In this document: positions 1-64,000 of the stretch, one piece after another
How positions within the stretch are numbered: position 1 is the stretch's first letter
How the letters are laid out: each line of letters begins with the position of its first letter
NCBI GenBank assembly: GCA_037134915.1
Contig: JBAXLJ010000001.1
Coordinates: 37,484-101,483 of the forward strand
Direction: 5' to 3'
DNA from: Candidatus Falkowbacteria bacterium
Lineage (GTDB): Bacteria > Patescibacteriota > Patescibacteriia > Patescibacteriales > UBA12465
Length of the DNA stretch: 64,000 nucleotides
Program-made: the position numbers and the translations under genes
Notes under the pieces: generated by a model
Seen by the model: only the letters and a program-made list of their open reading frames with translations
Databases searched by the model: none
What the model was told of the DNA's origin: nothing

Positions 1-264
1 ACTAACTGGCATCATCATCACCGGGAGCTGGATCTCATTGTTTATAATAGAAAGATCATCGGTATAGAGGTTAAAACCAGGAAGAACCAAATCGATCTAG
101 CCTTTACAATTTTAAAGGCCAAACAGGTATCCCGGTTGCGCTCAACACTAAAAGCCTATTGTCTTTTACATGGCCAAAGTTACTCTAAGGCCCGACTAGA
201 TTTAATCGTTTTAAGAGTTAAAACCCCTACTACTCTGGGGCTAAAACACTATATTGACATTTAA
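1..264 (+). CDS. YraN-family (UPF0102) endonuclease-like protein, C-terminal fragment (5' end lies outside the window)
   Basis: Frame 1 is open from base 1 to TAA at 262-264. The translation ...HHHRELDLIVYNRKIIGIEVKTRKNQIDL... carries the ELDLI/EVKTR core recalled for YraN-like proteins. Confidence 0.55.
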   Translation, partial: TNWHHHHRELDLIVYNRKIIGIEVKTRKNQIDLAFTILKAKQVSRLRSTLKAYCLLHGQSYSKARLDLIVLRVKTPTTLGLKHYIDI

Positions 265-370
265 TTTTTTTAAGCCTTAATATAGACCGATAAATTTGTC
301 TTGTTATGGTCGATATGCTAAAATAATTACATAAATCAAAAAAATATAAAAACTAGAAAGGTGGTGAATT

Positions 371-775
371 ATGAAAAAAATCGCTAAACATTTATTATCT
401 TTAGTTTTAGTAATGTCTGTTTTTGTTATCCCAGCCATTTCTTTGGCCGCTGGTAATTTACAGGTTACTGACCTAGGAACCAACGAAGTAGGCGCTGCCG
501 TTAAATTAGGGGACAAATCTCCACTAACTACCGCTACTAACTTAATCAACACCGCTATGCTCTTTTTGGGCATCATCGCTGTTTGTATTATTTTATTGGG
601 TGGTTTCAAATGGATGACCGCTATGGGCAGTGAAGAAAAGGTTAACGAAGCTCAGAAATTAATGACCGCCGGTGTAGTGGGTATAATCATCATTCTTTCC
701 GCTTGGGGTATTGCTAAGTACGTCTTGACTCAAGCCGTTAGTGTTACAACAACTGGTACTGGATCCCTTAACTAG
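371..775 (+). CDS. TrbC/VirB2-like (T4SS-pilin-like) small membrane protein, paralog 1
   Basis: Strong SD aaaggtggtga sits upstream. Signal peptide ends ...PAISLAA. Two TM helices flank the loop FKWMTAMGSEEKVNEAQK. Confidence 0.75.
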   Translation: MKKIAKHLLSLVLVMSVFVIPAISLAAGNLQVTDLGTNEVGAAVKLGDKSPLTTATNLINTAMLFLGIIAVCIILLGGFKWMTAMGSEEKVNEAQKLMTAGVVGIIIILSAWGIAKYVLTQAVSVTTTGTGSLN

Positions 776-873
776 TTTTTCGAAAATCGATTTTAGAAAA
801 ATGGCCTCTCATTTTTTATGGGAGGCACCGCTTTAAATCTAAATCTATTTAGCTTTAGAGCAGTGAAAACCAT

Positions 874-1266
874 ATGAATCTAATAAAACATTTTTTTGCT
901 ACATTAATGATTAGTTTATCACTGTTTAGTGTTGCCCCGGCCCTAGCCGCTAGCTCCGACACCATTACCGATCTAGACAGCACCGCTAAGGGTGTTAGCG
1001 CCTATCAAACTCAGGTCGGCGTTGACGCTAAAACAACCGTAACTAATAAAGTCGGAAGTATTGTAGCCCTAATCTTGTCCTTTGTTGGTATTATTTTTCT
1101 AATTTTAACTATCTATGCTGGCCTGCTGTGGATGACAGCTCAAGGCAACAATGCCCAGGTTGAAAAGGCTAAAGATTTGCTAATTAATGCTGTTATTGGC
1201 TTAGTAATTGTAACGGCCGCCTACTCGATTACTTCGTTTGTGGGTACGCAGATAGTTGGTAAATAA
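874..1266 (+). CDS. TrbC/VirB2-like pilin-like membrane protein, paralog 2
   Basis: Signal peptide ends ...APALAAS. Two TM helices flank LLWMTAQGNNAQVEKAK. Confidence 0.75.
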   Translation: MNLIKHFFATLMISLSLFSVAPALAASSDTITDLDSTAKGVSAYQTQVGVDAKTTVTNKVGSIVALILSFVGIIFLILTIYAGLLWMTAQGNNAQVEKAKDLLINAVIGLVIVTAAYSITSFVGTQIVGK

Positions 1267-1275
1267 TTCCGATTT

Positions 1276-1683
1276 ATGAAAAAATTGTTTATCATTTCAT
1301 TGTTCAGCGCTTTATTTTTGATATTTGCCCACCCATCGTTTGGGGCTTATAGTTTTAACGAAAACAGTGGCCTGAAAGACATGGGGTCTGCCACTCAACT
1401 AGGAGAAAGTGGCGTGGTAGCTCCCGAAATTTATATTGGAAATATTTTAACTATCTTTTTTTCATTCTTGGGCTTAATCTTTTTTATCTTAATTATCTAT
1501 TCTGGAATTTTATGGATGACTGCTCAGGGTGACACTGGCCAGGTTTCTAAAGCCAAGGAGACTATAATTAGAGCCATCGTTGGCCTAATAATCTCTATAG
1601 CGGCCTACGGTATAACTTATTTTGTAATGAATATTTTTCCCAACAGTCCAAAAACGACTGATAACACCCAAATAAACCAGTAG
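1276..1683 (+). CDS. TrbC/VirB2-like pilin-like membrane protein, paralog 3
   Basis: Lies 9 nt after paralog 2. Signal peptide ends ...PSFGA. Loop is ILWMTAQGDTGQVSKAK. Confidence 0.75.
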   Translation: MKKLFIISLFSALFLIFAHPSFGAYSFNENSGLKDMGSATQLGESGVVAPEIYIGNILTIFFSFLGLIFFILIIYSGILWMTAQGDTGQVSKAKETIIRAIVGLIISIAAYGITYFVMNIFPNSPKTTDNTQINQ

Positions 1684-1690
1684 AAATATC

Positions 1691-2077
1691 ATGAAAAAAA
1701 TTTCTAACTTAACAAAATATACAATTAGTTTCATTTTTTTAAGTGTTTTTTTATGGACCACACCACTTTTTGCCTCTAGTTTAAAAGATGGCTTTTCGGC
1801 CACTGGTAATTTAGATAAATTCGCTCAAGAAGCTAATTATTCCGTACCCCAAACACCAGAATACTATGTGGGCCTTTTTCTAAATGGCCTTTTTTCTTTA
1901 CTGGGCATTATTACCATGGGCTTAATTTTTTATAGTGGCTTTGTTTGGATGACGGCCAGAGGAAATGAAGCTAAAGTGACCAAAGCCAAAGATAACCTAA
2001 CCGACGCCTTACTGGGTTTACTCTTTATTGTTGGCGGCTACGCCTTAACTTACTTTATTCTAAAAATATTTACTTAA
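1691..2077 (+). CDS. TrbC/VirB2-like pilin-like membrane protein, paralog 4
   Basis: Lies 7 nt after paralog 3. Signal peptide ends ...PLFASS. Loop is FVWMTARGNEAKVTKAK. Confidence 0.75.
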   Translation: MKKISNLTKYTISFIFLSVFLWTTPLFASSLKDGFSATGNLDKFAQEANYSVPQTPEYYVGLFLNGLFSLLGIITMGLIFYSGFVWMTARGNEAKVTKAKDNLTDALLGLLFIVGGYALTYFILKIFT

Positions 2078-2084
2078 ATTTTAT

Positions 2085-2495
2085 ATGGTTAAAAAAATTA
2101 AATCGTGGCTTAATGTCTTATTTCTAACCCTGATTTTAATCGTTCCTGGCTTAGTTTTTGCGGTCAGCACTGCGCCATTAAATAACAACGCCTCACCCCT
2201 AACCAGATTAAATGCCGCTGCCCAGGTCAATGGACCATATAGCGCTGCTGCTGATGAGTTTACTTTAGCCAAAATACTTGGTCTAGTTATCTCTGTGGCT
2301 CTGAGCATCCTGGGAATTATCTTTATCTTTATTGTTATTATTGCCGGATATAAATGGATGACCGCTCAAGGCAACGAAGCTGAGGTAACTAAAGCTAAGG
2401 ATTCTATGACTCGAGCCGTCATCGGGCTAATTGTTGTTTTGTCCTCTTATGCCGTTTGGGCTTTTATTAAATCAGTTTTCATCACAAAAATATGA
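2085..2495 (+). CDS. TrbC/VirB2-like pilin-like membrane protein, paralog 5
   Basis: Lies 7 nt after paralog 4. Signal peptide ends ...LVFAVS. Loop is YKWMTAQGNEAEVTKAK. The TGA stop overlaps the next ATG. Confidence 0.75.
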   Translation: MVKKIKSWLNVLFLTLILIVPGLVFAVSTAPLNNNASPLTRLNAAAQVNGPYSAAADEFTLAKILGLVISVALSILGIIFIFIVIIAGYKWMTAQGNEAEVTKAKDSMTRAVIGLIVVLSSYAVWAFIKSVFITKI

Positions 2496-2911
2496 TCCAT
2501 TTAAAAAAGTTTAAGGCCCTGGTTTTTATTTTTATTCTCCAATTAATGATGGTGCCCGCTGTTTTTGGCGCCTCATTAAATACTAAAGGTTTAGATGCTC
2601 AAGATTCGGCTTTAGTAACCGAATCTGGTTTAGCGAGTAACAGTAATCTAGCCACTATCATCTCGGTTCTAATTAAATCTGTGTTAGGTTTTCTAGGAAT
2701 TATCTTCTTAGTCCTAACTATTATGGCTGGATTTAAGTGGATGAACGCCCAGGGTAACGAAGATGATATAAAAAAAGCTCAGGCCTCTTTGAAAAATTCA
2801 ATCATTGGTTTAGTAATCGTTTTGGCGGCCTACGCTATTACTTACTCCGTCTTTACTTATTTACCTTTTACCGGTAACGGCAGCGGTGCTGGCGGCGGCG
2901 GGGCACTATAA
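2492..2911 (+). CDS. TrbC/VirB2-like pilin-like membrane protein, paralog 6 (Gly-rich tail)
   Basis: ATGA overlap with paralog 5. Loop is FKWMNAQGNEDDIKKAQ. C-terminal tail is GNGSGAGGGGAL. Confidence 0.75.
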   Translation: MIHLKKFKALVFIFILQLMMVPAVFGASLNTKGLDAQDSALVTESGLASNSNLATIISVLIKSVLGFLGIIFLVLTIMAGFKWMNAQGNEDDIKKAQASLKNSIIGLVIVLAAYAITYSVFTYLPFTGNGSGAGGGGAL

Positions 2912-2931
2912 TCAAATATTTTTAGAATAAG

Positions 2932-2965
2932 AAAAGGGACCGTCTTTGTGACAGTCCCCTTTTTT
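2932..2965. terminator. Bidirectional intrinsic terminator between convergent genes
   Basis: aaaaGGGACcgtctttgtgacaGTCCCctttttt: a stem with an A-tract on the left and a T-tract on the right. Confidence 0.6.
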
Positions 2966-3671
2966 AATTATCCGATATGGCCTTATAAGTAGCCCAATAA
3001 ACACTTTGACCATCAAACCATTTAGTGGCACGAGGGTCGACGCTGAACGGGAAAGCCTTACAATAGCCACCGCAAGTAATCAGAACTACGTAGTTGCCAA
3101 CTGGCAAGCTCCATTCCTTCTTTTCTCCAGGATTCAAAACTAAAGATGTTCCTGGAGTGTCACCAATGTCGGTTCGGCTGATATGAAAGGTGGCAATTTC
3201 TCCTGGTCCGGTTTTATAATTAACCACTATCCCCTTAAAACCTTTAGGATTTACTTCACCGGCAGCCCCCTCAGACATTTTATAAATTTGTGTTCGGCTC
3301 CGGCGGCGATATTCACTTGGTCCCATCTGCTCCGGAGTGTTTGAGGTGACATCAGCTTTAAGTCGGTAATCTTTACCGGCTAGTTCTGTTTTCTTAATAT
3401 CAATAATGGATTTTTCCAGAACGTCTTTTTCAGTTCTGAGGGTTTTTACGTCCTCATCGGCAAAGAATTTTTGTTTTTCCTGAATTGGATTTAGTCTTTT
3501 TACTTTATTTAGAGTCACCTCCAAGTAAAATATTCTTTCCTTAATCTCACTAAGCCGCTTTTCCAGCTTAGCAATTTCTAAATCCGCTCTCATTTGGCTC
3601 TGATTATAAGTCTGAGCCCAAAGACCAGTAGTCATAAATAAGCCCACCCATAAAACTACGATTTTTTTCAT
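2964..3671 (-). CDS. Secreted or lipid-anchored protein with an N-terminal coiled-coil and a C-terminal beta-rich domain; function unknown
   Basis: Signal peptide MKKIVVLWVGLFMTTGLWAQ. A heptad-like region follows (LEIAKLEKRLSEIKERIFYLE). I recognise no family motif. Confidence 0.6.
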   Translation of the reverse strand: MKKIVVLWVGLFMTTGLWAQTYNQSQMRADLEIAKLEKRLSEIKERIFYLEVTLNKVKRLNPIQEKQKFFADEDVKTLRTEKDVLEKSIIDIKKTELAGKDYRLKADVTSNTPEQMGPSEYRRRSRTQIYKMSEGAAGEVNPKGFKGIVVNYKTGPGEIATFHISRTDIGDTPGTSLVLNPGEKKEWSLPVGNYVVLITCGGYCKAFPFSVDPRATKWFDGQSVYWATYKAISDN

Positions 3672-3789
3672 GATTTTTTTATTTTTTAAATTGTGAATGT
3701 TCTTTTTTGACGCCAGAAACTAACTTTCCAGCTTACAAAAGTATAACATTTTATTTGAATAATGTCAATGACTTATCCCCAGGGCAGCC

Positions 3790-3818
3790 TTGACTTTTAG
3801 TTTTAGCCGTGATATAAA
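3790..3818 (+). promoter_or_regulatory. Sigma70-type promoter with extended -10, upstream of the 3D-domain gene
   Basis: TTGACT (3790-3795), a 17-nt spacer ending in TGa, then TATAAA (3813-3818). Confidence 0.5.
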
Positions 3819-3879
3819 TAAAAGTCGCAAAAAACTCCATTATTTAGGAGTTTTTATTTACGGCAAAATATATAAACTT

Positions 3880-4467
3880 ATGAAAAAACGTCTTCAAAAA
3901 ATTGGAGAGGAAATCGTGCCTCTCAGTAGAAAGCAAAGTCTTGTTTTATTACTAATTATTGCTTGCGTCTTTCAATTCGTCTTATTTTTCACCCCAGCCT
4001 TAGCCGCTGAAACCGTGGCCAGCCAGGATGAAATGCAAATCAGCCTAGGCAGCCTTAACAAAAGCGCTGATATGGATGAAAATGCCCAGAAAATAGCTAA
4101 TGACTCCGAATCTAATCTAGCCACCTCAACGGTCGCTACTTCAACTCCAGCCAAATCCAAGGTCAAAAGCACCAGTGTTCATGTAATTACCGCTTATAAC
4201 TCGGAAATTGGCCAAACAGACGATTCCCCTTGTGTCACCGCTAATGGTTTTAATGTTTGCACCCACGGTCAAGAAGACACTATTGCTGCTAATTTCTTGA
4301 AATTCGGCACCAAAGTTAAAATACCTGATTTATTCGGTGATCGTGTCTTTACGGTTCGAGACCGAATGAATCAAAAACATCCGAGTCGAGTCGATATTTG
4401 GATGAAAGATCGCCCCAGTGCTATAAAATTTGGTGTAAAAACAGCCAAAATTCAAGTTTTAGAATAA
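3880..4467 (+). CDS. 3D-domain (MltA/RlpA-like double-psi beta-barrel) cell-wall-binding or lytic protein, membrane-anchored
   Basis: Starts at MKKRLQKIG... with a TM segment SLVLLLIIACVFQFVLFF. The C-terminus VHVITAYNSEIGQTDDSPCVTANG...VFTVRDRMNQKHPSRVDIWM is typical of 3D domains. The track start at 3790 is the TTG of the -35 box. Confidence 0.7.
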   Translation: MKKRLQKIGEEIVPLSRKQSLVLLLIIACVFQFVLFFTPALAAETVASQDEMQISLGSLNKSADMDENAQKIANDSESNLATSTVATSTPAKSKVKSTSVHVITAYNSEIGQTDDSPCVTANGFNVCTHGQEDTIAANFLKFGTKVKIPDLFGDRVFTVRDRMNQKHPSRVDIWMKDRPSAIKFGVKTAKIQVLE

Positions 4468-4540
4468 TTTTTAAATCAATATACTATACAAAAAAGACGC
4501 TCTGATTGTCAGAGCGTCTTTTTTGTTGCTAATATTTGAG

Positions 4541-6943
4541 TTAAAATGATAAAAAACTGCGACTTTTTTTAGTTTTCTCTTTCTTATTTAAGGCAATGGT
4601 AGTACTAAGCACCGTGTCGGGAATTAAAGAGATGCTATCGATGCCACAATCTACTAGGAATTCGGCGAAGTCTGGGAAATCACTGGGCCCCTGGCCACAA
4701 ATGCCCACCTTTCTTTTATTCTTTTTAGCGGAATTTATTAAGTTTTGAACCAGGATTTTAACCGCCTCATTCTTCTCATTGGACACCCCTTCAACTTTTA
4801 GTGTCCCACCCGAATCGCGGTCGATACCAAGAGTAAGTTGAGTTAAATCATTAGAACCGATTGAAAAACCGTCAAATATTTTGCAGAACTGATCGGCTAG
4901 AATAATATTGGCCGGAATTTCCGCCATTACATAAACCTCTAAACCATTTATGCCACGTTTCAAGCCATTTTGGGCCATAATTTCCATGACCCGTTTACCT
5001 TCTTCAACGGTCCGACAAAAAGGAATCATAATTTTTAAATTTTTCAAACCAAAATCATCGCGAACTCTCTTTAAGGCCTGACACTCTAAAATAAAGGCGG
5101 GCAAGAATTCTGGGGCATAATAACGGCTTGCTCCGCGCCAGCCAATCATCGGGTTAGATTCAATCGGTTCAAATTCGCGACCACCAATTAAATTGGCGTA
5201 TTCATTTGTTTTAAAGTCTGATAGACGAACAATAACATCCTTAGGATAGAAGGCGGCCGCAATCATCGCCACCCCTTGAGCTAGACGATCAACAAAGTAA
5301 TCAGATTTCTTTTTATAGGTAACCGTTAATTCATCAATTTTATTTTTAGCCGTCTTATCTTTTAGAGTATTATAATTAAGCAGTGCTAGGGGGTGAATCT
5401 TAATATAATTATTAATAATAAATTCTAAGCGAGCCAGGCCTACGCCATCGTTAGGAATTTGTGAGCAAGAGAAAGCTAAATCTGGCTCAGCAATATTCAT
5501 CATGATTTTAGTTTTGGGGCGCTTAATCTCCTTAACATTAGTTTTTTCAATTTTGTAAGGGATTTTTCCTTCATAAACAAATCCGGCATCGCCCTCGGCA
5601 CATGAAACCGTGATCATGGCCCCTTTCTTTATTTTACTTGAACCATTATTAGTGCCAACTACGCAAGGAATTCCTAGTTCGCGAGAAACAATCGCGGCGT
5701 GACAAGTTCGGCCACCTTTGTCGGTGACAATTGCCGAGGCAATTTTCATAATCGGTTCCCAATCCGGATCAGTCATGTCAGTTACTAACACCTGCCCTTT
5801 TTTAAAATCATTGATGTCTTTAATGCCCATGATTCGATTAGCGGCCCCTTCGCCGATTCGGTTACCGACGCTTTGTCCGCTAACAATTATCTTACCTTTT
5901 TGGCTGATTACATAACGCTCTAAAAAGTTACGATCTTTAATGCTTTCAACTGTTTCCGGACGCGCTTGTAAAATATAAAGTTTTTTAGTTTTGCCATCAT
6001 ACCCCCACTCGATATCCATTGGTCTTTTATAATGCTCTTCAATAAGAATTGCCCATTTAGCTAATTGCTTAACCTGCTCATCAGTAATTGATTGTTTTGA
6101 TTGATCGCTTGGAGAAACGGGAATATTTTTAACTGGTGTTTTTCCTTTTGAATCATAAATCATTCTTAAAGCTTTTTTACCAATTGATCGAGAAATTATT
6201 GCCATCGTTGGCTTAAAGACATAAAATTCATCAGGATTAACCCGTCCCTGAACCATATTCTCGCCTAAACCATAAATGGAATTAATTAAAACCGCATTTT
6301 TGAATCCTGATTCAGTATCAATAGTAAACATAACTCCAGAAGCTCCTAGATCCGAACGAACCATTTTTTGGACACCAACTGACAAAGCAATTGAGAAGTG
6401 GTCAAAGCCTTTATCAACTCGGTAGGAAATAGCCCGATCGTTGAATAATGAAGCAATACAATCTTTAACGGCGACTAACAAGGCCTTGTCACCAACCACA
6501 TTTAAAAAACTCTCTTGTTGGCCAGCGAAGGAAGCGTCCGGTAAGTCTTCGGCTGTAGCCGAAGATCTAACAGCAACGTCTAAATTTTTAACCTTATATT
6601 CGGCTGACAATTTATGATAAGCCGTTAAAATAGCTTTTTTAAAATCTTCCGGTAATTCTACTTCTAAAATCATTTTACGAATAAGGGCTCCTTTTTTCAT
6701 TAAGCTTTTAACATCTTTAGTGTTTAAATCTTTTAAAATATCTTTAATTTTATCTTTTAGGCCGGTGCTCTCTAAAAAATAACGATAGGCATCAGCTGTC
6801 GTGGCATAGCCGTTAGGCACGCTAATTCCTTTGCTACTCAAGCGCCCATACATCTCACCCAAAGAGGCATTCTTGCCGCCAACTGAAGAAACATCCAAGA
6901 TATTTAGTTCCTTGAAGAATTTAATAAATAAAATTTTTTTCAT
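4541..6943 (-). CDS. ppsA: Phosphoenolpyruvate synthase (pyruvate, water dikinase)
   Basis: 800 aa. N-terminal GGKNASLGEM, the phospho-His region GGRTCHAAIVSRELGIP, and a C-terminal PEP-utilising TIM-barrel region. Confidence 0.93.
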   Translation of the reverse strand: MKKILFIKFFKELNILDVSSVGGKNASLGEMYGRLSSKGISVPNGYATTADAYRYFLESTGLKDKIKDILKDLNTKDVKSLMKKGALIRKMILEVELPEDFKKAILTAYHKLSAEYKVKNLDVAVRSSATAEDLPDASFAGQQESFLNVVGDKALLVAVKDCIASLFNDRAISYRVDKGFDHFSIALSVGVQKMVRSDLGASGVMFTIDTESGFKNAVLINSIYGLGENMVQGRVNPDEFYVFKPTMAIISRSIGKKALRMIYDSKGKTPVKNIPVSPSDQSKQSITDEQVKQLAKWAILIEEHYKRPMDIEWGYDGKTKKLYILQARPETVESIKDRNFLERYVISQKGKIIVSGQSVGNRIGEGAANRIMGIKDINDFKKGQVLVTDMTDPDWEPIMKIASAIVTDKGGRTCHAAIVSRELGIPCVVGTNNGSSKIKKGAMITVSCAEGDAGFVYEGKIPYKIEKTNVKEIKRPKTKIMMNIAEPDLAFSCSQIPNDGVGLARLEFIINNYIKIHPLALLNYNTLKDKTAKNKIDELTVTYKKKSDYFVDRLAQGVAMIAAAFYPKDVIVRLSDFKTNEYANLIGGREFEPIESNPMIGWRGASRYYAPEFLPAFILECQALKRVRDDFGLKNLKIMIPFCRTVEEGKRVMEIMAQNGLKRGINGLEVYVMAEIPANIILADQFCKIFDGFSIGSNDLTQLTLGIDRDSGGTLKVEGVSNEKNEAVKILVQNLINSAKKNKRKVGICGQGPSDFPDFAEFLVDCGIDSISLIPDTVLSTTIALNKKEKTKKSRSFLSF

Positions 6944-7021
6944 ATTTATTTTTTATATTATTTTTAATTATTATATCACATTCTTTACATTAAACGAATA
7001 ATTAGATAATATAATAAACAT

Positions 7022-7103
7022 GCGGGCGTGGCGAAATTGGTAGACGCACTAGCCTTAGGAGCTAGCGGGGCAACTCTTGAGAGTTCGAGTCTCTCCGCCC
7101 GCA
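7022..7103 (+). tRNA. tRNA-Leu (anticodon TAG), long variable arm
   Basis: Acceptor GCGGGCG/CGCCCGC. Anticodon loop is cuUAGga. T-arm is GAGTTCGAGTCTC. Confidence 0.9.
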
Positions 7104-7104
7104 C

Positions 7105-7905
7105 ATGTTTTCTCTGCTTCACAACTTTTTACCCCAACCAGTTTTGTTTAGTTTTGGGATTATTACCATACATTGGTATGGTCTATTTATTGTATTAGGA
7201 ATATTGGCCGCTCTAGCTTTAGTTTTGTGTTTAGCTAAGCGTTTTCAAATAAAGTCTGGTGTCATATGGGATTTAAGTTTTTATTTAGTCTTATTTGGTA
7301 TCATCGGGGCCAGGATCTATGAGATCTTTTTAAATTATCCTTATTATTTTTCTCACCCCACTCAAATCATAAAAATTTGGGAAGGCGGACTAGCTATTCA
7401 TGGCGCTCTAATTGCCGGTGCTTTAACTTTATTTGTTTTTATAAAGAAAAATAAACTAAACTTTTGGTCACTACTAGCAATTGTTACCCCGGGACTCGCC
7501 ATAGGTCAGGCCATTGGTCGCTTTGGTAACTGGTTCAATCAAGAACTTTTTGGCAGGCCAACTAATTTACCTTGGGGAATACCGATTGCCGAAAGCAACC
7601 GCCCCTTAGAATTTATTAATCAATCTTTTTTTCAACCAACTTTTTTATATGAAAGTCTGGGTTCAATTTTAATCGCTGTTTTATTATTTACTTTACTATG
7701 GAAACAAAAAAATAGCCTAAGCCAAAAAATGGCGATGAAAATCAGCGCCTATTACCTAGCCCTATATTCTATTTTGAGATTTAGTTTAGAGTTTATCAAA
7801 ATAGACGCTACTCCCATATTTTTCGGTCTTCGTCTGCCTCAGATTATTAGCCTCATAATCATTGCCATTTCTATTATTATTTATAAAAAATCATCCCATG
7901 TTTAA
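7105..7905 (+). CDS. lgt: Prolipoprotein diacylglyceryl transferase
   Basis: Motifs HWYGLFIVLG, GARIYE, IWEGGLAIHGALIAG, GRFGNWFNQELFGRPTNLPWGI. Confidence 0.93.
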   Translation: MFSLLHNFLPQPVLFSFGIITIHWYGLFIVLGILAALALVLCLAKRFQIKSGVIWDLSFYLVLFGIIGARIYEIFLNYPYYFSHPTQIIKIWEGGLAIHGALIAGALTLFVFIKKNKLNFWSLLAIVTPGLAIGQAIGRFGNWFNQELFGRPTNLPWGIPIAESNRPLEFINQSFFQPTFLYESLGSILIAVLLFTLLWKQKNSLSQKMAMKISAYYLALYSILRFSLEFIKIDATPIFFGLRLPQIISLIIIAISIIIYKKSSHV

Positions 7906-9076
7906 CTTATTATTTTGGAAAAAAAAACCAGTCAATTTAAATATCCTTTATTTCATGGCCTTTTTTTTGGCCCTGGCCGGAGCTCTACCGACATATATTC
8001 AATCCAGTTACTTAGAAAATTTTGTTGGTCTGCCCGCGGTTACTTGGTTTTTTATAACAGCCAATTTAATTTCTATTCTGACAATTTTATTTTTTCCAAG
8101 ATTTATAAAAAAAATTGGTAATTACCAGGCCACCTGGATAATGTCACTGCTATTTATATTTTCTTTGGCTGGTCAAGGACTGTCCACTAATCCCTATTTA
8201 ATTTTTGTTTTTTTTATTCTAATGAGTGTTGCTGCTAATTTAATCTGGATAAATATGGATATTTTTGTGGAGAAATCTTCAAATAATAGTACCACTGGAA
8301 AAACGCGTACCATTTATTTTACTATTATTAATTTAGCCTGGATTATTTCCCCAACAATATCAGCTAGTCTAATTAGTCTGGATAATTATTCCACCGTTTT
8401 CTTGGCCGCCGCCATTTTAACAACCCCATTTCTTTTGGTTCTTTCGCTTTATGCTAAAAAACTTAAAAGTAAAATTTACTACAAAAAAACCACCATTGGC
8501 AAAACTCTTTTAAAAATGCACCAAAACCCCGATTTAAGTGGCATCTTTTGGTTGTCCACTCTACTAAATATTTTCTTTAATGCCGCAACAGTTTTTATTC
8601 CAATTTATCTTAACAAAGTTATTGGCTTCTCCTGGATAGAGCTTGGTTTAATGTTTTCAATTATGCTTATTCCTTTTATTGTTCTAGAAATTCCCGCCGG
8701 CATTATTGCCGATAAATATTTAGGTGAGAAAGAGATGCTTTATTTTGGTTACCTAATAATAATTATTTCTTTGTGTTTATTCTCCACCAGCACTACTAAC
8801 AATTTTTGGTTTTGGGCTAGCTTATTATTTTTTAGTCGTATCGGCGCTTCTTTGCTGGAAGCGATGCGTGAAACCTATTTTTTCAAAAAAGTCGGCGCTA
8901 GCGATGTTGATAAAATAAACATATTTAAGGCCTCCATTCCTTTTGGTTATTTATTAGGATCTCTTATCTCCTTAACGGTTTTAGTCTTTTTACCAATTAA
9001 TTATATTTTTATAATTACCGCCTTAATTACTTGCTCCGCGTTTCCTTTTCTGGCTACCATCAAGGATACTAAATAG
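7898..9076 (+). CDS. MFS-type transporter
   Basis: About 12 predicted TM segments. The start is placed at the ATG at 7898, which overlaps the lgt stop by 8 nt. The track start at 7862 lies well inside lgt. Confidence 0.6.
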   Translation: MFNLLFWKKKPVNLNILYFMAFFLALAGALPTYIQSSYLENFVGLPAVTWFFITANLISILTILFFPRFIKKIGNYQATWIMSLLFIFSLAGQGLSTNPYLIFVFFILMSVAANLIWINMDIFVEKSSNNSTTGKTRTIYFTIINLAWIISPTISASLISLDNYSTVFLAAAILTTPFLLVLSLYAKKLKSKIYYKKTTIGKTLLKMHQNPDLSGIFWLSTLLNIFFNAATVFIPIYLNKVIGFSWIELGLMFSIMLIPFIVLEIPAGIIADKYLGEKEMLYFGYLIIIISLCLFSTSTTNNFWFWASLLFFSRIGASLLEAMRETYFFKKVGASDVDKINIFKASIPFGYLLGSLISLTVLVFLPINYIFIITALITCSAFPFLATIKDTK

Positions 9077-9130
9077 AACCAGCCAAAGTGGTTGACGAGC
9101 CTTAAAACATCAGTTATTATAAAGGTAAAT

Positions 9131-9203
9131 TGCGGGTATCGTATAATGGTTTTTTATATCAGCCTTCCAAGCTGAGGATGGGGGTTCGATTCCCCCTACC
9201 CGC
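9131..9203 (+). tRNA. tRNA-Gly (anticodon TCC)
   Basis: Acceptor GCGGGTA/TACCCGC. Anticodon stem-loop is TCAGC-cuUCCaa-GCTGA. T-arm is GGGGGTTCGATTCCCCC. Confidence 0.85.
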
Positions 9204-9304
9204 TCATTTTGTAAAAGCGCCCGGTAAACCTTTTGACTGTCGGGTGTTTTTTATTTGCCAAAACCCTCAAATATTGACATAATTACAAGATAAACCAAGT
9301 TTTT

Positions 9305-10387
9305 ATGAAATATTTATTCTTTGTTCAAACCGAAGGTCGCGGCCACTTATCGCAAGCCTTGTGTCTAGCGGAAAAACTACGTCAAAATGGTCACGAAATT
9401 GTGGGTGTAATTGTTAACGATAATCCCGTTCGAAAAATTCCAGACTTTTTTACAACTGTAATTAACTGTCCAATTCACTACATCAAAAGTCCTTATTTTT
9501 TAATTAACAAGCAGGGCACAGGAATAAATTTTGGCCGCAGCGTCTTCTTTAATCTTTCTCGCCTATCTATATATATCAAAAGCCTGAAGGAGATTAATCG
9601 GCTTTACAGACAATATCAGCCAGATGTAATTATTAATTTTTATGAACCCTTAGCTGGTCTTTATAACCTCTTTTATAATTCCAAAACTCCAAGTTTTACG
9701 GTTGGTCATCAGTTTTTTATCGAGCATCCTGCCTTTAAAAGACCAAACAAACATTTATTTGATTATGCTTTTTTAATTATTTACAACCATTTAATTTCTT
9801 GTCGATCCCGAGCTAAGTTGGCTCTATCTTTTACTCGAGAAGAAGATTGTTTAAGAAAAAAAATTATTGTCTGCCCACCGTTAATTAAAAAAGAAATAAA
9901 AAATATTAATCCTAAACAGGAAAATTTTATTCTTTTCTATGTACTTAACTACGGTTATTTTGAAGAAATAAAAAATTGGGCCAGCTTACACCCGGAACAA
10001 GCCATAGAGGCTTTTTGGGATAAAAAAGATGAAACTGAAACTAAGGTTTTTGGTTCTAATTTAAAATTTCACCCCATTAGTGGGCAAAAATTTGTTGACC
10101 TTTTGCAAAGCTGCTCCACTTATGTCTCAACCGCCGGCTTTGACTCTATTTGCGAGGCCGCCTATTTGCAAAAAAATATTTTAATGGTACCCACCAAAAA
10201 CCACTACGAACAACTATGTAATGCTGTAGATGCGGTACGCGCTCAAATAGCCATTACTGACTCTTTCTTTAATATAGACTTAGCCATTAAATCACAAAAA
10301 AACCGCCAGGAAGCGCCCGGGCGGATTTTTAAAAATTGGGTTGATACTGAATCAGATAAAATAGTTCGGATAATTACTAAATTCTAA
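9305..10387 (+). CDS. GT-B fold glycosyltransferase (MurG/GT28-like N-terminus)
   Basis: N-terminal FFVQTEGRGHLSQALCLAEKLRQNGHEI matches the G-x-GH...A...L..GHEV pattern of GT-B glycosyltransferases. Confidence 0.6.
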   Translation: MKYLFFVQTEGRGHLSQALCLAEKLRQNGHEIVGVIVNDNPVRKIPDFFTTVINCPIHYIKSPYFLINKQGTGINFGRSVFFNLSRLSIYIKSLKEINRLYRQYQPDVIINFYEPLAGLYNLFYNSKTPSFTVGHQFFIEHPAFKRPNKHLFDYAFLIIYNHLISCRSRAKLALSFTREEDCLRKKIIVCPPLIKKEIKNINPKQENFILFYVLNYGYFEEIKNWASLHPEQAIEAFWDKKDETETKVFGSNLKFHPISGQKFVDLLQSCSTYVSTAGFDSICEAAYLQKNILMVPTKNHYEQLCNAVDAVRAQIAITDSFFNIDLAIKSQKNRQEAPGRIFKNWVDTESDKIVRIITKF

Positions 10388-10391
10388 AAAA

Positions 10392-11405
10392 TTAATTAAA
10401 AATTGTTTTTCCAATCTTCCAATATTCAGGATCACCATAAAGTTTTTGCCAATACCACCACTCAACCCCCCAAACATATATCTGCTTAAAATTAACATCC
10501 AGCGCGTATTGTAAATTAGCCCTTAACTGATCAGTGCTCATTGTTTTGTTGATTTGGTCTTGAGTCAGATATATCATTTTTCCTTGAGGAACCCAGGGTT
10601 CTGTTTGAAGCTCAATAATTAGAGCTTTTTCTTTTTTAATGCCAGCTAAGTCAGCCTTTAACTGATAAAAATAAGTTGGAAAGGAATATCTAATATAGCC
10701 CAGCCAACTATTATATACCACGCGGTACATAGTGGTACCAAAGACGTCGCCAGCGGCCGCTTCGTTTCTCCAGGAACTCATTTCTCCTGACCCAGTTATA
10801 ATAATTGGTCGCGAATCAAGCGACCTAACTAAATCGATTTCTTGCTGTAAAAAATTACGGTCCAGTGGCGGACAAACACCAAAAGATCCTAAAAAAGCCT
10901 CATTTTCCACCTGCCAATTACTTATATTTGGGTTATCTTTGTATCTTAAAACAACAACCCTAATCATTCTTAAAATATCCGCCTCTGATCTGGCGACGCT
11001 ATTTTTTTGGTTCCACGCTGGACTGTGACACTCCGGCCATCTTGGTTGACGACGCCCCAAAGTGATGATCATTTTAGCATCTCTAGCGCTAGCCTGACTA
11101 ACCATATAATCCATGTCAGAAAAATCATAAGCTAGTTCTGTTTTTTCTATTTCATCCCAGTAAGCCGGTAAACGCAGGTAGCGAACCTTGAGGTCGTCTA
11201 AGATAGCAATATAGGCCTCTTTCCAATTAAGTCCTAATTCGTCACAGAACTTTTTAGAGAAGGTGGCTCCAAATTCACCCGGACGGTGATCGAGGGTTAT
11301 TTTAGCTGGAAAATGATTAAAAAATTTTACTGATAAAATTATATAAAGCAAAAGTGTAGCTAAAACAGAGAGTCCAATTAAAATAATTTTTTTTCTTCTT
11401 GTCAT
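10392..11405 (-). CDS. Membrane-anchored TIM-barrel glycoside-hydrolase-like protein (GH5/GH42-like)
   Basis: N-terminal TM segment IILIGLSVLATLLLYIILS. A candidate acid/base motif is NWQVENEAF. The family assignment is tentative. Confidence 0.45.
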   Translation of the reverse strand: MTRRKKIILIGLSVLATLLLYIILSVKFFNHFPAKITLDHRPGEFGATFSKKFCDELGLNWKEAYIAILDDLKVRYLRLPAYWDEIEKTELAYDFSDMDYMVSQASARDAKMIITLGRRQPRWPECHSPAWNQKNSVARSEADILRMIRVVVLRYKDNPNISNWQVENEAFLGSFGVCPPLDRNFLQQEIDLVRSLDSRPIIITGSGEMSSWRNEAAAGDVFGTTMYRVVYNSWLGYIRYSFPTYFYQLKADLAGIKKEKALIIELQTEPWVPQGKMIYLTQDQINKTMSTDQLRANLQYALDVNFKQIYVWGVEWWYWQKLYGDPEYWKIGKTIFN

Positions 11406-11418
11406 ACAGTTTTAAACT

Positions 11419-12369
11419 TTATACATTAAGCGAGGTTAAATACAAACCAATACTAATTAAAATTAAGGCAATAATTTTTTGAATTAAGGTTGACCAGGAA
11501 AATTTTTCTTTATACTCTTTAAAAAAGAAACCTAAAAAGAAGGCTAAAAACATCATCAGGGCATATTGAAAACCTTGCAAAGCAGTAATAATCGCTACGG
11601 GTCCTAAAAAAATAGCATAGTTTTGTAAAATAAAACTAAGCGATCCTAGCGCTTGATTAAATAGAAACAAAAAAATATTTTTCTTCTGGTGTTTTTTACC
11701 GCCACTATCACCTCTTAAGTTTTTAATAATTTCTTTTCGACTCTTGGTTTCTAATAGAAAAAATAAAACCGAAATTAAAGCTCCAAGTCTTATCCAAATA
11801 AAAGCACTCCAAAAATCCTGACGTAAATAGACATACTTAGTTGCCGAAAAAAATAAAGCATAAAAAAGAGCCGCCAAAATAACCAGAATAAAGGAATTCT
11901 TCTTATAATCTTCAGCTCGCAAGCTTTGCCAAATTTTTTCCCAGAAAGAATGTCGACCCGGTAAAAAAGCCACCAAGAAAATACCACTAAGCAAAAAAAG
12001 TAATCCCGCTAATTGCAAAACACTAAGCAAATCGCCAACAAAAAGCCAAGAAAAAATGGCTGAGAAAATTGGGATTAAACCGCCAATTAAAATAATGGTT
12101 CGCGCCGCCTCACCACGACGCAAAGCTTCATATAAAAAAAATAAGGCCGTAGCAAAAAGTGTCCCGGTAAGAATGTTGGCTCCTAGCAAAAACAAACCAG
12201 GCCAATGAAGAAACCAAGGGGCGGCTAAAAAAATCAGTGACCCCAAAAGACAAACCAAAAAAGTGTAGGCCTTACTGCTCTTTAAAATATTATCAATTAC
12301 AAACTTATCGGTTAAGTTGACAATTGCCAAAAAAAAGTAGGCTGTAATTGCTATTAAAAACCAAGACAT
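11419..12369 (-). CDS. EamA/DMT-superfamily membrane transporter
   Basis: About 10 TM helices arranged as two similar halves. Confidence 0.55.
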   Translation of the reverse strand: MSWFLIAITAYFFLAIVNLTDKFVIDNILKSSKAYTFLVCLLGSLIFLAAPWFLHWPGLFLLGANILTGTLFATALFFLYEALRRGEAARTIILIGGLIPIFSAIFSWLFVGDLLSVLQLAGLLFLLSGIFLVAFLPGRHSFWEKIWQSLRAEDYKKNSFILVILAALFYALFFSATKYVYLRQDFWSAFIWIRLGALISVLFFLLETKSRKEIIKNLRGDSGGKKHQKKNIFLFLFNQALGSLSFILQNYAIFLGPVAIITALQGFQYALMMFLAFFLGFFFKEYKEKFSWSTLIQKIIALILISIGLYLTSLNV

Positions 12370-12372
12370 ATT

Positions 12373-13647
12373 TTATTTATCAAAAATTTTATCAATGTTA
12401 TAGGTGCCCATTACTTCTGCATTTAAAAATCCATCCATAGCCGCTCGAGCCAGTCTTCCTGATTCTAACAAATCTGGTAGCCACTCAGCGACATATTCAG
12501 GGTTAGGAGAATCAATTCCCGCACCCAAACCAATTAACCATTCGTGATTAAAGTCTTCCTGAGAACCAACTGGTTCTGAAATAATAATTGGCAAGCCTAG
12601 AGCACAATAAAAAGATAACTCTGACGGCTTGGTCCATAAAATATCACTAGTTCTAAGAACCTGATTAAATTTTTTAAAATAATTAATCTTATCAATATCA
12701 AAGATAACTCTGACGTTACTATTAGCATCAAGTCCTAAGTCTTTAATTCCAAAATCAAAATATTCTTTTATTTCCGGACGATTTCCGGCGACTAAATTGA
12801 CGGCTAGTTTGCCGGAAATTATTTTATCCTTAAGTTTTTTTAAAATAATAAGTCCAGTTTCTTTCTGAGCCCCAGCCCCACCCACCGCATAAGTTATTGT
12901 TAGCGGCCTGGTAACATTCTGTTCTTCTGGTAAATAATTTTTAACAACCGCTGAATATTTTTCGAAATAAATTCCCCTAGGGTCAAGTAAACTTAATCTG
13001 GCTGACAAGTCTCTTTTTAAAATTTCTTTATTCTCTCCAATGTTTTCTTTTGGTAAAGGAAAGCCGGTGACAATTAAATTTTTTTCTGGAACCCCATACA
13101 TCATGAAGCGCTCTTTAACTTTCTCGCTTGGCAATAAATAAATTACTCTAGTTTCTTCAGAGTTTAAATTAGCCCAGGCCCGCGAAGCATCGGTATCGCA
13201 AACTACACAGTATATCAACCCCTTATACTTATGAGCTTCCGCTGAGTAAGCGGCCACAAAAAATGTAGTTAAGTAGGGCAAATTGCTATTATTTAATTTA
13301 TTTACCAAGTCCTTACCTAAACCCTTGTTTATCATGCGATAAAAAAACTTTTCTTGGGTGGTTGGTTTAGATAAATCTCGGTTGGGATAAAAAGCGTCAA
13401 TTTTTTGAAAAGCGTCCATAGCGGCGAAAACTAAAGAACCAAACAAAGGTATTTTTTTCAAACGTGAAATTTTTTCATATGATTTTAAACTTTTTTCCCA
13501 ATATTTTTTTTCCCATTCGGGAATGCCTTCATAATTATTAATTGAAACAATTTTATTATTCGCAGCAATATCAATCAAGGGATAGGCGGCCCGAAAATGA
13601 CCATAACCCATATCAGCGGCAATTAAATTTATTTTTGGACGGCTCAT
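12373..13647 (-). CDS. GT-B glycosyltransferase (MGDG-synthase/MurG-like)
   Basis: N-terminal IAADMGYGHFRAAYPL resembles the G-G-GH..AA..L motif of MGDG-synthase-like enzymes. Lies 3 nt upstream of the DMT gene on the same strand. Confidence 0.5.
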   Translation of the reverse strand: MSRPKINLIAADMGYGHFRAAYPLIDIAANNKIVSINNYEGIPEWEKKYWEKSLKSYEKISRLKKIPLFGSLVFAAMDAFQKIDAFYPNRDLSKPTTQEKFFYRMINKGLGKDLVNKLNNSNLPYLTTFFVAAYSAEAHKYKGLIYCVVCDTDASRAWANLNSEETRVIYLLPSEKVKERFMMYGVPEKNLIVTGFPLPKENIGENKEILKRDLSARLSLLDPRGIYFEKYSAVVKNYLPEEQNVTRPLTITYAVGGAGAQKETGLIILKKLKDKIISGKLAVNLVAGNRPEIKEYFDFGIKDLGLDANSNVRVIFDIDKINYFKKFNQVLRTSDILWTKPSELSFYCALGLPIIISEPVGSQEDFNHEWLIGLGAGIDSPNPEYVAEWLPDLLESGRLARAAMDGFLNAEVMGTYNIDKIFDK

Positions 13648-13706
13648 AAAAAATTAGTTTTATTCTCTTATATTATACAGTAAAAATTTAAAATAAAAAA
13701 TTAATT

Positions 13707-14642
13707 TTATTTACTTAAACCAATAGATCCGGTTTTTCCTTGTAAAAATTTATATGCCATGAGGGCGGCAATTGTTGCTTGTCCGGTAGCCACCGTAATT
13801 TGCTTAAATTCACTAGCATTAGTGACGTCACCCGCCGCAAAAATACCAGCTGTTTTAGTTTCCATATTACCATTTACCATAAGCTGCATCTTTTCGTCTC
13901 GATCAACAAAGTCGGCAACCAAATCAGTACTGGCAATCCGACCAATCTCGATAAAAATACCATCCACCAAGATTTCTTTATTTCCATTATCACTGGTTTC
14001 GTAAATTAATTTTTCTACACTTTTATTACCAAAGATTTCTTTAATTTTAATATCTTTAACAATTTCAATATTATCCCTAGAAGAAACCTCTGAAACCAGT
14101 CCGTCAAAGGCCTTAAAATCCTTGCCTCGGTGAAGTAAATAAACCTTGCTAGCAATTTTAGATAAAACCTCGGCAGCATCAAACGCGGCGTTCCCGCCAC
14201 CAATTACTGCCACCTGTTTACCTCGATAAAGAGGGCCATCACAATTAGCACAATAAGAAACCCCTTTACCACTAAATTCAATTTCTCCTGGCACCGCTAA
14301 TCTGCGAGGTGATAAACCAATGGTTAAAATAATTGATCTAGTTAAAAATTCTTCCTTATTAGTAAACACTTTGAAAGTATTATCAGAATTTTTTTCTATT
14401 TTCTGAACCTCGGATTCTTTGAGTTCGGCCCCAAAGGACAAGGCTTGATCCTTAAAACTCTCAATAAACTCATAATTTTTGACGCTTTTAAAGCCTGGGT
14501 AATTCTCAATTTCACCCGCCCAAACAATCTGTCCACCAATTTCTCGACTAATAATTAAGGTTTTCATCTCACGCCTGGTAGTAAAGATGGCGGCGGTAAA
14601 CCCCGCCGGACCAGCGCCAATAATAATTGTATCGTAAATCAT
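13707..14642 (-). CDS. trxB: Thioredoxin-disulfide reductase
   Basis: Motifs IIIGAGPAG, the redox-active CANCDG, VIGGGNAAFDAA and FAAGDV. Confidence 0.92.
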   Translation of the reverse strand: MIYDTIIIGAGPAGFTAAIFTTRREMKTLIISREIGGQIVWAGEIENYPGFKSVKNYEFIESFKDQALSFGAELKESEVQKIEKNSDNTFKVFTNKEEFLTRSIILTIGLSPRRLAVPGEIEFSGKGVSYCANCDGPLYRGKQVAVIGGGNAAFDAAEVLSKIASKVYLLHRGKDFKAFDGLVSEVSSRDNIEIVKDIKIKEIFGNKSVEKLIYETSDNGNKEILVDGIFIEIGRIASTDLVADFVDRDEKMQLMVNGNMETKTAGIFAAGDVTNASEFKQITVATGQATIAALMAYKFLQGKTGSIGLSK

Positions 14643-14767
14643 AAATAAAATGTTAGTTTAGATTCTAATTATACCGTTTTTTAATCTTTTTAGCAAACCG
14701 CAAAATCCATCCCAAAAACCCCGTTATTTAAATAAAATGTGCTAATATTAAATTAAATAATTAACTA

Positions 14768-14783
14768 TGTTCCTTGAGGAACA
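14768..14783. repeat. 16-bp palindrome TGTTCC-TTGA-GGAACA (copy 1)
   Basis: It is the exact reverse complement of 14902-14917. Each copy is also a 6-4-6 palindrome on its own. Confidence 0.9.
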
Positions 14784-14901
14784 GAGACAAACAGTTCAAA
14801 TATCTTGCGAGACACTCCAAAGTCGCTCTAAAAATAAAATAGCTCAAATACCCATAATTTGGTCTAAAACAATAATTAGTATACCAATAATTTCTCGTTT
14901 T

Positions 14902-14917
14902 TGTTCCTCAAGGAACA
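14902..14917. repeat. 16-bp palindrome TGTTCC-TCAA-GGAACA (copy 2)
   Basis: Exact reverse complement of 14768-14783. A third palindrome, TTGTCCA-N8-TGGACAA, follows at 14929-14950. Confidence 0.9.
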
Positions 14918-14997
14918 CAGCCAACATTTTGTCCACAATATTTTGGACAAACAAAAAAAGCCCTGAGGCTCTTTTGGTAATAAACAAGAAATTAAAC

Positions 14998-15074
14998 TGG
15001 TGGACCATAAGGGACTTGAACCCTTGACCTCTTCCATGCCATGGAAGCGCTCTAGCCAACTGAGCTAATGGCCC
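14998..15074 (-). tRNA. tRNA-Ala (anticodon GGC), CCA encoded
   Basis: The reverse complement reads GGGCCATTAGCTCAG...CTTCC-auGGCau-GGAAG...GGTTCAAGTCC...ATGGTCCACCA. The G3:U70 Ala identity pair is present. Confidence 0.88.
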
Positions 15075-15162
15075 ATAAATCAATCATTTACATAATAACT
15101 TATTTACATTATTAGTCAACAATTGAAAAATACGACAATTTTTTAATTTTTTAACAACATTG

Positions 15163-15234
15163 TGTCCTCGCCAGGAATCGAACCTGGATTTAGAACTTAG
15201 GAGATTCTCGTTTTATCCATTAAACTACGAGGAC
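15163..15234 (-). tRNA. tRNA-Arg (anticodon CCT)
   Basis: The reverse complement reads GTCCTCGTAGTTTAATGG...AGAAT-cuCCUaa-GTTCT...CCAGGTTCGATTCCTGG-CGAGGAC-A. Confidence 0.85.
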
Positions 15235-15391
15235 TTAAAAAAGTAAACGATCGGCAACGTATATACTATATTTTCTTTATCATTTTAAGTCAAATCTTTG
15301 ACAAAGCTCTGACGATAACCTACAATTAAACCGTAGATTTACTCTTATTTTATAATCACTTAGGCTAAAACCCTAACAGATTCTTAAAACT

Positions 15392-15817
15392 ATGTTTAAC
15401 AAAGACAACAAGCCAGAAAAATTTAAAGACGCAGAAACGATTATTGGGGCTTCCATTAAAGTTAAGGGTAACTTTCATGGTCAGGGCAATATTGTGGTAG
15501 AGGGCCAATTGGAGGGCAATCTAAGAACCGACGCTAATTTATTTATTGGTGATAAGGCTAAAGTTGTGGCTAATATAGAAGCAATTGACGCCATAATTAA
15601 CGGCGAGGTTAAAGGGTCCTTAAAAATTCATCAATATTTAGCCATTGGCCCGACCGCCAAGATCATCGGTGACATTAATTGTTGTGAAATATCAATAGAA
15701 AAAGGAGCAATGATAAACGGACAGATTATTTATGTTCCAAATAATAATAAGGCCACAAGAATGAAGTCGTCTGAGGCCGAAGATTCTTCGGAAGATGAAG
15801 AAAAAGACGAAGAATAA
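15392..15817 (+). CDS. Bactofilin-family polymer-forming cytoskeletal protein with an acidic tail
   Basis: Beta-helix repeats IIGASIKVKGNFHGQGNIVVEGQLEGNL...INGEVKGSL. C-terminal tail is SSEAEDSSEDEEKDEE. Confidence 0.8.
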   Translation: MFNKDNKPEKFKDAETIIGASIKVKGNFHGQGNIVVEGQLEGNLRTDANLFIGDKAKVVANIEAIDAIINGEVKGSLKIHQYLAIGPTAKIIGDINCCEISIEKGAMINGQIIYVPNNNKATRMKSSEAEDSSEDEEKDEE

Positions 15818-15856
15818 TCATTATATAGAGTCTTATAAGACACACATTGTAAATGT

Positions 15857-16603
15857 ATGAATATTTATATATATGATGATTATTTAAATAAAAGCAAATA
15901 TAGCCGAATTCTGAATCGAGTTGAAATCCGTTTGACCGATTTAGGTTTGAATGGAAAAATAATTAGGCTAGGTGCTATAAAAAATATTCGCGATGTTATC
16001 CAAAACGAAATAAAAAATGGTGCTAAAACCATCGTTGCTGTTGGTAATAATCAAACAGTGAATAAGATTATTGGGTCGGTAATTGATAACGAATTATACG
16101 GTTTTTTTCAAAAAAACATTCTTTTTTCAATTATCCCGATCGGGGAAGACAATTCCATTGCCGATTCTTTAGGAATTAGAAAAGAGGAGGAGGCTTGCAA
16201 TATTCTTCTAGCTAGACGGGTAAAGAAAATTGATATCGGAATTGTAAATAATTACTATTTTCTAAATAAGGCCACTATTCCTTGTCAGGATACAGTTTTG
16301 GAGATTGCCGGTGAATATTCCATCGAAAGCCAAGAAAAAGGGGTCATAAATATTTTTAACCTAAAAAGCGACACTAGTGATGATAAAAATTTAAAAATAA
16401 ATCCGATTGATGGTAAGTTAGATGTTTATATAAAAAATAAGAATAGAGACTTAAGTTTTATTTCTACTAAAAAGATTAAAATAACAAATCCCAATTATCC
16501 ATTGGTTTTAGACGGTATTATTGAAATAAAGACTCCAGCTGATATTGGTATAATTTCTGGAAAACTAAATGTTGTTGTCGGAAAAGATCGCAGTTTTGAA
16601 TAA
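15857..16603 (+). CDS. Diacylglycerol-kinase catalytic-domain-like (YegS/BmrU-like) protein; nucleotide-binding motif degenerate
   Basis: TIVAVGNNQTVNKIIGS occupies the position of the GGDGT motif. The overall length and layout are DAGK_cat-like. Confidence 0.45.
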   Translation: MNIYIYDDYLNKSKYSRILNRVEIRLTDLGLNGKIIRLGAIKNIRDVIQNEIKNGAKTIVAVGNNQTVNKIIGSVIDNELYGFFQKNILFSIIPIGEDNSIADSLGIRKEEEACNILLARRVKKIDIGIVNNYYFLNKATIPCQDTVLEIAGEYSIESQEKGVINIFNLKSDTSDDKNLKINPIDGKLDVYIKNKNRDLSFISTKKIKITNPNYPLVLDGIIEIKTPADIGIISGKLNVVVGKDRSFE

Positions 16604-16610
16604 TTATATT

Positions 16611-16644
16611 AAAAAACAGAGGCCTGAGCGCCTCTGTTTTTTTT
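16611..16644. terminator. Bidirectional intrinsic terminator
   Basis: aaaaaaCAGAGGCctgagcGCCTCTGtttttttt between convergent genes. Confidence 0.8.
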
Positions 16645-16652
16645 GTCATTCA

Positions 16653-17399
16653 TTATTTTATAATTTCTCCTTCAATTAACTTACTGTTATCTGCTTTTTT
16701 AGTTAGTCTTAGAACTAAGAACTGCTGTAAAACAGTTAAGGCGGTAAACATAAACCAATAAAGAGTTAGTCCCCCGGGGAGAGATAAACCAAACACAACC
16801 GTCATAATCGGAAAAATGTAGGTCATCTGCTTATTCATAATATTGGTCATATTCTCTTCAGCGGCTGGTTGGCTAATATTAGCATTTTTTTGTTTAGACA
16901 ACATCATTTTACCCTGGATAAACTGAGCTAAACCGGCGAGCACCGCCAAGTAAATTACTGGCTTACTTAAATCCATAAAACCAAAAGAGATTGCTTGGAA
17001 ATGTTCTGGTTTAGATAAAAAAGAATAAACTAAGCCTAAATCATCTTTTAAACCAACCCTTAAAACCCTAAAAACGGCAAATAAGAAGGGTAGCTGAATA
17101 AGCAGGGGTAAACATGAGGAAAGTGGGTTTATTTTATGTTCCTTATACAAATCCATCGTCGCCTTTCCAAGTTCCGTCTTATTGTCAGCATATTTCTTCT
17201 TAAGTTCCTCTATTTTTGGCTGAATAGCCTGAAGCTCCGTCTGAGACTTGATTGCCTTCTGAGAAAGTGGCCACAAAACTAATTTAATTATAACGGTTAA
17301 TAATATAATAGAGACGCCTAAATCGGCTGTATTGTTATACAAAAAAGCTAAAATATTAAGAATCGGCTGATAACAAATTATTTGATAAAGATTGGACAT
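16653..17399 (-). CDS. yidC: Membrane protein insertase YidC (short form)
   Basis: Motifs PLSQKAIKSQ...MQAIQPKIEELKKKY and NPLSSCLPLLIQLPFLFA. Sits in synteny with yidD, rnpA and rpmH. Confidence 0.9.
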   Translation of the reverse strand: MSNLYQIICYQPILNILAFLYNNTADLGVSIILLTVIIKLVLWPLSQKAIKSQTELQAIQPKIEELKKKYADNKTELGKATMDLYKEHKINPLSSCLPLLIQLPFLFAVFRVLRVGLKDDLGLVYSFLSKPEHFQAISFGFMDLSKPVIYLAVLAGLAQFIQGKMMLSKQKNANISQPAAEENMTNIMNKQMTYIFPIMTVVFGLSLPGGLTLYWFMFTALTVLQQFLVLRLTKKADNSKLIEGEIIK

Positions 17400-17442
17400 A
17401 AAAATAAGTTTTCCGTATTGCTCGGATAAATATTAAATTTTA

Positions 17443-17700
17443 TTAACGAAGAGGGTCACTTCCACCCTTATTCCAGGGGTTGCACCGCAAAACCCGCCAA
17501 GCGGCTTTAATTCCACCCTTGATTATACCATATTTTTCGATTGCTTCTAAACCATACTGGGAACAGCTGGGGTAAAAACGGCAAAAACCGTTAGGATACA
17601 TAGCTTTAAGCGGGCCATGATCAAGAGAAAAAGTTTTTTGATAAAACTTTATTAATTTAATGGCCAGCCCACTAAAAAATTTGTTTATATACTTATTCAT
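17443..17700 (-). CDS. yidD: Membrane protein insertion efficiency factor YidD
   Basis: Motif [19 protein letters not shown]...RCNPW. Confidence 0.92.
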
Positions 17701-17721
17701 AAATACAATTAAAGTTCTATA

Positions 17722-18063
17722 TTAATTATAGAACTTTAATTTAATAAAAATATTTTGGATTTCGGTTTTAATCTCCTGGGCTTTTTTACCAATAATTACT
17801 GGTAGAACAATAATTACACAATCCTGTCCGGTTTTTATTTTCAAATTTTCCTGGCTAATAATAGCCTTTATCCTTCTTTTATATAAATTTCGCTCCACCG
17901 CTGATTTACTAACTTTAGTGCTTAGTAAAACCCCAAACCGATTATTGTTAAGATTATTCTTTCTTGCTTTTATTCCTAAAAATTCTCCATAAACAGTTCT
18001 ACCTTCTTTAAAAACTAGATCAAACTCCTTATTTTTTTTTAAACGGTCGCTGTTGGCCAGCAT
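17722..18063 (-). CDS. rnpA: Ribonuclease P protein component
   Basis: Start placed at MLANSDRLKKNKEFDLVFKEG. The track ORF extending to 18228 runs through rpmH in another frame. Confidence 0.8.
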   Translation of the reverse strand: MLANSDRLKKNKEFDLVFKEGRTVYGEFLGIKARKNNLNNNRFGVLLSTKVSKSAVERNLYKRRIKAIISQENLKIKTGQDCVIIVLPVIIGKKAQEIKTEIQNIFIKLKFYN

Positions 18064-18079
18064 TAAATTAGAAAGATTA

Positions 18080-18217
18080 CTATTTTGATAAAACCTTTCG
18101 CCCCTTATCACGTCTTCTTTTAAGAACCGCTCGGCCATCTTCAGTTTCCATTCGATGCAAAAAACCATGCTTTTCGCTGGCTCGTTTCTTGTTTGGTTGG
18201 TATGTTCTTTTCGGCAT
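18080..18217 (-). CDS. rpmH: 50S ribosomal protein L34 (absent from the ORF track because it is under 60 aa)
   Basis: The minus strand reads ATG CCG AAA AGA ACA TAC..., giving [45 protein letters not shown]. The stop is at 18080-18082. Confidence 0.9.
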
Positions 18218-18404
18218 AATCTAAACATTATTATTTTTAAATTCTAAATTCTTATATACTCTAACACTTTTATTTTTAAAGGTCAATAATATAGAGGTTT
18301 CAATTATTTTTTAGTTATTAACAGGTTACTAACATATTATAAACAGCGCTAAGCTTGTGGTAAGAAAATTTATCTAATATAATTAGGTTATAACAAAAAT
18401 TTTT

Positions 18405-19820
18405 ATGCCCTACGAACAAATTTGGCAATCAGCCTTAGGTGAAATTGAAATAAGCTTGTCTCGTGCTAACTTTATCACCTGGTTCAAAAATACCTTTATT
18501 TCCTCAATTCAAAACGGGCAGGTAATTGTTTGTGTTCCTAACGCTTTTATTAAAAAGTGGCTTGAAGAAAAATATCATAAGAATATTCAGAGTGCCCTAG
18601 AAAATGTTACTAAACAAAAAGTAAGTATTACTTATAAGGTTGAACTTCAAAAAAATAGCGGGCAAACGGTTGTAAGCGAGCCAGTTAAGTCGCACCCGAA
18701 TGAAGCCGGTTTAAATGAAAATCAACAAAAACCACTAAGCTCCTTAGAACCAACAAAAAATACTAACGCCCCCTCGAAAAATGGCAATGAAAATAAGTTT
18801 GGCCTTAATTCTAGATATGTTTTTGAAAATTTTATTGTTGGCAAAAATAACGAACTTGCCTACGCGGCTTGTTGGGCGGTTGTTAATAACTTAGGTAAGG
18901 CTTATAACCCTTTATTTATTTATGGTGGTGTTGGTTTAGGAAAAACCCATTTATTACAGGCAATTGGTAATGAGGTTTCTAAAAAAACCGATCGTATTTT
19001 ATATACCACCTCAGAAAAATTTACTAATAATTATATCCAGGCCGTTCACTCTGGTAAAGCCAAAGAGTTTAAAAACTTATACCGTAATGTGGATTTATTT
19101 TTAATTGATGATGTTCAGTTTATGGGCGGAAAAGACGGAACTCAACAAGAATTTTTTCACACCTTTAATGAACTTCAACAAGGAGACAAACAAATTGTCT
19201 TAACTTCTGATCGTCCACCAAAATCACTCCCGGCGATTGAGGCGCGCCTTATTTCCCGCTTTGAATCCGGAATGGTGGCCGACGTTGGTCGTCCAGACAT
19301 GGAAACTAAAATAGCAATTTTAGAAAAGAAGGCCCTTGAAAAAAATTTCCCACTAAGCGCGGAAATCCTAAACTTACTGGCTAAAAGTGTTCAAAATAAT
19401 ATTAGAGAACTAGAGGGTATTCTTAATAAAATTATTGCCGTTCATCAAATCAAAAATATAAGTATTACTGAAAAGAGCGTCAAGGAAATATTATCTGACT
19501 TTGTGGCCAACACACAAACCAAATCAACCTCAAACAAAGAGGTTATTGATGCGGTTTGTCGTTTTTATGACATTAGTAATAAAGATTTAATTGGTAGTAG
19601 TCGCAAAAAAGAACTGGTCTGGCCCAGACAAATTGCCATCTATTTAATGCGGGAAGAAATTAGAACCTCCTATCCAAGTATTGGTCATGAAATGGGTGGT
19701 CGAGATCACACCACCGCCATGCATGCCTATAATAAGATTAGTCGTGAAATAAAAGAAAATGAAAATGAGAAAGTAAAACAAGAGATTGCCTCCATTAAAC
19801 AGTTATTCACAAACAATTAA
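18405..19820 (+). CDS. dnaA: Chromosomal replication initiator protein DnaA
   Basis: Walker A GGVGLGKTHL, LIDDVQF, and the domain IV region RPRQIAIYLMRE...IGHEMGGRDHTT. Confidence 0.95.
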   Translation: MPYEQIWQSALGEIEISLSRANFITWFKNTFISSIQNGQVIVCVPNAFIKKWLEEKYHKNIQSALENVTKQKVSITYKVELQKNSGQTVVSEPVKSHPNEAGLNENQQKPLSSLEPTKNTNAPSKNGNENKFGLNSRYVFENFIVGKNNELAYAACWAVVNNLGKAYNPLFIYGGVGLGKTHLLQAIGNEVSKKTDRILYTTSEKFTNNYIQAVHSGKAKEFKNLYRNVDLFLIDDVQFMGGKDGTQQEFFHTFNELQQGDKQIVLTSDRPPKSLPAIEARLISRFESGMVADVGRPDMETKIAILEKKALEKNFPLSAEILNLLAKSVQNNIRELEGILNKIIAVHQIKNISITEKSVKEILSDFVANTQTKSTSNKEVIDAVCRFYDISNKDLIGSSRKKELVWPRQIAIYLMREEIRTSYPSIGHEMGGRDHTTAMHAYNKISREIKENENEKVKQEIASIKQLFTNN

Positions 19821-20094
19821 GCAACCTGTTGATAAGTCGTTTATAAGTCGTTTATAACCGCTAAGTATCTGTTAATAGTTAAGTGGATTAATGTGTACTT
19901 ATTTGTTAATAAAAAAAATTAAAAAATTTTATTAACTTTAACACCACTTTTACATCACAAGAAATAGACAGCTAACTAACAGGCTAAAAACGATTTTTAT
20001 CACCAAAAAAAGCCAAATAATAACAATCTGTAATTTTTATCCACCCCCTTATTATTGTTATTATTATATATAAATATATATTAAATAATATAAT
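19803..20094. other. Candidate oriC (DnaA-box cluster plus AT-rich unwinding tract) between dnaA and dnaN
   Basis: 9-mers within 1-2 mismatches of TTATCCACA: TTATTCACA 19803-19811, TGTTGATAA 19827-19835, AGTGGATTA 19882-19890, TTATCACCA 19997-20005, TTATCCACC 20037-20045. There is a tandem 11-mer TAAGTCGTTTA x2 at 19833-19854. The run 20050-20094 is almost pure A/T. Confidence 0.6.
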
Positions 20095-21222
20095 ATGAAA
20101 TTAATCAGCGTCCAAGAGAATTTTAAAAAAGGACTTTTAATAGTAAGTCATGGAACTGGTAAAAATATTAATTTACCAATTCTTAATAACATCTTAATTA
20201 AGGCTTATCAAAACTCCATTGAACTCATAAGTACTAATTTAGAAATTGGAATTATCCACAAGCTAAGGGGAAAAGTTGAGGAGGAGGGTGAGTTCACAGT
20301 TGACGCTAAAATTATCACTGAGTATGTTAACTTACTACCTAGTGAGAATGTGGAGATTGAAGAAATTGAGGGGGAGCTTAAAATAGAGTGTGATAATTAT
20401 AAGACTAAAATAAAGGGGGAGTCCGCTAAAGATTTTCCACTTATACCAAGTGTATCATCAGAGAATTATTATGCTTGTAGTGTAGGTGATCTTAAAAAAG
20501 CTTTAAATGGGGTTGCCTTCGCAGTTTCAAATAGTGAGAATAGAATTGAACTTTCTGGTGTTCTATTTAATTTTGAAAATAATAAATTAATTTTAGTGGC
20601 CACTGATAGTTATCGTTTGGCTGAGAAAATAATTGAAATTAATTCAAATAATGAATTTAATAATCAAAAATTAATTGTGCCAGCGCGAACCGTTCAAGAG
20701 CTACTTAGAATTTTAAGTAATTATAATAGTGAGGATTTAAGTTTTGAACAAAAGGGTGAAGTTAGAATTTCCGTCTCGGATAATCAAATATTATTTACCA
20801 TTGAATCGGTAGAGCTAGTTTCTAGATTAATTAATGGTCAATATCCGGACTATAAGCAAATTATTCCTGACAAAAGTAAAACTGATATTGTAACCAGTAA
20901 ACAAAACTTATCACGAGCGGTTAAAGCGGTGGCTATATTTTCAAAAACTGGGGTTAATGATGTTAATTTAGAATTTAAAAATAATAAAATTATTATTTCC
21001 GCCTCCTCTGGTCAAAGCGGTGAAAGTCGCGTGGATGTGGATGCGGAAATTTCCGGAATTGATAATGAGGTGGCCATTAATTATCGTTACTTAGTAGATG
21101 GTCTAAACAACATTAGCAGTGACCGGGTTAAATTAAAGGTAGTTAGTAATAATACCCCCTGTGTTTTAACGGCTGAGGCTGAAGATGATTATCTTTATGT
21201 GGTGATGCCCATTAGACAATAA
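20095..21222 (+). CDS. dnaN: DNA polymerase III beta sliding clamp
   Basis: 375 aa, immediately downstream of dnaA. Motifs LVATDSYRLA and LINGQYPDYKQIIP. Confidence 0.93.
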   Translation: MKLISVQENFKKGLLIVSHGTGKNINLPILNNILIKAYQNSIELISTNLEIGIIHKLRGKVEEEGEFTVDAKIITEYVNLLPSENVEIEEIEGELKIECDNYKTKIKGESAKDFPLIPSVSSENYYACSVGDLKKALNGVAFAVSNSENRIELSGVLFNFENNKLILVATDSYRLAEKIIEINSNNEFNNQKLIVPARTVQELLRILSNYNSEDLSFEQKGEVRISVSDNQILFTIESVELVSRLINGQYPDYKQIIPDKSKTDIVTSKQNLSRAVKAVAIFSKTGVNDVNLEFKNNKIIISASSGQSGESRVDVDAEISGIDNEVAINYRYLVDGLNNISSDRVKLKVVSNNTPCVLTAEAEDDYLYVVMPIRQ

Positions 21223-21240
21223 AATAAAAAATAAAAAATA

Positions 21241-21272
21241 AAAAAATAAGCCCAACATCTGGGCTTATTTTT
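21241..21272. terminator. Bidirectional intrinsic terminator
   Basis: aaaaaATAAGCCCaacatctGGGCTTATttttttt between dnaN and the convergent PBP gene. Confidence 0.75.
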
Positions 21273-23609
21273 TTATTGGTTTGAAGGGCTACTACTTGGC
21301 GTATTGGTATTAATATTTGTTTCCAAGGGTGGAATTTCTAGTGACGTTGAAGCGGTTGAACTGGCAATTACTGGATAGAGAGGAGTACTTGAGGAAACAA
21401 CCTGATTATTTTTTTTAGCCCAATCTATTATAGCGCTTTCCCAATTATTAAATTGAGGATCATTTTCGGGGTTGCTTGGCGGTGGACCCAGGGGGTCATT
21501 TTTATCAACATAGTATAGGATGGAGTGATTGTCATAAATATTTTTATTTTCAATAAAATCAGCCGGAGTATTAGAGCTGGCAGCTAACCCAGTTCTTTTA
21601 TCAATTGGGGTGGTGCCTAAAATAGGCAGGACACCATCTATTACCGCTTTGCCGGTGGCGCTCATATCAGGTTCTTTGAAAGTTTCCACCGGGGTTCCGG
21701 TTAGTACGCGACTCATAAAAGTTTTCCAAAGTGGAGCGGCTAAAACGCTGCCGTCAGAACCTAGCTTCATTTGATTGTTATTAGTATTACCAACCCAAAC
21801 ACCAGTAACCAAGGAAGGAGTGTAACCAATAGCCCACGCGTCATGATAATCATTAGTGGTTCCGGTTTTAACTGCCACCGGACGATCACCTAAAGTTAAA
21901 TTATTTTTTTCACCAAAGATGAAAGACCGAGAACTATTATCAGACAAGACACTATTAATTAATCTGGCTGTTTGAGAAGTTAAGACTTTTTTACTGCTGG
22001 GTTGCCACTCTTCTAATGTCTTGCCATTTTTATCTTCCACCTTTAAAACGGTAATAATTGTATTTACTTCTCCGTCTCTAGCAAAGGCACTATAAGCGTT
22101 GGTGTGTTCTAATAGTTTTACCTCACCACCACCTAGAACCAAGGATAGACCCAAGTCTTTTTCGTTTAAAGACGTGTATCCTAGGGCGTGAGCTAAGTCA
22201 ATAACACTTTTTATTCCGGTTAAATATAAAGCCTTAACGGCCGGAATATTAAGTGAACCCGCCAGCGCTTTACGAATACTGACCGGGCCATATTCCTTTA
22301 GATTATAATTATGTGGAATATATGGTTGAGTAGGGTCGGTGGAAAAATTTGTTACCACATCATAAAGAATTGTGTTTGGGGTATAACCTTTCTCAAACAA
22401 AGAAGCATAAACAATCGGCTTCATTGATGAGCCTGGCTGACGTAAGCTGGTGGCGACATTAACTTGTCCTTGGATAGAATCATCAAAATAATCACGAGAA
22501 CCAACCATTGCTAAGACCTGTCCGGTTTTAGGATCAATAGCTACTAAAGCAGCGTTATTGGCATTATATTTTGTTTGATAGTCTTTGGTTTTTTCAGATA
22601 CAACCTCATCGGCAATCTTTTGTTTATCGTAATCGATGGTGGTAATTATTTTAAGACCACCTTGTTCTAAAGTGTTTTCGCCATATTTATCAGACAACAA
22701 ACTTTTAATATACATGACAAAGTGAGGCGCGGTAATGCTGGCCTCGGGGCGCTGAAATTTAATTACTTCTTTTTTAGCGGCGTCGCGCTCGGTGGTGGAA
22801 ATATAACCTTGTTGAGCCATTAAATCTAAAACATAATCTTTGCGCCCCATTAAAATATCTTGATTAGGTCCGTAAGGGGAATAACGACTAGGTGATTGGG
22901 GTAGAGCGGCTAGGATAGCGGCCTCGGCCAAAGAAATATCCTTAACATCTTTTCCAAAATATTTTTGACTGGCGGCCTCAACACCATAAGCGTTTGAGCC
23001 GTAAGGAATTTCGTTAAGGTACATTTGCAAAATTTCATCCTTAGAAAATTTCTTTTCAATTTGCTGAGCCAGAATTAATTCTTTAATTTTTCTGGTAACT
23101 GATTTTTCATTGGTTAAAACAGCATTTTTAATAAATTGTTGAGTTAGGGTTGAGCCTCCAGCTGATTGGTGATAAATTACATTAGTAATTACCGTTCGAA
23201 CCATGGCCCAAATACTAAAACCGCCGTGCTTATAAAAATTTTTATCCTCAATTGAAATTGTGGCCTCTCGAACATAGAGCGGTATTTGATCTAAAGAAAC
23301 CAGGGTTCTTTTTTGATCACCGTGAATTTCATATAAAACATGCTCGCCGGTGCGATCATAGATTTTGGTGCTTTGAGCAATTTCTCGGTTGATTAGTTGA
23401 TTTGGGTTTGGCAGGTCGCGACTAATTAAAATAATACCCACAAAAGAAAAAAGGGCAAAAAAGGCCACAAAAATAGTAAGCAAGGCCAGTAATCTTTTAC
23501 GATTTAGCCAAAGTTTTTGCCAGAAAGTTCTTTTTTGGCGGGGATTTTTCCAGGATTTAATAGCTTCTTGGGTAAAATCAGAGTGTTTTCTAAGTTGTGG
23601 TATGGGCAT
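21273..23609 (-). CDS. Bifunctional class A penicillin-binding protein (glycosyltransferase/transpeptidase, PBP1A family)
   Basis: GT51 motifs ISIEDKNFYKHGG and GGSTLTQQ. Transpeptidase motifs SSMKP and KTGTTND. N-terminal TM anchor. Confidence 0.92.
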   Translation of the reverse strand: MPIPQLRKHSDFTQEAIKSWKNPRQKRTFWQKLWLNRKRLLALLTIFVAFFALFSFVGIILISRDLPNPNQLINREIAQSTKIYDRTGEHVLYEIHGDQKRTLVSLDQIPLYVREATISIEDKNFYKHGGFSIWAMVRTVITNVIYHQSAGGSTLTQQFIKNAVLTNEKSVTRKIKELILAQQIEKKFSKDEILQMYLNEIPYGSNAYGVEAASQKYFGKDVKDISLAEAAILAALPQSPSRYSPYGPNQDILMGRKDYVLDLMAQQGYISTTERDAAKKEVIKFQRPEASITAPHFVMYIKSLLSDKYGENTLEQGGLKIITTIDYDKQKIADEVVSEKTKDYQTKYNANNAALVAIDPKTGQVLAMVGSRDYFDDSIQGQVNVATSLRQPGSSMKPIVYASLFEKGYTPNTILYDVVTNFSTDPTQPYIPHNYNLKEYGPVSIRKALAGSLNIPAVKALYLTGIKSVIDLAHALGYTSLNEKDLGLSLVLGGGEVKLLEHTNAYSAFARDGEVNTIITVLKVEDKNGKTLEEWQPSSKKVLTSQTARLINSVLSDNSSRSFIFGEKNNLTLGDRPVAVKTGTTNDYHDAWAIGYTPSLVTGVWVGNTNNNQMKLGSDGSVLAAPLWKTFMSRVLTGTPVETFKEPDMSATGKAVIDGVLPILGTTPIDKRTGLAASSNTPADFIENKNIYDNHSILYYVDKNDPLGPPPSNPENDPQFNNWESAIIDWAKKNNQVVSSSTPLYPVIASSTASTSLEIPPLETNINTNTPSSSPSNQ

Positions 23610-23696
23610 AATATTGCATTTATTTTTATAAAGTATAACATAAAATGAGCTTTTTCTATAGGGAGCGCCAGTCTAATGTGATATAATACGAATAAT

Positions 23697-24479
23697 ATGG
23701 AAATAATTTCAAGTGAACAAAACAGTAAAATAAAAAACATTGTCAAACTACAAGACAAGAGTCGGGAACGTAAAAAACAAGGTCTTTTTGTTATTGATGG
23801 CTTAAGGGAAATTAAAGAAGCTTTAAAAAGTGGAATAATTATTGAAGAGATTTTTGTTTGTCCAGAAATAATTAAAGAAGAATTAAATATTTTTTCTGAT
23901 ATCAAAACTTTTTCGGTATCCCTCTCGGTTTATAAAAAAATTGGTTACAAGGAGAAGCCGGCTGGGGTGCTCGCCGTGGCCCGACCAAAACTTTTGGAGT
24001 TAGCGAGCCTGAAGCTTAAAAAAAATCCGCTCTTGGTCATTCTCGAGGCCGTAGAGAAACCTGGCAACCTCGGAGCGATTGTTAGAAGCGCTTACGCCGC
24101 CGGAGTAGATGCCATTATTATTAATGATGAGCAAACAGATATTTATAACCCCAACGTTATTCGCGCTAGTGAGGGGCTAATTTTTAGATTGCCAGTAATA
24201 GTAGCAGACCATAATAGTACAAAGGGATTTTTGGAGAAAGAAAATATTAAAGTTTATGCGGCGGCTTTAGTGGGGGCTAAAAATTATACAGAGGCTAATT
24301 TTAAAGACAGCTCGGCCATTCTTTTGGGAACGGAAGCCACCGGATTAAGTGCTAAGTGGCTGGAAAAGGCTGACGAGATTATAAAAATTCCCATGAAAGC
24401 TGGCATAGACTCTTTAAATGTCTCTGTTTCGGCCGCTATTTTAATATTTGAGGCCTGGAAACAAAGGGATTTCTTATAA
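23697..24479 (+). CDS. TrmH/SpoU-family RNA 2'-O-methyltransferase
   Basis: Motifs VEKPGNLGAIVRSAYAAGVD, LLGTEATGLS and IPMKAGIDSLNVSVSAAILIFE. Confidence 0.88.
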   Translation: MEIISSEQNSKIKNIVKLQDKSRERKKQGLFVIDGLREIKEALKSGIIIEEIFVCPEIIKEELNIFSDIKTFSVSLSVYKKIGYKEKPAGVLAVARPKLLELASLKLKKNPLLVILEAVEKPGNLGAIVRSAYAAGVDAIIINDEQTDIYNPNVIRASEGLIFRLPVIVADHNSTKGFLEKENIKVYAAALVGAKNYTEANFKDSSAILLGTEATGLSAKWLEKADEIIKIPMKAGIDSLNVSVSAAILIFEAWKQRDFL

Positions 24480-24555
24480 AAGCTGCTAAGTTGACTTATA
24501 GTCCGATATCTTGTAGAATCTAGAAAGATTTTTGCCAGAGAAATAAAAAAAAGAT

Positions 24556-24627
24556 GCGCCCGTAGTTCAGCGGATAGAACACCAGCCTTCTAAGCTGGTT
24601 ACGAGGGTTCGACTCCCCCCGGGCGTA
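24556..24627 (+). tRNA. tRNA-Arg (anticodon TCT)
   Basis: GCGCCCGTAGTTCAGCGGATAGAAC-ACCAGC-cuUCUaa-GCTGGT...GGTTCGACTCC...CGGGCGT-A. There is one T-stem mismatch and a G1:U72 pair, so the ends are approximate. Confidence 0.8.
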
Positions 24628-24648
24628 CGTATAATTAATTTAATTTTT

Positions 24649-24804
24649 ATGAATGAAAATAAAAATGAAGTTGAGGAAGAATTAACCGAAGAAGAAATCG
24701 CCAAACTAGATGAGCTTTTTGGTTTTGGTGGTGGTTGTGATTGCAGTCATTGTGGCCACGATTGTCATGGCGAAGAGGAAGAAGAGGTTGAGAATAAAGA
24801 ATAA
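24649..24804 (+). CDS. Hypothetical 51-aa acidic Cys/His-rich mini-protein (candidate)
   Basis: ATG at 24649 and TAA at 24802-24804. Translation is MNENKNEVEEELTEEEIAKLDELFGFGGGCDCSHCGHDCHGEEEEEVENKE. No clear SD. A TATAAT-like hexamer lies about 15 nt upstream. Confidence 0.35.
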   Translation: MNENKNEVEEELTEEEIAKLDELFGFGGGCDCSHCGHDCHGEEEEEVENKE

Positions 24805-24826
24805 TCAGACTATTTAAGATAAGCAT

Positions 24827-24899
24827 GGTGCCCATGGTGTAGTGGTAACACAGCAGGTTGTGGTCCTGTTATCGAGAGTTCAATTCTCTCTGGGCACCC
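24827..24899 (+). tRNA. tRNA-His (anticodon GTG) with an encoded G-1
   Basis: G-GTGCCCA...GCAGG-uuGUGgu-CCTGT...GAGAGTTCAATTCTCTC-TGGGCAC-C. Confidence 0.88.
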
Positions 24900-25028
24900 A
24901 TAAAAACTAACTCCTTTTTTGGGGTTATTTTTGTTTTGTTGTTAATAAGGAGATATGTTAATTGACAAAATTTTGCTAATATGATAGATTATATAGTTCA
25001 TTAAAAATAATAATTTAAAATATTAGTA

Positions 25029-25673
25029 ATGGAAACAAAAGAAAATATTATATTTCAAATGCTAGATGATTCAGAGGGGCTTTGTGGAGGAAGCCTGTGG
25101 TATTATTTTAGTATTATTTATAAAGCACCTAATATTAGCAACCCATATCATAATTTGCGTCACTTAATGTACGTGGTATGCCAGGTTTATGTTGGAGGAA
25201 AGTTCATGAAATATTATGAACTGACTAGCAACCGGAGCTTTAGGGCCTTATTGATTGCCGCCATGTTCCACGATTATGCTCATAGTGGTGTTATGGGTCA
25301 TGACAAGGATGAGGTAGATAGATCTGTTTTAGAAGCAAAAAAATATTTACTTAAAAGTGATATGGATTTGGAAGACGAGGTTACTAATTTTATCCGCGCC
25401 ACCCAATTTCCCTATGTAGAATGCAAACAGAACCTTGGGGTTGATATTATTAGAGATGCTGACATGTCGCAGCTGTTTGACGATGAATGGATTCAACAAG
25501 TGATTCTAGGGTTATCTTTAGAAATGAAAATTACTCCATTACAAATGTTGCAAAGCCAGCTTGTCTTTATTCCCGCCATGACATTCCATACGAAATGGGC
25601 TAAGGAATCGTTCTCGCCACTGGTTGATGTGAGACTTATGGAAGTAAAAAAGATGTTAGAAAATTTGCAGTAA
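25029..25673 (+). CDS. HD-domain metal-dependent phosphohydrolase
   Basis: H...HD...D signature: NPYHNLRHLMYV, AAMFHDYAHSG, IIRDADMSQ. Confidence 0.7.
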   Translation: METKENIIFQMLDDSEGLCGGSLWYYFSIIYKAPNISNPYHNLRHLMYVVCQVYVGGKFMKYYELTSNRSFRALLIAAMFHDYAHSGVMGHDKDEVDRSVLEAKKYLLKSDMDLEDEVTNFIRATQFPYVECKQNLGVDIIRDADMSQLFDDEWIQQVILGLSLEMKITPLQMLQSQLVFIPAMTFHTKWAKESFSPLVDVRLMEVKKMLENLQ

Positions 25674-25741
25674 TGCTTAAAGTTTTAACCGCCAATAAAC
25701 TATAAAGTTGAGGCGGTTTTTATTTTATCAAATAATCGATC

Positions 25742-25767
25742 AAAAAAGTTTGCCAAGCTTTTCGATT
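25742..25767 (+). repeat. 26-nt direct repeat, copy A (AAAAAAGTTTGCCAAGCTTTTCGATT)
   Basis: 24 of 26 positions match 28276-28301. Both copies sit between a terminator hairpin and a second AACTCC/GGAGT-type hairpin. Confidence 0.85.
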
Positions 25768-25809
25768 AGCCACCCATAAGTAAAAATACTCCAAACCGGA
25801 GTGTTTTTA

Positions 25810-26637
25810 TTATATTGACCCTGGCCTCATAATGTCATCTAAAAACTTTTTGGAAGATTTAATGTCTTCTTTGAGTGGTTTAGAAATATTCCAGAGTATA
25901 TCAAATTGAGTTTTTAATAACTGTCTTAATTCTTTACTCTCAACAATAAAGCCAAAATTTTCTTTTTTAGAAGACATAAAGATCACTTTATTTCCATAAG
26001 CCCAATAGCCCATAGAAAAATCAACGCCTTCTGGCGCAATTCGTACCTCTCGTTTTACTTCTTTGCCTGGAGCTAGAAATGTGTCCTTAGTAATATCGCT
26101 AGTTTTATCCGTTGGCCAAATAACTCTAATATAAATATTATTGCGAACCCTTTTTTTATTAAACTCGTGTAAAAATTCTTCTCCAACTACTTTAATAATA
26201 TCTTTAACTGGCCAACAAAGCTCTGTATGTAAATTATCATACAGTAAAACATTCTTTAGCATTGTTTTCATTTCTTCAGCCCCCTCGAAATAATTAAATT
26301 TTGGGCTAGCGAAGTCAGTTTTTTGTGACGACTTTAATTTTTCTAAAATATTTTCAAAGCTATCCCGTGTATTTTCTAAAGAATTAATTCTGTCATTTAG
26401 GATCATTTTAATATTGTCTGGATTTACAGCTTGCCATAACTTAATATTTTCTTTTTCGCTTTGTAGAGTCAATCCACCAAGAGCCAGATCGTTTAATAGG
26501 CCATATAAAGTAGAACGAGGAATATTTAAACGTTTAGCTAAATTTCCCGCCGACATAACACCGCCCTCTAATAAAGATAAATAGATGTCCGAGTGTTCTT
26601 TTTTTAAATCAAGTTTTTTAAAAATTTTATCCAACAT
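25810..26637 (-). CDS. TrmB-family wHTH transcriptional regulator with an uncharacterised C-terminal domain
   Basis: Start placed at MLDKIFKKLDLKKEHSDIYLSLLEGGVMSAGNLAKRLNIPRSTLYGLLNDL, which is a TrmB-type wHTH. Confidence 0.7.
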   Translation of the reverse strand: MLDKIFKKLDLKKEHSDIYLSLLEGGVMSAGNLAKRLNIPRSTLYGLLNDLALGGLTLQSEKENIKLWQAVNPDNIKMILNDRINSLENTRDSFENILEKLKSSQKTDFASPKFNYFEGAEEMKTMLKNVLLYDNLHTELCWPVKDIIKVVGEEFLHEFNKKRVRNNIYIRVIWPTDKTSDITKDTFLAPGKEVKREVRIAPEGVDFSMGYWAYGNKVIFMSSKKENFGFIVESKELRQLLKTQFDILWNISKPLKEDIKSSKKFLDDIMRPGSI

Positions 26638-26748
26638 AAATTTAAAATTATTAGTTATTTGTCGTAGCTCGACGACACTATTTACTATAACACAGATTCG
26701 TTGTATTATCAAGTTATTAGTAAAAAAGTTAATTTACAAATTAATCAC

Positions 26749-26766
26749 TGTCCTATAATAAGGACA
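26749..26766. promoter_or_regulatory. Perfect inverted repeat TGTCCT-ATAATA-AGGACA overlapping a -10 box (candidate operator)
   Basis: 6-bp arms around the TATAAT-like hexamer, 22 nt upstream of the ATG at 26788. Divergent from the TrmB-like regulator gene. Confidence 0.5.
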
Positions 26767-26787
26767 TAAAATAGGAGGAAACAAAAC

Positions 26788-27222
26788 ATGACAACAATTG
26801 CAATTATTCTATTTATCATTCTTTGTCTATGTATTAGTTATATCACGATCAAGAAGCGGTTAATCCCATGGAGCGGGGGAGTGATGGTGTTAATGGGTGA
26901 CGATAACTTGGTCCCCATAGATTTTAGTGAAAGAACATTTGTATTAAATGATGGATGGAAAATAAAAGGATTTTTTCTTCCGGGCGCACTTAGACATAGT
27001 CTGCCAGATGTTCATGTTAGAGTAGAAAAAAGTGTATATTACAGATATGTCGAAAAAGATGGTGGCGTCTATGTTGTGCTCGACGAATGTCTGAGCGCAG
27101 AAAATATACACTCATATTTTATTTTAGATGTTACCTCTTCTTCTCCATGGAAAGGACAGTATGAAAAAGAGAGGAATGGCTGGAATCGCTATTACAAAAA
27201 CATTTCGTTTGAATTTAATTGA
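26788..27222 (+). CDS. Hypothetical membrane-anchored protein (144 aa)
   Basis: SD aggagga lies 7 nt upstream. N-terminal TM segment TIAIILFIILCLCISYITI. No recognisable motif. Confidence 0.6.
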   Translation: MTTIAIILFIILCLCISYITIKKRLIPWSGGVMVLMGDDNLVPIDFSERTFVLNDGWKIKGFFLPGALRHSLPDVHVRVEKSVYYRYVEKDGGVYVVLDECLSAENIHSYFILDVTSSSPWKGQYEKERNGWNRYYKNISFEFN

Positions 27223-27733
27223 AATTGTAAACATTAAAAAACGGGATGAGACAAATTATGAAAATGGAAAAGGTTTGGTAAATTAGAAATTGCGATTATG
27301 ATAGCTGTTAGATTGATTAGAGGGGCGCCTATAATAATTCTCGGAATAGGAATAATTTATGGATTATTTTATTAGTTAGACTATTAATTGGCTTGGGTTA
27401 ATTTGTTGTATAGAATTAGCCGTCTTGCAATGAGACGGCTTTTTTTATATCAATTTACTAAATGTTGAAAAATAACCACATTTTTAGCTGTATTTTTCCA
27501 ACTATAAGTTCTAAATGTATTACACAGCGGACCATTAGAAGCAAATTAAAAATATCCCAATAAAAAGGGGTATTTTTTTGGCGAGAATAAATTAACCTTG
27601 AAGAGAACGTTAACTAGTTGACAAATATTATAAAAAATGATAATGTATTATTAGTCATTTAAAATATAAACCTTGTTTTACGGAAGCGGTGCAACAAGTA
27701 TTAGGTTCAAAAGGAGAACCGAGCGATTAAAAA

Positions 27734-28204
27734 ATGAAAAATTCAGAGATTTTAGTGAATCTAGAAAAAGCATTTAATGCAACATTTAAAGAATCCTCTC
27801 CAAATTTTTTTGGTTCGGATCTTCAATCACAGGCTTTTGGTAGAATTCTTCAAGAAGTAACTCTTAGTAAAAACAGAACACATTATGCATTTACAGATCA
27901 AAATCGCGGCGGATCTTGGGCAACCTTTATATGCCCATGTTTGCCAGACGGATCAATACCCGTACTCGATTCATTGAGAGAGGGGGATAAAATAACTGTT
28001 TTATTACATTGGGGGATGAATTATGAATTTCTTGATGACCTTGTTACATGGGGTAGTCGCTCGGCGCACCCTTATAAGGTTGCTGGCGTAAACTACTCCG
28101 TGATAGAAGAATTTATTAATGAAAAGCAAACAAACTACTGCAGACTTTATTATGCAATTGAAAGATTTAAAACATCTGGCATCTGGGAGGTTGCCAAGTA
28201 CTAA
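27734..28204 (+). CDS. Hypothetical protein (156 aa)
   Basis: Has its own promoter (TTGACA 27618-27623, then TGaTAATGT), SD aaaggaga and a terminator at about 28213-28245. No recognisable motif. Confidence 0.6.
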   Translation: MKNSEILVNLEKAFNATFKESSPNFFGSDLQSQAFGRILQEVTLSKNRTHYAFTDQNRGGSWATFICPCLPDGSIPVLDSLREGDKITVLLHWGMNYEFLDDLVTWGSRSAHPYKVAGVNYSVIEEFINEKQTNYCRLYYAIERFKTSGIWEVAKY

Positions 28205-28275
28205 AAAGTTAAGGGCTCCTGTTTATATAAAATAAACCGGAGCCCTTTTCATATAAATTTACAGGGCAATCCGTT

Positions 28276-28301
28276 AAAAAAGTTTGCCAAGTTTTTTGAT
28301 T
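28276..28301 (+). repeat. 26-nt direct repeat, copy B (AAAAAAGTTTGCCAAGTTTTTTGATT)
   Basis: 24 of 26 positions match 25742-25767. Confidence 0.85.
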
Positions 28302-28443
28302 TATTACCAATAAAAAATAACTCCTAATTTAGGGGTTATTTTTACGTTATAGCCCGAAAAAGTATTAGATAATTGACAAAATATTATAAAAGTTATGTAA
28401 TATATTTACAGTTCCTTGAAATATTAATTTAAAAATAAAAATT

Positions 28444-29154
28444 ATGAGAAAAATTGGCTTTAGCCATGGCGACTCGTTTAAACTGCTAGATGTTAACACG
28501 GAGAAAAATATTCAGATATTGGCTGGCTGTGGTGGCAACTCTTTAGAAATAAATTGTCACACCGCAAAAGAGGCAGATAGTTTGGATAAACTTTTGCCCT
28601 ACATTAAAAGTTTTGAACGTCTATCTATCCATGCGCCAGTTAATGTCAGATATGTGTATAATCAGGAAATAAAGGCTCTTCTTAAAAAATTAGAATATTT
28701 TTATAATCGGGTTGGCGCGGAGCTTCTAGTAATACATCCCGACTTAGTTGACGATTGGTCAGTATTTGATGATTTAAATATGAATTTGGCCATTGAAAAT
28801 ATGGATGACCGCAAACAAAGTTTTAAAGATGTTGGTGATTTAAAGGATTTCTTTGATAAACATCCAGAGTGGTCCCTGGTTCTTGATTTAGGGCATTGCA
28901 AAGCCAACGACAAATCAATGGTTTTGGCTGAGAATATGATTTTGGCATTTCGAAATCGAATTGTTGAAATTCACCTAAGTGGTTATAAAAAATTCCACGA
29001 GCCCCTCCACCGGACCAAACAAAAAGATATTATCGCTTATTGCAAAGATTTATTGGTACCAATTATTATTGAAAGCGTCTTTGAAGTCAATGATGGTTTT
29101 GAAGGCTTAAAAAAAGAACTTGATTATATATTGCAGGAATTAAGTAACCTTTAA
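28444..29154 (+). CDS. Xylose-isomerase-like TIM-barrel / AP-endonuclease family 2 (endonuclease IV-like) protein
   Basis: The ordered motifs IGFSHG, SIHAPVNV, LVIHPD, LAIENMD, LDLGHC and EIHLSG mirror the metal-ligand pattern of Nfo-like enzymes. Confidence 0.6.
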   Translation: MRKIGFSHGDSFKLLDVNTEKNIQILAGCGGNSLEINCHTAKEADSLDKLLPYIKSFERLSIHAPVNVRYVYNQEIKALLKKLEYFYNRVGAELLVIHPDLVDDWSVFDDLNMNLAIENMDDRKQSFKDVGDLKDFFDKHPEWSLVLDLGHCKANDKSMVLAENMILAFRNRIVEIHLSGYKKFHEPLHRTKQKDIIAYCKDLLVPIIIESVFEVNDGFEGLKKELDYILQELSNL

Positions 29155-29223
29155 AAAGAATACCAAACTACGTGTAACCGCGTAGTTTTTTTTGTGTTAT
29201 AATATAAGAGCCAAATAAAAAAT

Positions 29224-29475
29224 ATGTCACTTTTTTCTGAACAAGTTTATAAAATAGTCGGCCAAATTCCTCAAGGAAAAACCCTAACTTATAAGCAGGT
29301 AGCCAAGCGCGCTGGCCATCCTTTGGCTTACCGGGCGGTGGGCAATATTTTAAATAAGAACCATGATAAGAACATTCCTTGTCACCGAGTGATTAGATCT
29401 AATGGAAACATTGGTGGTTATAATCGGGGCACTAAAATAAAAAAGCAAATTCTCAAAAGAGAAGGAGCAATTTAA
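29224..29475 (+). CDS. Stand-alone methylated-DNA-protein-cysteine methyltransferase domain (MGMT/Ogt C-terminal domain)
   Basis: Active-site motif IPCHRVIRSNGNIGGY. Only 83 aa, so no N-terminal domain. Confidence 0.8.
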   Translation: MSLFSEQVYKIVGQIPQGKTLTYKQVAKRAGHPLAYRAVGNILNKNHDKNIPCHRVIRSNGNIGGYNRGTKIKKQILKREGAI

Positions 29476-29484
29476 AAACTATTT

Positions 29485-29713
29485 ATGCAACAATCTCTGT
29501 CGCTAATACTTTTATATGCTGGGTATGCCTTTTTTGCCTTATAGTTTTAGGCGTGAAAACATTGCCGTGGCCTCGACTATTTTTGTAATTTTTAACGTAG
29601 TTACGCTGTCTGTTTTTAGCTGGTTATATTTTAAAGAGGCATTGACTCCTTTTCAAATCATTGGCATAATTATAGACCTAGTTTCAGTTATTTTTTTGGA
29701 GCTCGGACGATAG
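29485..29713 (+). pseudogene. Truncated or frameshifted small multidrug resistance (SMR/EmrE-like) gene remnant
   Basis: ATG at 29485 gives MQQSLSLILLYAGYAFFAL and then a stop. A second frame (29516-29713) encodes only the last two SMR-like TM helices, ...FSWLYFKEALTPFQIIGIIIDLVSVIFLE. Confidence 0.5.
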
Positions 29714-29753
29714 CCGCGGTAATTCAATTAATTAATATAATAAATAATTTTTT

Positions 29754-30332
29754 ATGAAGACTTTAATAATATACGCTCATCCCACCCACCTCGGCCATCA
29801 TGGTTACTTTTTAGAAGAACTCAAGATAGTTCTAAATAATAAAAAAATAGACTATGAGATTTTAGATTTGTATGCTTTAAATTATGATCCAATTTTAAGA
29901 GCGGAGGAGCTTAACTTTTCACCAGACCACAAAATAAGCGAGATTACTAAAAATTATCAAGAAAAGGTGACGGCGGCCGACAATTTGATTTTTATTTATC
30001 CGACTTGGTGGCAGGGGGTGCCCGCTATTTTGAAAGGTTTTATTGACCGAACTTTTGCGGCGGGGTTTGCTTTTAAATATCAGAATAAGATGCCTAAAGG
30101 CTTACTGACGGGAAAAAGAGCGGCCGTTTTCTCAGCTACTGGTGCGGCTAAAATAGTTAATAAATTTATTGTGGGCGACAAGGGAATGAAGATGATGTTA
30201 AATAATGTTTTAAGGTTTTGCGGTTTTGAGGCCAAAGGTTTTTCGGTGGGCTCGGCTAGAGATTTAAATGATCGCCAGAAGAAGCTAATTATTAGCGAGG
30301 TTAGTAAGTTAGTTCTGTATCTATATAAATAA
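29754..30332 (+). CDS. Flavodoxin-like fold NAD(P)H dehydrogenase (quinone) family protein
   Basis: Motifs MKTLIIYAHP and FIYPTWWQGVPAILKGFIDR. Confidence 0.8.
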   Translation: MKTLIIYAHPTHLGHHGYFLEELKIVLNNKKIDYEILDLYALNYDPILRAEELNFSPDHKISEITKNYQEKVTAADNLIFIYPTWWQGVPAILKGFIDRTFAAGFAFKYQNKMPKGLLTGKRAAVFSATGAAKIVNKFIVGDKGMKMMLNNVLRFCGFEAKGFSVGSARDLNDRQKKLIISEVSKLVLYLYK

Positions 30333-31460
30333 ATGAAACTGCTTAAAAAATTACTACTTATAATTTTATTTTTTGGACTTAGCGTCTCATCTGTGCGGGC
30401 TGAGGCAACTAGTGCTGAGGTTTTGGATAAGCCGAAGACAGCCGAAGCCCAAGTCTTAAAGGTTTTAGATCAAAAAGAATCTTTTAGGGAAAACGGCTCG
30501 AAACTGGTTCAGCAGAATTTAGAATTAGGAATACTTACCGGTCCTCTTAAGGGACAAACAGAAACTTATACTGGCATTTCTGGAATTGATGTTGTGTCCT
30601 CGAATGTATATCATGTCAATGATAAAGTTTTGGTTAGTTATAATCGCGACGAGACTGGTCAATATGTCTTTTATGTGACCGATTATGTTAGAACCACCAG
30701 TCTTCTTTGGTTAACCTTGTTTTTTATTGCCGTGGTTTTACTTATTGGCGGTCGGACCGGAGTTATGGCCCTGGTTTCTTTGACTATTAGTTTTTTTGTA
30801 ATCATAAAAGTTTTAGTGCCTTTGGTTTTTGCTGGTTACGATCCTCTAGTAGTCGGTATTTTGGTTTCATTCTTAATTCTTTTTGCTTTGATATATTTAA
30901 CAGAGGGTTGGAACAAAAAATCACACATTTCAGTTCTAAGTATTGCTTTATCACTTATTATGACCGCTAGTTTGGCTTTGTTATTTGGTTATTTAAGCCG
31001 CTTATCGGGATCTTCTAACGAAGAAGTGGTCTTTTTAATTGACGCCATTAAAATCCCTATTAATTTCCATAATTTATTATTAGCGGCCATTATTATTGGA
31101 ACCCTAGGCGTTTTAGATGATGTAGTAGTTGGTCAGGTTGAATCAGTCGAACAGATAAGGTCGGCTAATCCTAATTTAAATAATGTACAGGTCTTTGCCA
31201 TGGCCATGAATATTGGTCGGGCTCATCTAGGGGCGATTATTAACACCTTATTTTTAGCCTATGTCAGCGCCGCTCTTCCCCTAATTTTATTGTTTAGTAT
31301 TCATCAGGAGCCATTTTTAACTGTATCACAAGTTATTAACAACGAAGATATTGCCACCGAGATAGTCAGAACCCTGGTTGGGGTAATTAGTTTATGTTTA
31401 TCCGCCCCAATTGCCACTTTTTTAGCGGTTAAGTACCTAAAGACAAAAACTTCGAAATAG
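30333..31460 (+). CDS. YibE/F-like integral membrane protein
   Basis: Signal peptide plus an extracytoplasmic N-terminal domain, followed by about 7 TM helices. The start abuts the previous stop. Confidence 0.6.
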   Translation: MKLLKKLLLIILFFGLSVSSVRAEATSAEVLDKPKTAEAQVLKVLDQKESFRENGSKLVQQNLELGILTGPLKGQTETYTGISGIDVVSSNVYHVNDKVLVSYNRDETGQYVFYVTDYVRTTSLLWLTLFFIAVVLLIGGRTGVMALVSLTISFFVIIKVLVPLVFAGYDPLVVGILVSFLILFALIYLTEGWNKKSHISVLSIALSLIMTASLALLFGYLSRLSGSSNEEVVFLIDAIKIPINFHNLLLAAIIIGTLGVLDDVVVGQVESVEQIRSANPNLNNVQVFAMAMNIGRAHLGAIINTLFLAYVSAALPLILLFSIHQEPFLTVSQVINNEDIATEIVRTLVGVISLCLSAPIATFLAVKYLKTKTSK

Positions 31461-31480
31461 TGTGATATAATAAAAATAGC

Positions 31481-32188
31481 ATGAGAAAAACAAAAAAAAT
31501 CAGAAAAATTTTTATATTTTTAGGGGCTCTTGATATTATCCTGATTATCATTACGCCTTTTTTAAAATTTACTTTTTTAAGTTTCTCGGAGGAATTTTCT
31601 GAGGCTGGCTTGACGGCGTTTTTAATCATTTTGATTGCCCTACTTTTTAGATTTTATCTTAAGGATATTGATAACTATAAACATCAGCAAGAGAACCTCG
31701 AAGAGCGTTTAAGAGACACTTTTAAGTATATTGGCTCAATTAATTTGCAACTTGAGGAGATGAAAAAAGTATTTTCCAACTTCAACAAATATCCGGAAAA
31801 TAAAAAAGATGTTCAAGCTCTTTTTATTCACACTGCTGAGCGTATTCTGGGGATAATTAATGCTGACTGGGTACTGCTAAGAATTGTCGATATTAATAAT
31901 GGTGGGACTTTGTACGAGTATTTTTGTTCTCGTGGCAACAAGAAGGTTGAGCGGATTAAGCTGGATAATCGAGCGCTGCTCGACGGAGTTTGTTCTTTTG
32001 GGTCTTGCTCAATAGTGAAATCAAATCAAGATAATTTTAATATTAAAGCTTACTGTGTTTTACCGGTTGAATCGGATAACAGCAATCAAGAATTTTTAAT
32101 TAATTCTATTGTTAATCAGCTGGAAATGTTTTTTATTATTTTTAATTCCTTATATTATAAAAGAAATAATAATCGAAAAATAATTTAA
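31481..32188 (+). CDS. Hypothetical membrane protein with a C-terminal soluble (possibly GAF-like) domain
   Basis: Two N-terminal TM helices. No diagnostic motif. Confidence 0.5.
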   Translation: MRKTKKIRKIFIFLGALDIILIIITPFLKFTFLSFSEEFSEAGLTAFLIILIALLFRFYLKDIDNYKHQQENLEERLRDTFKYIGSINLQLEEMKKVFSNFNKYPENKKDVQALFIHTAERILGIINADWVLLRIVDINNGGTLYEYFCSRGNKKVERIKLDNRALLDGVCSFGSCSIVKSNQDNFNIKAYCVLPVESDNSNQEFLINSIVNQLEMFFIIFNSLYYKRNNNRKII

Positions 32189-32201
32189 TAACTTAAAAAT
32201 T

Positions 32202-32474
32202 ATGCCCGCAAAAAAACAAACCAAAAAAGAGGAGCCACTAACCTCTGAACAATTTAAAGTTTATGGTCATGAGTTGCTGCAAAAGATTAAAGAACTTATT
32301 AAGAAAGGTAACATCCAGAGAATTATTATTAAAAACGAAAAGGGTAAAGTAATGATGGAAATTCCTGTTACTTTTGCTGCTGTTGGTGTTTTGGTGGCCC
32401 CAATTTTAGCCGCTGTTGGCGCCTTAGCGGCTCTAGTTAATAAATGCACCATCGAGGTTATTAAGAAAAAATAA
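32202..32474 (+). CDS. DUF4342-like small protein
   Basis: GNIQRIIIKNEKGKVMMEIPVTFAAVGVLVAPILAAVGALAALVNKCTIEV resembles the DUF4342 pattern as I recall it. Confidence 0.55.
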   Translation: MPAKKQTKKEEPLTSEQFKVYGHELLQKIKELIKKGNIQRIIIKNEKGKVMMEIPVTFAAVGVLVAPILAAVGALAALVNKCTIEVIKKK

Positions 32475-32484
32475 AATTAGCTAC

Positions 32485-32515
32485 AAAAAAAGACTGTCGA
32501 TTAACAGTCTTTTTT
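32485..32515. terminator. Bidirectional intrinsic terminator
   Basis: aaaaaAAGACTGTcgattaACAGTCTTtttt. Confidence 0.75.
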
Positions 32516-32522
32516 GTTGGCG

Positions 32523-33893
32523 TTATTGTTTTATGATAGCCAGAATTTCTTCTCTTTTAGCTTCCATTATCTGAAAGGTGACGGCTTCTAAGTTTAGGCG
32601 AACCTTATTTTCAGTATTAGAGGCGCGCACATTAAACCAGTAATCAGGGTATTTAACGGTTATTCCGTCTAAGAAATCTATTTGACCGTCAGAGTATTTA
32701 TCAGCCAATTCTTTGATGACAATCTCTTTGTTGTTTACTTCATTATTTATTTCTCCAGAGGAAAAATATTTTTCTAGTGGTTTTAAATAATCAGAAATTT
32801 TTTGTCCGCAGCCGGAAAATTCTTCGAGTAGTTTTCCAATTATAATGTTGGGCATTTCAAAACAGCCAATTGGTAAGTTAAGAAAAAAATGGCCAGATGA
32901 TTCGCCGGCGAAATAAAGGTTTTCTTTAAGCATTTGTTCTTTTATTAAAGAATGCCCCACTCGAGTGACCACGGGAATCCCGCCATTTTGAACAATCATA
33001 TCTTCGGTAATTTTTCCCGGTCTAACATCATAACCAATTTTACTGCCCGGTTTTACCTTTAAAAATATTTTAGAAAGTAGCCCTCGGATTATTGCTGGGC
33101 TAATAGTCTTTCCTTTATCATCGACAAAGAACACGCGATCACCGTCGCCGTCAGTTGCGATTCCTAAATCAGCCTCTTTCTCAATTATCATTTTTTGAAG
33201 CTGAGCCATATTTTCTTCTTTGAGCGGGTCAGCTTCGTGAGCCGGAAATGAGCCATCAAATTCAAAATTTAAAGGCAGTAGCACAATCGGTAGATTTTTG
33301 AATAACTCAAAAATATATTGAGCCCCCATTCCATTAGCCGTATCAATAACAATCTTTAGTGGTTTTATATTCTGGAGGTTGAAATACTGACAGTCGTGTT
33401 TTAATTGTTCTTGGGCAATATCTTTTTTGATTTCTAAAGAACCAGTTTTAAGTGACGGCTCAAAGGAATTGGCAATAATTTTATCCCTCATCCAGACTAA
33501 GCCGGTTTCGCCACTAACTGGAACAGCTTTGGCTCTGACAATTTTAAAACCATTCCACTCTCCAGGATTATGCGAGGCGGAAATCATAATTCCACCGTCT
33601 AAGTTATAACTTGAAACAGCAAAATAAAAAGCCGGAGTGGAGACTAGACCAAAGTCTGTCACGGAAACACCTTGAGAAAGAAGACCAGAAATTAATTTTT
33701 CTTTTAGTGCTGGTGATGAAACTCTCATGTCACAGCCGACGGCTAATTTAAGTGGTTGTAGGGGGTTATAGTCTGGGTCGCTCTGACGCAAGGCCACATA
33801 AGCTAAAGCGATTTGGTTAGCGGCGTCGTCGTCAAAATCAACACCATAAACACCCCTAACATCATAGGCTTTGAAAATATTTGGATTAATCAT
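32523..33893 (-). CDS. Phosphomannomutase/phosphoglucomutase
   Basis: Active-site motif SASHNPGEWNGFK, metal loop DGDGDR, and GESSGH. Confidence 0.92.
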   Translation of the reverse strand: MINPNIFKAYDVRGVYGVDFDDDAANQIALAYVALRQSDPDYNPLQPLKLAVGCDMRVSSPALKEKLISGLLSQGVSVTDFGLVSTPAFYFAVSSYNLDGGIMISASHNPGEWNGFKIVRAKAVPVSGETGLVWMRDKIIANSFEPSLKTGSLEIKKDIAQEQLKHDCQYFNLQNIKPLKIVIDTANGMGAQYIFELFKNLPIVLLPLNFEFDGSFPAHEADPLKEENMAQLQKMIIEKEADLGIATDGDGDRVFFVDDKGKTISPAIIRGLLSKIFLKVKPGSKIGYDVRPGKITEDMIVQNGGIPVVTRVGHSLIKEQMLKENLYFAGESSGHFFLNLPIGCFEMPNIIIGKLLEEFSGCGQKISDYLKPLEKYFSSGEINNEVNNKEIVIKELADKYSDGQIDFLDGITVKYPDYWFNVRASNTENKVRLNLEAVTFQIMEAKREEILAIIKQ

Positions 33894-35025
33894 ATTGATG
33901 GTTTTTAATAGTTAAAAATATAGCGCCTAGGCCATAAATTATAAATAAGAGAGTAATTAATCCACCGACGACGGGGATGGCGGCTGCCAAAACAAAAATC
34001 AGCAAGCCGATAATTAAAACTAAAAAAATATTAAGAGTCTTTTTAAAGATTCTTTTGAACAATAACTCGCCGACAAAAAAAGATGAAACAATTATTGATA
34101 AAAATAGGGCGATAAGATAGGTGGCTAGCAGCATTAAAGATAAAGGAATCCCAATAACCGTAAAAATGAAAAAAATAATTACTAACGGAGCGGCAATTAG
34201 AATTACTAAACCGATTAAGGCCGATTGCCAATATTTTTTTTCTAAATTGTTTGAAGCCTTATATATAACTTTTTTATTTAGACTAAGAATGACTAGACCA
34301 ATTAAAAATAGAGCCGCTAATTTATAGAATATTTTTGATAGAGCGGCCACCGGTGAGGCTTCTTTATTTTTGACTTCTTGGCGGACAATGGCGCCGACTA
34401 TAGATGAAGGGCTTTCAATTTTAGCGACTTGGTTAGCGGAATACGTAAGACCGCCGGCCACCACCGCATCTTTAGTTATGAGCAGGCCGCCCTGTCCCGA
34501 GGAGGTAGATTCAGGGTTTATTTTTAAATTAATATTTTTACCAATTTTCCCTGATATTTTAGCGGCACTGATATAGCCGTGTAAATTTCCAGAAATTATA
34601 CCATTAAAGACTCCATTAACTCCGGCGATTAGAACATCCCAGCCAACTTTTGAATTAGGGCTTAGATTTATTTCTGTCCCGAAAGCATTAACGTTGTGGT
34701 CAATCTGACCATTGATATTTAAGTTGGTCCCGGCAATTCGAGCACTGCCTTTTATTTCGCCATTTACAGTAATGTTGTTGCTAAAAGCAATTAAATCACC
34801 ATTAACCGTTCCGTTTACAGTTATGTTCTTACATAAAGCAATTAAATCACCATTAACTGTGCCATCGATAGTCATATCGCTGCAGCTAGCATAAACATTA
34901 CCATCGGCAATCTCTTCTTTGTTGAGTTTTACGGAATTATCAACCTTAACCTCAAAAGCGTAAGAAGCACTGAGGGGAACGGCCAGAAAAATGGCCAAGG
35001 CTAAAACAATAAATAATTTTTTCAT
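33886..35025 (-). CDS. Exported beta-helical repeat (bactofilin/LiaG-like) domain fused to a polytopic membrane domain
   Basis: Signal peptide MKKLFIVLALAIFLAVPLSASYA. Repeats are TIDGTVNGDLIALCKNITVNGTVNGDLIAFSNNITVNGEIKG. There are 4-5 C-terminal TM helices. The stop overlaps the pmm start by 8 nt. Confidence 0.65.
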   Translation of the reverse strand: MKKLFIVLALAIFLAVPLSASYAFEVKVDNSVKLNKEEIADGNVYASCSDMTIDGTVNGDLIALCKNITVNGTVNGDLIAFSNNITVNGEIKGSARIAGTNLNINGQIDHNVNAFGTEINLSPNSKVGWDVLIAGVNGVFNGIISGNLHGYISAAKISGKIGKNINLKINPESTSSGQGGLLITKDAVVAGGLTYSANQVAKIESPSSIVGAIVRQEVKNKEASPVAALSKIFYKLAALFLIGLVILSLNKKVIYKASNNLEKKYWQSALIGLVILIAAPLVIIFFIFTVIGIPLSLMLLATYLIALFLSIIVSSFFVGELLFKRIFKKTLNIFLVLIIGLLIFVLAAAIPVVGGLITLLFIIYGLGAIFLTIKNHQYD

Positions 35026-35092
35026 AAGGTTGTTAATTTAGGGAAATTAGTATATCTTATAGTAATAAACATTTAGATTATAGCCCAAAACA

Positions 35093-36754
35093 ATGCCAGA
35101 AGCAATAATGGATTTAATTAAATATTGGCACAATCGCGTGAAAACACGAGATGATTTAGCTGAGGCTAAACGAGAAATATCCAAGAAATACAAAATTGGT
35201 TCTCTTTTGAATTCGCAAATACTAGAAGTTTATCGAGAACTTAATAAGAAAAATCAATTACCTCGTGGTTTTGATAAAAATCTTTGGGAAGGATTACTTC
35301 GTAAACGCTCAATTCGGACTTTATCCGGTATTGCTCCGGTGGCCGTTTTAACTAAGCCTTATCCTTGTCCGGGAAACTGTGCTTATTGCCCTAACGAGCC
35401 CAACATGCCCGTTTCTTATTTACCAAACGAGCCAGCGGTGATGCGGGCGGTTAAGTGTAACTTTGATCCTTATAAACAGACCGTGCTTCGTCTCAACTCA
35501 CTAGAGAATAATGGACACGAACCAAATAAAATTGAAATTATTGTTATTGGCGGCACTTGGAGTTATTTACCCGATAGATATCAATATTGGTATATCTTAA
35601 ATTGTTTTCGAGCGGCTAATGATTTTACCAAACTGCGCCAGAATGAAAGCATCGGTTCTTATTTAGAATCCGACGGGGACTCAAAACTACAAATTTTAAA
35701 ATCAGTAATTGGTAAAGTAATTTCACCATATCCGAAATCAATGACAATAGCTGATTTAAAAATCGCACTAGCTAAGGAACAGAAAAAAAATGAAACTGCG
35801 CAATATAAAATTATTGGTTTAACACTCGAGACTCGCCCAGATTATATTAATGAAAAAGAATTACGCCAAATGCGCGAACTAGGATGCACTCGGGTAGAAA
35901 TTGGCGTCCAAGCTCCAGATGATGAAATACTTAAAATAAATAATCGTGGACATAACGTCGCCGAAATTGCTCGAGCCACTAAAGAGCTTCGTAATTTTGG
36001 TTTTAAAATTACTTATCACATCATGCCCGCTCTTCCTGGTTCAACACCAAAGAGAGATTTGGAAATGTATAAAATGTTGTTTACGGATGAGCGTTTTCAA
36101 CCAGATCAAATTAAATTTTATCCAACGGTAGTCACTCAAGGCAGTTTATTGTATCGTTGGTGGAAAGCCGGAAAATATAGACCATACACAGATATCGAAC
36201 TTCAAGAATTAATTGTTGATTGTAAAAACTTTACACCGAAATATGTTCGCATTATTAGATTAATCAGAGATATTCCGGGTGAGTCAATTTTAGCGGGTAA
36301 TAAAATTACTAATTTGCGTCAGATAATGCAGCAACGTGGGGTTAAGTGTGATTGTATTCGTTGTCGTGAATCTAAAGAGACCGCTTACGTTAAAGATTTT
36401 AAAATTAACGTGCAGCAATATGCGGCGGGCGGCGGCACCGAATATTTTATTAGTGCCGATAGTTCCGATGATAAGACTTTATACGGCTTTTGTCGTTTAA
36501 GAATGAGTGAGGCCAGTTTAATTGCACCGGCCATGATTCGTGAGCTTCATGTTTACGGACAACTAATGCCAGTCGGTGGTGGTAAAAAAACCCAACACCG
36601 AGGACTAGGTAAAATATTGTTAGCAGAAGCGGAAAAAATCGCTAAAGAATTAGGTGTTAAAAAAATGGCGATTATTTCTGGAGTTGGTGTTCGTGATTAT
36701 TATCGTAAGACCGATTATAAGTTGAAAGGTAGTTATATGGTTAAAAATTTGTAA
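35093..36754 (+). CDS. elp3: Elp3-type radical SAM / GNAT acetyltransferase (tRNA wobble-uridine carboxymethylation enzyme homolog)
   Basis: Radical-SAM cluster motif PCPGNCAYCP, TIM-barrel region TLETRPDY...CTRVEIGVQ, and a C-terminal GNAT motif QHRGLGKILLAEAEKIA. 553 aa. Confidence 0.8.
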   Translation: MPEAIMDLIKYWHNRVKTRDDLAEAKREISKKYKIGSLLNSQILEVYRELNKKNQLPRGFDKNLWEGLLRKRSIRTLSGIAPVAVLTKPYPCPGNCAYCPNEPNMPVSYLPNEPAVMRAVKCNFDPYKQTVLRLNSLENNGHEPNKIEIIVIGGTWSYLPDRYQYWYILNCFRAANDFTKLRQNESIGSYLESDGDSKLQILKSVIGKVISPYPKSMTIADLKIALAKEQKKNETAQYKIIGLTLETRPDYINEKELRQMRELGCTRVEIGVQAPDDEILKINNRGHNVAEIARATKELRNFGFKITYHIMPALPGSTPKRDLEMYKMLFTDERFQPDQIKFYPTVVTQGSLLYRWWKAGKYRPYTDIELQELIVDCKNFTPKYVRIIRLIRDIPGESILAGNKITNLRQIMQQRGVKCDCIRCRESKETAYVKDFKINVQQYAAGGGTEYFISADSSDDKTLYGFCRLRMSEASLIAPAMIRELHVYGQLMPVGGGKKTQHRGLGKILLAEAEKIAKELGVKKMAIISGVGVRDYYRKTDYKLKGSYMVKNL

Positions 36755-36807
36755 TTTTTGACAAAAAACCCTTCCTAAACTATCATAATTAGGCAATAAA
36801 TAAACAT

Positions 36808-38052
36808 ATGAAATACGAATTTTTGCCATCTCAAGACCCAAAACTTTGGGAATATATCAGTGAAGAAAGTGCTCGTCAGGAAAACGAAATTGAGCTCATT
36901 GCTTCAGAAAATTACGTTTCCCCGGCGGTTTTAGAGGCTATGGCCACGGTACTGACTAATAAATATAGTGAAGGCTATAGCGGTCATCGTTATTACGGTG
37001 GCAATCAAGTGGTGGATAAGGTTGAAAGCCTAGCCATTAGTCGTGTTAAAGAGCTATTTGGAGCGGAGCATGTTAATGTTCAACCGCTTTCCGGTTCACC
37101 GGCTAACGCGGCCGTTTATATGGCCTTCTTAGAACCAGGAGATAAAGTTTTAGGTCTTCGTTTGGATCATGGTGGACACCTGTCTCACGGTCATAGTGTT
37201 AATTTTTCTGGTCGTTTGTATAACTTTGTTCAGTATGGTGTAAATGAAAAAACGGGAGTTATTGATATGGAGGAAGTGCGTCGCATTGCAATTGCCGAAA
37301 AACCAAAAATGATTGTGGCCGGTTTCTCCGCTTATTCACGAGAAGTTGATTGGCAAAAATTTAAGGAAATTGCCGATGAAGTTGGTGCTTTTACTTTTGC
37401 TGATATAGCTCATATCGCTGGACTAGTGGCGGCCGGGATTGTTAGCTCACCAGTTCCTTATTTTGATGTTATTTCCACTACCACTCATAAAACTTTACGC
37501 GGTCCACGTGGGGCGATTATAATGTGCAAGGAAAAGTTTGCTAAACAAATTGATCGGGCGGTTTTTCCTGGGATGCAAGGCGGCCCCCATGATCACATTA
37601 CCGCCGCTAAAGCCGTCGCTTTCGGCGAAGCTTTAAAGCCAGAGTTTAAAGATTATTCTAAACAAGTGATTACTAATGCTCAATCACTAGCTAAAGCCTT
37701 GACTGACAAAGGCTATACCATAGTTTCCGGGGGCACCGATAATCATTTGATGGTGGTTGATTTAAATAGTAAAAAATTGGTTGGTAAAGAGGCTGAAGTG
37801 GCCTTGGAAAGTATTGGTATTTCGGTCTCGCGTTCAACAATCCCCAACGACCCTAATCCGCCAATGAATCCGTCCGGAATTAGAATCGGTACTCCAGCGG
37901 TTACTACTCGTGGAATGAAAGAAGCGGAGATGGATATTTTAGCGTCTCTAATTGATCGCGCTTTAACTAATAAAGATAACGCCGAGGCTCTTGCGGCCTT
38001 AAAACAAGAAGTAAAAACTCTGTGTCAACATTTTCCAATTTATAAAAAATAA
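36808..38052 (+). CDS. glyA: Serine hydroxymethyltransferase
   Basis: Motifs ELIASENY, YSEGYSGHRYYGG and the PLP-lysine region TTTHKTLRGPRG. Confidence 0.95.
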   Translation: MKYEFLPSQDPKLWEYISEESARQENEIELIASENYVSPAVLEAMATVLTNKYSEGYSGHRYYGGNQVVDKVESLAISRVKELFGAEHVNVQPLSGSPANAAVYMAFLEPGDKVLGLRLDHGGHLSHGHSVNFSGRLYNFVQYGVNEKTGVIDMEEVRRIAIAEKPKMIVAGFSAYSREVDWQKFKEIADEVGAFTFADIAHIAGLVAAGIVSSPVPYFDVISTTTHKTLRGPRGAIIMCKEKFAKQIDRAVFPGMQGGPHDHITAAKAVAFGEALKPEFKDYSKQVITNAQSLAKALTDKGYTIVSGGTDNHLMVVDLNSKKLVGKEAEVALESIGISVSRSTIPNDPNPPMNPSGIRIGTPAVTTRGMKEAEMDILASLIDRALTNKDNAEALAALKQEVKTLCQHFPIYKK

Positions 38053-38056
38053 AAAC

Positions 38057-38890
38057 ATGAATATAATTGATGGTCGCGCTTTAGCCGAGAAGATAAAAGA
38101 TGATATTGCTTTAGAAGTTTTTGAGGCCGTAAAAAATGGTGAAACTCATCCGAGTTTGGCGATTGTTTTAGTTGGCACTCGCCCTGACTCCAAGCTCTAT
38201 GTCTCCTTAAAAGAACGGGAGGCTAAAAAACTAGGGATTGATACTTATCTTTATGAACTTGACGAAGCCGTTAGCGAATTAGAGCTAACTCAAACCATTG
38301 AATTTTTAAATAAGGATAACTCCATTGATTCAATTTTGGTTCAACTTCCTCTGCCAGAAAATTTTGATACTGATAAAATAATGTCAAAGCTTGACCCCAA
38401 AAAGGATGCGGATGGGTTTTTAGAAAATCACCCCAAAAATGTTATGTCTCCTGTTCTTGCAGCCATAAAATTAATGCTAGAAAACACTAAGATAACAGCT
38501 ACCAAATTAACGGCCGGAGCCCTCTATAATTCAGAAGTCTTTGGCGGGGCCCTAAAAAAAATATTAACTGATTTTGGTTTTAAAGAAGTCATCGGAATTA
38601 CCGGCAAGAAAGCTGGTGAGGTTAAAGATATTTCTTCTCGAGTCGATGTTTTAATTACAGCCATTGGTGTCCCCCTATTTATAAAAGATAACATGATTAA
38701 AGACCAAGCAGTTATTATTGATGTTGGTACGACTAGGGTTGGCACTAAAGTCTGCGGCGATGTTGATTTTGATAGCGTTAAAGATAAGGTTTCTTTTATT
38801 TCACCAGTTCCGGGTGGAATTGGGCCGATGACAATCGCCTTCCTGTTTAAAAATGTCCTCAGTATTTATAAAAATAAAAAAACCGCCTAA
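38057..38890 (+). CDS. folD: Bifunctional methylenetetrahydrofolate dehydrogenase/cyclohydrolase
   Basis: Motifs IIDGRALAEKI, LAIVLVGTRPDSKLYV and PVPGGIGPMT. Confidence 0.9.
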   Translation: MNIIDGRALAEKIKDDIALEVFEAVKNGETHPSLAIVLVGTRPDSKLYVSLKEREAKKLGIDTYLYELDEAVSELELTQTIEFLNKDNSIDSILVQLPLPENFDTDKIMSKLDPKKDADGFLENHPKNVMSPVLAAIKLMLENTKITATKLTAGALYNSEVFGGALKKILTDFGFKEVIGITGKKAGEVKDISSRVDVLITAIGVPLFIKDNMIKDQAVIIDVGTTRVGTKVCGDVDFDSVKDKVSFISPVPGGIGPMTIAFLFKNVLSIYKNKKTA

Positions 38891-38914
38891 ACGCGGTTTT
38901 AAACTATAACCGTC

Positions 38915-40693
38915 ATGCCGCACCGCAAAAAACAATTACTAGACCTACTTAAAATTCATTTTGGTTATGAGTCTTTTAGACCGGGTCAAGAAGAGGCTAT
39001 TGATCATATTTTAGCCGGCCATGATACGGTGGTAATTTTGCCTACAGGCGGTGGTAAATCCATGATTTATCAGTTGCCGGCCTTAATCTTTGAGGGTATT
39101 ACCCTGGTGGTTTCACCATTAATTGCTTTAATGAAGGACCAAGTTGATTCTTTAGATAAAGTTGGTATTCCTTCAACGTTTATTAACTCTTCTCTGTCGC
39201 CACAAGACAGCGAAGAAAGACTCAGAAAGATTAAGGCGGGTTATTATAAGATAGTTTATATTGCTCCGGAGCGTTTTTACAATGCTGTTTTTATGAGTGA
39301 TCTTAAGGGGCTAAAAGTTAATTTATTTGCCATTGATGAGGCTCATTGTATTTCTCAGTGGGGGCATGATTTCCGTCCCAGTTATATGCGCCTCAAAGAT
39401 GTAGTAAAAACGATTGGCTCACCGATTGTAGTGGCCTTAACCGCCACTGCCACCCCGGAGGTACGTGAAGATATTTCCAAACAACTAAATTTAGCTGATC
39501 CTAAATATGTAATTTCTGGTTTCGCGCGCCCTAATTTACAATTAGCGGTTGTGCAAGCTAGTAATGGACAAAAAACTCAACATATTTTAGACGCTTTGGA
39601 TAATAATAATTTAGGTTCAGGAATAATTTATGTTGGCACTAGGTCTAAAGCGGATGAGTTGGCTGAACTTCTAATAGAAAGAAATATCAAGGCGGTTGTT
39701 TATCACGCCGGCATGGATGCTAGTAGCCGTGATTGGGTGCAAGACAGTTTTATGAAAGGCGAAGCCCAGGTGGTAATCGCCACTAATGCTTTTGGTTTAG
39801 GAATCAATAAAAAAGATATTCGTTTTGTAATTCATCATGATTTGCCGGGAACAATCGAGGCTTATTATCAAGAAGCGGGCCGAGCGGGCCGTGATGGAAA
39901 AACTAGTTTTTGTTTATTATTTTATTCCCCCCAAGATAGATACTTAAGAGAATTTTTTATTAAGGGTGATAATCCGTCACCAAATATTATTATAGAGATT
40001 TATGAGCTGTTAGCTGATTGGTCAGATCGCAATGAAGAAATTGGTCAAGAAACGGTTTTAGTTACTTACTCAGAAATTATTCAGAATTTATCGGAACGCG
40101 TACCCGAAATGGCAGTTGGTACCGCTCTTAAAATTTTAGAAAAAGAAGGTTATCTATCGAGACCAAACGAAAAAAATTCTAATGCTTATTTAAAAGCCAA
40201 GGCCGATGTAGCGGCGATGTTTGAAGCATCGGGTAAAAGAGCTAAGGTGCAAATTGAAGTTATCAGTCTGTTGTTTGAAAAATTTGCTAAAGAATTTGCC
40301 GCCGGTTGGGAAATAAATTTGGAAGACGCTTCTTTAGTGATGGGAATTAAAAAAGATTCGCTTCAAAGAACTATTAAAAAATTAGTTGAAAAGGATTTAG
40401 TGGAATATCGCCCGCCTTTTCGGGGAACTGAGATTAAAATTTTAAAACGAGTCCGCTCGGAGGAGTTGAATCTGGATTTTAAATCACTTAAAAATAAAGC
40501 CGATAGGGCTTATGAGAAGTTAGATGAGATGGAGCAATATGTTTATCAAATTGGTTGTCGCCAACAGTATATTTTAAAATATTTTGGCGATCACGAGGCT
40601 AAAGACTGTGGCACTTGCGATAATTGTTTAAAACTTAAAAAAGTTAAAGAGGCTGGTGGTAAAGATTATCGTTATAAACAATATCTAGATTAA
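38915..40693 (+). CDS. recQ: ATP-dependent DNA helicase RecQ
   Basis: Motifs FGYESFRPGQEEAI, PTGGGKS, DEAHCISQWGHDFRPSY and QEAGRAGRDG, with Zn-binding cysteines near the C-terminus. Confidence 0.92.
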   Translation: MPHRKKQLLDLLKIHFGYESFRPGQEEAIDHILAGHDTVVILPTGGGKSMIYQLPALIFEGITLVVSPLIALMKDQVDSLDKVGIPSTFINSSLSPQDSEERLRKIKAGYYKIVYIAPERFYNAVFMSDLKGLKVNLFAIDEAHCISQWGHDFRPSYMRLKDVVKTIGSPIVVALTATATPEVREDISKQLNLADPKYVISGFARPNLQLAVVQASNGQKTQHILDALDNNNLGSGIIYVGTRSKADELAELLIERNIKAVVYHAGMDASSRDWVQDSFMKGEAQVVIATNAFGLGINKKDIRFVIHHDLPGTIEAYYQEAGRAGRDGKTSFCLLFYSPQDRYLREFFIKGDNPSPNIIIEIYELLADWSDRNEEIGQETVLVTYSEIIQNLSERVPEMAVGTALKILEKEGYLSRPNEKNSNAYLKAKADVAAMFEASGKRAKVQIEVISLLFEKFAKEFAAGWEINLEDASLVMGIKKDSLQRTIKKLVEKDLVEYRPPFRGTEIKILKRVRSEELNLDFKSLKNKADRAYEKLDEMEQYVYQIGCRQQYILKYFGDHEAKDCGTCDNCLKLKKVKEAGGKDYRYKQYLD

Positions 40694-40694
40694 A

Positions 40695-41393
40695 ATGAAA
40701 AAATCAGTTCAAATTAAATTATTACAAATAGTCCAGGACAATTACCGAGAAATTGCGGCGCAGTTTGATGCGACTAGAAAAAAATATATCTGGCCGGAAC
40801 TAAGCAGAGTCCTTGGCGGTTTAGAAGATGGTGACAGCATTTTAGATGTCGGTTGCGGTAACGGCCGGCTTTTGGAAAATTTAAAAAACAAAAAACTTTT
40901 TTATTTAGGCGTTGATAGCAGTAAAGAGTTAATTGAACTGGCTAAAATTAATTATCCAGGCTCAGATTTTAAAGTAGCTGATATTTTGGAATTAAATAAA
41001 ACCATTTCCAAAAAATTTAATCTAGTTATCTCAGTCGCCGTTTTACATCATTTGCCCAGTCAGAAATTGCGGCTGCAAGCTTTAGAACAATTGAAATTTT
41101 TAGCAGCGCCGCACGGGCAAATAATTTTTAGTGTTTGGCGTCTGTGGGATAATAAAAAATATCGAAGATATTTATTTAAGAATATTTGGCAAAAGATTAT
41201 TTTTAAAAGTGGTTTAGATTTCGGCGATTTGCTGTTTCCTTGGAAAAATAATCAAGGGGAGGCAATTAGTGAAAGATATTATCATGCTTTTACTAAAAGT
41301 GGCCTTCGGAGATTACTTAAGGCTGCTAAATTCCGCCACTACAAACTATATAGTGATCAGCATAATTATTGGGTTGTTATTGACACCCCATAG
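40695..41393 (+). CDS. Trm9/ALKBH8-like class I SAM-dependent methyltransferase
   Basis: YREIAAQFDATRKKYIWPEL, LDVGCGNGRLL, ISVAVLHHLPS, FPW, ERYYHAFT and NYWVVI parallel the ordered Trm9 motifs (IAPHFSxTRYKPWP, DVGCGNGKYL, ISIAVVHH, VPW, RYYHLY, NWWVV). Starts 1 nt after the recQ stop. Confidence 0.65.
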   Translation: MKKSVQIKLLQIVQDNYREIAAQFDATRKKYIWPELSRVLGGLEDGDSILDVGCGNGRLLENLKNKKLFYLGVDSSKELIELAKINYPGSDFKVADILELNKTISKKFNLVISVAVLHHLPSQKLRLQALEQLKFLAAPHGQIIFSVWRLWDNKKYRRYLFKNIWQKIIFKSGLDFGDLLFPWKNNQGEAISERYYHAFTKSGLRRLLKAAKFRHYKLYSDQHNYWVVIDTP

Positions 41394-41418
41394 GGGTATA
41401 TGCTAAGATCTTAACAAT

Positions 41419-41655
41419 ATGAAAACAACCGAACAAAGAATCAATAATATTATTGGCCAGCTCGAGGGCGTTAAAAAAATGTTGAATGATGAAGGTAAGG
41501 ATTGTCTGACGGTAATTGTTCAATTTAAGGCGGCTAAGTCGGCTATTTCTTCTTTAATGAACAAGCTACTAGAAGAGGAAATGGATAGTTGTTTTCTAAA
41601 GAAGAATAAACAGCCAGAAAAAATTTCTAAACTATTTAAAGAAATAATTAAATAA
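41419..41655 (+). CDS. CsoR/RcnR/FrmR-family (DUF156) metal- or stress-sensing repressor
   Basis: 78 aa. RINNIIGQLEGVKKML...DCLTVIVQFKAAKSAISSL...C. The usual His ligand seems to be missing. Confidence 0.7.
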   Translation: MKTTEQRINNIIGQLEGVKKMLNDEGKDCLTVIVQFKAAKSAISSLMNKLLEEEMDSCFLKKNKQPEKISKLFKEIIK

Positions 41656-41662
41656 TAATTTT

Positions 41663-41992
41663 ATGTCACAAGCGCAAGATGTAAACAAAAATAATTTTGA
41701 AAGTGAAGTTTTAAAAAGTGAGATTCCGGTTTTGGTGGATTTTTGGGCTCCTTGGTGTGGTCCCTGCCGAATGATGGCGCCAATTCTAGACGAGTTATCA
41801 GCTGAGCTAGCGGGTAAGTTAAAAATCGTCAAAGTAAACACCGAAGAATCAGAGAACCAAGAATTAGCTATTAAATATGAGATCCAAAGTATCCCTAATA
41901 TGAAACTTTTCAAAGGGGGTGTGATTATTGGCGAATTTATCGGATTAAGAAATAAAGAAAGTTTAAAGGATGAGTTAGCCGCTTTATTATAA
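41663..41992 (+). CDS. trxA: Thioredoxin
   Basis: Active-site motif WAPWCGPC. 109 aa. Confidence 0.93.
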   Translation: MSQAQDVNKNNFESEVLKSEIPVLVDFWAPWCGPCRMMAPILDELSAELAGKLKIVKVNTEESENQELAIKYEIQSIPNMKLFKGGVIIGEFIGLRNKESLKDELAALL

Positions 41993-42017
41993 TAGTTGTA
42001 AATAGTGTGTATTTATT

Positions 42018-42079
42018 AGGAGGCCAAACTGGTCTCCTTTTTTATAAAAAAAACAGAGCCGTTTAAGCTCTGTTTTTTA
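42018..42079. terminator. Pair of back-to-back intrinsic terminators between convergent genes
   Basis: AGGAGGCCaaacTGGTCTCCTttttt, then aaaaaaaaCAGAGCcgtttaaGCTCTGtttttt. Confidence 0.7.
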
Positions 42080-42103
42080 TCTCTATTTAAATCCTATAAA
42101 TCT

Positions 42104-43099
42104 TTATTGTCCACAACCGGCAGCAGCACTTCCGCTGGCCGCTGTACCTTCACCGAATCCAGGAGCTGGAGAGGCGGATGACAAGGTTGTTTCACATTCT
42201 TTTGGTTGGGTAGTGAAAGCGGAACAAATAGCCTTTAATAAGCTAGCACTATCTCGGCCGCTAGAAACGTCTTTACCGTTAATGATTAAAGTTGGTGAAC
42301 CGGCAACGCTATACTTGGTATTATCAGCTTTGTTAGTATCAAAACCAGGGAAGGTTCCTTGATAGCCGATATTATTTTTAGCATTAGCCGTGACACTAAA
42401 CTCAGCATCAGTTTTTGCTACACAGGCATTGTTTTTGTTAACATCAACGCCAGCGCTAGTTAAACACGAAGCACTGTCGCTAGCTTTTAAGAAACAAGTT
42501 AGATAATCATTAAACTTAGATCTTTGTTCTTTTTGAATACAATATTGAACTAAATTTTCTTTTAATTCTTTATCGCCGTGCATGGAGTAGTCAACAAACT
42601 TTAATTCATAATCAATCTTATTACCTAAAGCTTTAAGAGCTGGCAAAATTCCTTTTTCGATTTGAGTACCATATGGGCAGTAGCTCATGACAAACAATTC
42701 AACTTTTGGTTTGTCATTTTTTGGGACATCGACTGGTGCGCTAGCGGCGGCGTTTGATCCGGCGCTATTGGTTGCTGCGGTCTTGGAAGCTTCATCCATG
42801 TTTAAAGCTTGAGGAAAGAAAAGTGCGCCATCACGAGAAATGTAAGAATCTACTTTTTGGTCAGAGCCAATGTTAACCTTAACCTTATAAAGACCATAAG
42901 CCTCGGTAACTTCGGAGATAGTGGCTTTAGAGCCGCTCTGCATTAAATAAGTATTAATGTAATTTTCTGCTTTTAGCTTTGCCATTTCTGGCTTGATAAC
43001 ACCCTTATTTTTATATAAGGAAATTCCTAGAACAACGGCCACTATCAGGACTACCGCCACTAGTGCCACTGAACCAAAAATGATTCTCTTTTTTTTCAT
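42104..43099 (-). CDS. Membrane-anchored thioredoxin-fold (DsbA-like) protein with an N-terminal extra domain
   Basis: N-terminal TM anchor. A CPYG redox-like motif occurs in VMSYCPYGTQIEK. An Ala/Ser-rich linker is present, and the protein ends in AAGCGQ. Confidence 0.6.
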   Translation of the reverse strand: MKKKRIIFGSVALVAVVLIVAVVLGISLYKNKGVIKPEMAKLKAENYINTYLMQSGSKATISEVTEAYGLYKVKVNIGSDQKVDSYISRDGALFFPQALNMDEASKTAATNSAGSNAAASAPVDVPKNDKPKVELFVMSYCPYGTQIEKGILPALKALGNKIDYELKFVDYSMHGDKELKENLVQYCIQKEQRSKFNDYLTCFLKASDSASCLTSAGVDVNKNNACVAKTDAEFSVTANAKNNIGYQGTFPGFDTNKADNTKYSVAGSPTLIINGKDVSSGRDSASLLKAICSAFTTQPKECETTLSSASPAPGFGEGTAASGSAAAGCGQ

Positions 43100-43174
43100 A
43101 GGTTTTTAAAATTAATTTTTTTTAATTCTTTATTATTATAGCGGAAACGCCTATCTCCGTCAAAGGTAGTTTGG

Positions 43175-43945
43175 TTATTTTGTCTTTTCTAAAAAAGTCT
43201 CTAAGTCGTTGGGTAAATCAAGATTAAACTTCTGCTTCTCGCCATTTAAATCTTTAAAATTAAGTTCATAGGCAACCAAAAAAATTCGGCCTAAATTAAC
43301 TTTTTGATTTTTTACTTTAGTTTTTTTAGTAAAATACAAAGGGTCTCCCAGCAAGGGGTGCCCGTAGGCGTAAAAATGAACTCGAATTTGATGGGTGCGG
43401 CCAGTTTTTATTTTAACATCTAATAAAGTGTAGTTAATATATTTCTTAATAACACTGAATTCAGTAATTGCTTCTTTTGACTCATCTTGAGCCTTTAGGG
43501 TTCCGCGATCACGATTGTTCGGTTTATTTTTATCGCTAATAGTTTCGGAACCAACTGGCAGAGCCGCCATTTTGTAACCATCTCGAGCCCGCCTTATGGG
43601 GAAATTTATGACGTCCTCGTCTTTGCTTATTTGTCCGTGGGCTAAAGCTAAATATTTTTTGGTTATATGTCGATTTTGGAATTGCTTCTTAAAGTAATTA
43701 AAAGCTTTTTGATTTTTGGCAATAATCATTAAGCCGCTCGCTTCTTTATCAAGACGGTGGACAATTCCAGGGCGCAGCGGGTCTTCACCGACTGATTCGA
43801 TTTCTGGGTAAGCAAATCTTAACCAGTCTGTTAAAACCTCTTCATTTATTCCCGGGCCACCATGAACAATGAGTCCGGCCGGCTTATTAATAATCAGATA
43901 GTCATCATTTTCAAAAATAACAATTTTCTTTAATTTTTTTTCCAT
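43175..43945 (-). CDS. RluA-family pseudouridine synthase
   Basis: Catalytic motif HRLDKEASGLM and GRTHQIRVH. Confidence 0.88.
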   Translation of the reverse strand: MEKKLKKIVIFENDDYLIINKPAGLIVHGGPGINEEVLTDWLRFAYPEIESVGEDPLRPGIVHRLDKEASGLMIIAKNQKAFNYFKKQFQNRHITKKYLALAHGQISKDEDVINFPIRRARDGYKMAALPVGSETISDKNKPNNRDRGTLKAQDESKEAITEFSVIKKYINYTLLDVKIKTGRTHQIRVHFYAYGHPLLGDPLYFTKKTKVKNQKVNLGRIFLVAYELNFKDLNGEKQKFNLDLPNDLETFLEKTK

Positions 43946-43949
43946 ATAT

Positions 43950-45389
43950 TTAAAATTTCTTGTTTAATAAAATTTTTAAATCATCTTTTGTTAATCCTTT
44001 AATTAAGTATAAGACGATTAGGTATAAGATAATTGATAGGCCGCCGCTAGTAATTAGGCCGAGCCAAGTGTAATAAAAACTTTCGGGAATTATTAAAAGG
44101 CCGAGCCACATTATTATTGCCGCCATAGCTGCTCTACCGACTATTTTAAGGTTAGGAATAAATCGGGTATAGCGCCAAACCACATAGGCAGATAAAAAGG
44201 CGATGGCTGCCTCGCTATAGATAGTTACTGCCGCCGCTCCGTAATAAGAAAAACGAGGAATAAAGATTAAATAGAAGACAAGAGAGGTAATACTAACAAA
44301 GATGTAGGCGCCAATCATTTTTCTCTGGCGATTTATAGCAATGACACCGTGGGCAAACATGCAACCCAAAAAGATAGCTACCAAAGCAAAAATTAATATT
44401 TTTAAGATTAAGCCGCTACCAGCGAATTCTTGGCCGGCCACTAGGACGATAATTGGCCTCGCCAGAACCAAGGTGCCCGCGATAATTGGTAAAGAGAAAA
44501 TAGCCATTAAGTCAAAAGATTTTTGTAAGACAGAATTAAAGTAGATTTTCTTTTCTTCAAACCAAGAGGCAGTTAAGATTGGTAAAATAATACCGGCAAA
44601 CATAAAAGGCAGGGTAGTTAGGACGTCGATAATTCTGTAAGCAGCCCCATATAGGCCAACTTCCTCCGGGCTCTTAATTAATGACAGAATTAGGGTGTCA
44701 GTTTTCAAATAAAGCAGGTTTAAAACTATGGTCACGGCTAAGGGCCAACTTTTGGTAATAATCTCCTGCCAAATTTTTAAATCAAAAGTCGGTTTTATGA
44801 AAAAGTCATCAGCTGCCAGTAGATAAGAGATGATAAAATTTAAAGCGGCGGCTATAACCGAGGCCCACAAGACACCATTTAGGCCGCGGTCACTTAGTAA
44901 AACTAGCCAGATGCCAATAACTAGGATTATTCGTCCAATAGTTTCGGCAATTACGGCTTTGTCCATTCTTAATCTTTTTTGGAATAAGCCTATAATCACT
45001 TGATTTAGAGCCGGAAATAAAAAGGACAGAGCGGCAACTAGGATGCCAGTTTTAATAGCGGCTGAATAGGGCAGAAAAATAGCGACCACAGGAGCTAATC
45101 CTAGAAAAATAATAATCGAAATTAATCTTAAGCCAAAAAGATTGTTTAAGCTCTTTTTTTCATCAGCCCCGGGCCGGCTAATCATTTGCACGGTCACCAG
45201 CGTCAATCCTAGATCGGCGATAATAGCAAAAAATGAAATGAAGGTAATAATTGTTGTATAAGAACCAAACCCGGACTGGCCCAGATAACGAGTCATCATG
45301 GCGAGTGAAATAAGACCCAAGACGGTTGAAATTATTTTCCCGATAAATTGGATGATTGTGTTGTAGGCGATCTTAGAAGAAAGGTTCAT
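43950..45389 (-). CDS. MOP-superfamily flippase (Wzx/MurJ-like polysaccharide or lipid-II flippase)
   Basis: About 14 TM helices. Start placed at MNLSSKIAYNTIIQFIGK (ATG at 45389). The longer track ORF would overlap the divergent pilin gene. Confidence 0.65.
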   Translation of the reverse strand: MNLSSKIAYNTIIQFIGKIISTVLGLISLAMMTRYLGQSGFGSYTTIITFISFFAIIADLGLTLVTVQMISRPGADEKKSLNNLFGLRLISIIIFLGLAPVVAIFLPYSAAIKTGILVAALSFLFPALNQVIIGLFQKRLRMDKAVIAETIGRIILVIGIWLVLLSDRGLNGVLWASVIAAALNFIISYLLAADDFFIKPTFDLKIWQEIITKSWPLAVTIVLNLLYLKTDTLILSLIKSPEEVGLYGAAYRIIDVLTTLPFMFAGIILPILTASWFEEKKIYFNSVLQKSFDLMAIFSLPIIAGTLVLARPIIVLVAGQEFAGSGLILKILIFALVAIFLGCMFAHGVIAINRQRKMIGAYIFVSITSLVFYLIFIPRFSYYGAAAVTIYSEAAIAFLSAYVVWRYTRFIPNLKIVGRAAMAAIIMWLGLLIIPESFYYTWLGLITSGGLSIILYLIVLYLIKGLTKDDLKILLNKKF

Positions 45390-45456
45390 GATGTTTGTGT
45401 TTTGACTTTTTTTTACGTATAATAAAATTAGCGTTTTATAATTATAACAAAATAAT

Positions 45457-45894
45457 ATGCTTCTTGCTAAAAAATATTTATTATCATTTGCTATTCTGGT
45501 TTCTTTGGCAATTTTGCAATTTAACATAGTCACTCAAATTAAGCCAGCTTTGGCCGACAGCACCTTGCTTAGTAACCAAACGCTGCTGACTACCTCAGCC
45601 AATGCTAGCTACGGCAGCAGCCCTAAAGATGTCAAAGTAATTATTCTTAACTTTTTGAAAACCGCCCTCGCTCTAATTGCCCTTCTGATGGTAATTTTGC
45701 TTATCATTGCTGGTTTTAAATATATGACTTCACAGGGCAATGAAGCTAAAATCAAAGAGTCGATGGGCCAGATTCAGTCTTTAGTGATTGGTTTGATAAT
45801 TATTCTTGCCTCCTGGGGGTTAACTTACTATATTTTGCAAACGGTGGTTTGTAATACCACCACCTCTGGCGGTGCTTGTAATTTTTTCTGGTAA
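45457..45894 (+). CDS. TrbC/VirB2-like pilin-like membrane protein, paralog 7 (Cys-containing tail)
   Basis: Signal peptide ends ...KPALADS. Loop is FKYMTSQGNEAKIKES. C-terminal tail is VVCNTTTSGGACNFFW. Confidence 0.7.
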   Translation: MLLAKKYLLSFAILVSLAILQFNIVTQIKPALADSTLLSNQTLLTTSANASYGSSPKDVKVIILNFLKTALALIALLMVILLIIAGFKYMTSQGNEAKIKESMGQIQSLVIGLIIILASWGLTYYILQTVVCNTTTSGGACNFFW

Positions 45895-46016
45895 TTTTGA
45901 CAAAAACTAAACATTTGCTATACTCATCATATAAAGCTAGTTGTTAATCACAATTAGCTTTTTATCTAATTATAAGTAAAGATGCTAATTAATAAACAAG
46001 CATCTAATCTAATATT

Positions 46017-47273
46017 ATGTCTGAACTATCTAACGCCATTAAACAGGTGTGTGAAGAAAAAAATCTGGAATATGACACAGTGGTCACTACGATTGAGTTA
46101 GCGCTGGCCGCCGCTTATCGTAAGGATTATGGTGAAAAAAATCAGAATATCAAGGTAAAATTTGACGTAAACACCGGCAAGAGTGAAATCTTTGACGTTA
46201 AAACGGTAGTTGAAGATTTGCCCGAACAAGAGGAGGCGGAAATGTTGCAGCGCCTCTATAGCCCTCAAGATAAAAATTCTAAAGAAGAGTCAGTTTATGT
46301 GGAACCAGAACTTGATGCTGAGGGTAAAGAGGTTCGCAAATTTAATCCTAAAACAGATATTCAGCTTAAGGAGGCCAAAATTTTAAAGTCAGCCGTTAAA
46401 GTTGGCGATGAACTGGTCACCGATTTGCCAATCCCAGAAAGCTATGGTCGTATGGCGGCTCAGACAGCTAAGCAGGTTATTATTCAAAAACTTAGAGAGA
46501 TGGAGCGAGACATGATTTTTTCAGAATTTAAAGATAAGGAAAAAGATGTTGTTTCTGGAATTGTGCAGCGCCGTGAAGGACGTTTAGTATTTGTTGATTT
46601 AGGTAAGGCGATTGGTATTTTGCCGGCCGAAGAACAGATTTACGGTGAGCACTATAATGTTTCCGATCGGGTTAAGGTTTATATTAAGGAAGTTCGCGAA
46701 GGGCACAAAGGACCAGAAATTATCTTATCCCGCCGCAGCGAAGAAATTTTACGTAAAATCTTTTATTTAGAAATCCCCGAAATCGCTAATGGTTTAGTTG
46801 AGTTAAAAGCAGTGGCTCGTGAAGCCGGCTCTCGTTCTAAAGTTGCTATTTGGTCGGACGCAGAAAATGTTGACCCAGTTGGTTCTTGTGTTGGACAACG
46901 CGGCGCCAGAATTCAAACTATTATTTCTGAACTTGGCGGCGAAAAGGTTGATATTATTGAATATAGCGAAAATCCAGCCAAATTTATTGCCAATGCTTTA
47001 GCCCCGGCTAAAATTTCTGATATTGAATTAGTGGAAAAAGACCATAAAGCGATTGTAAAAGTGGCTTCAGATAAGTTATCATTGGCTATTGGCAAAAGCG
47101 GTCAGAATGTTCGTTTAGCGGCCCATCTTACTGGCTGGAAGATTGATATTATTGAAGATGGCGTTGGCAAAGTAATCGATAGTGAAGATCCAAAAATCGC
47201 TGAGGCCTTTGAAGAGACAGCTCATGTTGATGCTGAAGAAGCAGCAGACTTTGAAAAAGAGTTAACCGAATAA
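46017..47273 (+). CDS. nusA: Transcription termination/antitermination factor NusA
   Basis: S1 and tandem KH domains (GSCVGQRGARIQ, AIGKSGQNVRLA). Confidence 0.93.
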   Translation: MSELSNAIKQVCEEKNLEYDTVVTTIELALAAAYRKDYGEKNQNIKVKFDVNTGKSEIFDVKTVVEDLPEQEEAEMLQRLYSPQDKNSKEESVYVEPELDAEGKEVRKFNPKTDIQLKEAKILKSAVKVGDELVTDLPIPESYGRMAAQTAKQVIIQKLREMERDMIFSEFKDKEKDVVSGIVQRREGRLVFVDLGKAIGILPAEEQIYGEHYNVSDRVKVYIKEVREGHKGPEIILSRRSEEILRKIFYLEIPEIANGLVELKAVAREAGSRSKVAIWSDAENVDPVGSCVGQRGARIQTIISELGGEKVDIIEYSENPAKFIANALAPAKISDIELVEKDHKAIVKVASDKLSLAIGKSGQNVRLAAHLTGWKIDIIEDGVGKVIDSEDPKIAEAFEETAHVDAEEAADFEKELTE

Positions 47274-47350
47274 TTTAATAAAAAATTTAAATAAAATTGT
47301 CGACTGACTTGCTTTTATTCATTTAAAAACAAGTAGTTGTTCCAAGATTT

Positions 47351-49342
47351 ATGATCAACTTGATTATCTTGGGTAGCGCACTGGCCGCCATTATCTATGG
47401 CGCTATCGTTATCCGCCTCATTCTCAAAATGTCAGATGGTAATGAGCGCATGAAAGAAATTGCCAAAGCAATTCAAGACGGTGCTCGAGCTTTCTTAAAT
47501 CGCCAGTATAAAACAGTAGCCATCGTGGCAGCTATTTTATTCTTGGTTGTTGGCTTTATTCCTTCTTTAGGTTGGATGACAGCTATCGCTTTTTTAACCG
47601 GTGCCGTTTTATCAGCTCTTACTGGTTACATCGGCATGTTTGTTAGTGTTCGTGCTAATGTGAGAACCGCTGAAGCGGCTCGTGGTGGTATGCAAAAAGC
47701 TTTAAACGTTGCTGTTTGGGGCGGAAGCGTCACTGGTATGTTAGTCGTTGGCTTAGCTTTAATTGGTACTGCTGGCTTTTATTTCTTAACTCATGATTTA
47801 AACGCTATCATCGGTTTTGCTTTTGGTAGCTCTCTTATTTCTATCTTCGCTCGTTTGGGCGGTGGTATTTATACCAAAGCAGCTGACGTTGGAGCGGACT
47901 TAGTTGGTAAGGTTGAAGCTTCTATTCCAGAAGATGATCCTCGTAACCCAGCTGTAATTGCTGATAACGTAGGGGACAACGTTGGTGATTGTGCTGGTAT
48001 GGCGGCTGATTTGTTTGAAACTTACGCCGTGACTACTATTGCCACCATGGTGCTTGGTCACTTAGTTTTTAAGGGCAATGAAACCATTATTTTATTTCCC
48101 CTAGTTCTTGGCGCAGTTTCTATTATCGCTTCCATCATTGGTATTTTCTTTATCAGACTTGGCAAAAAACAAAATATCATGGGCGCTTTATACAAAGGTT
48201 TAATTGCCGCTGGTGTCTTATCAGCTATTGCTTTTTACTTTGTCACTAATTACTTCATTAAAGAAAACACTTTAAATATTTTCTTGGCTTCTTTAATTGG
48301 TTTAGTCGTTACTGGTTTGTTGGTTATTATTACTGAATACTACACCTCCACTGCTTTTGCTCCAGTTAAATCTATTGCTGAAGCTTCAAAAACTGGTCAC
48401 GGTACTAACGTGATTGCCGGTCTAGCAGTTTCTATGAAATCCACTGCTGCCCCTATCATTGTTATTTGTTTAGCTATCTTAGGCGCTTATTCTTTGGCTG
48501 GTTTATACGGAATCGCCATTGCGGCAATGGCGATGTTATCAATGGCCGGTATCATTGTGACGATTGATGCTTATGGTCCAATTACTGATAACGCTGGGGG
48601 TATCGCTGAAATGGCTGAATTAGGGGATGATGTTAGAAATATCACTGATCCATTAGATGCTGTTGGTAACACTACTAAAGCGGTTACTAAGGGTTATGCT
48701 ATTGGTTCTGCAGCTTTAGCGGCTTTAGTATTGTTTGCTGACTTCACTCAGAAAATTAAAGATGGTGGCGGTAGCGCACAATTCTTAATTGATAATCCAT
48801 ACGTTTTAATTGGTTTATTCATTGGTGGCTTACTACCATATTTATTTGGTGCGATGGCGATGAAAGCGGTTGGAAAAACTGCCGGATCAGTTGTAGAAGA
48901 TGTTCGGGCTCAATTTAAAGAAAAGCCAGGTATCATGTTAAATACTGAAAAACCAGATTATGGTCGCACGGTTGATATCGTAACTAAAGCAGCTATCAAA
49001 GAAATGATTGTGCCAGCTTTAATTCCAGTTTTAGTACCTATTATTGTTGGCTTTGCTTTTATGTCTCACGGCGTTGAAGCTTTAGCAGGTTTACTTGTTG
49101 GTTCAATTATCACTGGTTTGTTTGTGGCTATTTCTATGACTTCAGGTGGTGGTGCTTGGGACAATGCTAAGAAATACATTGAACTTGGTAATTTCGGTGG
49201 TAAAGGTTCAGATGCTCACAAAGCAGCTGTAACTGGTGACACAGTTGGTGATCCTTACAAAGATACTGCTGGTCCAGCTATCAACCCAATGATTAAAGTA
49301 TTAAACATTGTAGCGTTATTAATTGTTGGTTTACTTATCTAA
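47351..49342 (+). CDS. hppA: Membrane-bound ion-translocating pyrophosphatase
   Basis: Motifs [29 protein letters not shown] and [16 protein letters not shown]. Confidence 0.95.
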
Positions 49343-49364
49343 GTTTTGGTTTTTAGATAAAAAG

Positions 49365-49400
49365 AAAAAAGCCTCCGGATGTTTTCGGAGGCTTTTGTTT
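49365..49400 (+). terminator. Intrinsic terminator after hppA
   Basis: aaaaaaGCCTCCGgatgttttCGGAGGCttttgtttt. Confidence 0.75.
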
Positions 49401-49500
49401 TGAAAAAAAAGTGAAGGAGATGGTTCTTGTTCTGCCCTTGTCTAGTATTTTGCTAGAGAGGTGCAATTACCCATTTAGGAGACAGTTGTCTCACCTTAAC

Positions 49501-49965
49501 TTAGGCTTCGATTGAAATTATTTCCGGCATAACGTCGAAAATTTCTTCGAATACCGATCGATAGATTGGATAAGCAAAACCAATCAGCTCCTGAGTTTTT
49601 AATTTAAGTCCAGGGTTGAAATGGTTAATTTCGGCGGCCATATTGCCAAAATCCCGGCGGTAATTTTTTAAAGGGATGTTTATTCCTTTTACATAAAACT
49701 TTATTACTCCCATAATAATTTCTATTTCGTCTTTTTTTGGAAGTTGCGGTGGCAGTTTATGTCCACCGATTCGGCCACAACTGGCATAAATTGCTGAACT
49801 CAACGATTCGGCGTCGCAACCAGCCGCTTTGGCAAATAAATGTAGTTCTCTTTGATTGAGCTCTTCACCATGAATGATATAATCTTCACCGATGAATCTC
49901 TTTCTGACGAAGTGGTCAAAAAGAGCTTGCGACAAATCAATCGCTCTTTTTTTACTTGATTCCAT
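49501..49965 (-). CDS. Hypothetical protein (154 aa)
   Basis: Isolated ORF between hppA and tig. No recognisable motif. Confidence 0.5.
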   Translation of the reverse strand: MESSKKRAIDLSQALFDHFVRKRFIGEDYIIHGEELNQRELHLFAKAAGCDAESLSSAIYASCGRIGGHKLPPQLPKKDEIEIIMGVIKFYVKGINIPLKNYRRDFGNMAAEINHFNPGLKLKTQELIGFAYPIYRSVFEEIFDVMPEIISIEA

Positions 49966-50122
49966 TTTTAAATTATTAAGGTTCTGACGGAATTGTCAGG
50001 TCTTTATTTTGGGATAAATAAGAAATAAAGTCAAGGGGGCCTGATTTCCTGGCTTGATTTTTGTCCGGTAAATGTTATAGTATAAATTCATAAAACATTG
50101 CTTATATTATAAAATAAAAACT

Positions 50123-51424
50123 ATGCAAGTAACCAAAAAAGATTTAGAAAAATCGCAGGCAGAATTATTAATTGAGCTAACAATTGAAGAATTTACTCCA
50201 TATATTGAAAAAGGAGCACAAAAAATTTCCGAAAAAGTAAAAATTGAAGGCTTTCGTCCAGGCAAAGCGCCGCTGGATATTTTAAAACAAAAAGTTGGTG
50301 AGATGACTATTTTAGAAGAAGCAGCACATTTGGCAATTCACAAAACAATTGACGACGCTATAGAGAAAAATACTATGGATCGGATGGCGGTTGGCCAACC
50401 TAAGGTGGAAATTACCAAACTAGCGCCAGGCAATCCGTTTGAATATAAAGTGATAGTAGCGATTATGCCCACCGTGGCCCTAGGTAAATATAAAGATTTA
50501 AAAATTAAACCAGTTGAAGCTAAGGTTGAAAAAGTGGATATTGAGAAAACTTTAAAAGAACTTCAGGAAATGCGCGTTAAAGAAACTCTTTCTGAGGAAG
50601 GGGTGAGCGATAGCGACAAGGTTTTGGTGGACATTGAAATGTTTATGGACAAAGTTCCTGTAGAAGGCGGTCAAACTAAGGATTTGGCGGTAATTATTGG
50701 AAAAAATTATTTTGTTGGTGGCTTTGATAAAGAATTATTGGGCGCCAAAACTGGAGAGGTGAGAGAATTTTCTCTGCCTTTTCCAGATGACCACCATCAG
50801 AAAAATTTAGCCGGTAAAATGGTGGACTTTAAAGTGAAAATTACTTCAATTTACACAAGAGAATTACCCGAGATAAACGATGAATTTGCGGTTGGTTTCC
50901 GTTTTAAGGATTTAGCCGATCTGGAGAAAACATTGAGCGAAAATATCATGGCTGACAGGAAGAGTCAAGCAGAAAATAAAACTGAGCTAGAAGTATTGGA
51001 CAAGATTGTTGGCGATACTAAATTTGGTGATTTACCGGAGGCGATGGTTGAAAGCGAAACTCATCACATGATGCATGAAATTGAGGATAATTTAGCTAGA
51101 CAGGGCGGTAAAATGGAAGATTATTTACAACACCTTGGTAAAACTAGAAATGAACTGGTTTTAGATTTACTGCCTAACGCTGTTAAAAGAGTAAAAACGG
51201 CTTTAGTTATGAAAGAGGTGGGAATTGTTGAGAAAATTGAGGCTAGTGAATCAGAAATTGATAAAAAACTTGAGGAATTAAAAGCCGAACATAAAGACAA
51301 TAAAGAATTAGAAAAAATGGCGAAAGACCAAGCCTACCGTCGTTATTTAGGTAATGTTTTACAAAATGAAAAGGTTTTGGCTAAATTAAAAGAATGGAAT
51401 TATGCCGGTACTGGCAACAAATAA
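50123..51424 (+). CDS. tig: Trigger factor
   Basis: The N-terminal ribosome-binding region contains GFRPGKAP. 433 aa. Confidence 0.9.
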   Translation: MQVTKKDLEKSQAELLIELTIEEFTPYIEKGAQKISEKVKIEGFRPGKAPLDILKQKVGEMTILEEAAHLAIHKTIDDAIEKNTMDRMAVGQPKVEITKLAPGNPFEYKVIVAIMPTVALGKYKDLKIKPVEAKVEKVDIEKTLKELQEMRVKETLSEEGVSDSDKVLVDIEMFMDKVPVEGGQTKDLAVIIGKNYFVGGFDKELLGAKTGEVREFSLPFPDDHHQKNLAGKMVDFKVKITSIYTRELPEINDEFAVGFRFKDLADLEKTLSENIMADRKSQAENKTELEVLDKIVGDTKFGDLPEAMVESETHHMMHEIEDNLARQGGKMEDYLQHLGKTRNELVLDLLPNAVKRVKTALVMKEVGIVEKIEASESEIDKKLEELKAEHKDNKELEKMAKDQAYRRYLGNVLQNEKVLAKLKEWNYAGTGNK

Positions 51425-51866
51425 AAAAGCTAATTTTGATTATAAATTACTGGAAACTTTTGAAGCCGGTTTGGTTTTGTTTGGCCATGAGGTAAAGGCC
51501 ATTAAAGATGGTCATGTGAGTTTGAAAGGAGCTTATATCTCTTTTAGATATCTAAATAGCGCCCCAGAATTATTTTTAATTGGGGCGCACATTTCTAAAT
51601 ATCGTCACGCCGGCAACTTGCCGGATTATAATCCGATTCGGGAACGCAAAATATTGCTTAGAAATAGAGAAATCCAGCACTTATTGGGTAAGAAACAGGA
51701 AAATGGCTTGACACTAGTGCCTGTCAAAATATATACTAAGCGTAGCTTAATCAAAATGGAACTCGCGCTCGCCGAAGGTAAGAAAAAATTCGACAAGCGG
51801 GAGGACTTAAAAAAGAAGGATTTGGATCGCCAAATCAGTACTTTAATGAAACGAGGATTAAGATAG
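51402..51866 (+). CDS. smpB: SsrA-binding protein SmpB
   Basis: Motifs NKKANFDY, EAGLVLFGHEVK and a C-terminal basic tail. The tmRNA gene follows immediately. Confidence 0.93.
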   Translation: MPVLATNKKANFDYKLLETFEAGLVLFGHEVKAIKDGHVSLKGAYISFRYLNSAPELFLIGAHISKYRHAGNLPDYNPIRERKILLRNREIQHLLGKKQENGLTLVPVKIYTKRSLIKMELALAEGKKKFDKREDLKKKDLDRQISTLMKRGLR

Positions 51867-52238
51867 GGGGATGTCGGGCTTTCGATAGCAAGACATTTCT
51901 TTAAACGTGCAAAACGCAGTGAGCGTCTGCGTACTAAAGCTCAAAAAACAAATGCAAAGAAATCTGCAGCGTTTACTTGGTTAGTTCCAAGTTTCGCACC
52001 TGTTGTCGCTTAAATTGCCACAACCATCAGCTTAGTGAAAGCTTAATAACTAAATCTGGTGTCATACGTAAAGCTAGGTAATCAGGTCTCTTTCATCTGA
52101 GAAGCCGAAATCAAAGAAAGATAGCGCCAGTGTTTTTCTCCCGGTTTTAGATCACTCGCGCGAAATACAAACTGGAATATTTTTGTAGAAGCGTTTAAAG
52201 TAACTTGTTAGACATGGGTTCAACTCCCATCATCTCCA
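51867..52238 (+). ncRNA. ssrA: tmRNA (ssrA)
   Basis: 5' GGGGATG pairs with 3' CATCTCC and includes a G3:U Ala-identity pair. The T-arm-like element is GGGTTCAACTCCC. The internal tag reading frame ends ...GCA CCT GTT GTC GCT TAA (stop at 52011-52013). Confidence 0.85.
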
Positions 52239-52264
52239 CATTTATTTTTTAAATATATAAGAAA

Positions 52265-52348
52265 GCCGCGGTGGCGGAATTGGTAGACGCGCTGGACTTA
52301 AAATCCAGTTGTGGCGACACAGTGCGGGTTCGATTCCCGCCCGCGGCA
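52265..52348 (+). tRNA. tRNA-Leu (anticodon TAA), long variable arm
   Basis: GCCGCGG...CTGGA-cuUAAaa-TCCAG...GCGGGTTCGATTCCCGC-CCGCGGC-A. Confidence 0.9.
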
Positions 52349-52415
52349 CATTATATCCTTGGTTCTCAAGGGTTGATTAAGAAATAAATATTTGCTATAT
52401 ATTTATATAGCTTAT

Positions 52416-52487
52416 GCGGGTATCGTATAGTGGTTATTATGCGACCTTGCCATGGTCGAGAGAGGGGTTCGATTCCCCTTACCCGCT
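52416..52487 (+). tRNA. tRNA-Gly (anticodon GCC)
   Basis: GCGGGTA...CGACC-uuGCCau-GGTCG...GGGGTTCGATTCCCC-TTACCCGC-T. Confidence 0.88.
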
Positions 52488-52551
52488 CACATACAAAAAA
52501 CACCAATAATATGGTGTTTTTTGTTACATTTAAGCTTTTCTAAGGCGACTA

Positions 52552-52580
52552 TTGACAAGTATTTAAAAGTATGATATAGT
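52552..52580 (+). promoter_or_regulatory. Consensus-like sigma70 promoter with extended -10 and no ORF behind it
   Basis: TTGACA (52552-52557), a 17-nt spacer ending in TGa, then TATAGT (52575-52580). Confidence 0.55.
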
Positions 52581-52586
52581 TTTTTT

Positions 52587-52832
52587 ATCCTTAAACAAAT
52601 AAGTTATGAGGATGCAAATCTGGTTATATAGTTTTTACTGAGCGGGTCGTCCTAACCCGACTATCTACTCATCGCTTCTCGGTTAACACATATAAGATAA
52701 ATACCGAGTAATTTGTCTCCCGTTGATATTAAAATGGGGATGCCAAGAGGAAGCAGAGCCTCCCGGAAATCAGACCTAAGCAAATTGATAAAAAAATTTC
52801 AAACCCCCGTATTTCAATAATATGGGGGTTTT
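52587..52832 (+). ncRNA. Candidate structured RNA of about 245 nt, class unknown (independent sRNA or cis-acting leader)
   Basis: No ORF of 60 aa or more lies between the promoter at 52552 and the hairpin CCCCCGTATttcaataATATGGGGGtttt (52804-52832). Internal hairpins: CGGGT-N7-ACCCG and CTCGGT-N21-ACCGAG. The motif GCC-AAGA-GGAAGCAG lies at 52742-52756. Confidence 0.4.
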
Positions 52833-52895
52833 AATATTGACTTAAAATAAATATTATTGTAAATATAGGTTATTAGAACCTTAAAAAAACAAATC

Positions 52896-53723
52896 ATGAA
52901 AAAAGAATTTGATCCCCTTGAATTTAGGGGAATTTGCAATGAGCTTAGTCGCTTAATGGTAGCCGCCGAGCAAGCTATTAAAACTGGTTCGCCAAGTGGC
53001 CTGTATTCTTTAAAAGCCCATTGGTATTTAATGGAACAGGGCTGGAAAATTATGTTGCCACTACCTAAAAATCAGTGGCCAAACGGAGGCGACAAATTAA
53101 TGAGAATTCCTCTGCTGTCCTGGCCGGACCAAATTTTATCGGACGATGAAAACGTTTTAGATTTAAAAGATGTTAAAGATTTGGCTGATTATTATTATTT
53201 TGGCTACGCGATAGTCGGCAAAAAACTAGTTAAAGCCAGTTTTTTAGTGACTAAAAAATTTCAAAAATCAGTTAAGTATTCAATTTTCTTTGATGAGGCC
53301 GTTATTGATCCTTTCTCTGATAAGAAAGGAATTCAACCCGATTATTATATTGGCTGTCCAGTGACGCTAGAGGATATTTTTTCAGCCGCCAACGTAAATG
53401 GCAATCCTTTGGAAAATTTTATCGAAAGACTGGAAGAGGAATCTCACCGGGATCAAATGGCTATCTGTTTTGAGGATACCTACAAGGAAATGCTTGGTGA
53501 CTTTTCGGGTTATTTTCCTCAGTCAGTGGTTGATTTCGTCACGGAATATAATTATTACTTACCTTATCAGGTTGAAGCTAAAGAATTGCAAAATTTGCGA
53601 GAGCTTGAAAGTAAGGGCACGGTTGATGGAAAAAAACCTATTGATATAATTAGGGAAATGAATCCGGGCACATTTATTCCCAGCGGCGAAGAGCTGGCTA
53701 AATTACTTCGAGGAGAAAAATAG
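52896..53723 (+). CDS. Hypothetical protein (275 aa)
   Basis: Long ORF with no recognisable motif. Confidence 0.55.
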   Translation: MKKEFDPLEFRGICNELSRLMVAAEQAIKTGSPSGLYSLKAHWYLMEQGWKIMLPLPKNQWPNGGDKLMRIPLLSWPDQILSDDENVLDLKDVKDLADYYYFGYAIVGKKLVKASFLVTKKFQKSVKYSIFFDEAVIDPFSDKKGIQPDYYIGCPVTLEDIFSAANVNGNPLENFIERLEEESHRDQMAICFEDTYKEMLGDFSGYFPQSVVDFVTEYNYYLPYQVEAKELQNLRELESKGTVDGKKPIDIIREMNPGTFIPSGEELAKLLRGEK

Positions 53724-53754
53724 ATTAATAACAAAAAATCAGAAGGAGATGGTT

Positions 53755-54306
53755 ATGGAGGAGAAAATGAGAAAAGTAAAAGTGATTGCTAAAACCCTGC
53801 AAATGGCCGAATGGGAGGTTAAAGAGGTTCTTGGTTTGCCGATTATGCAGTGTCACGTCAGCATGGAAGAGGCTATGAGTATTTATACTTCAGCCCCTGA
53901 CGGCAGCGAACTTGGCAGAGCGGCCCTACAAAGATTAAATGAGCTTTCTTTAGAAAAGATTAAAAAAGCTAAAACTCTTGAAGAAATTAAAGCGGCCCAC
54001 GACTCAGCCGTGTCCGGAAGCGAATCAGAAAAGATTGCTTTTGCTCTGTGGAGCCAAATGTCTTTAAAAGAGCTCGAGCAATCGGCCACTTTTGAGGAGG
54101 TAGTTAACACTTACACTTCGTCTCCGCCTAACAGCGAAGCCGAAACCGCCGCTCTTTTGAGGTGGGATAAACTTTCTTTGATAAGAATAGAGTATGCCGC
54201 TACCTTTGAGGAGGTAGTTTTCGCCTACAATTTTACACCACACGTTGGCGAATCTAGTAAGGCGGCCATTAAAAAAATGTATGACATGTTAACCAAGGAT
54301 AAATAA
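53755..54306 (+). CDS. Hypothetical helical-repeat protein (four repeats of about 38 aa)
   Basis: SD GGAG ends 6 nt before the ATG at 53755. Repeats follow the pattern T(F/L)EE(V/I)..(Y/H)....P..SE...AAL..W..LSL. The DNA segments 54081-54112 and 54201-54232 are clearly related. Confidence 0.6.
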   Translation: MEEKMRKVKVIAKTLQMAEWEVKEVLGLPIMQCHVSMEEAMSIYTSAPDGSELGRAALQRLNELSLEKIKKAKTLEEIKAAHDSAVSGSESEKIAFALWSQMSLKELEQSATFEEVVNTYTSSPPNSEAETAALLRWDKLSLIRIEYAATFEEVVFAYNFTPHVGESSKAAIKKMYDMLTKDK

Positions 54307-54445
54307 CTTTAAATGTTTGGGGCCTGATATAATATTCGGGCCCTTTTTCTTTTCTATTGCCAAAAATTAAAATATGTGTTAGTATCTAATGAATCCTTTA
54401 AATTTGAGGGGTTTTGTTTAGAAGTCGAACTTTAAAAAAATAATA

Positions 54446-55171
54446 ATGGAAAAAGAAAAGGAATTAGAGAGTGCAAACGTAACCGAACGTCAAAAGGTTA
54501 TTGAAAACTACGTCTCCAGCCTGAATCATGATTTGCGAAATCCAATAGCAGTGATGATGGGGTGTGCGGAGGCGGTTCTGAATGAAAAATTGTCACGGGA
54601 AGAAATTAAATATTTTCTTCAAGCCATTATGGACACCGGCGAACAAACACTTAAAATGATTGATAACTATCTCTTGCTTCACAAAGTTGAGAGCGGCAAA
54701 AAAATTGTAAGAGATGAACGGGCCGTGGTTTCCTTGGCGGATGAAATTAAAAAGATTTTTTTTGGGATAAAGAGTAATAAGAAATTATTAGTCAGTGTAA
54801 AAAATCCCGAGAATAATTCTTTGGATCCAGCTTGGCTTAAGAAATTTGTTTTAATTAATAAATCACTTTTTCTGTCGTTGGTCACAAATTTACTCAGAAA
54901 TGCTATCGAAGCTACCACCGAAGAAGGTGGTGAAATAAAAGTTGCCATTTACAAAGAGAAGGATAATTTATGTATTAGTTTTTCTAACTTCGGAACTATT
55001 TCTCCTGAAGTTCAGGAAAAATTATTTCAGAAATTTTCCACCAGCAAAAAACACGGTAACGGTTTAGGTCTCTATAGCGCTAGGCTAATTGCTAAAGCGC
55101 ACGATGGCGACCTGGTTTACCAGTCAATTCCCGATGGAACGAGGTTTATTGTGAAAATTCCTCTGGTTTAA
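54446..55171 (+). CDS. Soluble sensor-less histidine kinase (DHp plus HATPase core only)
   Basis: H-box LNHDLRNPIA, N-box LVTNLLRNAIEAT and G-box GNGLGLYSARLIAKAHDG. No TM or sensor domain, and no adjacent response regulator. Confidence 0.85.
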   Translation: MEKEKELESANVTERQKVIENYVSSLNHDLRNPIAVMMGCAEAVLNEKLSREEIKYFLQAIMDTGEQTLKMIDNYLLLHKVESGKKIVRDERAVVSLADEIKKIFFGIKSNKKLLVSVKNPENNSLDPAWLKKFVLINKSLFLSLVTNLLRNAIEATTEEGGEIKVAIYKEKDNLCISFSNFGTISPEVQEKLFQKFSTSKKHGNGLGLYSARLIAKAHDGDLVYQSIPDGTRFIVKIPLV

Positions 55172-55214
55172 CAATTAAGGGCCAGTCTAAAAAAGGCTGA
55201 CCCTATTTTTTATA

Positions 55215-55369
55215 GAAAAAACCCTCGGTGCCAAAGCAAACACCGAGGGTTTAAAAAAATCAATAATGAAATGAAGGTCTCAGTCTGTCCTGTCTTTCTC
55301 TTTATGAAAAAGATTTAAAGGATTTTGTTCAGCTCTTTTGAGATTATCTCTCAAGCTACGAGACTAACT
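55215..55369 (-). ncRNA. Candidate small RNA of about 155 nt (minus strand), class unknown
   Basis: The minus-strand promoter is TTGACA (complement of 55399-55404), 17 nt, then TAAACT (complement of 55376-55381). There is no ATG-initiated ORF. It ends at the hairpin CCCTCGGTG-N10-CACCGAGGG (55222-55249) followed by TTTTTT on the minus strand. Confidence 0.4.
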
Positions 55370-55484
55370 ACTTTTAGTTTACCAAGTATCTAATTCTTTG
55401 TCAAGTTTATTATTTGAGTGTTTTTTGTTAATAATTTAATAAATTAAACCGAGCTCACAATTAATGAGAGGACTCCTTTTACCA

Positions 55485-55513
55485 TTGACGAAACTAATAT
55501 TTTCCGCTATAAA
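55485..55513 (+). promoter_or_regulatory. Candidate promoter of the infC-rpmI-rplT-secG operon
   Basis: TTGACG (55485-55490), 17 nt, then TATAAA (55508-55513). Confidence 0.5.
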
Positions 55514-55600
55514 TAGAGAGTAAGAAACCCTATTTAATTTCAAATGACCCTTTAAAGGTCGTTTTTGGCTAGAACCCCCCGGTTTCGGCCCAAATAAAAA

Positions 55601-56155
55601 ATGAGAATAAAATTTCACAGAACTGAGGCTAAGGAAAAAATTTTTTTTAAGTCTAATTTACAAATCAAATCCCCACAGGTTTTTTTAATTGATGAAACCG
55701 GTGAAAGTATTGGTGTGATGGATACTGCTGAGGCGGTTGAAAGAGCCAAGGAACTAGATTTAGATTTAGTCGAAGTTAATCCTAAGGAAAATCCACCCGT
55801 GGCTAAAATTGTTGATCTAGGGCAACTTAAGTATGAGCGCGAAAAAAAGGCTCATAAGCAAAAGATGCAGCAAAAGAAAGTGGAAACTAAAGCGGTTCGT
55901 TTGTCTTTTAGAATTAGTGATCATGACACCGAGCTGCGCTTTAATCAATCGGTTAAGTTTTTAAGTAAAGGGGATAAATTAAAGGTAGAATTACTTTTAA
56001 AGGGGCGAGAAAAGCAATATCCTCAAAAAGCCGCCGAAATAATGAACGAATTTCTTAATAAATTAAAAGCCGTACCCGACTTTAATATTGAGCTCGAACA
56101 ACCCTTGACAAAACAAGGAGGAAGATTTACTATGATAGTAATCAATAAAAAGTAA
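55601..56155 (+). CDS. infC: Translation initiation factor IF-3 (start codon uncertain; alternative ATT at 55640)
   Basis: Motifs VFLIDETGESIGVM, LDLVEVNPKENPPVAKIVD and the C-terminal domain. Confidence 0.9.
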   Translation: MRIKFHRTEAKEKIFFKSNLQIKSPQVFLIDETGESIGVMDTAEAVERAKELDLDLVEVNPKENPPVAKIVDLGQLKYEREKKAHKQKMQQKKVETKAVRLSFRISDHDTELRFNQSVKFLSKGDKLKVELLLKGREKQYPQKAAEIMNEFLNKLKAVPDFNIELEQPLTKQGGRFTMIVINKK

Positions 56156-56200
56156 GGATATCGTGAAATCAGGTTTCAACCTGTTTTTTTCTTGAAAAGT

Positions 56201-56398
56201 ATGCCAAAAATAAAAACACATCAAGCCACTGCTAAACGTTTTAAAGTAACTGGCGGCAGTAAAGTAACCCAAAGAAAATCCGGGCAAGCTCACAATAATG
56301 CTCATGAATCTGGTAGTACAACTCGTTCCAAGAGACTCGATTTGTCGACCACCAAAACTTTGACCAAGACTGTTAAGACCTTGGCTCAATTCAACTAA
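56201..56398 (+). CDS. rpmI: 50S ribosomal protein L35
   Basis: MPKIKTHQATAKRFKVTGGSKV.... The track ORF begins at a TTG 9 nt upstream. Confidence 0.9.
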   Translation: MPKIKTHQATAKRFKVTGGSKVTQRKSGQAHNNAHESGSTTRSKRLDLSTTKTLTKTVKTLAQFN

Positions 56399-56421
56399 TC
56401 AAATTATCAATTTAGAAACTT

Positions 56422-56769
56422 ATGCCTAGAGTAAAACGAGGTACTTCTCACGTTAAAAGTAGAAAAAACCTTCTAAAAGATGTTAAAGGATATAAATGGG
56501 GCCGAAAAAAGTTAATTAAGTTAGCTAAAACAGCTCGAACTTTAGCTGGGGCTCATGCTTATGTTGATCGACATAAGAAAAAACGCGATATGCGCGCTTT
56601 ATGGCAGATTAGAATTGGCGCTTTTGTTCGCAGTTATGATTTATCATATTCTAAGTTTATGGGTTTGCTTCACGCCAACAATATTGAAATTGACCGTAAG
56701 GTCTTAGCGGAAATGGCAATTAACAACAAACCGGTATTAGCCAAGATAATCGAGAAAATAAAAAAATAA
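56422..56769 (+). CDS. rplT: 50S ribosomal protein L20
   Basis: MPRVKRGTSHVKSRKNLLKDVKGYKWGR. Confidence 0.95.
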   Translation: MPRVKRGTSHVKSRKNLLKDVKGYKWGRKKLIKLAKTARTLAGAHAYVDRHKKKRDMRALWQIRIGAFVRSYDLSYSKFMGLLHANNIEIDRKVLAEMAINNKPVLAKIIEKIKK

Positions 56770-56772
56770 TTT

Positions 56773-56985
56773 ATGACCTGGATTAAGATTGCGCAAGTTA
56801 TTGTTTCAGTATTACTTATTGTGGCGATTCTATTACAAAATCGCGGCACAGGATTAGGTTCGGCTTTCGGTGGTTCCGGCGGTGTCTATTTGACTAAACG
56901 CGGCCTTGAAAAAAAACTTTTTATAGCGACTATTGTGCTCGCAGTTATATTTTTTTCTCTATCATTTCTCGGCATTATTCTCTAA
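56773..56985 (+). CDS. secG: Preprotein translocase subunit SecG
   Basis: 70 aa with two TM helices and the motif LLQNRGTGLGSAFGGSG. Confidence 0.85.
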   Translation: MTWIKIAQVIVSVLLIVAILLQNRGTGLGSAFGGSGGVYLTKRGLEKKLFIATIVLAVIFFSLSFLGIIL

Positions 56986-56997
56986 ATTTTTGCCAAC

Positions 56998-58959
56998 GTG
57001 AACTCTCTTAAAACCAAAAAAGAATTACTGGCCGTCATGGGAAAAACCCGTAATCGTTTTTCTAAGTCTTTTGGAAAAATGATTAGTTTTTTGTCTAGAA
57101 AAAATAAACGTTTTAATTCAATCAGTTTAAATCAAGAGTTGGCTGATAAAAATTTAGTTTATACTCTGGCCTCTTCTAAAATTCCTTCTAGTGAACAGAT
57201 AAAACATTTAGATAAAACACTTTCTAAAAAGGAGAGCCTGGCTATTAAAATTTGTTTAGCGGTGGTTCTAATTAATATCGCTTACTTAGGGGTTCGTTTT
57301 TATAACCAGCATATTAGTATTACTCCGGTTTCCGGTGGTACATATAGCGAAGGCTTGATTGGTTATCCAAAAACAATTAATCCTCTTTATGATGTAAATC
57401 GCGACGTTGACAGTGATTTGTCAGCTCTTATTTATTCTCGTTTATTCACTTATGATGCCAGCGGACAGTTAGTTAGTGACCTGGCTGATAAAATAGAAAC
57501 TAGTGATAATAAAACTTTTATTATCACTTTGAAAAATAATGTTAAGTGGCATAGTGGTGAAGCGCTAACTGCTGATGATGTTATTTTTACTTTTCACCTA
57601 ATCACTAACCCTGATTATCGGTCACCACTACGCAAAAATTTCAGTTCAGTTAGTATTGAAAAAATTTCTGATTCCCAAGTTAAATTTACTTTAACCAATG
57701 CTTACGCAGCTTTTCCTTCTCTGCTTACTTTTGGGATTATGCCTCAGAGTGTTTGGGAAAATGTTTCGGCTGACTCTGCTAGTTTAACGGATCTTAATTT
57801 GCAACCAATTGGTTCTGGTCCTTATAAGTTCAGCTCTTTGCTTAAAAGTAAGCAAGGCGAACTTAAGGAGTATCGTTTAGTGGCTAATGATGATTACTAT
57901 GGCAAGAAGCCTTTTATTAAAAATATAACTTTTAAATTTTACCCAGACTCTAATGAGCTTATTTCGGCTTTAAATGATGGTAATATTCTGGGAATCGCTT
58001 ACCTATCTTTGGATCAAAAGTCATCCATTTTAGCACAGAATTCTTTGAATTTTAATTCACTTGATTCAGCCCAAGAAAATTTAATTTTTTTAAATTCAAC
58101 AAACAATAAAGAGCTATCTGATTTAGAGGTTAGACAAGCCTTAGCGTTGGCGGTTGATAAAAATACTATTGTTAAAGATATCTTTAATAATTTTTATAAG
58201 TTAATTGATGGACCTCTACCGCTTAGTTCTTTTGCTTACAGTAATCAGGTTGATAAATATGATTTTAATCCAGAACTAGCTAATTCGAAATTAGACGCCG
58301 CTGGCTGGTCTAAAATTGTGATAAATAGCGCTAATTTAACTAGCACCTCTTCCGAAGTCGAGGCGATTGTTGCTTTTGCTAGTTCAACTAGCGAAAAGAC
58401 GGATGGCATCTGGCGCTTTAAAAAAGATAAAAAAGGCAATGTTACTTTACTCACCATTAAGTTAAGCGCCGTTCAGGATAGCGACTCTTGGTTAGTGGCT
58501 GATAAAATTAAAAAATATTGGGAGGCGGTCGGCGTTCACACTAATTTAGACTCTGTAACCACAGATGAGATTAGTAATTTAATTTCTTCTAGGAGTTTCG
58601 AGGCTTTGGTCTTTAGTGAACTTTTAGGCGGTGATCCGGATATTTTTGCCTTCTGGCATTCTAGCCAGGTGGGAGATAAAGGTTTGAACATTGCTGGTTA
58701 TAAAAACGATAAAGTAGATAAGCTGCTAGAAAATGCTAGGGTCACAACTGATAGGGGTGAGCGAATTTCTAATTATGGTGAGGTTCAAAAAATTATTACC
58801 AGTGAACTGCCAGCAATTTTTCTTTACGAAAAAAACTATATATACGTGCAGAGTAAAAAAGTCAAAGGTTTTAGTGGCACGGCTATTATTCAGCCTAGCG
58901 ATCGTTTCGCGGGCATCGCTAATTGGTACCTAAAGTCTAAGAATAAATTTTCTTGGTAA
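56998..58959 (+). CDS. Family-5 (peptide/nickel, OppA-like) ABC substrate-binding protein, membrane-anchored, with no cognate permease or ATPase nearby
   Basis: GTG start. A TM segment lies at about aa 85-105, and an SBP_bac_5-like region follows (GGTYSEGLIGYPKTINPLY...). Confidence 0.75.
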   Translation: MNSLKTKKELLAVMGKTRNRFSKSFGKMISFLSRKNKRFNSISLNQELADKNLVYTLASSKIPSSEQIKHLDKTLSKKESLAIKICLAVVLINIAYLGVRFYNQHISITPVSGGTYSEGLIGYPKTINPLYDVNRDVDSDLSALIYSRLFTYDASGQLVSDLADKIETSDNKTFIITLKNNVKWHSGEALTADDVIFTFHLITNPDYRSPLRKNFSSVSIEKISDSQVKFTLTNAYAAFPSLLTFGIMPQSVWENVSADSASLTDLNLQPIGSGPYKFSSLLKSKQGELKEYRLVANDDYYGKKPFIKNITFKFYPDSNELISALNDGNILGIAYLSLDQKSSILAQNSLNFNSLDSAQENLIFLNSTNNKELSDLEVRQALALAVDKNTIVKDIFNNFYKLIDGPLPLSSFAYSNQVDKYDFNPELANSKLDAAGWSKIVINSANLTSTSSEVEAIVAFASSTSEKTDGIWRFKKDKKGNVTLLTIKLSAVQDSDSWLVADKIKKYWEAVGVHTNLDSVTTDEISNLISSRSFEALVFSELLGGDPDIFAFWHSSQVGDKGLNIAGYKNDKVDKLLENARVTTDRGERISNYGEVQKIITSELPAIFLYEKNYIYVQSKKVKGFSGTAIIQPSDRFAGIANWYLKSKNKFSW

Positions 58960-59079
58960 GGCTTGGCCGATTATTTTAAAATAACAAATTATCTCTCTAA
59001 CGATAAATTAATTAAGAATTTTTGTATTTAGGTTCGGCTGTTTTGGCTGATTATTTAAATCGCAAATTCTATTTCACAC

Positions 59080-61164
59080 ATGATAACTAAATACAAACCG
59101 AACTCGGCGTCTGCCAGTTCTTTTTCGTCTGGTAAAAAATCCAGCGAAGACGCGATCGTCTTTAAGCCTAGTCAATCTAGCTTTTTAGGGGGCCGCAAAG
59201 CCACATCAAATAATGTCTTAAATGATCCTTTAAATATTGACGCTCTTTTAAGCGCGGATAAAGAATTTTTAAGACAAGAGGGGCGGCCAATGGAAGCAAA
59301 AACTCCAGTTAGTCGACCTTTAGAAAGTAAGACCAGTGTTACTAAAAGTACTCCGGAAGTTAAAACTTCTTACAATAATCGAACCAGTAATTATCGCACG
59401 CCGCGAACAGGATCTTCAAACTCTTATCCTTTGGCTACTGGTGGGCGATCAAAACCAACCACGCAGGTTAATCAAGTTTTTTCCCAACAATCGAAGGATA
59501 ATAGTTTGCGAGTTATGGTTTTAGGCGGGCTTGAAGAAGTTGGCCGCAATATGACCGTCTTTGAATATAACAAAGAAATTATTATTATCGATATGGGCTT
59601 ACAATTTCCTGAAGAGGATATGCCTGGTATCGATTACATCATTCCTAATGTCACTTATTTACAAGATAAGAAAGATTGGATTAAAGGTGTGATTATTAGT
59701 CACGGCCACTATGATCATATCGGCGGTATCCCCCATATTATGGGCGAAATTGGTAACCCTCCGATGTTTATGGGTAAGCTTACGGCTGGCTTAGTTCGCC
59801 GCCGGAACATTGAATATAAGAGTGCCCCAACTTTAAAAATTAAAGAAATTGATGATACGACTAATTTAAAATTAGGCTCTTCTTTTAACTTAGAATTTTT
59901 AAGAGTTAATCATTCAATTCCTGATTGTTTTGCGACGGTTATTAAAACGCCAATGGGCACCATTGTTCATACCGGGGATTTTAAAATCGACTTTACGCCA
60001 GTTAATGATAAGCCGGCCGATTTAAATCGCATGGCTCAATTAGGAGCGGCCGGTATTAGACTCTTAATGTCCGATTCTACCGACGCCACTCATCCCGGCT
60101 ATCAGGTTTCGGAATCTTACATTGGTGAAGAAATGGGAAAATTGTTTGAAAAGATTGAGGGGCGGATTATTATCGGCACCTTTGCTTCACAGTTGTCCCG
60201 CGTCCAAAAGATTTTTGATTTAGCGGAGAAATATGGCCGTCGCGTTTCTCTTCAAGGACGTTCTATGACTTCTAATGTGGAAGTCGCTCACGAAATCGGT
60301 TACTTAAAGTTCAATCCAAAATTATTAATTGATGATAAAGAATTAAATAAATTACCGGATAATAAAGTGATGATTGTGGGCACCGGTGCTCAGGGCGAGA
60401 GTAACGCTTTTTTAAGCCGAGTCGTAAATGGTGAACACCGCGTAGTAACGATGAAGCAGGGCGATACCGTTTTATTTTCGTCTTCAGTTATTCCTGGTAA
60501 CGAGCGTTCCATTCAAAATTTAATGGATCGCGTAGTTCGCCAAGGAGCTAAAATTATTCATTATAGAATGTTAGATATTCACGCCGGCGGTCACGCTAAG
60601 GCGGAAGATTTGAAGTTGACCATGCGCTTATTTAAGCCGGAATATTTCATGCCGATTGAAGCCAATCATTATATGTTGCGCGCCCATGCGGAACTAGCTG
60701 AACAAGTTGGTATCCCTAAAAATAAAATTTTTGTGGCCGACAATGGCCAGGTGGTTGATTTTCGTCTAGTGGGCGGAAAAGTAGAAGGTACTTTAACTAA
60801 CGAAAAAGTACCGACCGATTATGTGATGGTTGACGGCCTAGGGGTCGGCGATGTGTCTGAGATTGTATTACGCGACCGCCGAATGATGTCCGAAGATGGT
60901 ATGATTGTGGTTATTGCGACGATTGACGCTCATACTGGGGATATAATTGGTAACCCGGATTTAATTTCTCGCGGCTTCGTTCACATGAAAGAAAATCGTG
61001 AACTAATTGAAAAGACACGCATGAGAGTTAAAAAAATTATTAAGGATAAGGTTCCAGCCGACGATGATTATATTAAGAACAAAATCAGAAATGATATTGG
61101 CCAATTCTTATTTACTCAAACCAAGCGCCGTCCGATGGTGCTGCCGGTAATTATTAAGGTTTAA
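59080..61164 (+). CDS. rnj: Ribonuclease J with an N-terminal low-complexity extension of about 140 aa
   Basis: The metallo-beta-lactamase motif is ISHGHYDHIGG. The core starts near LRVMVLGGLEEVGRNM (aa ~143). The N-terminus is Ser/Thr/Lys/Pro-rich. Confidence 0.9.
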   Translation: MITKYKPNSASASSFSSGKKSSEDAIVFKPSQSSFLGGRKATSNNVLNDPLNIDALLSADKEFLRQEGRPMEAKTPVSRPLESKTSVTKSTPEVKTSYNNRTSNYRTPRTGSSNSYPLATGGRSKPTTQVNQVFSQQSKDNSLRVMVLGGLEEVGRNMTVFEYNKEIIIIDMGLQFPEEDMPGIDYIIPNVTYLQDKKDWIKGVIISHGHYDHIGGIPHIMGEIGNPPMFMGKLTAGLVRRRNIEYKSAPTLKIKEIDDTTNLKLGSSFNLEFLRVNHSIPDCFATVIKTPMGTIVHTGDFKIDFTPVNDKPADLNRMAQLGAAGIRLLMSDSTDATHPGYQVSESYIGEEMGKLFEKIEGRIIIGTFASQLSRVQKIFDLAEKYGRRVSLQGRSMTSNVEVAHEIGYLKFNPKLLIDDKELNKLPDNKVMIVGTGAQGESNAFLSRVVNGEHRVVTMKQGDTVLFSSSVIPGNERSIQNLMDRVVRQGAKIIHYRMLDIHAGGHAKAEDLKLTMRLFKPEYFMPIEANHYMLRAHAELAEQVGIPKNKIFVADNGQVVDFRLVGGKVEGTLTNEKVPTDYVMVDGLGVGDVSEIVLRDRRMMSEDGMIVVIATIDAHTGDIIGNPDLISRGFVHMKENRELIEKTRMRVKKIIKDKVPADDDYIKNKIRNDIGQFLFTQTKRRPMVLPVIIKV

Positions 61165-61382
61165 TCGTTATTTATAAAAGACACTCGAAAGGGTGTCTTT
61201 TTTTGGTCCCTCTTGCCAAAATCATAAAATCCTGTATAATTAAATCAATTAAATAAAGGCTCAAAAAACTCCTTAGGTAATAAAAGTGAATTTATCACTT
61301 TCGGGCGCCTGAGGACTGGCTCGTAAGAGCTGGTTAAGACCGCTTTTTTTATTATCAAATTGAGAAAGTTGTCTCTAAAAAT

Positions 61383-62558
61383 ATGGAAAATGACTTCGGT
61401 AAATTATTAGAGAAGGATGACACTCGCATCCCTCAAACCGGTGACATCGTCAAAGGTGTTGTTATTACAGCTTCTAAATCAGAAGTAAAATTAGATATCG
61501 ACGGTATCTTAATGGGTATCGTTCGTGGTCCAGAACTTTATTCTGAAGTTCCTGAATTTGCTAACTTAAAGCCAGGTGATGAAATCGAGGCGGCTGTTAT
61601 CGATGAAGAAAACGAAAATGGAGAACTCGAATTATCTTTTAGAACTGTTGGTCAAGAAAAAGCTTGGAACAATTTACGTCAGGCTTTCAAAGACAAGTCG
61701 ACTATTAAAGTTAAAATTATTGACGCTAATAAGGGTGGTTTACTGGCTCGTTATTGCCAAATCAACGGTTTCTTACCAGTTTCACAATTGGCTCCTGATA
61801 ACTACCCAAGAATTAGCGGTGGCGACAAGAGCAAAATTTTAGAAAAATTAAAGAGCTTTGTTGGCATGGAATTTGAAACCAACGTCATGACTTTAAATGA
61901 AGAAGAGAATAAAATTATTTTCTCTGAAAAAGATGTTTGGAATCGTCGTCAAAAACCAACTCTTGATAAATACAAAGTTGGTATGTCAGTTGAAGGTAAA
62001 ATTACCGCGATTACAAACTTTGGTGTCTTCGTTAATTTTGACGATGGCATGGAAGGCTTAATCCATATCTCTGAGCTTGCTTGGCAGAGAATCGATTCTC
62101 CAAATGAACTTTACAAGGTAAATGATAAGATTAAAGCGGAAATTGTTAGTATTGATGGTTCTAAAATTTTCTTAAGTGCTAAGAAATTATTACAGGATCC
62201 TTGGTTAGAGGCTAGTGCTAAGTATAAGATTGGCCAGGTTGTTTCCGGTATTATTTTAAAGATTAATCCTTTTGGACTTTTTGTTAAATTGGATGAAGAG
62301 ATTCACGGTTTAGCTCACATCTCTCAGTTAGGTTTGACCACTAAGGATAAAATTGGTGATTTGTATCAGGCTAACGAAGTTCGTGATTTTGAAGTGGTAA
62401 ATATTTCACCATCAGAACATCGCTTGGGTTTAAAATTAGCTGGCGTTAAAGTCGCCGAGACAATTCCAGTTGAAGAGAAGAAAGAAGAAGTTAAAGAAGT
62501 AGCCGAAGAAAAGAAAGAGAAAGTGGTTAAGAAAAAAGCCACTAAAAAAGCTGAATAA
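61383..62558 (+). CDS. rpsA: 30S ribosomal protein S1 (four S1 domains, Lys/Glu-rich tail)
   Basis: Repeated S1 motifs (GDIVKGVV, GMSVEGKITAITNFGVFVNF, GQVVSGIILKINPFGLFVKL). Confidence 0.88.
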   Translation: MENDFGKLLEKDDTRIPQTGDIVKGVVITASKSEVKLDIDGILMGIVRGPELYSEVPEFANLKPGDEIEAAVIDEENENGELELSFRTVGQEKAWNNLRQAFKDKSTIKVKIIDANKGGLLARYCQINGFLPVSQLAPDNYPRISGGDKSKILEKLKSFVGMEFETNVMTLNEEENKIIFSEKDVWNRRQKPTLDKYKVGMSVEGKITAITNFGVFVNFDDGMEGLIHISELAWQRIDSPNELYKVNDKIKAEIVSIDGSKIFLSAKKLLQDPWLEASAKYKIGQVVSGIILKINPFGLFVKLDEEIHGLAHISQLGLTTKDKIGDLYQANEVRDFEVVNISPSEHRLGLKLAGVKVAETIPVEEKKEEVKEVAEEKKEKVVKKKATKKAE

Positions 62559-62576
62559 ATTTAGTTTCAGATAAAT

Positions 62577-62606
62577 AAAAAAAACTCCGGGTGACCGGAG
62601 TTTTTT
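62577..62606 (+). terminator. Intrinsic terminator after rpsA
   Basis: aaaaaaaACTCCGGgtgaCCGGAGTtttttg. Confidence 0.8.
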
Positions 62607-62698
62607 GTTTGGTGAGAAATTTAGCTGGTGTTTACAAAAATAAATATTTATGCTTGAATTTATTTAGTAACTGAACGTTAACAATTAAAATCAGATCT

Positions 62699-63145
62699 AT
62701 GGAAAGGAGAATAATTAGAGTCTTAATCATCGAAGATGAGAAAGATGTGTCTTTGGCTATTTTAAGAATTCTGAAAAAAATGCTGGAATCCTTAAGCCTG
62801 GAAGGCGAATTTTGCCGCATAACAAAATATGAAGATGCCAGTTTAAAACTGGAATCGGAAAAGTATGACCTTATTTCCTTAGATGGTATTTTAGGAAATA
62901 ATCAGTCCACCTACCCGCTGGTAAAAAAGATTTTAGATTTTAATCCGGAAGTAATTGCTTTCTCTTTGTCTTCTGATTACGAACAAGTGCAGACGGCTCT
63001 TAATTTTGGACTGCAGTTTGGCTTCTTAAAAGATTTTGATTATGATCTGGAGACTGGTGATTATCGGATTATTACAGCCAATGATTTACAGAAGATTAAA
63101 GAAGTTTTGGAGAATAAAATAAATAGTAACAATCTAAAAAGTTAA
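62699..63145 (+). CDS. Stand-alone receiver (REC/CheY-like) domain protein
   Basis: RVLIIEDEKD acidic pocket, candidate phospho-acceptor in DLISLDGIL. No output domain. Confidence 0.7.
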   Translation: MERRIIRVLIIEDEKDVSLAILRILKKMLESLSLEGEFCRITKYEDASLKLESEKYDLISLDGILGNNQSTYPLVKKILDFNPEVIAFSLSSDYEQVQTALNFGLQFGFLKDFDYDLETGDYRIITANDLQKIKEVLENKINSNNLKS

Positions 63146-63149
63146 GAAG

Positions 63150-63962
63150 ATGATGCCAAGAAATTTGTACTTGCTTCGACATGGACAGTCGGAGGGTAAT
63201 TTAGTTAGACGGCAGTTTGAAAGTACTGGCGATAATTCTCTGTATTCAGAAGATTTTCTAAATATTCATGAATCACAGTACAATCTTACGCCCGAAGGTG
63301 TTAGACAGGCAAAGCTGGCCGGTAATTGGTTAAAAGAGAATGGTTTAACTTATTTTAATCGGAAGCTGGTCTCAAATAACAATCGAGCCATGCAAACAGC
63401 GGCTCACTTAAATTTGCATAATGCTGACTGGATGATTGACTTTAATTTAAGGGAGCGCGATGGAGGATTATTTAATGTCATTTCACCAGAGCAAAGAGAT
63501 TTGGATTATTCGGATCAGCAAAAATTTTATGACACCCAGTCTTTCTTTTATCGTCCGCCGCAAGGCGAAAGTGTGGCTGATGTTGCTCAGCGAGTTAAAA
63601 TAATTTTAGATACCCTGGCTCGTGAATGCGATGGTAAAGATGTGCTGGCTGTTTGTCACGGACACGTGATGCGGACTTTTAGGATAGTGCTCGAGAGAAT
63701 GTGCTTATCTAAAATTAATGATTATCTTAGCACTAAAGAAGCTTGGGCGAGTGTTCCTAATTGTGCGATTGTGCAGTACACCAGGCAAAATCCTTGGAAC
63801 AAAAATCAGGCGTTAGACGACCACTTTAATTGGGTCAGAATTATTAGGCCCGCTGGCGGTGGTGAGTTAGTTGATCGTTTTACAGAAATTAAGCGGAAAA
63901 AGTTTTCTAATCAGGAATTACTGCAAGAGGCCGCCAAAAATCGTAATCTTAAAAAAGATTAA
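63150..63962 (+). CDS. Histidine phosphatase superfamily (phosphoglycerate-mutase-like, branch 1) protein
   Basis: Catalytic RHG in LYLLRHGQSEGN and a second His in CHGHVMR. Confidence 0.8.
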   Translation: MMPRNLYLLRHGQSEGNLVRRQFESTGDNSLYSEDFLNIHESQYNLTPEGVRQAKLAGNWLKENGLTYFNRKLVSNNNRAMQTAAHLNLHNADWMIDFNLRERDGGLFNVISPEQRDLDYSDQQKFYDTQSFFYRPPQGESVADVAQRVKIILDTLARECDGKDVLAVCHGHVMRTFRIVLERMCLSKINDYLSTKEAWASVPNCAIVQYTRQNPWNKNQALDDHFNWVRIIRPAGGGELVDRFTEIKRKKFSNQELLQEAAKNRNLKKD

Positions 63963-63964
63963 AA

Positions 63965-64000
63965 TGGAAAAAATTAAAGTTCTAATTATTAGGGATGAGG
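63965..64000 (+). CDS. Probable second response-regulator receiver protein, N-terminal fragment (continues beyond the window)
   Basis: MEKIKVLIIRDE... starts 2 nt after the previous stop. Confidence 0.45.

What the first reader, a model, noticed from the sequence alone, without database searches (positions are those of the whole stretch)
35093..41393. Elp3 homolog and Trm9-like methyltransferase in one same-strand gene run: a possible eukaryote/archaea-style (m)cm5U34 pathway in a bacterium
The gene at 35093-36754 encodes a full-length Elp3-type enzyme with the radical-SAM motif CPGNCAYCP and the GNAT motif QHRGLGKILL. The gene at 40695-41393 starts 1 nt after the recQ stop. Its ordered motifs (FDATRKKYIWP, DVGCGNGRLL, SVAVLHH, FPW, RYYHAF, NYWVV) track yeast Trm9 closely. 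In eukaryotes, Elp3 makes cm5U34 and Trm9 methylates it to mcm5U. Bacteria normally use MnmE/MnmG instead, and only a few bacterial Elp3 homologs are known, for example in Dehalococcoides. The usual origin-proximal position of mnmE/mnmG, next to yidC, is empty here. The intervening genes glyA, folD and recQ are tightly spaced on the same strand (gaps of 53, 4, 24 and 1 nt), so co-transcription is possible.
Basis: partly seen in the sequence, partly recalled or inferred. Interest (0 to 1): 0.6.

Follow-up and report, generated by a model that had tools for sequence, protein, structure and literature searches.

The report
Bacterial Elp3–Trm9 wobble-uridine tRNA pathway
A candidate-phyla-radiation bacterium, and many of its relatives, keep next to each other the two enzymes that archaea and eukaryotes use to decorate the wobble uridine of tRNA, which suggests this huge bacterial group uses the 'non-bacterial' route, though no one has yet measured the modification.

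Summary
The window is from a Candidatus Falkowbacteria (Patescibacteria/CPR) MAG. Gene 35093-36754 is a full-length Elp3 (TIGR01211, 538 bits against a 350 cutoff). Gene 40695-41393 is a genuine Trm9-family methyltransferase. Its best solved-structure match is Yarrowia Trm9, full length. Profile-profile comparison with fungal Trm9 gives 99.9% probability (E 1.5e-36). All eight residues whose mutation inactivates yeast Trm9 are conserved. The two genes are linked across Patescibacteria: Elp3 lies within 10 kb of the methyltransferase in 43 of 60 assessable GTDB loci. There are two architectures: Elp3-glyA-folD-recQ-trm9 (30 loci) and a head-to-head Elp3|trm9 pair in otherwise different contexts (13 loci). 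No Trm112 partner was found, and Trm112-contact hydrophobic residues are replaced by charged or polar ones. MnmE/MnmG were not found in the window, at the yidC position, or in 1.37 Mb of related loci. The whole source genome could not be searched. Most likely function: Elp3 makes cm5U34, Trm9 esterifies it to mcm5U34, and bacterial MnmA may add s2. Databases already label these genes (PGAP 'Elp3', JGI 'TRM9'). I found no paper describing the pair in bacteria.

The parts
35093..36754 (+). Elp3: radical-SAM plus GNAT/KAT enzyme, the predicted cm5U34 synthase, full length with the N-terminal extension
   Evidence: TIGR01211 at 538 bits against a 350 cutoff, model positions 7-522 matched. Best solved structure is DmcElp3 5L7J, E 7e-121. 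C92/C96/C99 and Q501xxG504xG506 are conserved in 39-40 of 40 linked CPR Elp3 genes.
36808..38052 (+). glyA (serine hydroxymethyltransferase). It follows Elp3 in both conserved architectures.
   Evidence: PF00464 at 541 bits and NF000586 at 613 bits. Elp3-glyA-folD order is kept in the co-directional and head-to-head loci.
38057..38890 (+). folD (methylene-THF dehydrogenase/cyclohydrolase)
   Evidence: PF00763 and PF02882. Present in 60 of 81 sequences (the window plus 80 loci).
38915..40693 (+). RecQ-family DNA helicase, present only in the co-directional architecture
   Evidence: TIGR00614 at 429 bits against a 220 cutoff; TIGR01389 at 514 bits, below its 640 cutoff. Absent from the 13 head-to-head loci.
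40695..41393 (+). Trm9-family SAM-dependent methyltransferase, the predicted cm5U34 to mcm5U34 methyl-esterifying enzyme, probably independent of Trm112
   Evidence: Essential residues are R28, D74, H119, W148, W183, R194, Y196 and N224. AF2 model has pLDDT 89.
41419..41655 (+). CsoR/RcnR-type metal-sensing repressor in the same run. It is not a Trm112 candidate and is probably unrelated to the tRNA pathway.
   Evidence: PF02583 at 63 bits. Conserved after the methyltransferase in 19 sequences, the window included.
41663..41992 (+). Thioredoxin (trxA), last gene of the co-directional run
   Evidence: TIGR01068 at 113 bits. Follows the methyltransferase in 29 loci, mostly of the co-directional type.
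42018..42078 (+). Two terminator-like hairpins with T tracts, the only strong ones on the + strand in 34800-42200
   Evidence: pattern match only.
9132..9205 (+). tRNA-Gly(UCC), a candidate substrate (U34)
   Evidence: ARAGORN and Rfam. That Gly-UCC carries mcm5U in yeast is from my own knowledge, not tested here.
24556..24628 (+). tRNA-Arg(UCU), a candidate substrate (U34)
   Evidence: ARAGORN and Rfam. That Arg-UCU carries mcm5U in yeast is from my own knowledge, not tested here.

Best explanation
This Falkowbacteria genome, like many Patescibacteria, encodes a two-enzyme archaeal/eukaryotic-type pathway for the C5 side chain of wobble uridine. Step 1 (inferred from family membership): stand-alone Elp3 binds the anticodon stem-loop and cleaves SAM at its [4Fe-4S] cluster (C92/C96/C99). 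It uses acetyl-CoA bound in the KAT domain (Q501xxGxG) to attach a carboxymethyl group to C5 of U34, giving cm5U. Step 2 (inferred from residue-level conservation with mutationally mapped Trm9): the 232-aa Trm9 homologue binds SAM through D74 and the DVGCGNG loop. R28 and H119 position the cm5U carboxylate, N224 and W148 recognise the uracil, and the enzyme forms the methyl ester mcm5U34. Step 3 (more speculative): bacterial MnmA, which exists in this phylum, thiolates position 2 on Lys/Glu/Gln tRNAs, giving mcm5s2U by a hybrid route. The Trm9 homologue probably works without Trm112. What is shown: homology, catalytic-residue conservation, and conserved gene linkage in two architectures. What is inferred: enzymatic activity, the product, the substrate tRNAs, Trm112 independence, and replacement of MnmE/MnmG.
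For: Elp3 membership: TIGR01211 above its cutoff, all catalytic motifs, and best PDB hits all Elp3. Trm9 membership: 5CM2 Trm9 is the top sequence hit (E 5.7e-18 for the single protein, 8.7e-27 for the profile) and the only full-length one. It is also the top Foldseek hit. hhalign against 15 fungal Trm9 gives 99.94% probability, E 1.5e-36, over 206 columns. The reciprocal fungal profile scores 101 bits on the window protein and 62-124 bits on all 81 family members in the window and loci, and hits no other ORF. The eight residues whose Ala mutants inactivate ScTrm9 (PMC4678810) are invariant in 22 diverse homologues and 83-100% conserved in 342. Linkage: Elp3 is within 10 kb of the methyltransferase in 43 of 60 assessable GTDB loci. 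Thirteen of these are head-to-head pairs with gaps of 27-563 nt and otherwise unrelated neighbours. Matching contig lengths between the Elp3 and methyltransferase hit lists agree. The same Elp3-Trm9 clustering was reported for Sulfolobus, and archaeal Trm9 was shown to make mcm5U (PMC6144793). MnmA is found 1-3 kb from the methyltransferase in L046 and L060. MnmE and MnmG are not found in the window or in 1.37 Mb of related loci, while E. coli DnaA, YidC and MnmA queries do find their CPR orthologues.
Against: There are no biochemical or nucleoside data for any Patescibacterium. Bacterial DmcElp3 showed only very weak activity in vitro, and xcm5U has never been demonstrated in bacteria. In 17 assessable loci Elp3 is not within the flank, so linkage is not universal. 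The closed S. epibionticum genome has neither gene. All characterised Trm9 enzymes need Trm112, and none was found here, so the enzyme could be inactive alone or use an unrecognised partner. By fold alone the margin over other class I methyltransferases is small. Part of the synteny is shared ancestry within one phylum. Co-transcription is unproven, and a near-consensus promoter-like site lies between Elp3 and glyA.
Confidence: 0.7

Rival explanations
1. The Elp3-Trm9 pathway is real but does not replace MnmE/MnmG. The source genome also encodes MnmEG elsewhere, and the two systems split the U34 tRNAs between them.
For: Only 64 kb of a 314-kb contig, and of a roughly 1-Mb genome, could be examined. 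The related loci all sample the same neighbourhood, so absence there says little. glyA supplies exactly the MnmEG co-substrates glycine and methylene-THF (for the MnmEG chemistry) and is conserved beside Elp3.
Against: There is no MnmE or MnmG after yidC in the window, and none in 1.37 Mb even at E<0.01, while MnmA, DnaA and YidC are detected. A closed Saccharibacteria genome has MnmA but no K03495 or K03650, so MnmEG is dispensable in at least part of the phylum.
Confidence: 0.25
2. The 232-aa protein is a Trm9-like fold recruited to another substrate, such as a different carboxylated nucleoside, a small molecule or a protein. Its position near Elp3 would then be inherited housekeeping synteny.
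For: Pfam and NCBIfam give only generic class I methyltransferase hits, and NCBI calls it 'class I SAM-dependent methyltransferase'. No Trm112 was found. The metazoan Trm9 paralogue TRMT9B is not needed for baseline wobble methylation. Seventeen loci lack a nearby Elp3.
Against: The substrate-recognition residues are conserved, including those proposed to read the uracil (N224, W148) and the cm5 carboxylate (R28, H119, R194), not just the SAM site. The head-to-head pairing with Elp3 persists while all other neighbours change. E. coli CmoM, the bacterial carboxyl-methylating wobble enzyme, matches at only 27 bits.
Confidence: 0.1
3. CPR Elp3 is not a tRNA enzyme here, acting for example as a protein acetyltransferase or another radical-SAM function, or it makes a side chain other than cm5.
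For: JGI labels some homologues 'Histone acetyltransferase'. DmcElp3 is barely active on tRNA in vitro. There is a variable 7-50-aa insertion at residues 178-227.
Against: The full Elp3 architecture is present, including the N-terminal tRNA-binding region that DmcElp3 lacks. Archaeal stand-alone Elp3 makes cm5U in vitro. Tight linkage to a Trm9 orthologue makes sense only if cm5U is produced.
Confidence: 0.07

Closest known systems
Archaeal Elp3 plus Trm9-Trm112 (Haloferax volcanii HVO_1032/Trm112; the Elp3-Trm9 gene cluster of Sulfolobus solfataricus; Methanocaldococcus infernus Elp3)
   Same: Stand-alone Elp3 without Elp1,2,4-6. A Trm9 orthologue. Elp3 and Trm9 genes clustered. The expected product, mcm5U34, has been demonstrated in H. 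volcanii.
   Different: The host is a bacterium. No Trm112 was detected, and the Trm112-contact hydrophobics (fungal I/V and F) are K/R/S and D/E/N/K here. The probable thiolation partner is bacterial MnmA, not the Ncs6/Urm1-type system. The pair is embedded with glyA-folD.
Eukaryotic Elongator (Elp1-6) plus Trm9/ALKBH8-Trm112
   Same: Same two catalytic families. All eight mutationally essential Trm9 residues are conserved. 32% consensus identity over 206 columns to fungal Trm9.
   Different: No accessory Elongator subunits and no Trm112. There is no AlkB/RRM fusion as in ALKBH8.
Dehalococcoides mccartyi Elp3 (PDB 5L7J), the reference bacterial Elp3
   Same: The closest solved structure by sequence (E 7e-121) and bacterial in origin.
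   Different: DmcElp3 lacks the N-terminal extension and is nearly inactive in vitro. The CPR protein has a roughly 70-aa N-terminus matching the Elp3 model and a linked Trm9. I found no report of a Trm9 partner for Dehalococcoides.
Bacterial MnmE/MnmG(-MnmC) and CmoM
   Same: The same biological job: a C5 side chain on wobble U34. CmoM also methyl-esterifies a wobble carboxylate.
   Different: Unrelated enzymes and chemistry. MnmE and MnmG are not detected here. CmoM matches the methyltransferase only weakly over the Rossmann N-terminus (27 bits).

Membership tests
Elp3 (TIGR01211) | Full-length match above the curated cutoff, with rSAM, rSAM_C and GNAT domains in order | tested here: met
   538 bits against a 350 cutoff; residues 12-553 match model positions 7-522. 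PF04055, PF16199 and PF00583 are present.
Elp3 (TIGR01211) | Radical-SAM CX3CX2C cluster cysteines and the acetyl-CoA Q/RxxGxG/A motif | tested here: met
   C92/C96/C99 and Q501/G504/G506. These are conserved in 39-40 of 40 linked CPR Elp3 genes.
Elp3 (TIGR01211) | cm5U34-forming activity on tRNA | not testable with these tools
   Requires biochemistry. It has been shown for archaeal MinElp3 and only weakly for DmcElp3.
Trm9 / ALKBH8 methyltransferase family | Closest relatives are Trm9, reciprocally and over the full length including the C-terminal substrate lobe | tested here: met
   The family profile scores 5CM2 at 97 bits against 52 for the next hit. The fungal Trm9 profile scores the window protein at 101 bits against 40 for its best non-Trm9 PDB hit. 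hhalign gives 99.94% probability.
Trm9 / ALKBH8 methyltransferase family | Residues essential for ScTrm9 activity: R29, D72, H116, W145, W168, R241, Y243, N271 | tested here: met
   They map to R28, D74, H119, W148, W183, R194, Y196 and N224. These are invariant in alignment A1 and 83-100% conserved in 342 members.
Trm9 / ALKBH8 methyltransferase family | Obligate Trm112 activator partner | tested here: inconclusive
   No YcaR/Trm112-like ORF appears in the window or the 80 loci (phmmer at E<10). The small ORF after the gene is a CsoR-type repressor. Interface positions YlV59 and YlF78 are charged or polar here, while F116 and D117 are kept. The whole genome was not searched.
Trm9 / ALKBH8 methyltransferase family | A cm5U-producing Elp3 in the same genome | tested here: met
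   Same strand, 3.9 kb upstream in the window. Within 10 kb in 43 of 60 assessable loci.
Trm9 / ALKBH8 methyltransferase family | SAM-dependent methyl esterification of cm5U34 | not testable with these tools
   Needs an enzyme assay or complementation.
MnmE/MnmG pathway (considered as present or absent) | mnmE and mnmG genes in the genome | tested here: inconclusive
   Absent from the 64-kb window, including the rnpA-yidC position, from about 7 kb of extra flank, and from 1.37 Mb of related loci. Absent from the closed S. epibionticum genome.
CmoM (cmo5U methyl-ester methyltransferase) | Full-length similarity to E. coli CmoM | tested here: not met
   Only 27 bits over 79 N-terminal residues. 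The fungal Trm9 profile does not hit CmoM.

The most novel reading that the evidence does not exclude
Across much of the Patescibacteria, a radiation that holds a large share of bacterial diversity, the canonical bacterial MnmE/MnmG wobble system has been replaced by an archaeal/eukaryotic-type Elp3-Trm9 pair. This pair would work without Elongator accessory subunits and without Trm112, and would combine with bacterial MnmA to give a hybrid route to mcm5(s2)U. Bacterial tRNAs would then carry a modification thought to be confined to archaea and eukaryotes. Trm9 would have a naturally Trm112-independent form. The conserved Elp3-glyA-folD unit could point to an unrecognised coupling between one-carbon metabolism and this modification.
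Probability: 0.4. Interest if true: 0.7.

Novelty: new member of a known kind. Interest (0 to 1): 0.55.

Why it matters
mcm5U and mcm5s2U, and the Elp3-Trm9 route to them, are treated in the literature as archaeal and eukaryotic. A 2020 Elongator review states that there is no direct evidence for xcm5U derivatives in bacteria. If the pathway operates in Patescibacteria, it changes the picture of how wobble decoding is tuned in a very large bacterial group. It would also offer a simple, Trm112-free Trm9 and a full-length stand-alone bacterial Elp3 for mechanistic work. And it bears on gene exchange between CPR bacteria and archaea. It is directly testable by heterologous expression and by nucleoside LC-MS. 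The limits are real: both enzyme families and the pathway are already known, automated pipelines already label these genes, and nothing here is experimental.

Tried and rejected
(1) Trm112 candidate: the conserved 78-aa ORF right after the methyltransferase (41419-41655) turned out to be a CsoR/RcnR-type repressor (PF02583). phmmer with E. coli YcaR found nothing in 6031 ORFs.

(2) CmoM-like alternative: rejected, with only 27 bits over the N-terminus.

(3) Genome-wide mnmE/mnmG test: not possible.

(4) AFDB50 fold search: the library was unavailable. By fold alone the PDB search separates Trm9 from other class I methyltransferases only narrowly, so the argument rests on sequence and residues.

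(5) Glatt et al. 2016 (PMC5018218) is not held, so what it says about MnmEG in Dehalococcoides could not be checked.

(6) Literature: no paper in the library combines Elp3 with Candidate Phyla Radiation. For Elp3 with Patescibacteria, three papers hold both terms: one of the two listed concerns a Thorarchaeia elp3 context, the other is a review on an unrelated subject that I did not open, and the third was not listed. No paper combines MnmG with Patescibacteria.

(7) The 'tRNA methyltransferase' reported as essential in S. epibionticum cannot be this gene, because that genome lacks a TRM9 or Elp3 KO.

(8) Promoter scan: promoter-like sites are no more frequent than in shuffles (25 against 21.5 +/- 5), so it says nothing firm about operon structure.

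(9) No tree including archaeal Trm9 or ALKBH8 was built, because those sequences could not be retrieved. The reciprocal profile scores stand in for it.


Full report
**What is there**

The window comes from a Candidatus Falkowbacteria MAG in the Patescibacteria (CPR) group. An identical copy of the 232-aa protein is on record from an NCBI MAG on a 314,016-bp contig.
- Elp3, 35093-36754
- glyA, 36808-38052
- folD, 38057-38890
- a RecQ-family helicase, 38915-40693
- a 232-aa methyltransferase, 40695-41393

All are on the + strand, with gaps of 53, 4, 24 and 1 nt. The run continues with a CsoR/RcnR-type metal repressor (41419-41655, PF02583) and trxA (41663-41992). The only strong terminator-like hairpins on this strand lie just after trxA, at 42018-42078. 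A near-consensus promoter-like site sits in the Elp3-glyA gap. Promoter-like sites are no more frequent than in shuffled sequence, so co-transcription is plausible but not shown.

**Elp3**

The 553-aa protein matches TIGR01211 (Elp3) at 538 bits against a curated cutoff of 350. The match runs over model positions 7-522, so it includes the N-terminal region. Its best solved relatives are all Elp3: Dehalococcoides 5L7J at E 7e-121, then Methanocaldococcus infernus, mouse/human and yeast. The radical-SAM cysteines C92, C96 and C99, a C-x-C-x-x-C motif at residues 419-424, and the acetyl-CoA motif Q501-x-x-G504-x-G506 are all present. In 40 linked CPR Elp3 genes, the radical-SAM cysteines are kept in 39 and the other two motifs in all 40. 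Most also carry the roughly 70-aa N-terminal extension that DmcElp3 lacks. A region equivalent to residues 178-227 varies in length from 7 to 50 aa. Elp3 homologues of this type are very numerous: at least 7997 score E<=1e-30, which is the scoring cap. They are already named 'Elp3' by PGAP and 'elongator complex protein 3' by JGI in Patescibacteria MAGs.

**The methyltransferase is a Trm9**

Pfam and NCBIfam give only generic class I methyltransferase hits. The sequence evidence for Trm9 is much more specific.

- **Solved structures.** The best match is chain Z of 5CM2, the Yarrowia lipolytica Trm9 from the Trm9-Trm112 complex. It scores E 5.7e-18 over residues 32-229, and the next hit (E 4.9e-10) covers only the Rossmann N-terminus.
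- **Family profile.** With a profile of 22 diverse homologues (A1), Trm9 scores 97 bits against 52 for the runner-up.
- **Reciprocal profile.** A profile of 15 fungal Trm9 proteins (A2) scores the window protein at 101 bits. It scores all 81 family members in the window and related loci at 62-124 bits and hits no other ORF. It does not hit E. coli CmoM. Its best non-Trm9 solved structure reaches only 40 bits.
- **Profile-profile.** hhalign of A1 against A2 gives 99.94% probability, E 1.5e-36, over 206 aligned columns.
- **Fold.** An AlphaFold2 model (pLDDT 89, pTM 0.87) has 5CM2 as its top Foldseek hit. By fold alone the margin over other class I methyltransferases is small.
- **Essential residues.** Létoquart et al. 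2015 identified eight ScTrm9 residues whose alanine mutants are zymocin-resistant and enzymatically impaired: R29, D72, H116, W145, W168, R241, Y243 and N271. These map to R28, D74, H119, W148, W183, R194, Y196 and N224 in the window protein. All are invariant in A1 and 83-100% conserved across 342 family members. They include the residues proposed to hold the cm5U carboxylate and to read the uracil ring, so substrate recognition looks conserved as well as SAM binding.
- **Rival family.** E. coli CmoM, the bacterial enzyme that methyl-esterifies a wobble carboxylate, matches at only 27 bits.

**Linkage to Elp3 across genomes**

A scan of one genome per GTDB species found at least 533 relatives of the methyltransferase. 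The best 80 loci are essentially all Patescibacteria: Falkowbacteria, Parcubacteria, Saccharibacteria and Portnoybacteria. Several CAY*/CAZ* third-party assemblies are titled 'uncultured Gammaproteobacteria', but L001 among them shares the window's gene order at 84-87% protein identity, and others share the order at lower identity, so the titles are evidently wrong.

tblastn with the window's proteins shows two architectures:
- In 30 loci, Elp3 lies upstream on the same strand, in the order Elp3-glyA-folD-recQ-MT, often followed by trxA.
- In 13 loci from more divergent lineages, Elp3 is immediately adjacent and divergently transcribed, with gaps of 27-563 nt. In six of them glyA and folD follow Elp3 on its strand, and recQ is absent from all 13.

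In the head-to-head loci the other neighbours differ from locus to locus, while the Elp3|MT pair persists. Twenty loci are cut too short to judge. Seventeen have no Elp3 within the flank. So 43 of 60 assessable loci (72%) carry Elp3 within 10 kb. The same Elp3-Trm9 clustering was noted for Sulfolobus, and H. volcanii Trm9-Trm112 was shown to make mcm5U (PMC6144793).

**Trm112**

Every characterised Trm9 needs Trm112, which shields a hydrophobic patch. I found no Trm112/YcaR-like ORF in the window or in the 80 loci. The two core hydrophobic contact positions, YlV59 (I/V in fungi) and YlF78 (F in fungi), are K/R/S and D/E/N/K in the CPR family. F116 and D117 are retained. This fits a stand-alone enzyme, but it is an inference, and the whole genome was not searched.

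**MnmE/MnmG and thiolation**

The origin region lies in the window. rnpA (17722-18228) and yidC (16653-17399) are on the minus strand. A convergent DAGK-like gene comes next, with no jag, mnmE or mnmG, and dnaA and dnaN lie on the other side.

E. coli MnmE and MnmG give no tblastn hit, even at E<0.01, in the window, its short flank extensions or the 80 loci, 1.37 Mb in all. E. coli DnaA (36% identity), YidC (29%) and MnmA (44-45%, in L046 and L060, 1-3 kb from the MT) are all detected.

This sample is not random.

The complete annotated gene tables of the cultured Saccharibacterium Southlakia epibionticum list MnmA (K00566) beside a cysteine desulfurase. They list no MnmG (K03495), MnmE (K03650), Elp3 (K07739) or TRM9 (K15444) (PMC10633639, Tables S1 and S2). 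So MnmEG is dispensable in at least one closed genome of the phylum, and the Elp3-Trm9 pair is not universal either.

**Most likely mechanism**

- Elp3 carboxymethylates C5 of U34 using SAM-derived radical chemistry and acetyl-CoA.
- The Trm9 homologue methyl-esterifies cm5U to mcm5U.
- MnmA may add the 2-thio group on Lys/Glu/Gln tRNAs.

Candidate substrates in the window are tRNA-Gly(UCC) and tRNA-Arg(UCU). That these carry mcm5U in yeast is from my own knowledge. Homology, residue conservation and linkage are shown. Activities, product, Trm112 independence and replacement of MnmEG are inferred.

**Novelty**

A 2020 Elongator review placed bacterial Elp3 only in Dehalococcoides and noted that there is no direct evidence for xcm5U derivatives in bacteria. 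A 2026 paper speaks of 'numerous bacteria' having Elp3 alone. In the searchable library no paper combines Elp3 with Candidate Phyla Radiation, or MnmG with Patescibacteria. For Elp3 with Patescibacteria, three papers hold both terms: one of the two listed concerns a Thorarchaeia elp3 context, the other is a review on an unrelated subject that I did not open, and the third was not listed. Nothing I found describes a bacterial Trm9. Automated pipelines do label the genes: PGAP 'Elp3', and JGI 'TRM9' for some homologues.

I therefore rate this as a new member of a known kind. The pathway is known; the host domain is unexpected. It may also have variant features, namely no Trm112 and a hybrid with MnmA. 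It is of moderate to good interest and readily testable.

Noticed in passing
window 35093-38890; loci L063, L065, L067, L075, L079, L080 and the co-directional loci: Elp3-glyA-folD is itself a conserved three-gene unit. It is kept in both architectures, whether the methyltransferase is downstream or head-to-head with Elp3. GlyA makes glycine and methylene-THF, which are the MnmEG co-substrates, yet Elp3 chemistry uses acetyl-CoA. I have no explanation for the link.
   Followed up: partly
L046:11787-12842(-) and L060:13171-14226(-): MnmA, the bacterial s2U34 thiouridylase (44-45% identical to E. coli MnmA), lies 1-3 kb from the Trm9-like gene in two Patescibacteria loci. This suggests a hybrid bacterial/archaeal route to mcm5s2U.
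   Followed up: partly
window 41419-41655 (+), with 41663-41992 (trxA) and 42104-43099 (-): A CsoR/RcnR-type metal-sensing repressor (PF02583) is conserved directly after the methyltransferase in 19 sequences, the window included, and is followed by thioredoxin. On the other strand there is a thioredoxin-like/GILT-like secreted protein. Together these look like a small redox/metal module.
   Followed up: partly
window 371-2911 (+): Six tandem paralogous genes of 128-139 aa. Five are hit by PF18895 (T4SS_pilin) in the precomputed annotation, and relatives occur in 30 of the related loci.
   Followed up: no
L001, L004, L005, L008, L018 and other CAY*/CAZ* TPA records: Many third-party MAG records are titled 'uncultured Gammaproteobacteria bacterium'. 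L001 carries the same gene order as the window at 84-87% protein identity (others share the order at lower identity), so these are clearly Patescibacteria. The titles look like placeholder mislabels.
   Followed up: partly
window 35624-35773 (Elp3 residues 178-227): A roughly 50-aa insertion relative to DmcElp3, between the two blocks that align to solved Elp3 structures. Its length varies from 7 to 50 aa among linked CPR Elp3 genes.
   Followed up: partly
window 38915-40693 (+): The RecQ-family helicase scores below the RecQ equivalog cutoff (514 against 640 bits). Its RecQ zinc-binding domain sits at the extreme C-terminus (residues 524-572), after a weak MarR-like winged-helix match. Its stop is 1 nt before the methyltransferase start in the window, and tblastn places it directly upstream of the methyltransferase in most co-directional loci.
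   Followed up: no
PMC10633639 Tables S1/S2 (Southlakia epibionticum ML1): This closed Saccharibacteria genome has MnmA but no MnmE, MnmG, Elp3 or TRM9 KO. It may therefore carry no C5 side chain at all on wobble uridines.
   Followed up: partly
window 51402-52239 and 47351-49342: smpB sits immediately upstream of the tmRNA gene (tag AKKSAAFTWLVPSFAPVVA). A membrane H+-pyrophosphatase (PF03030, 900 bits) lies nearby. Both are ordinary features.
   Followed up: no
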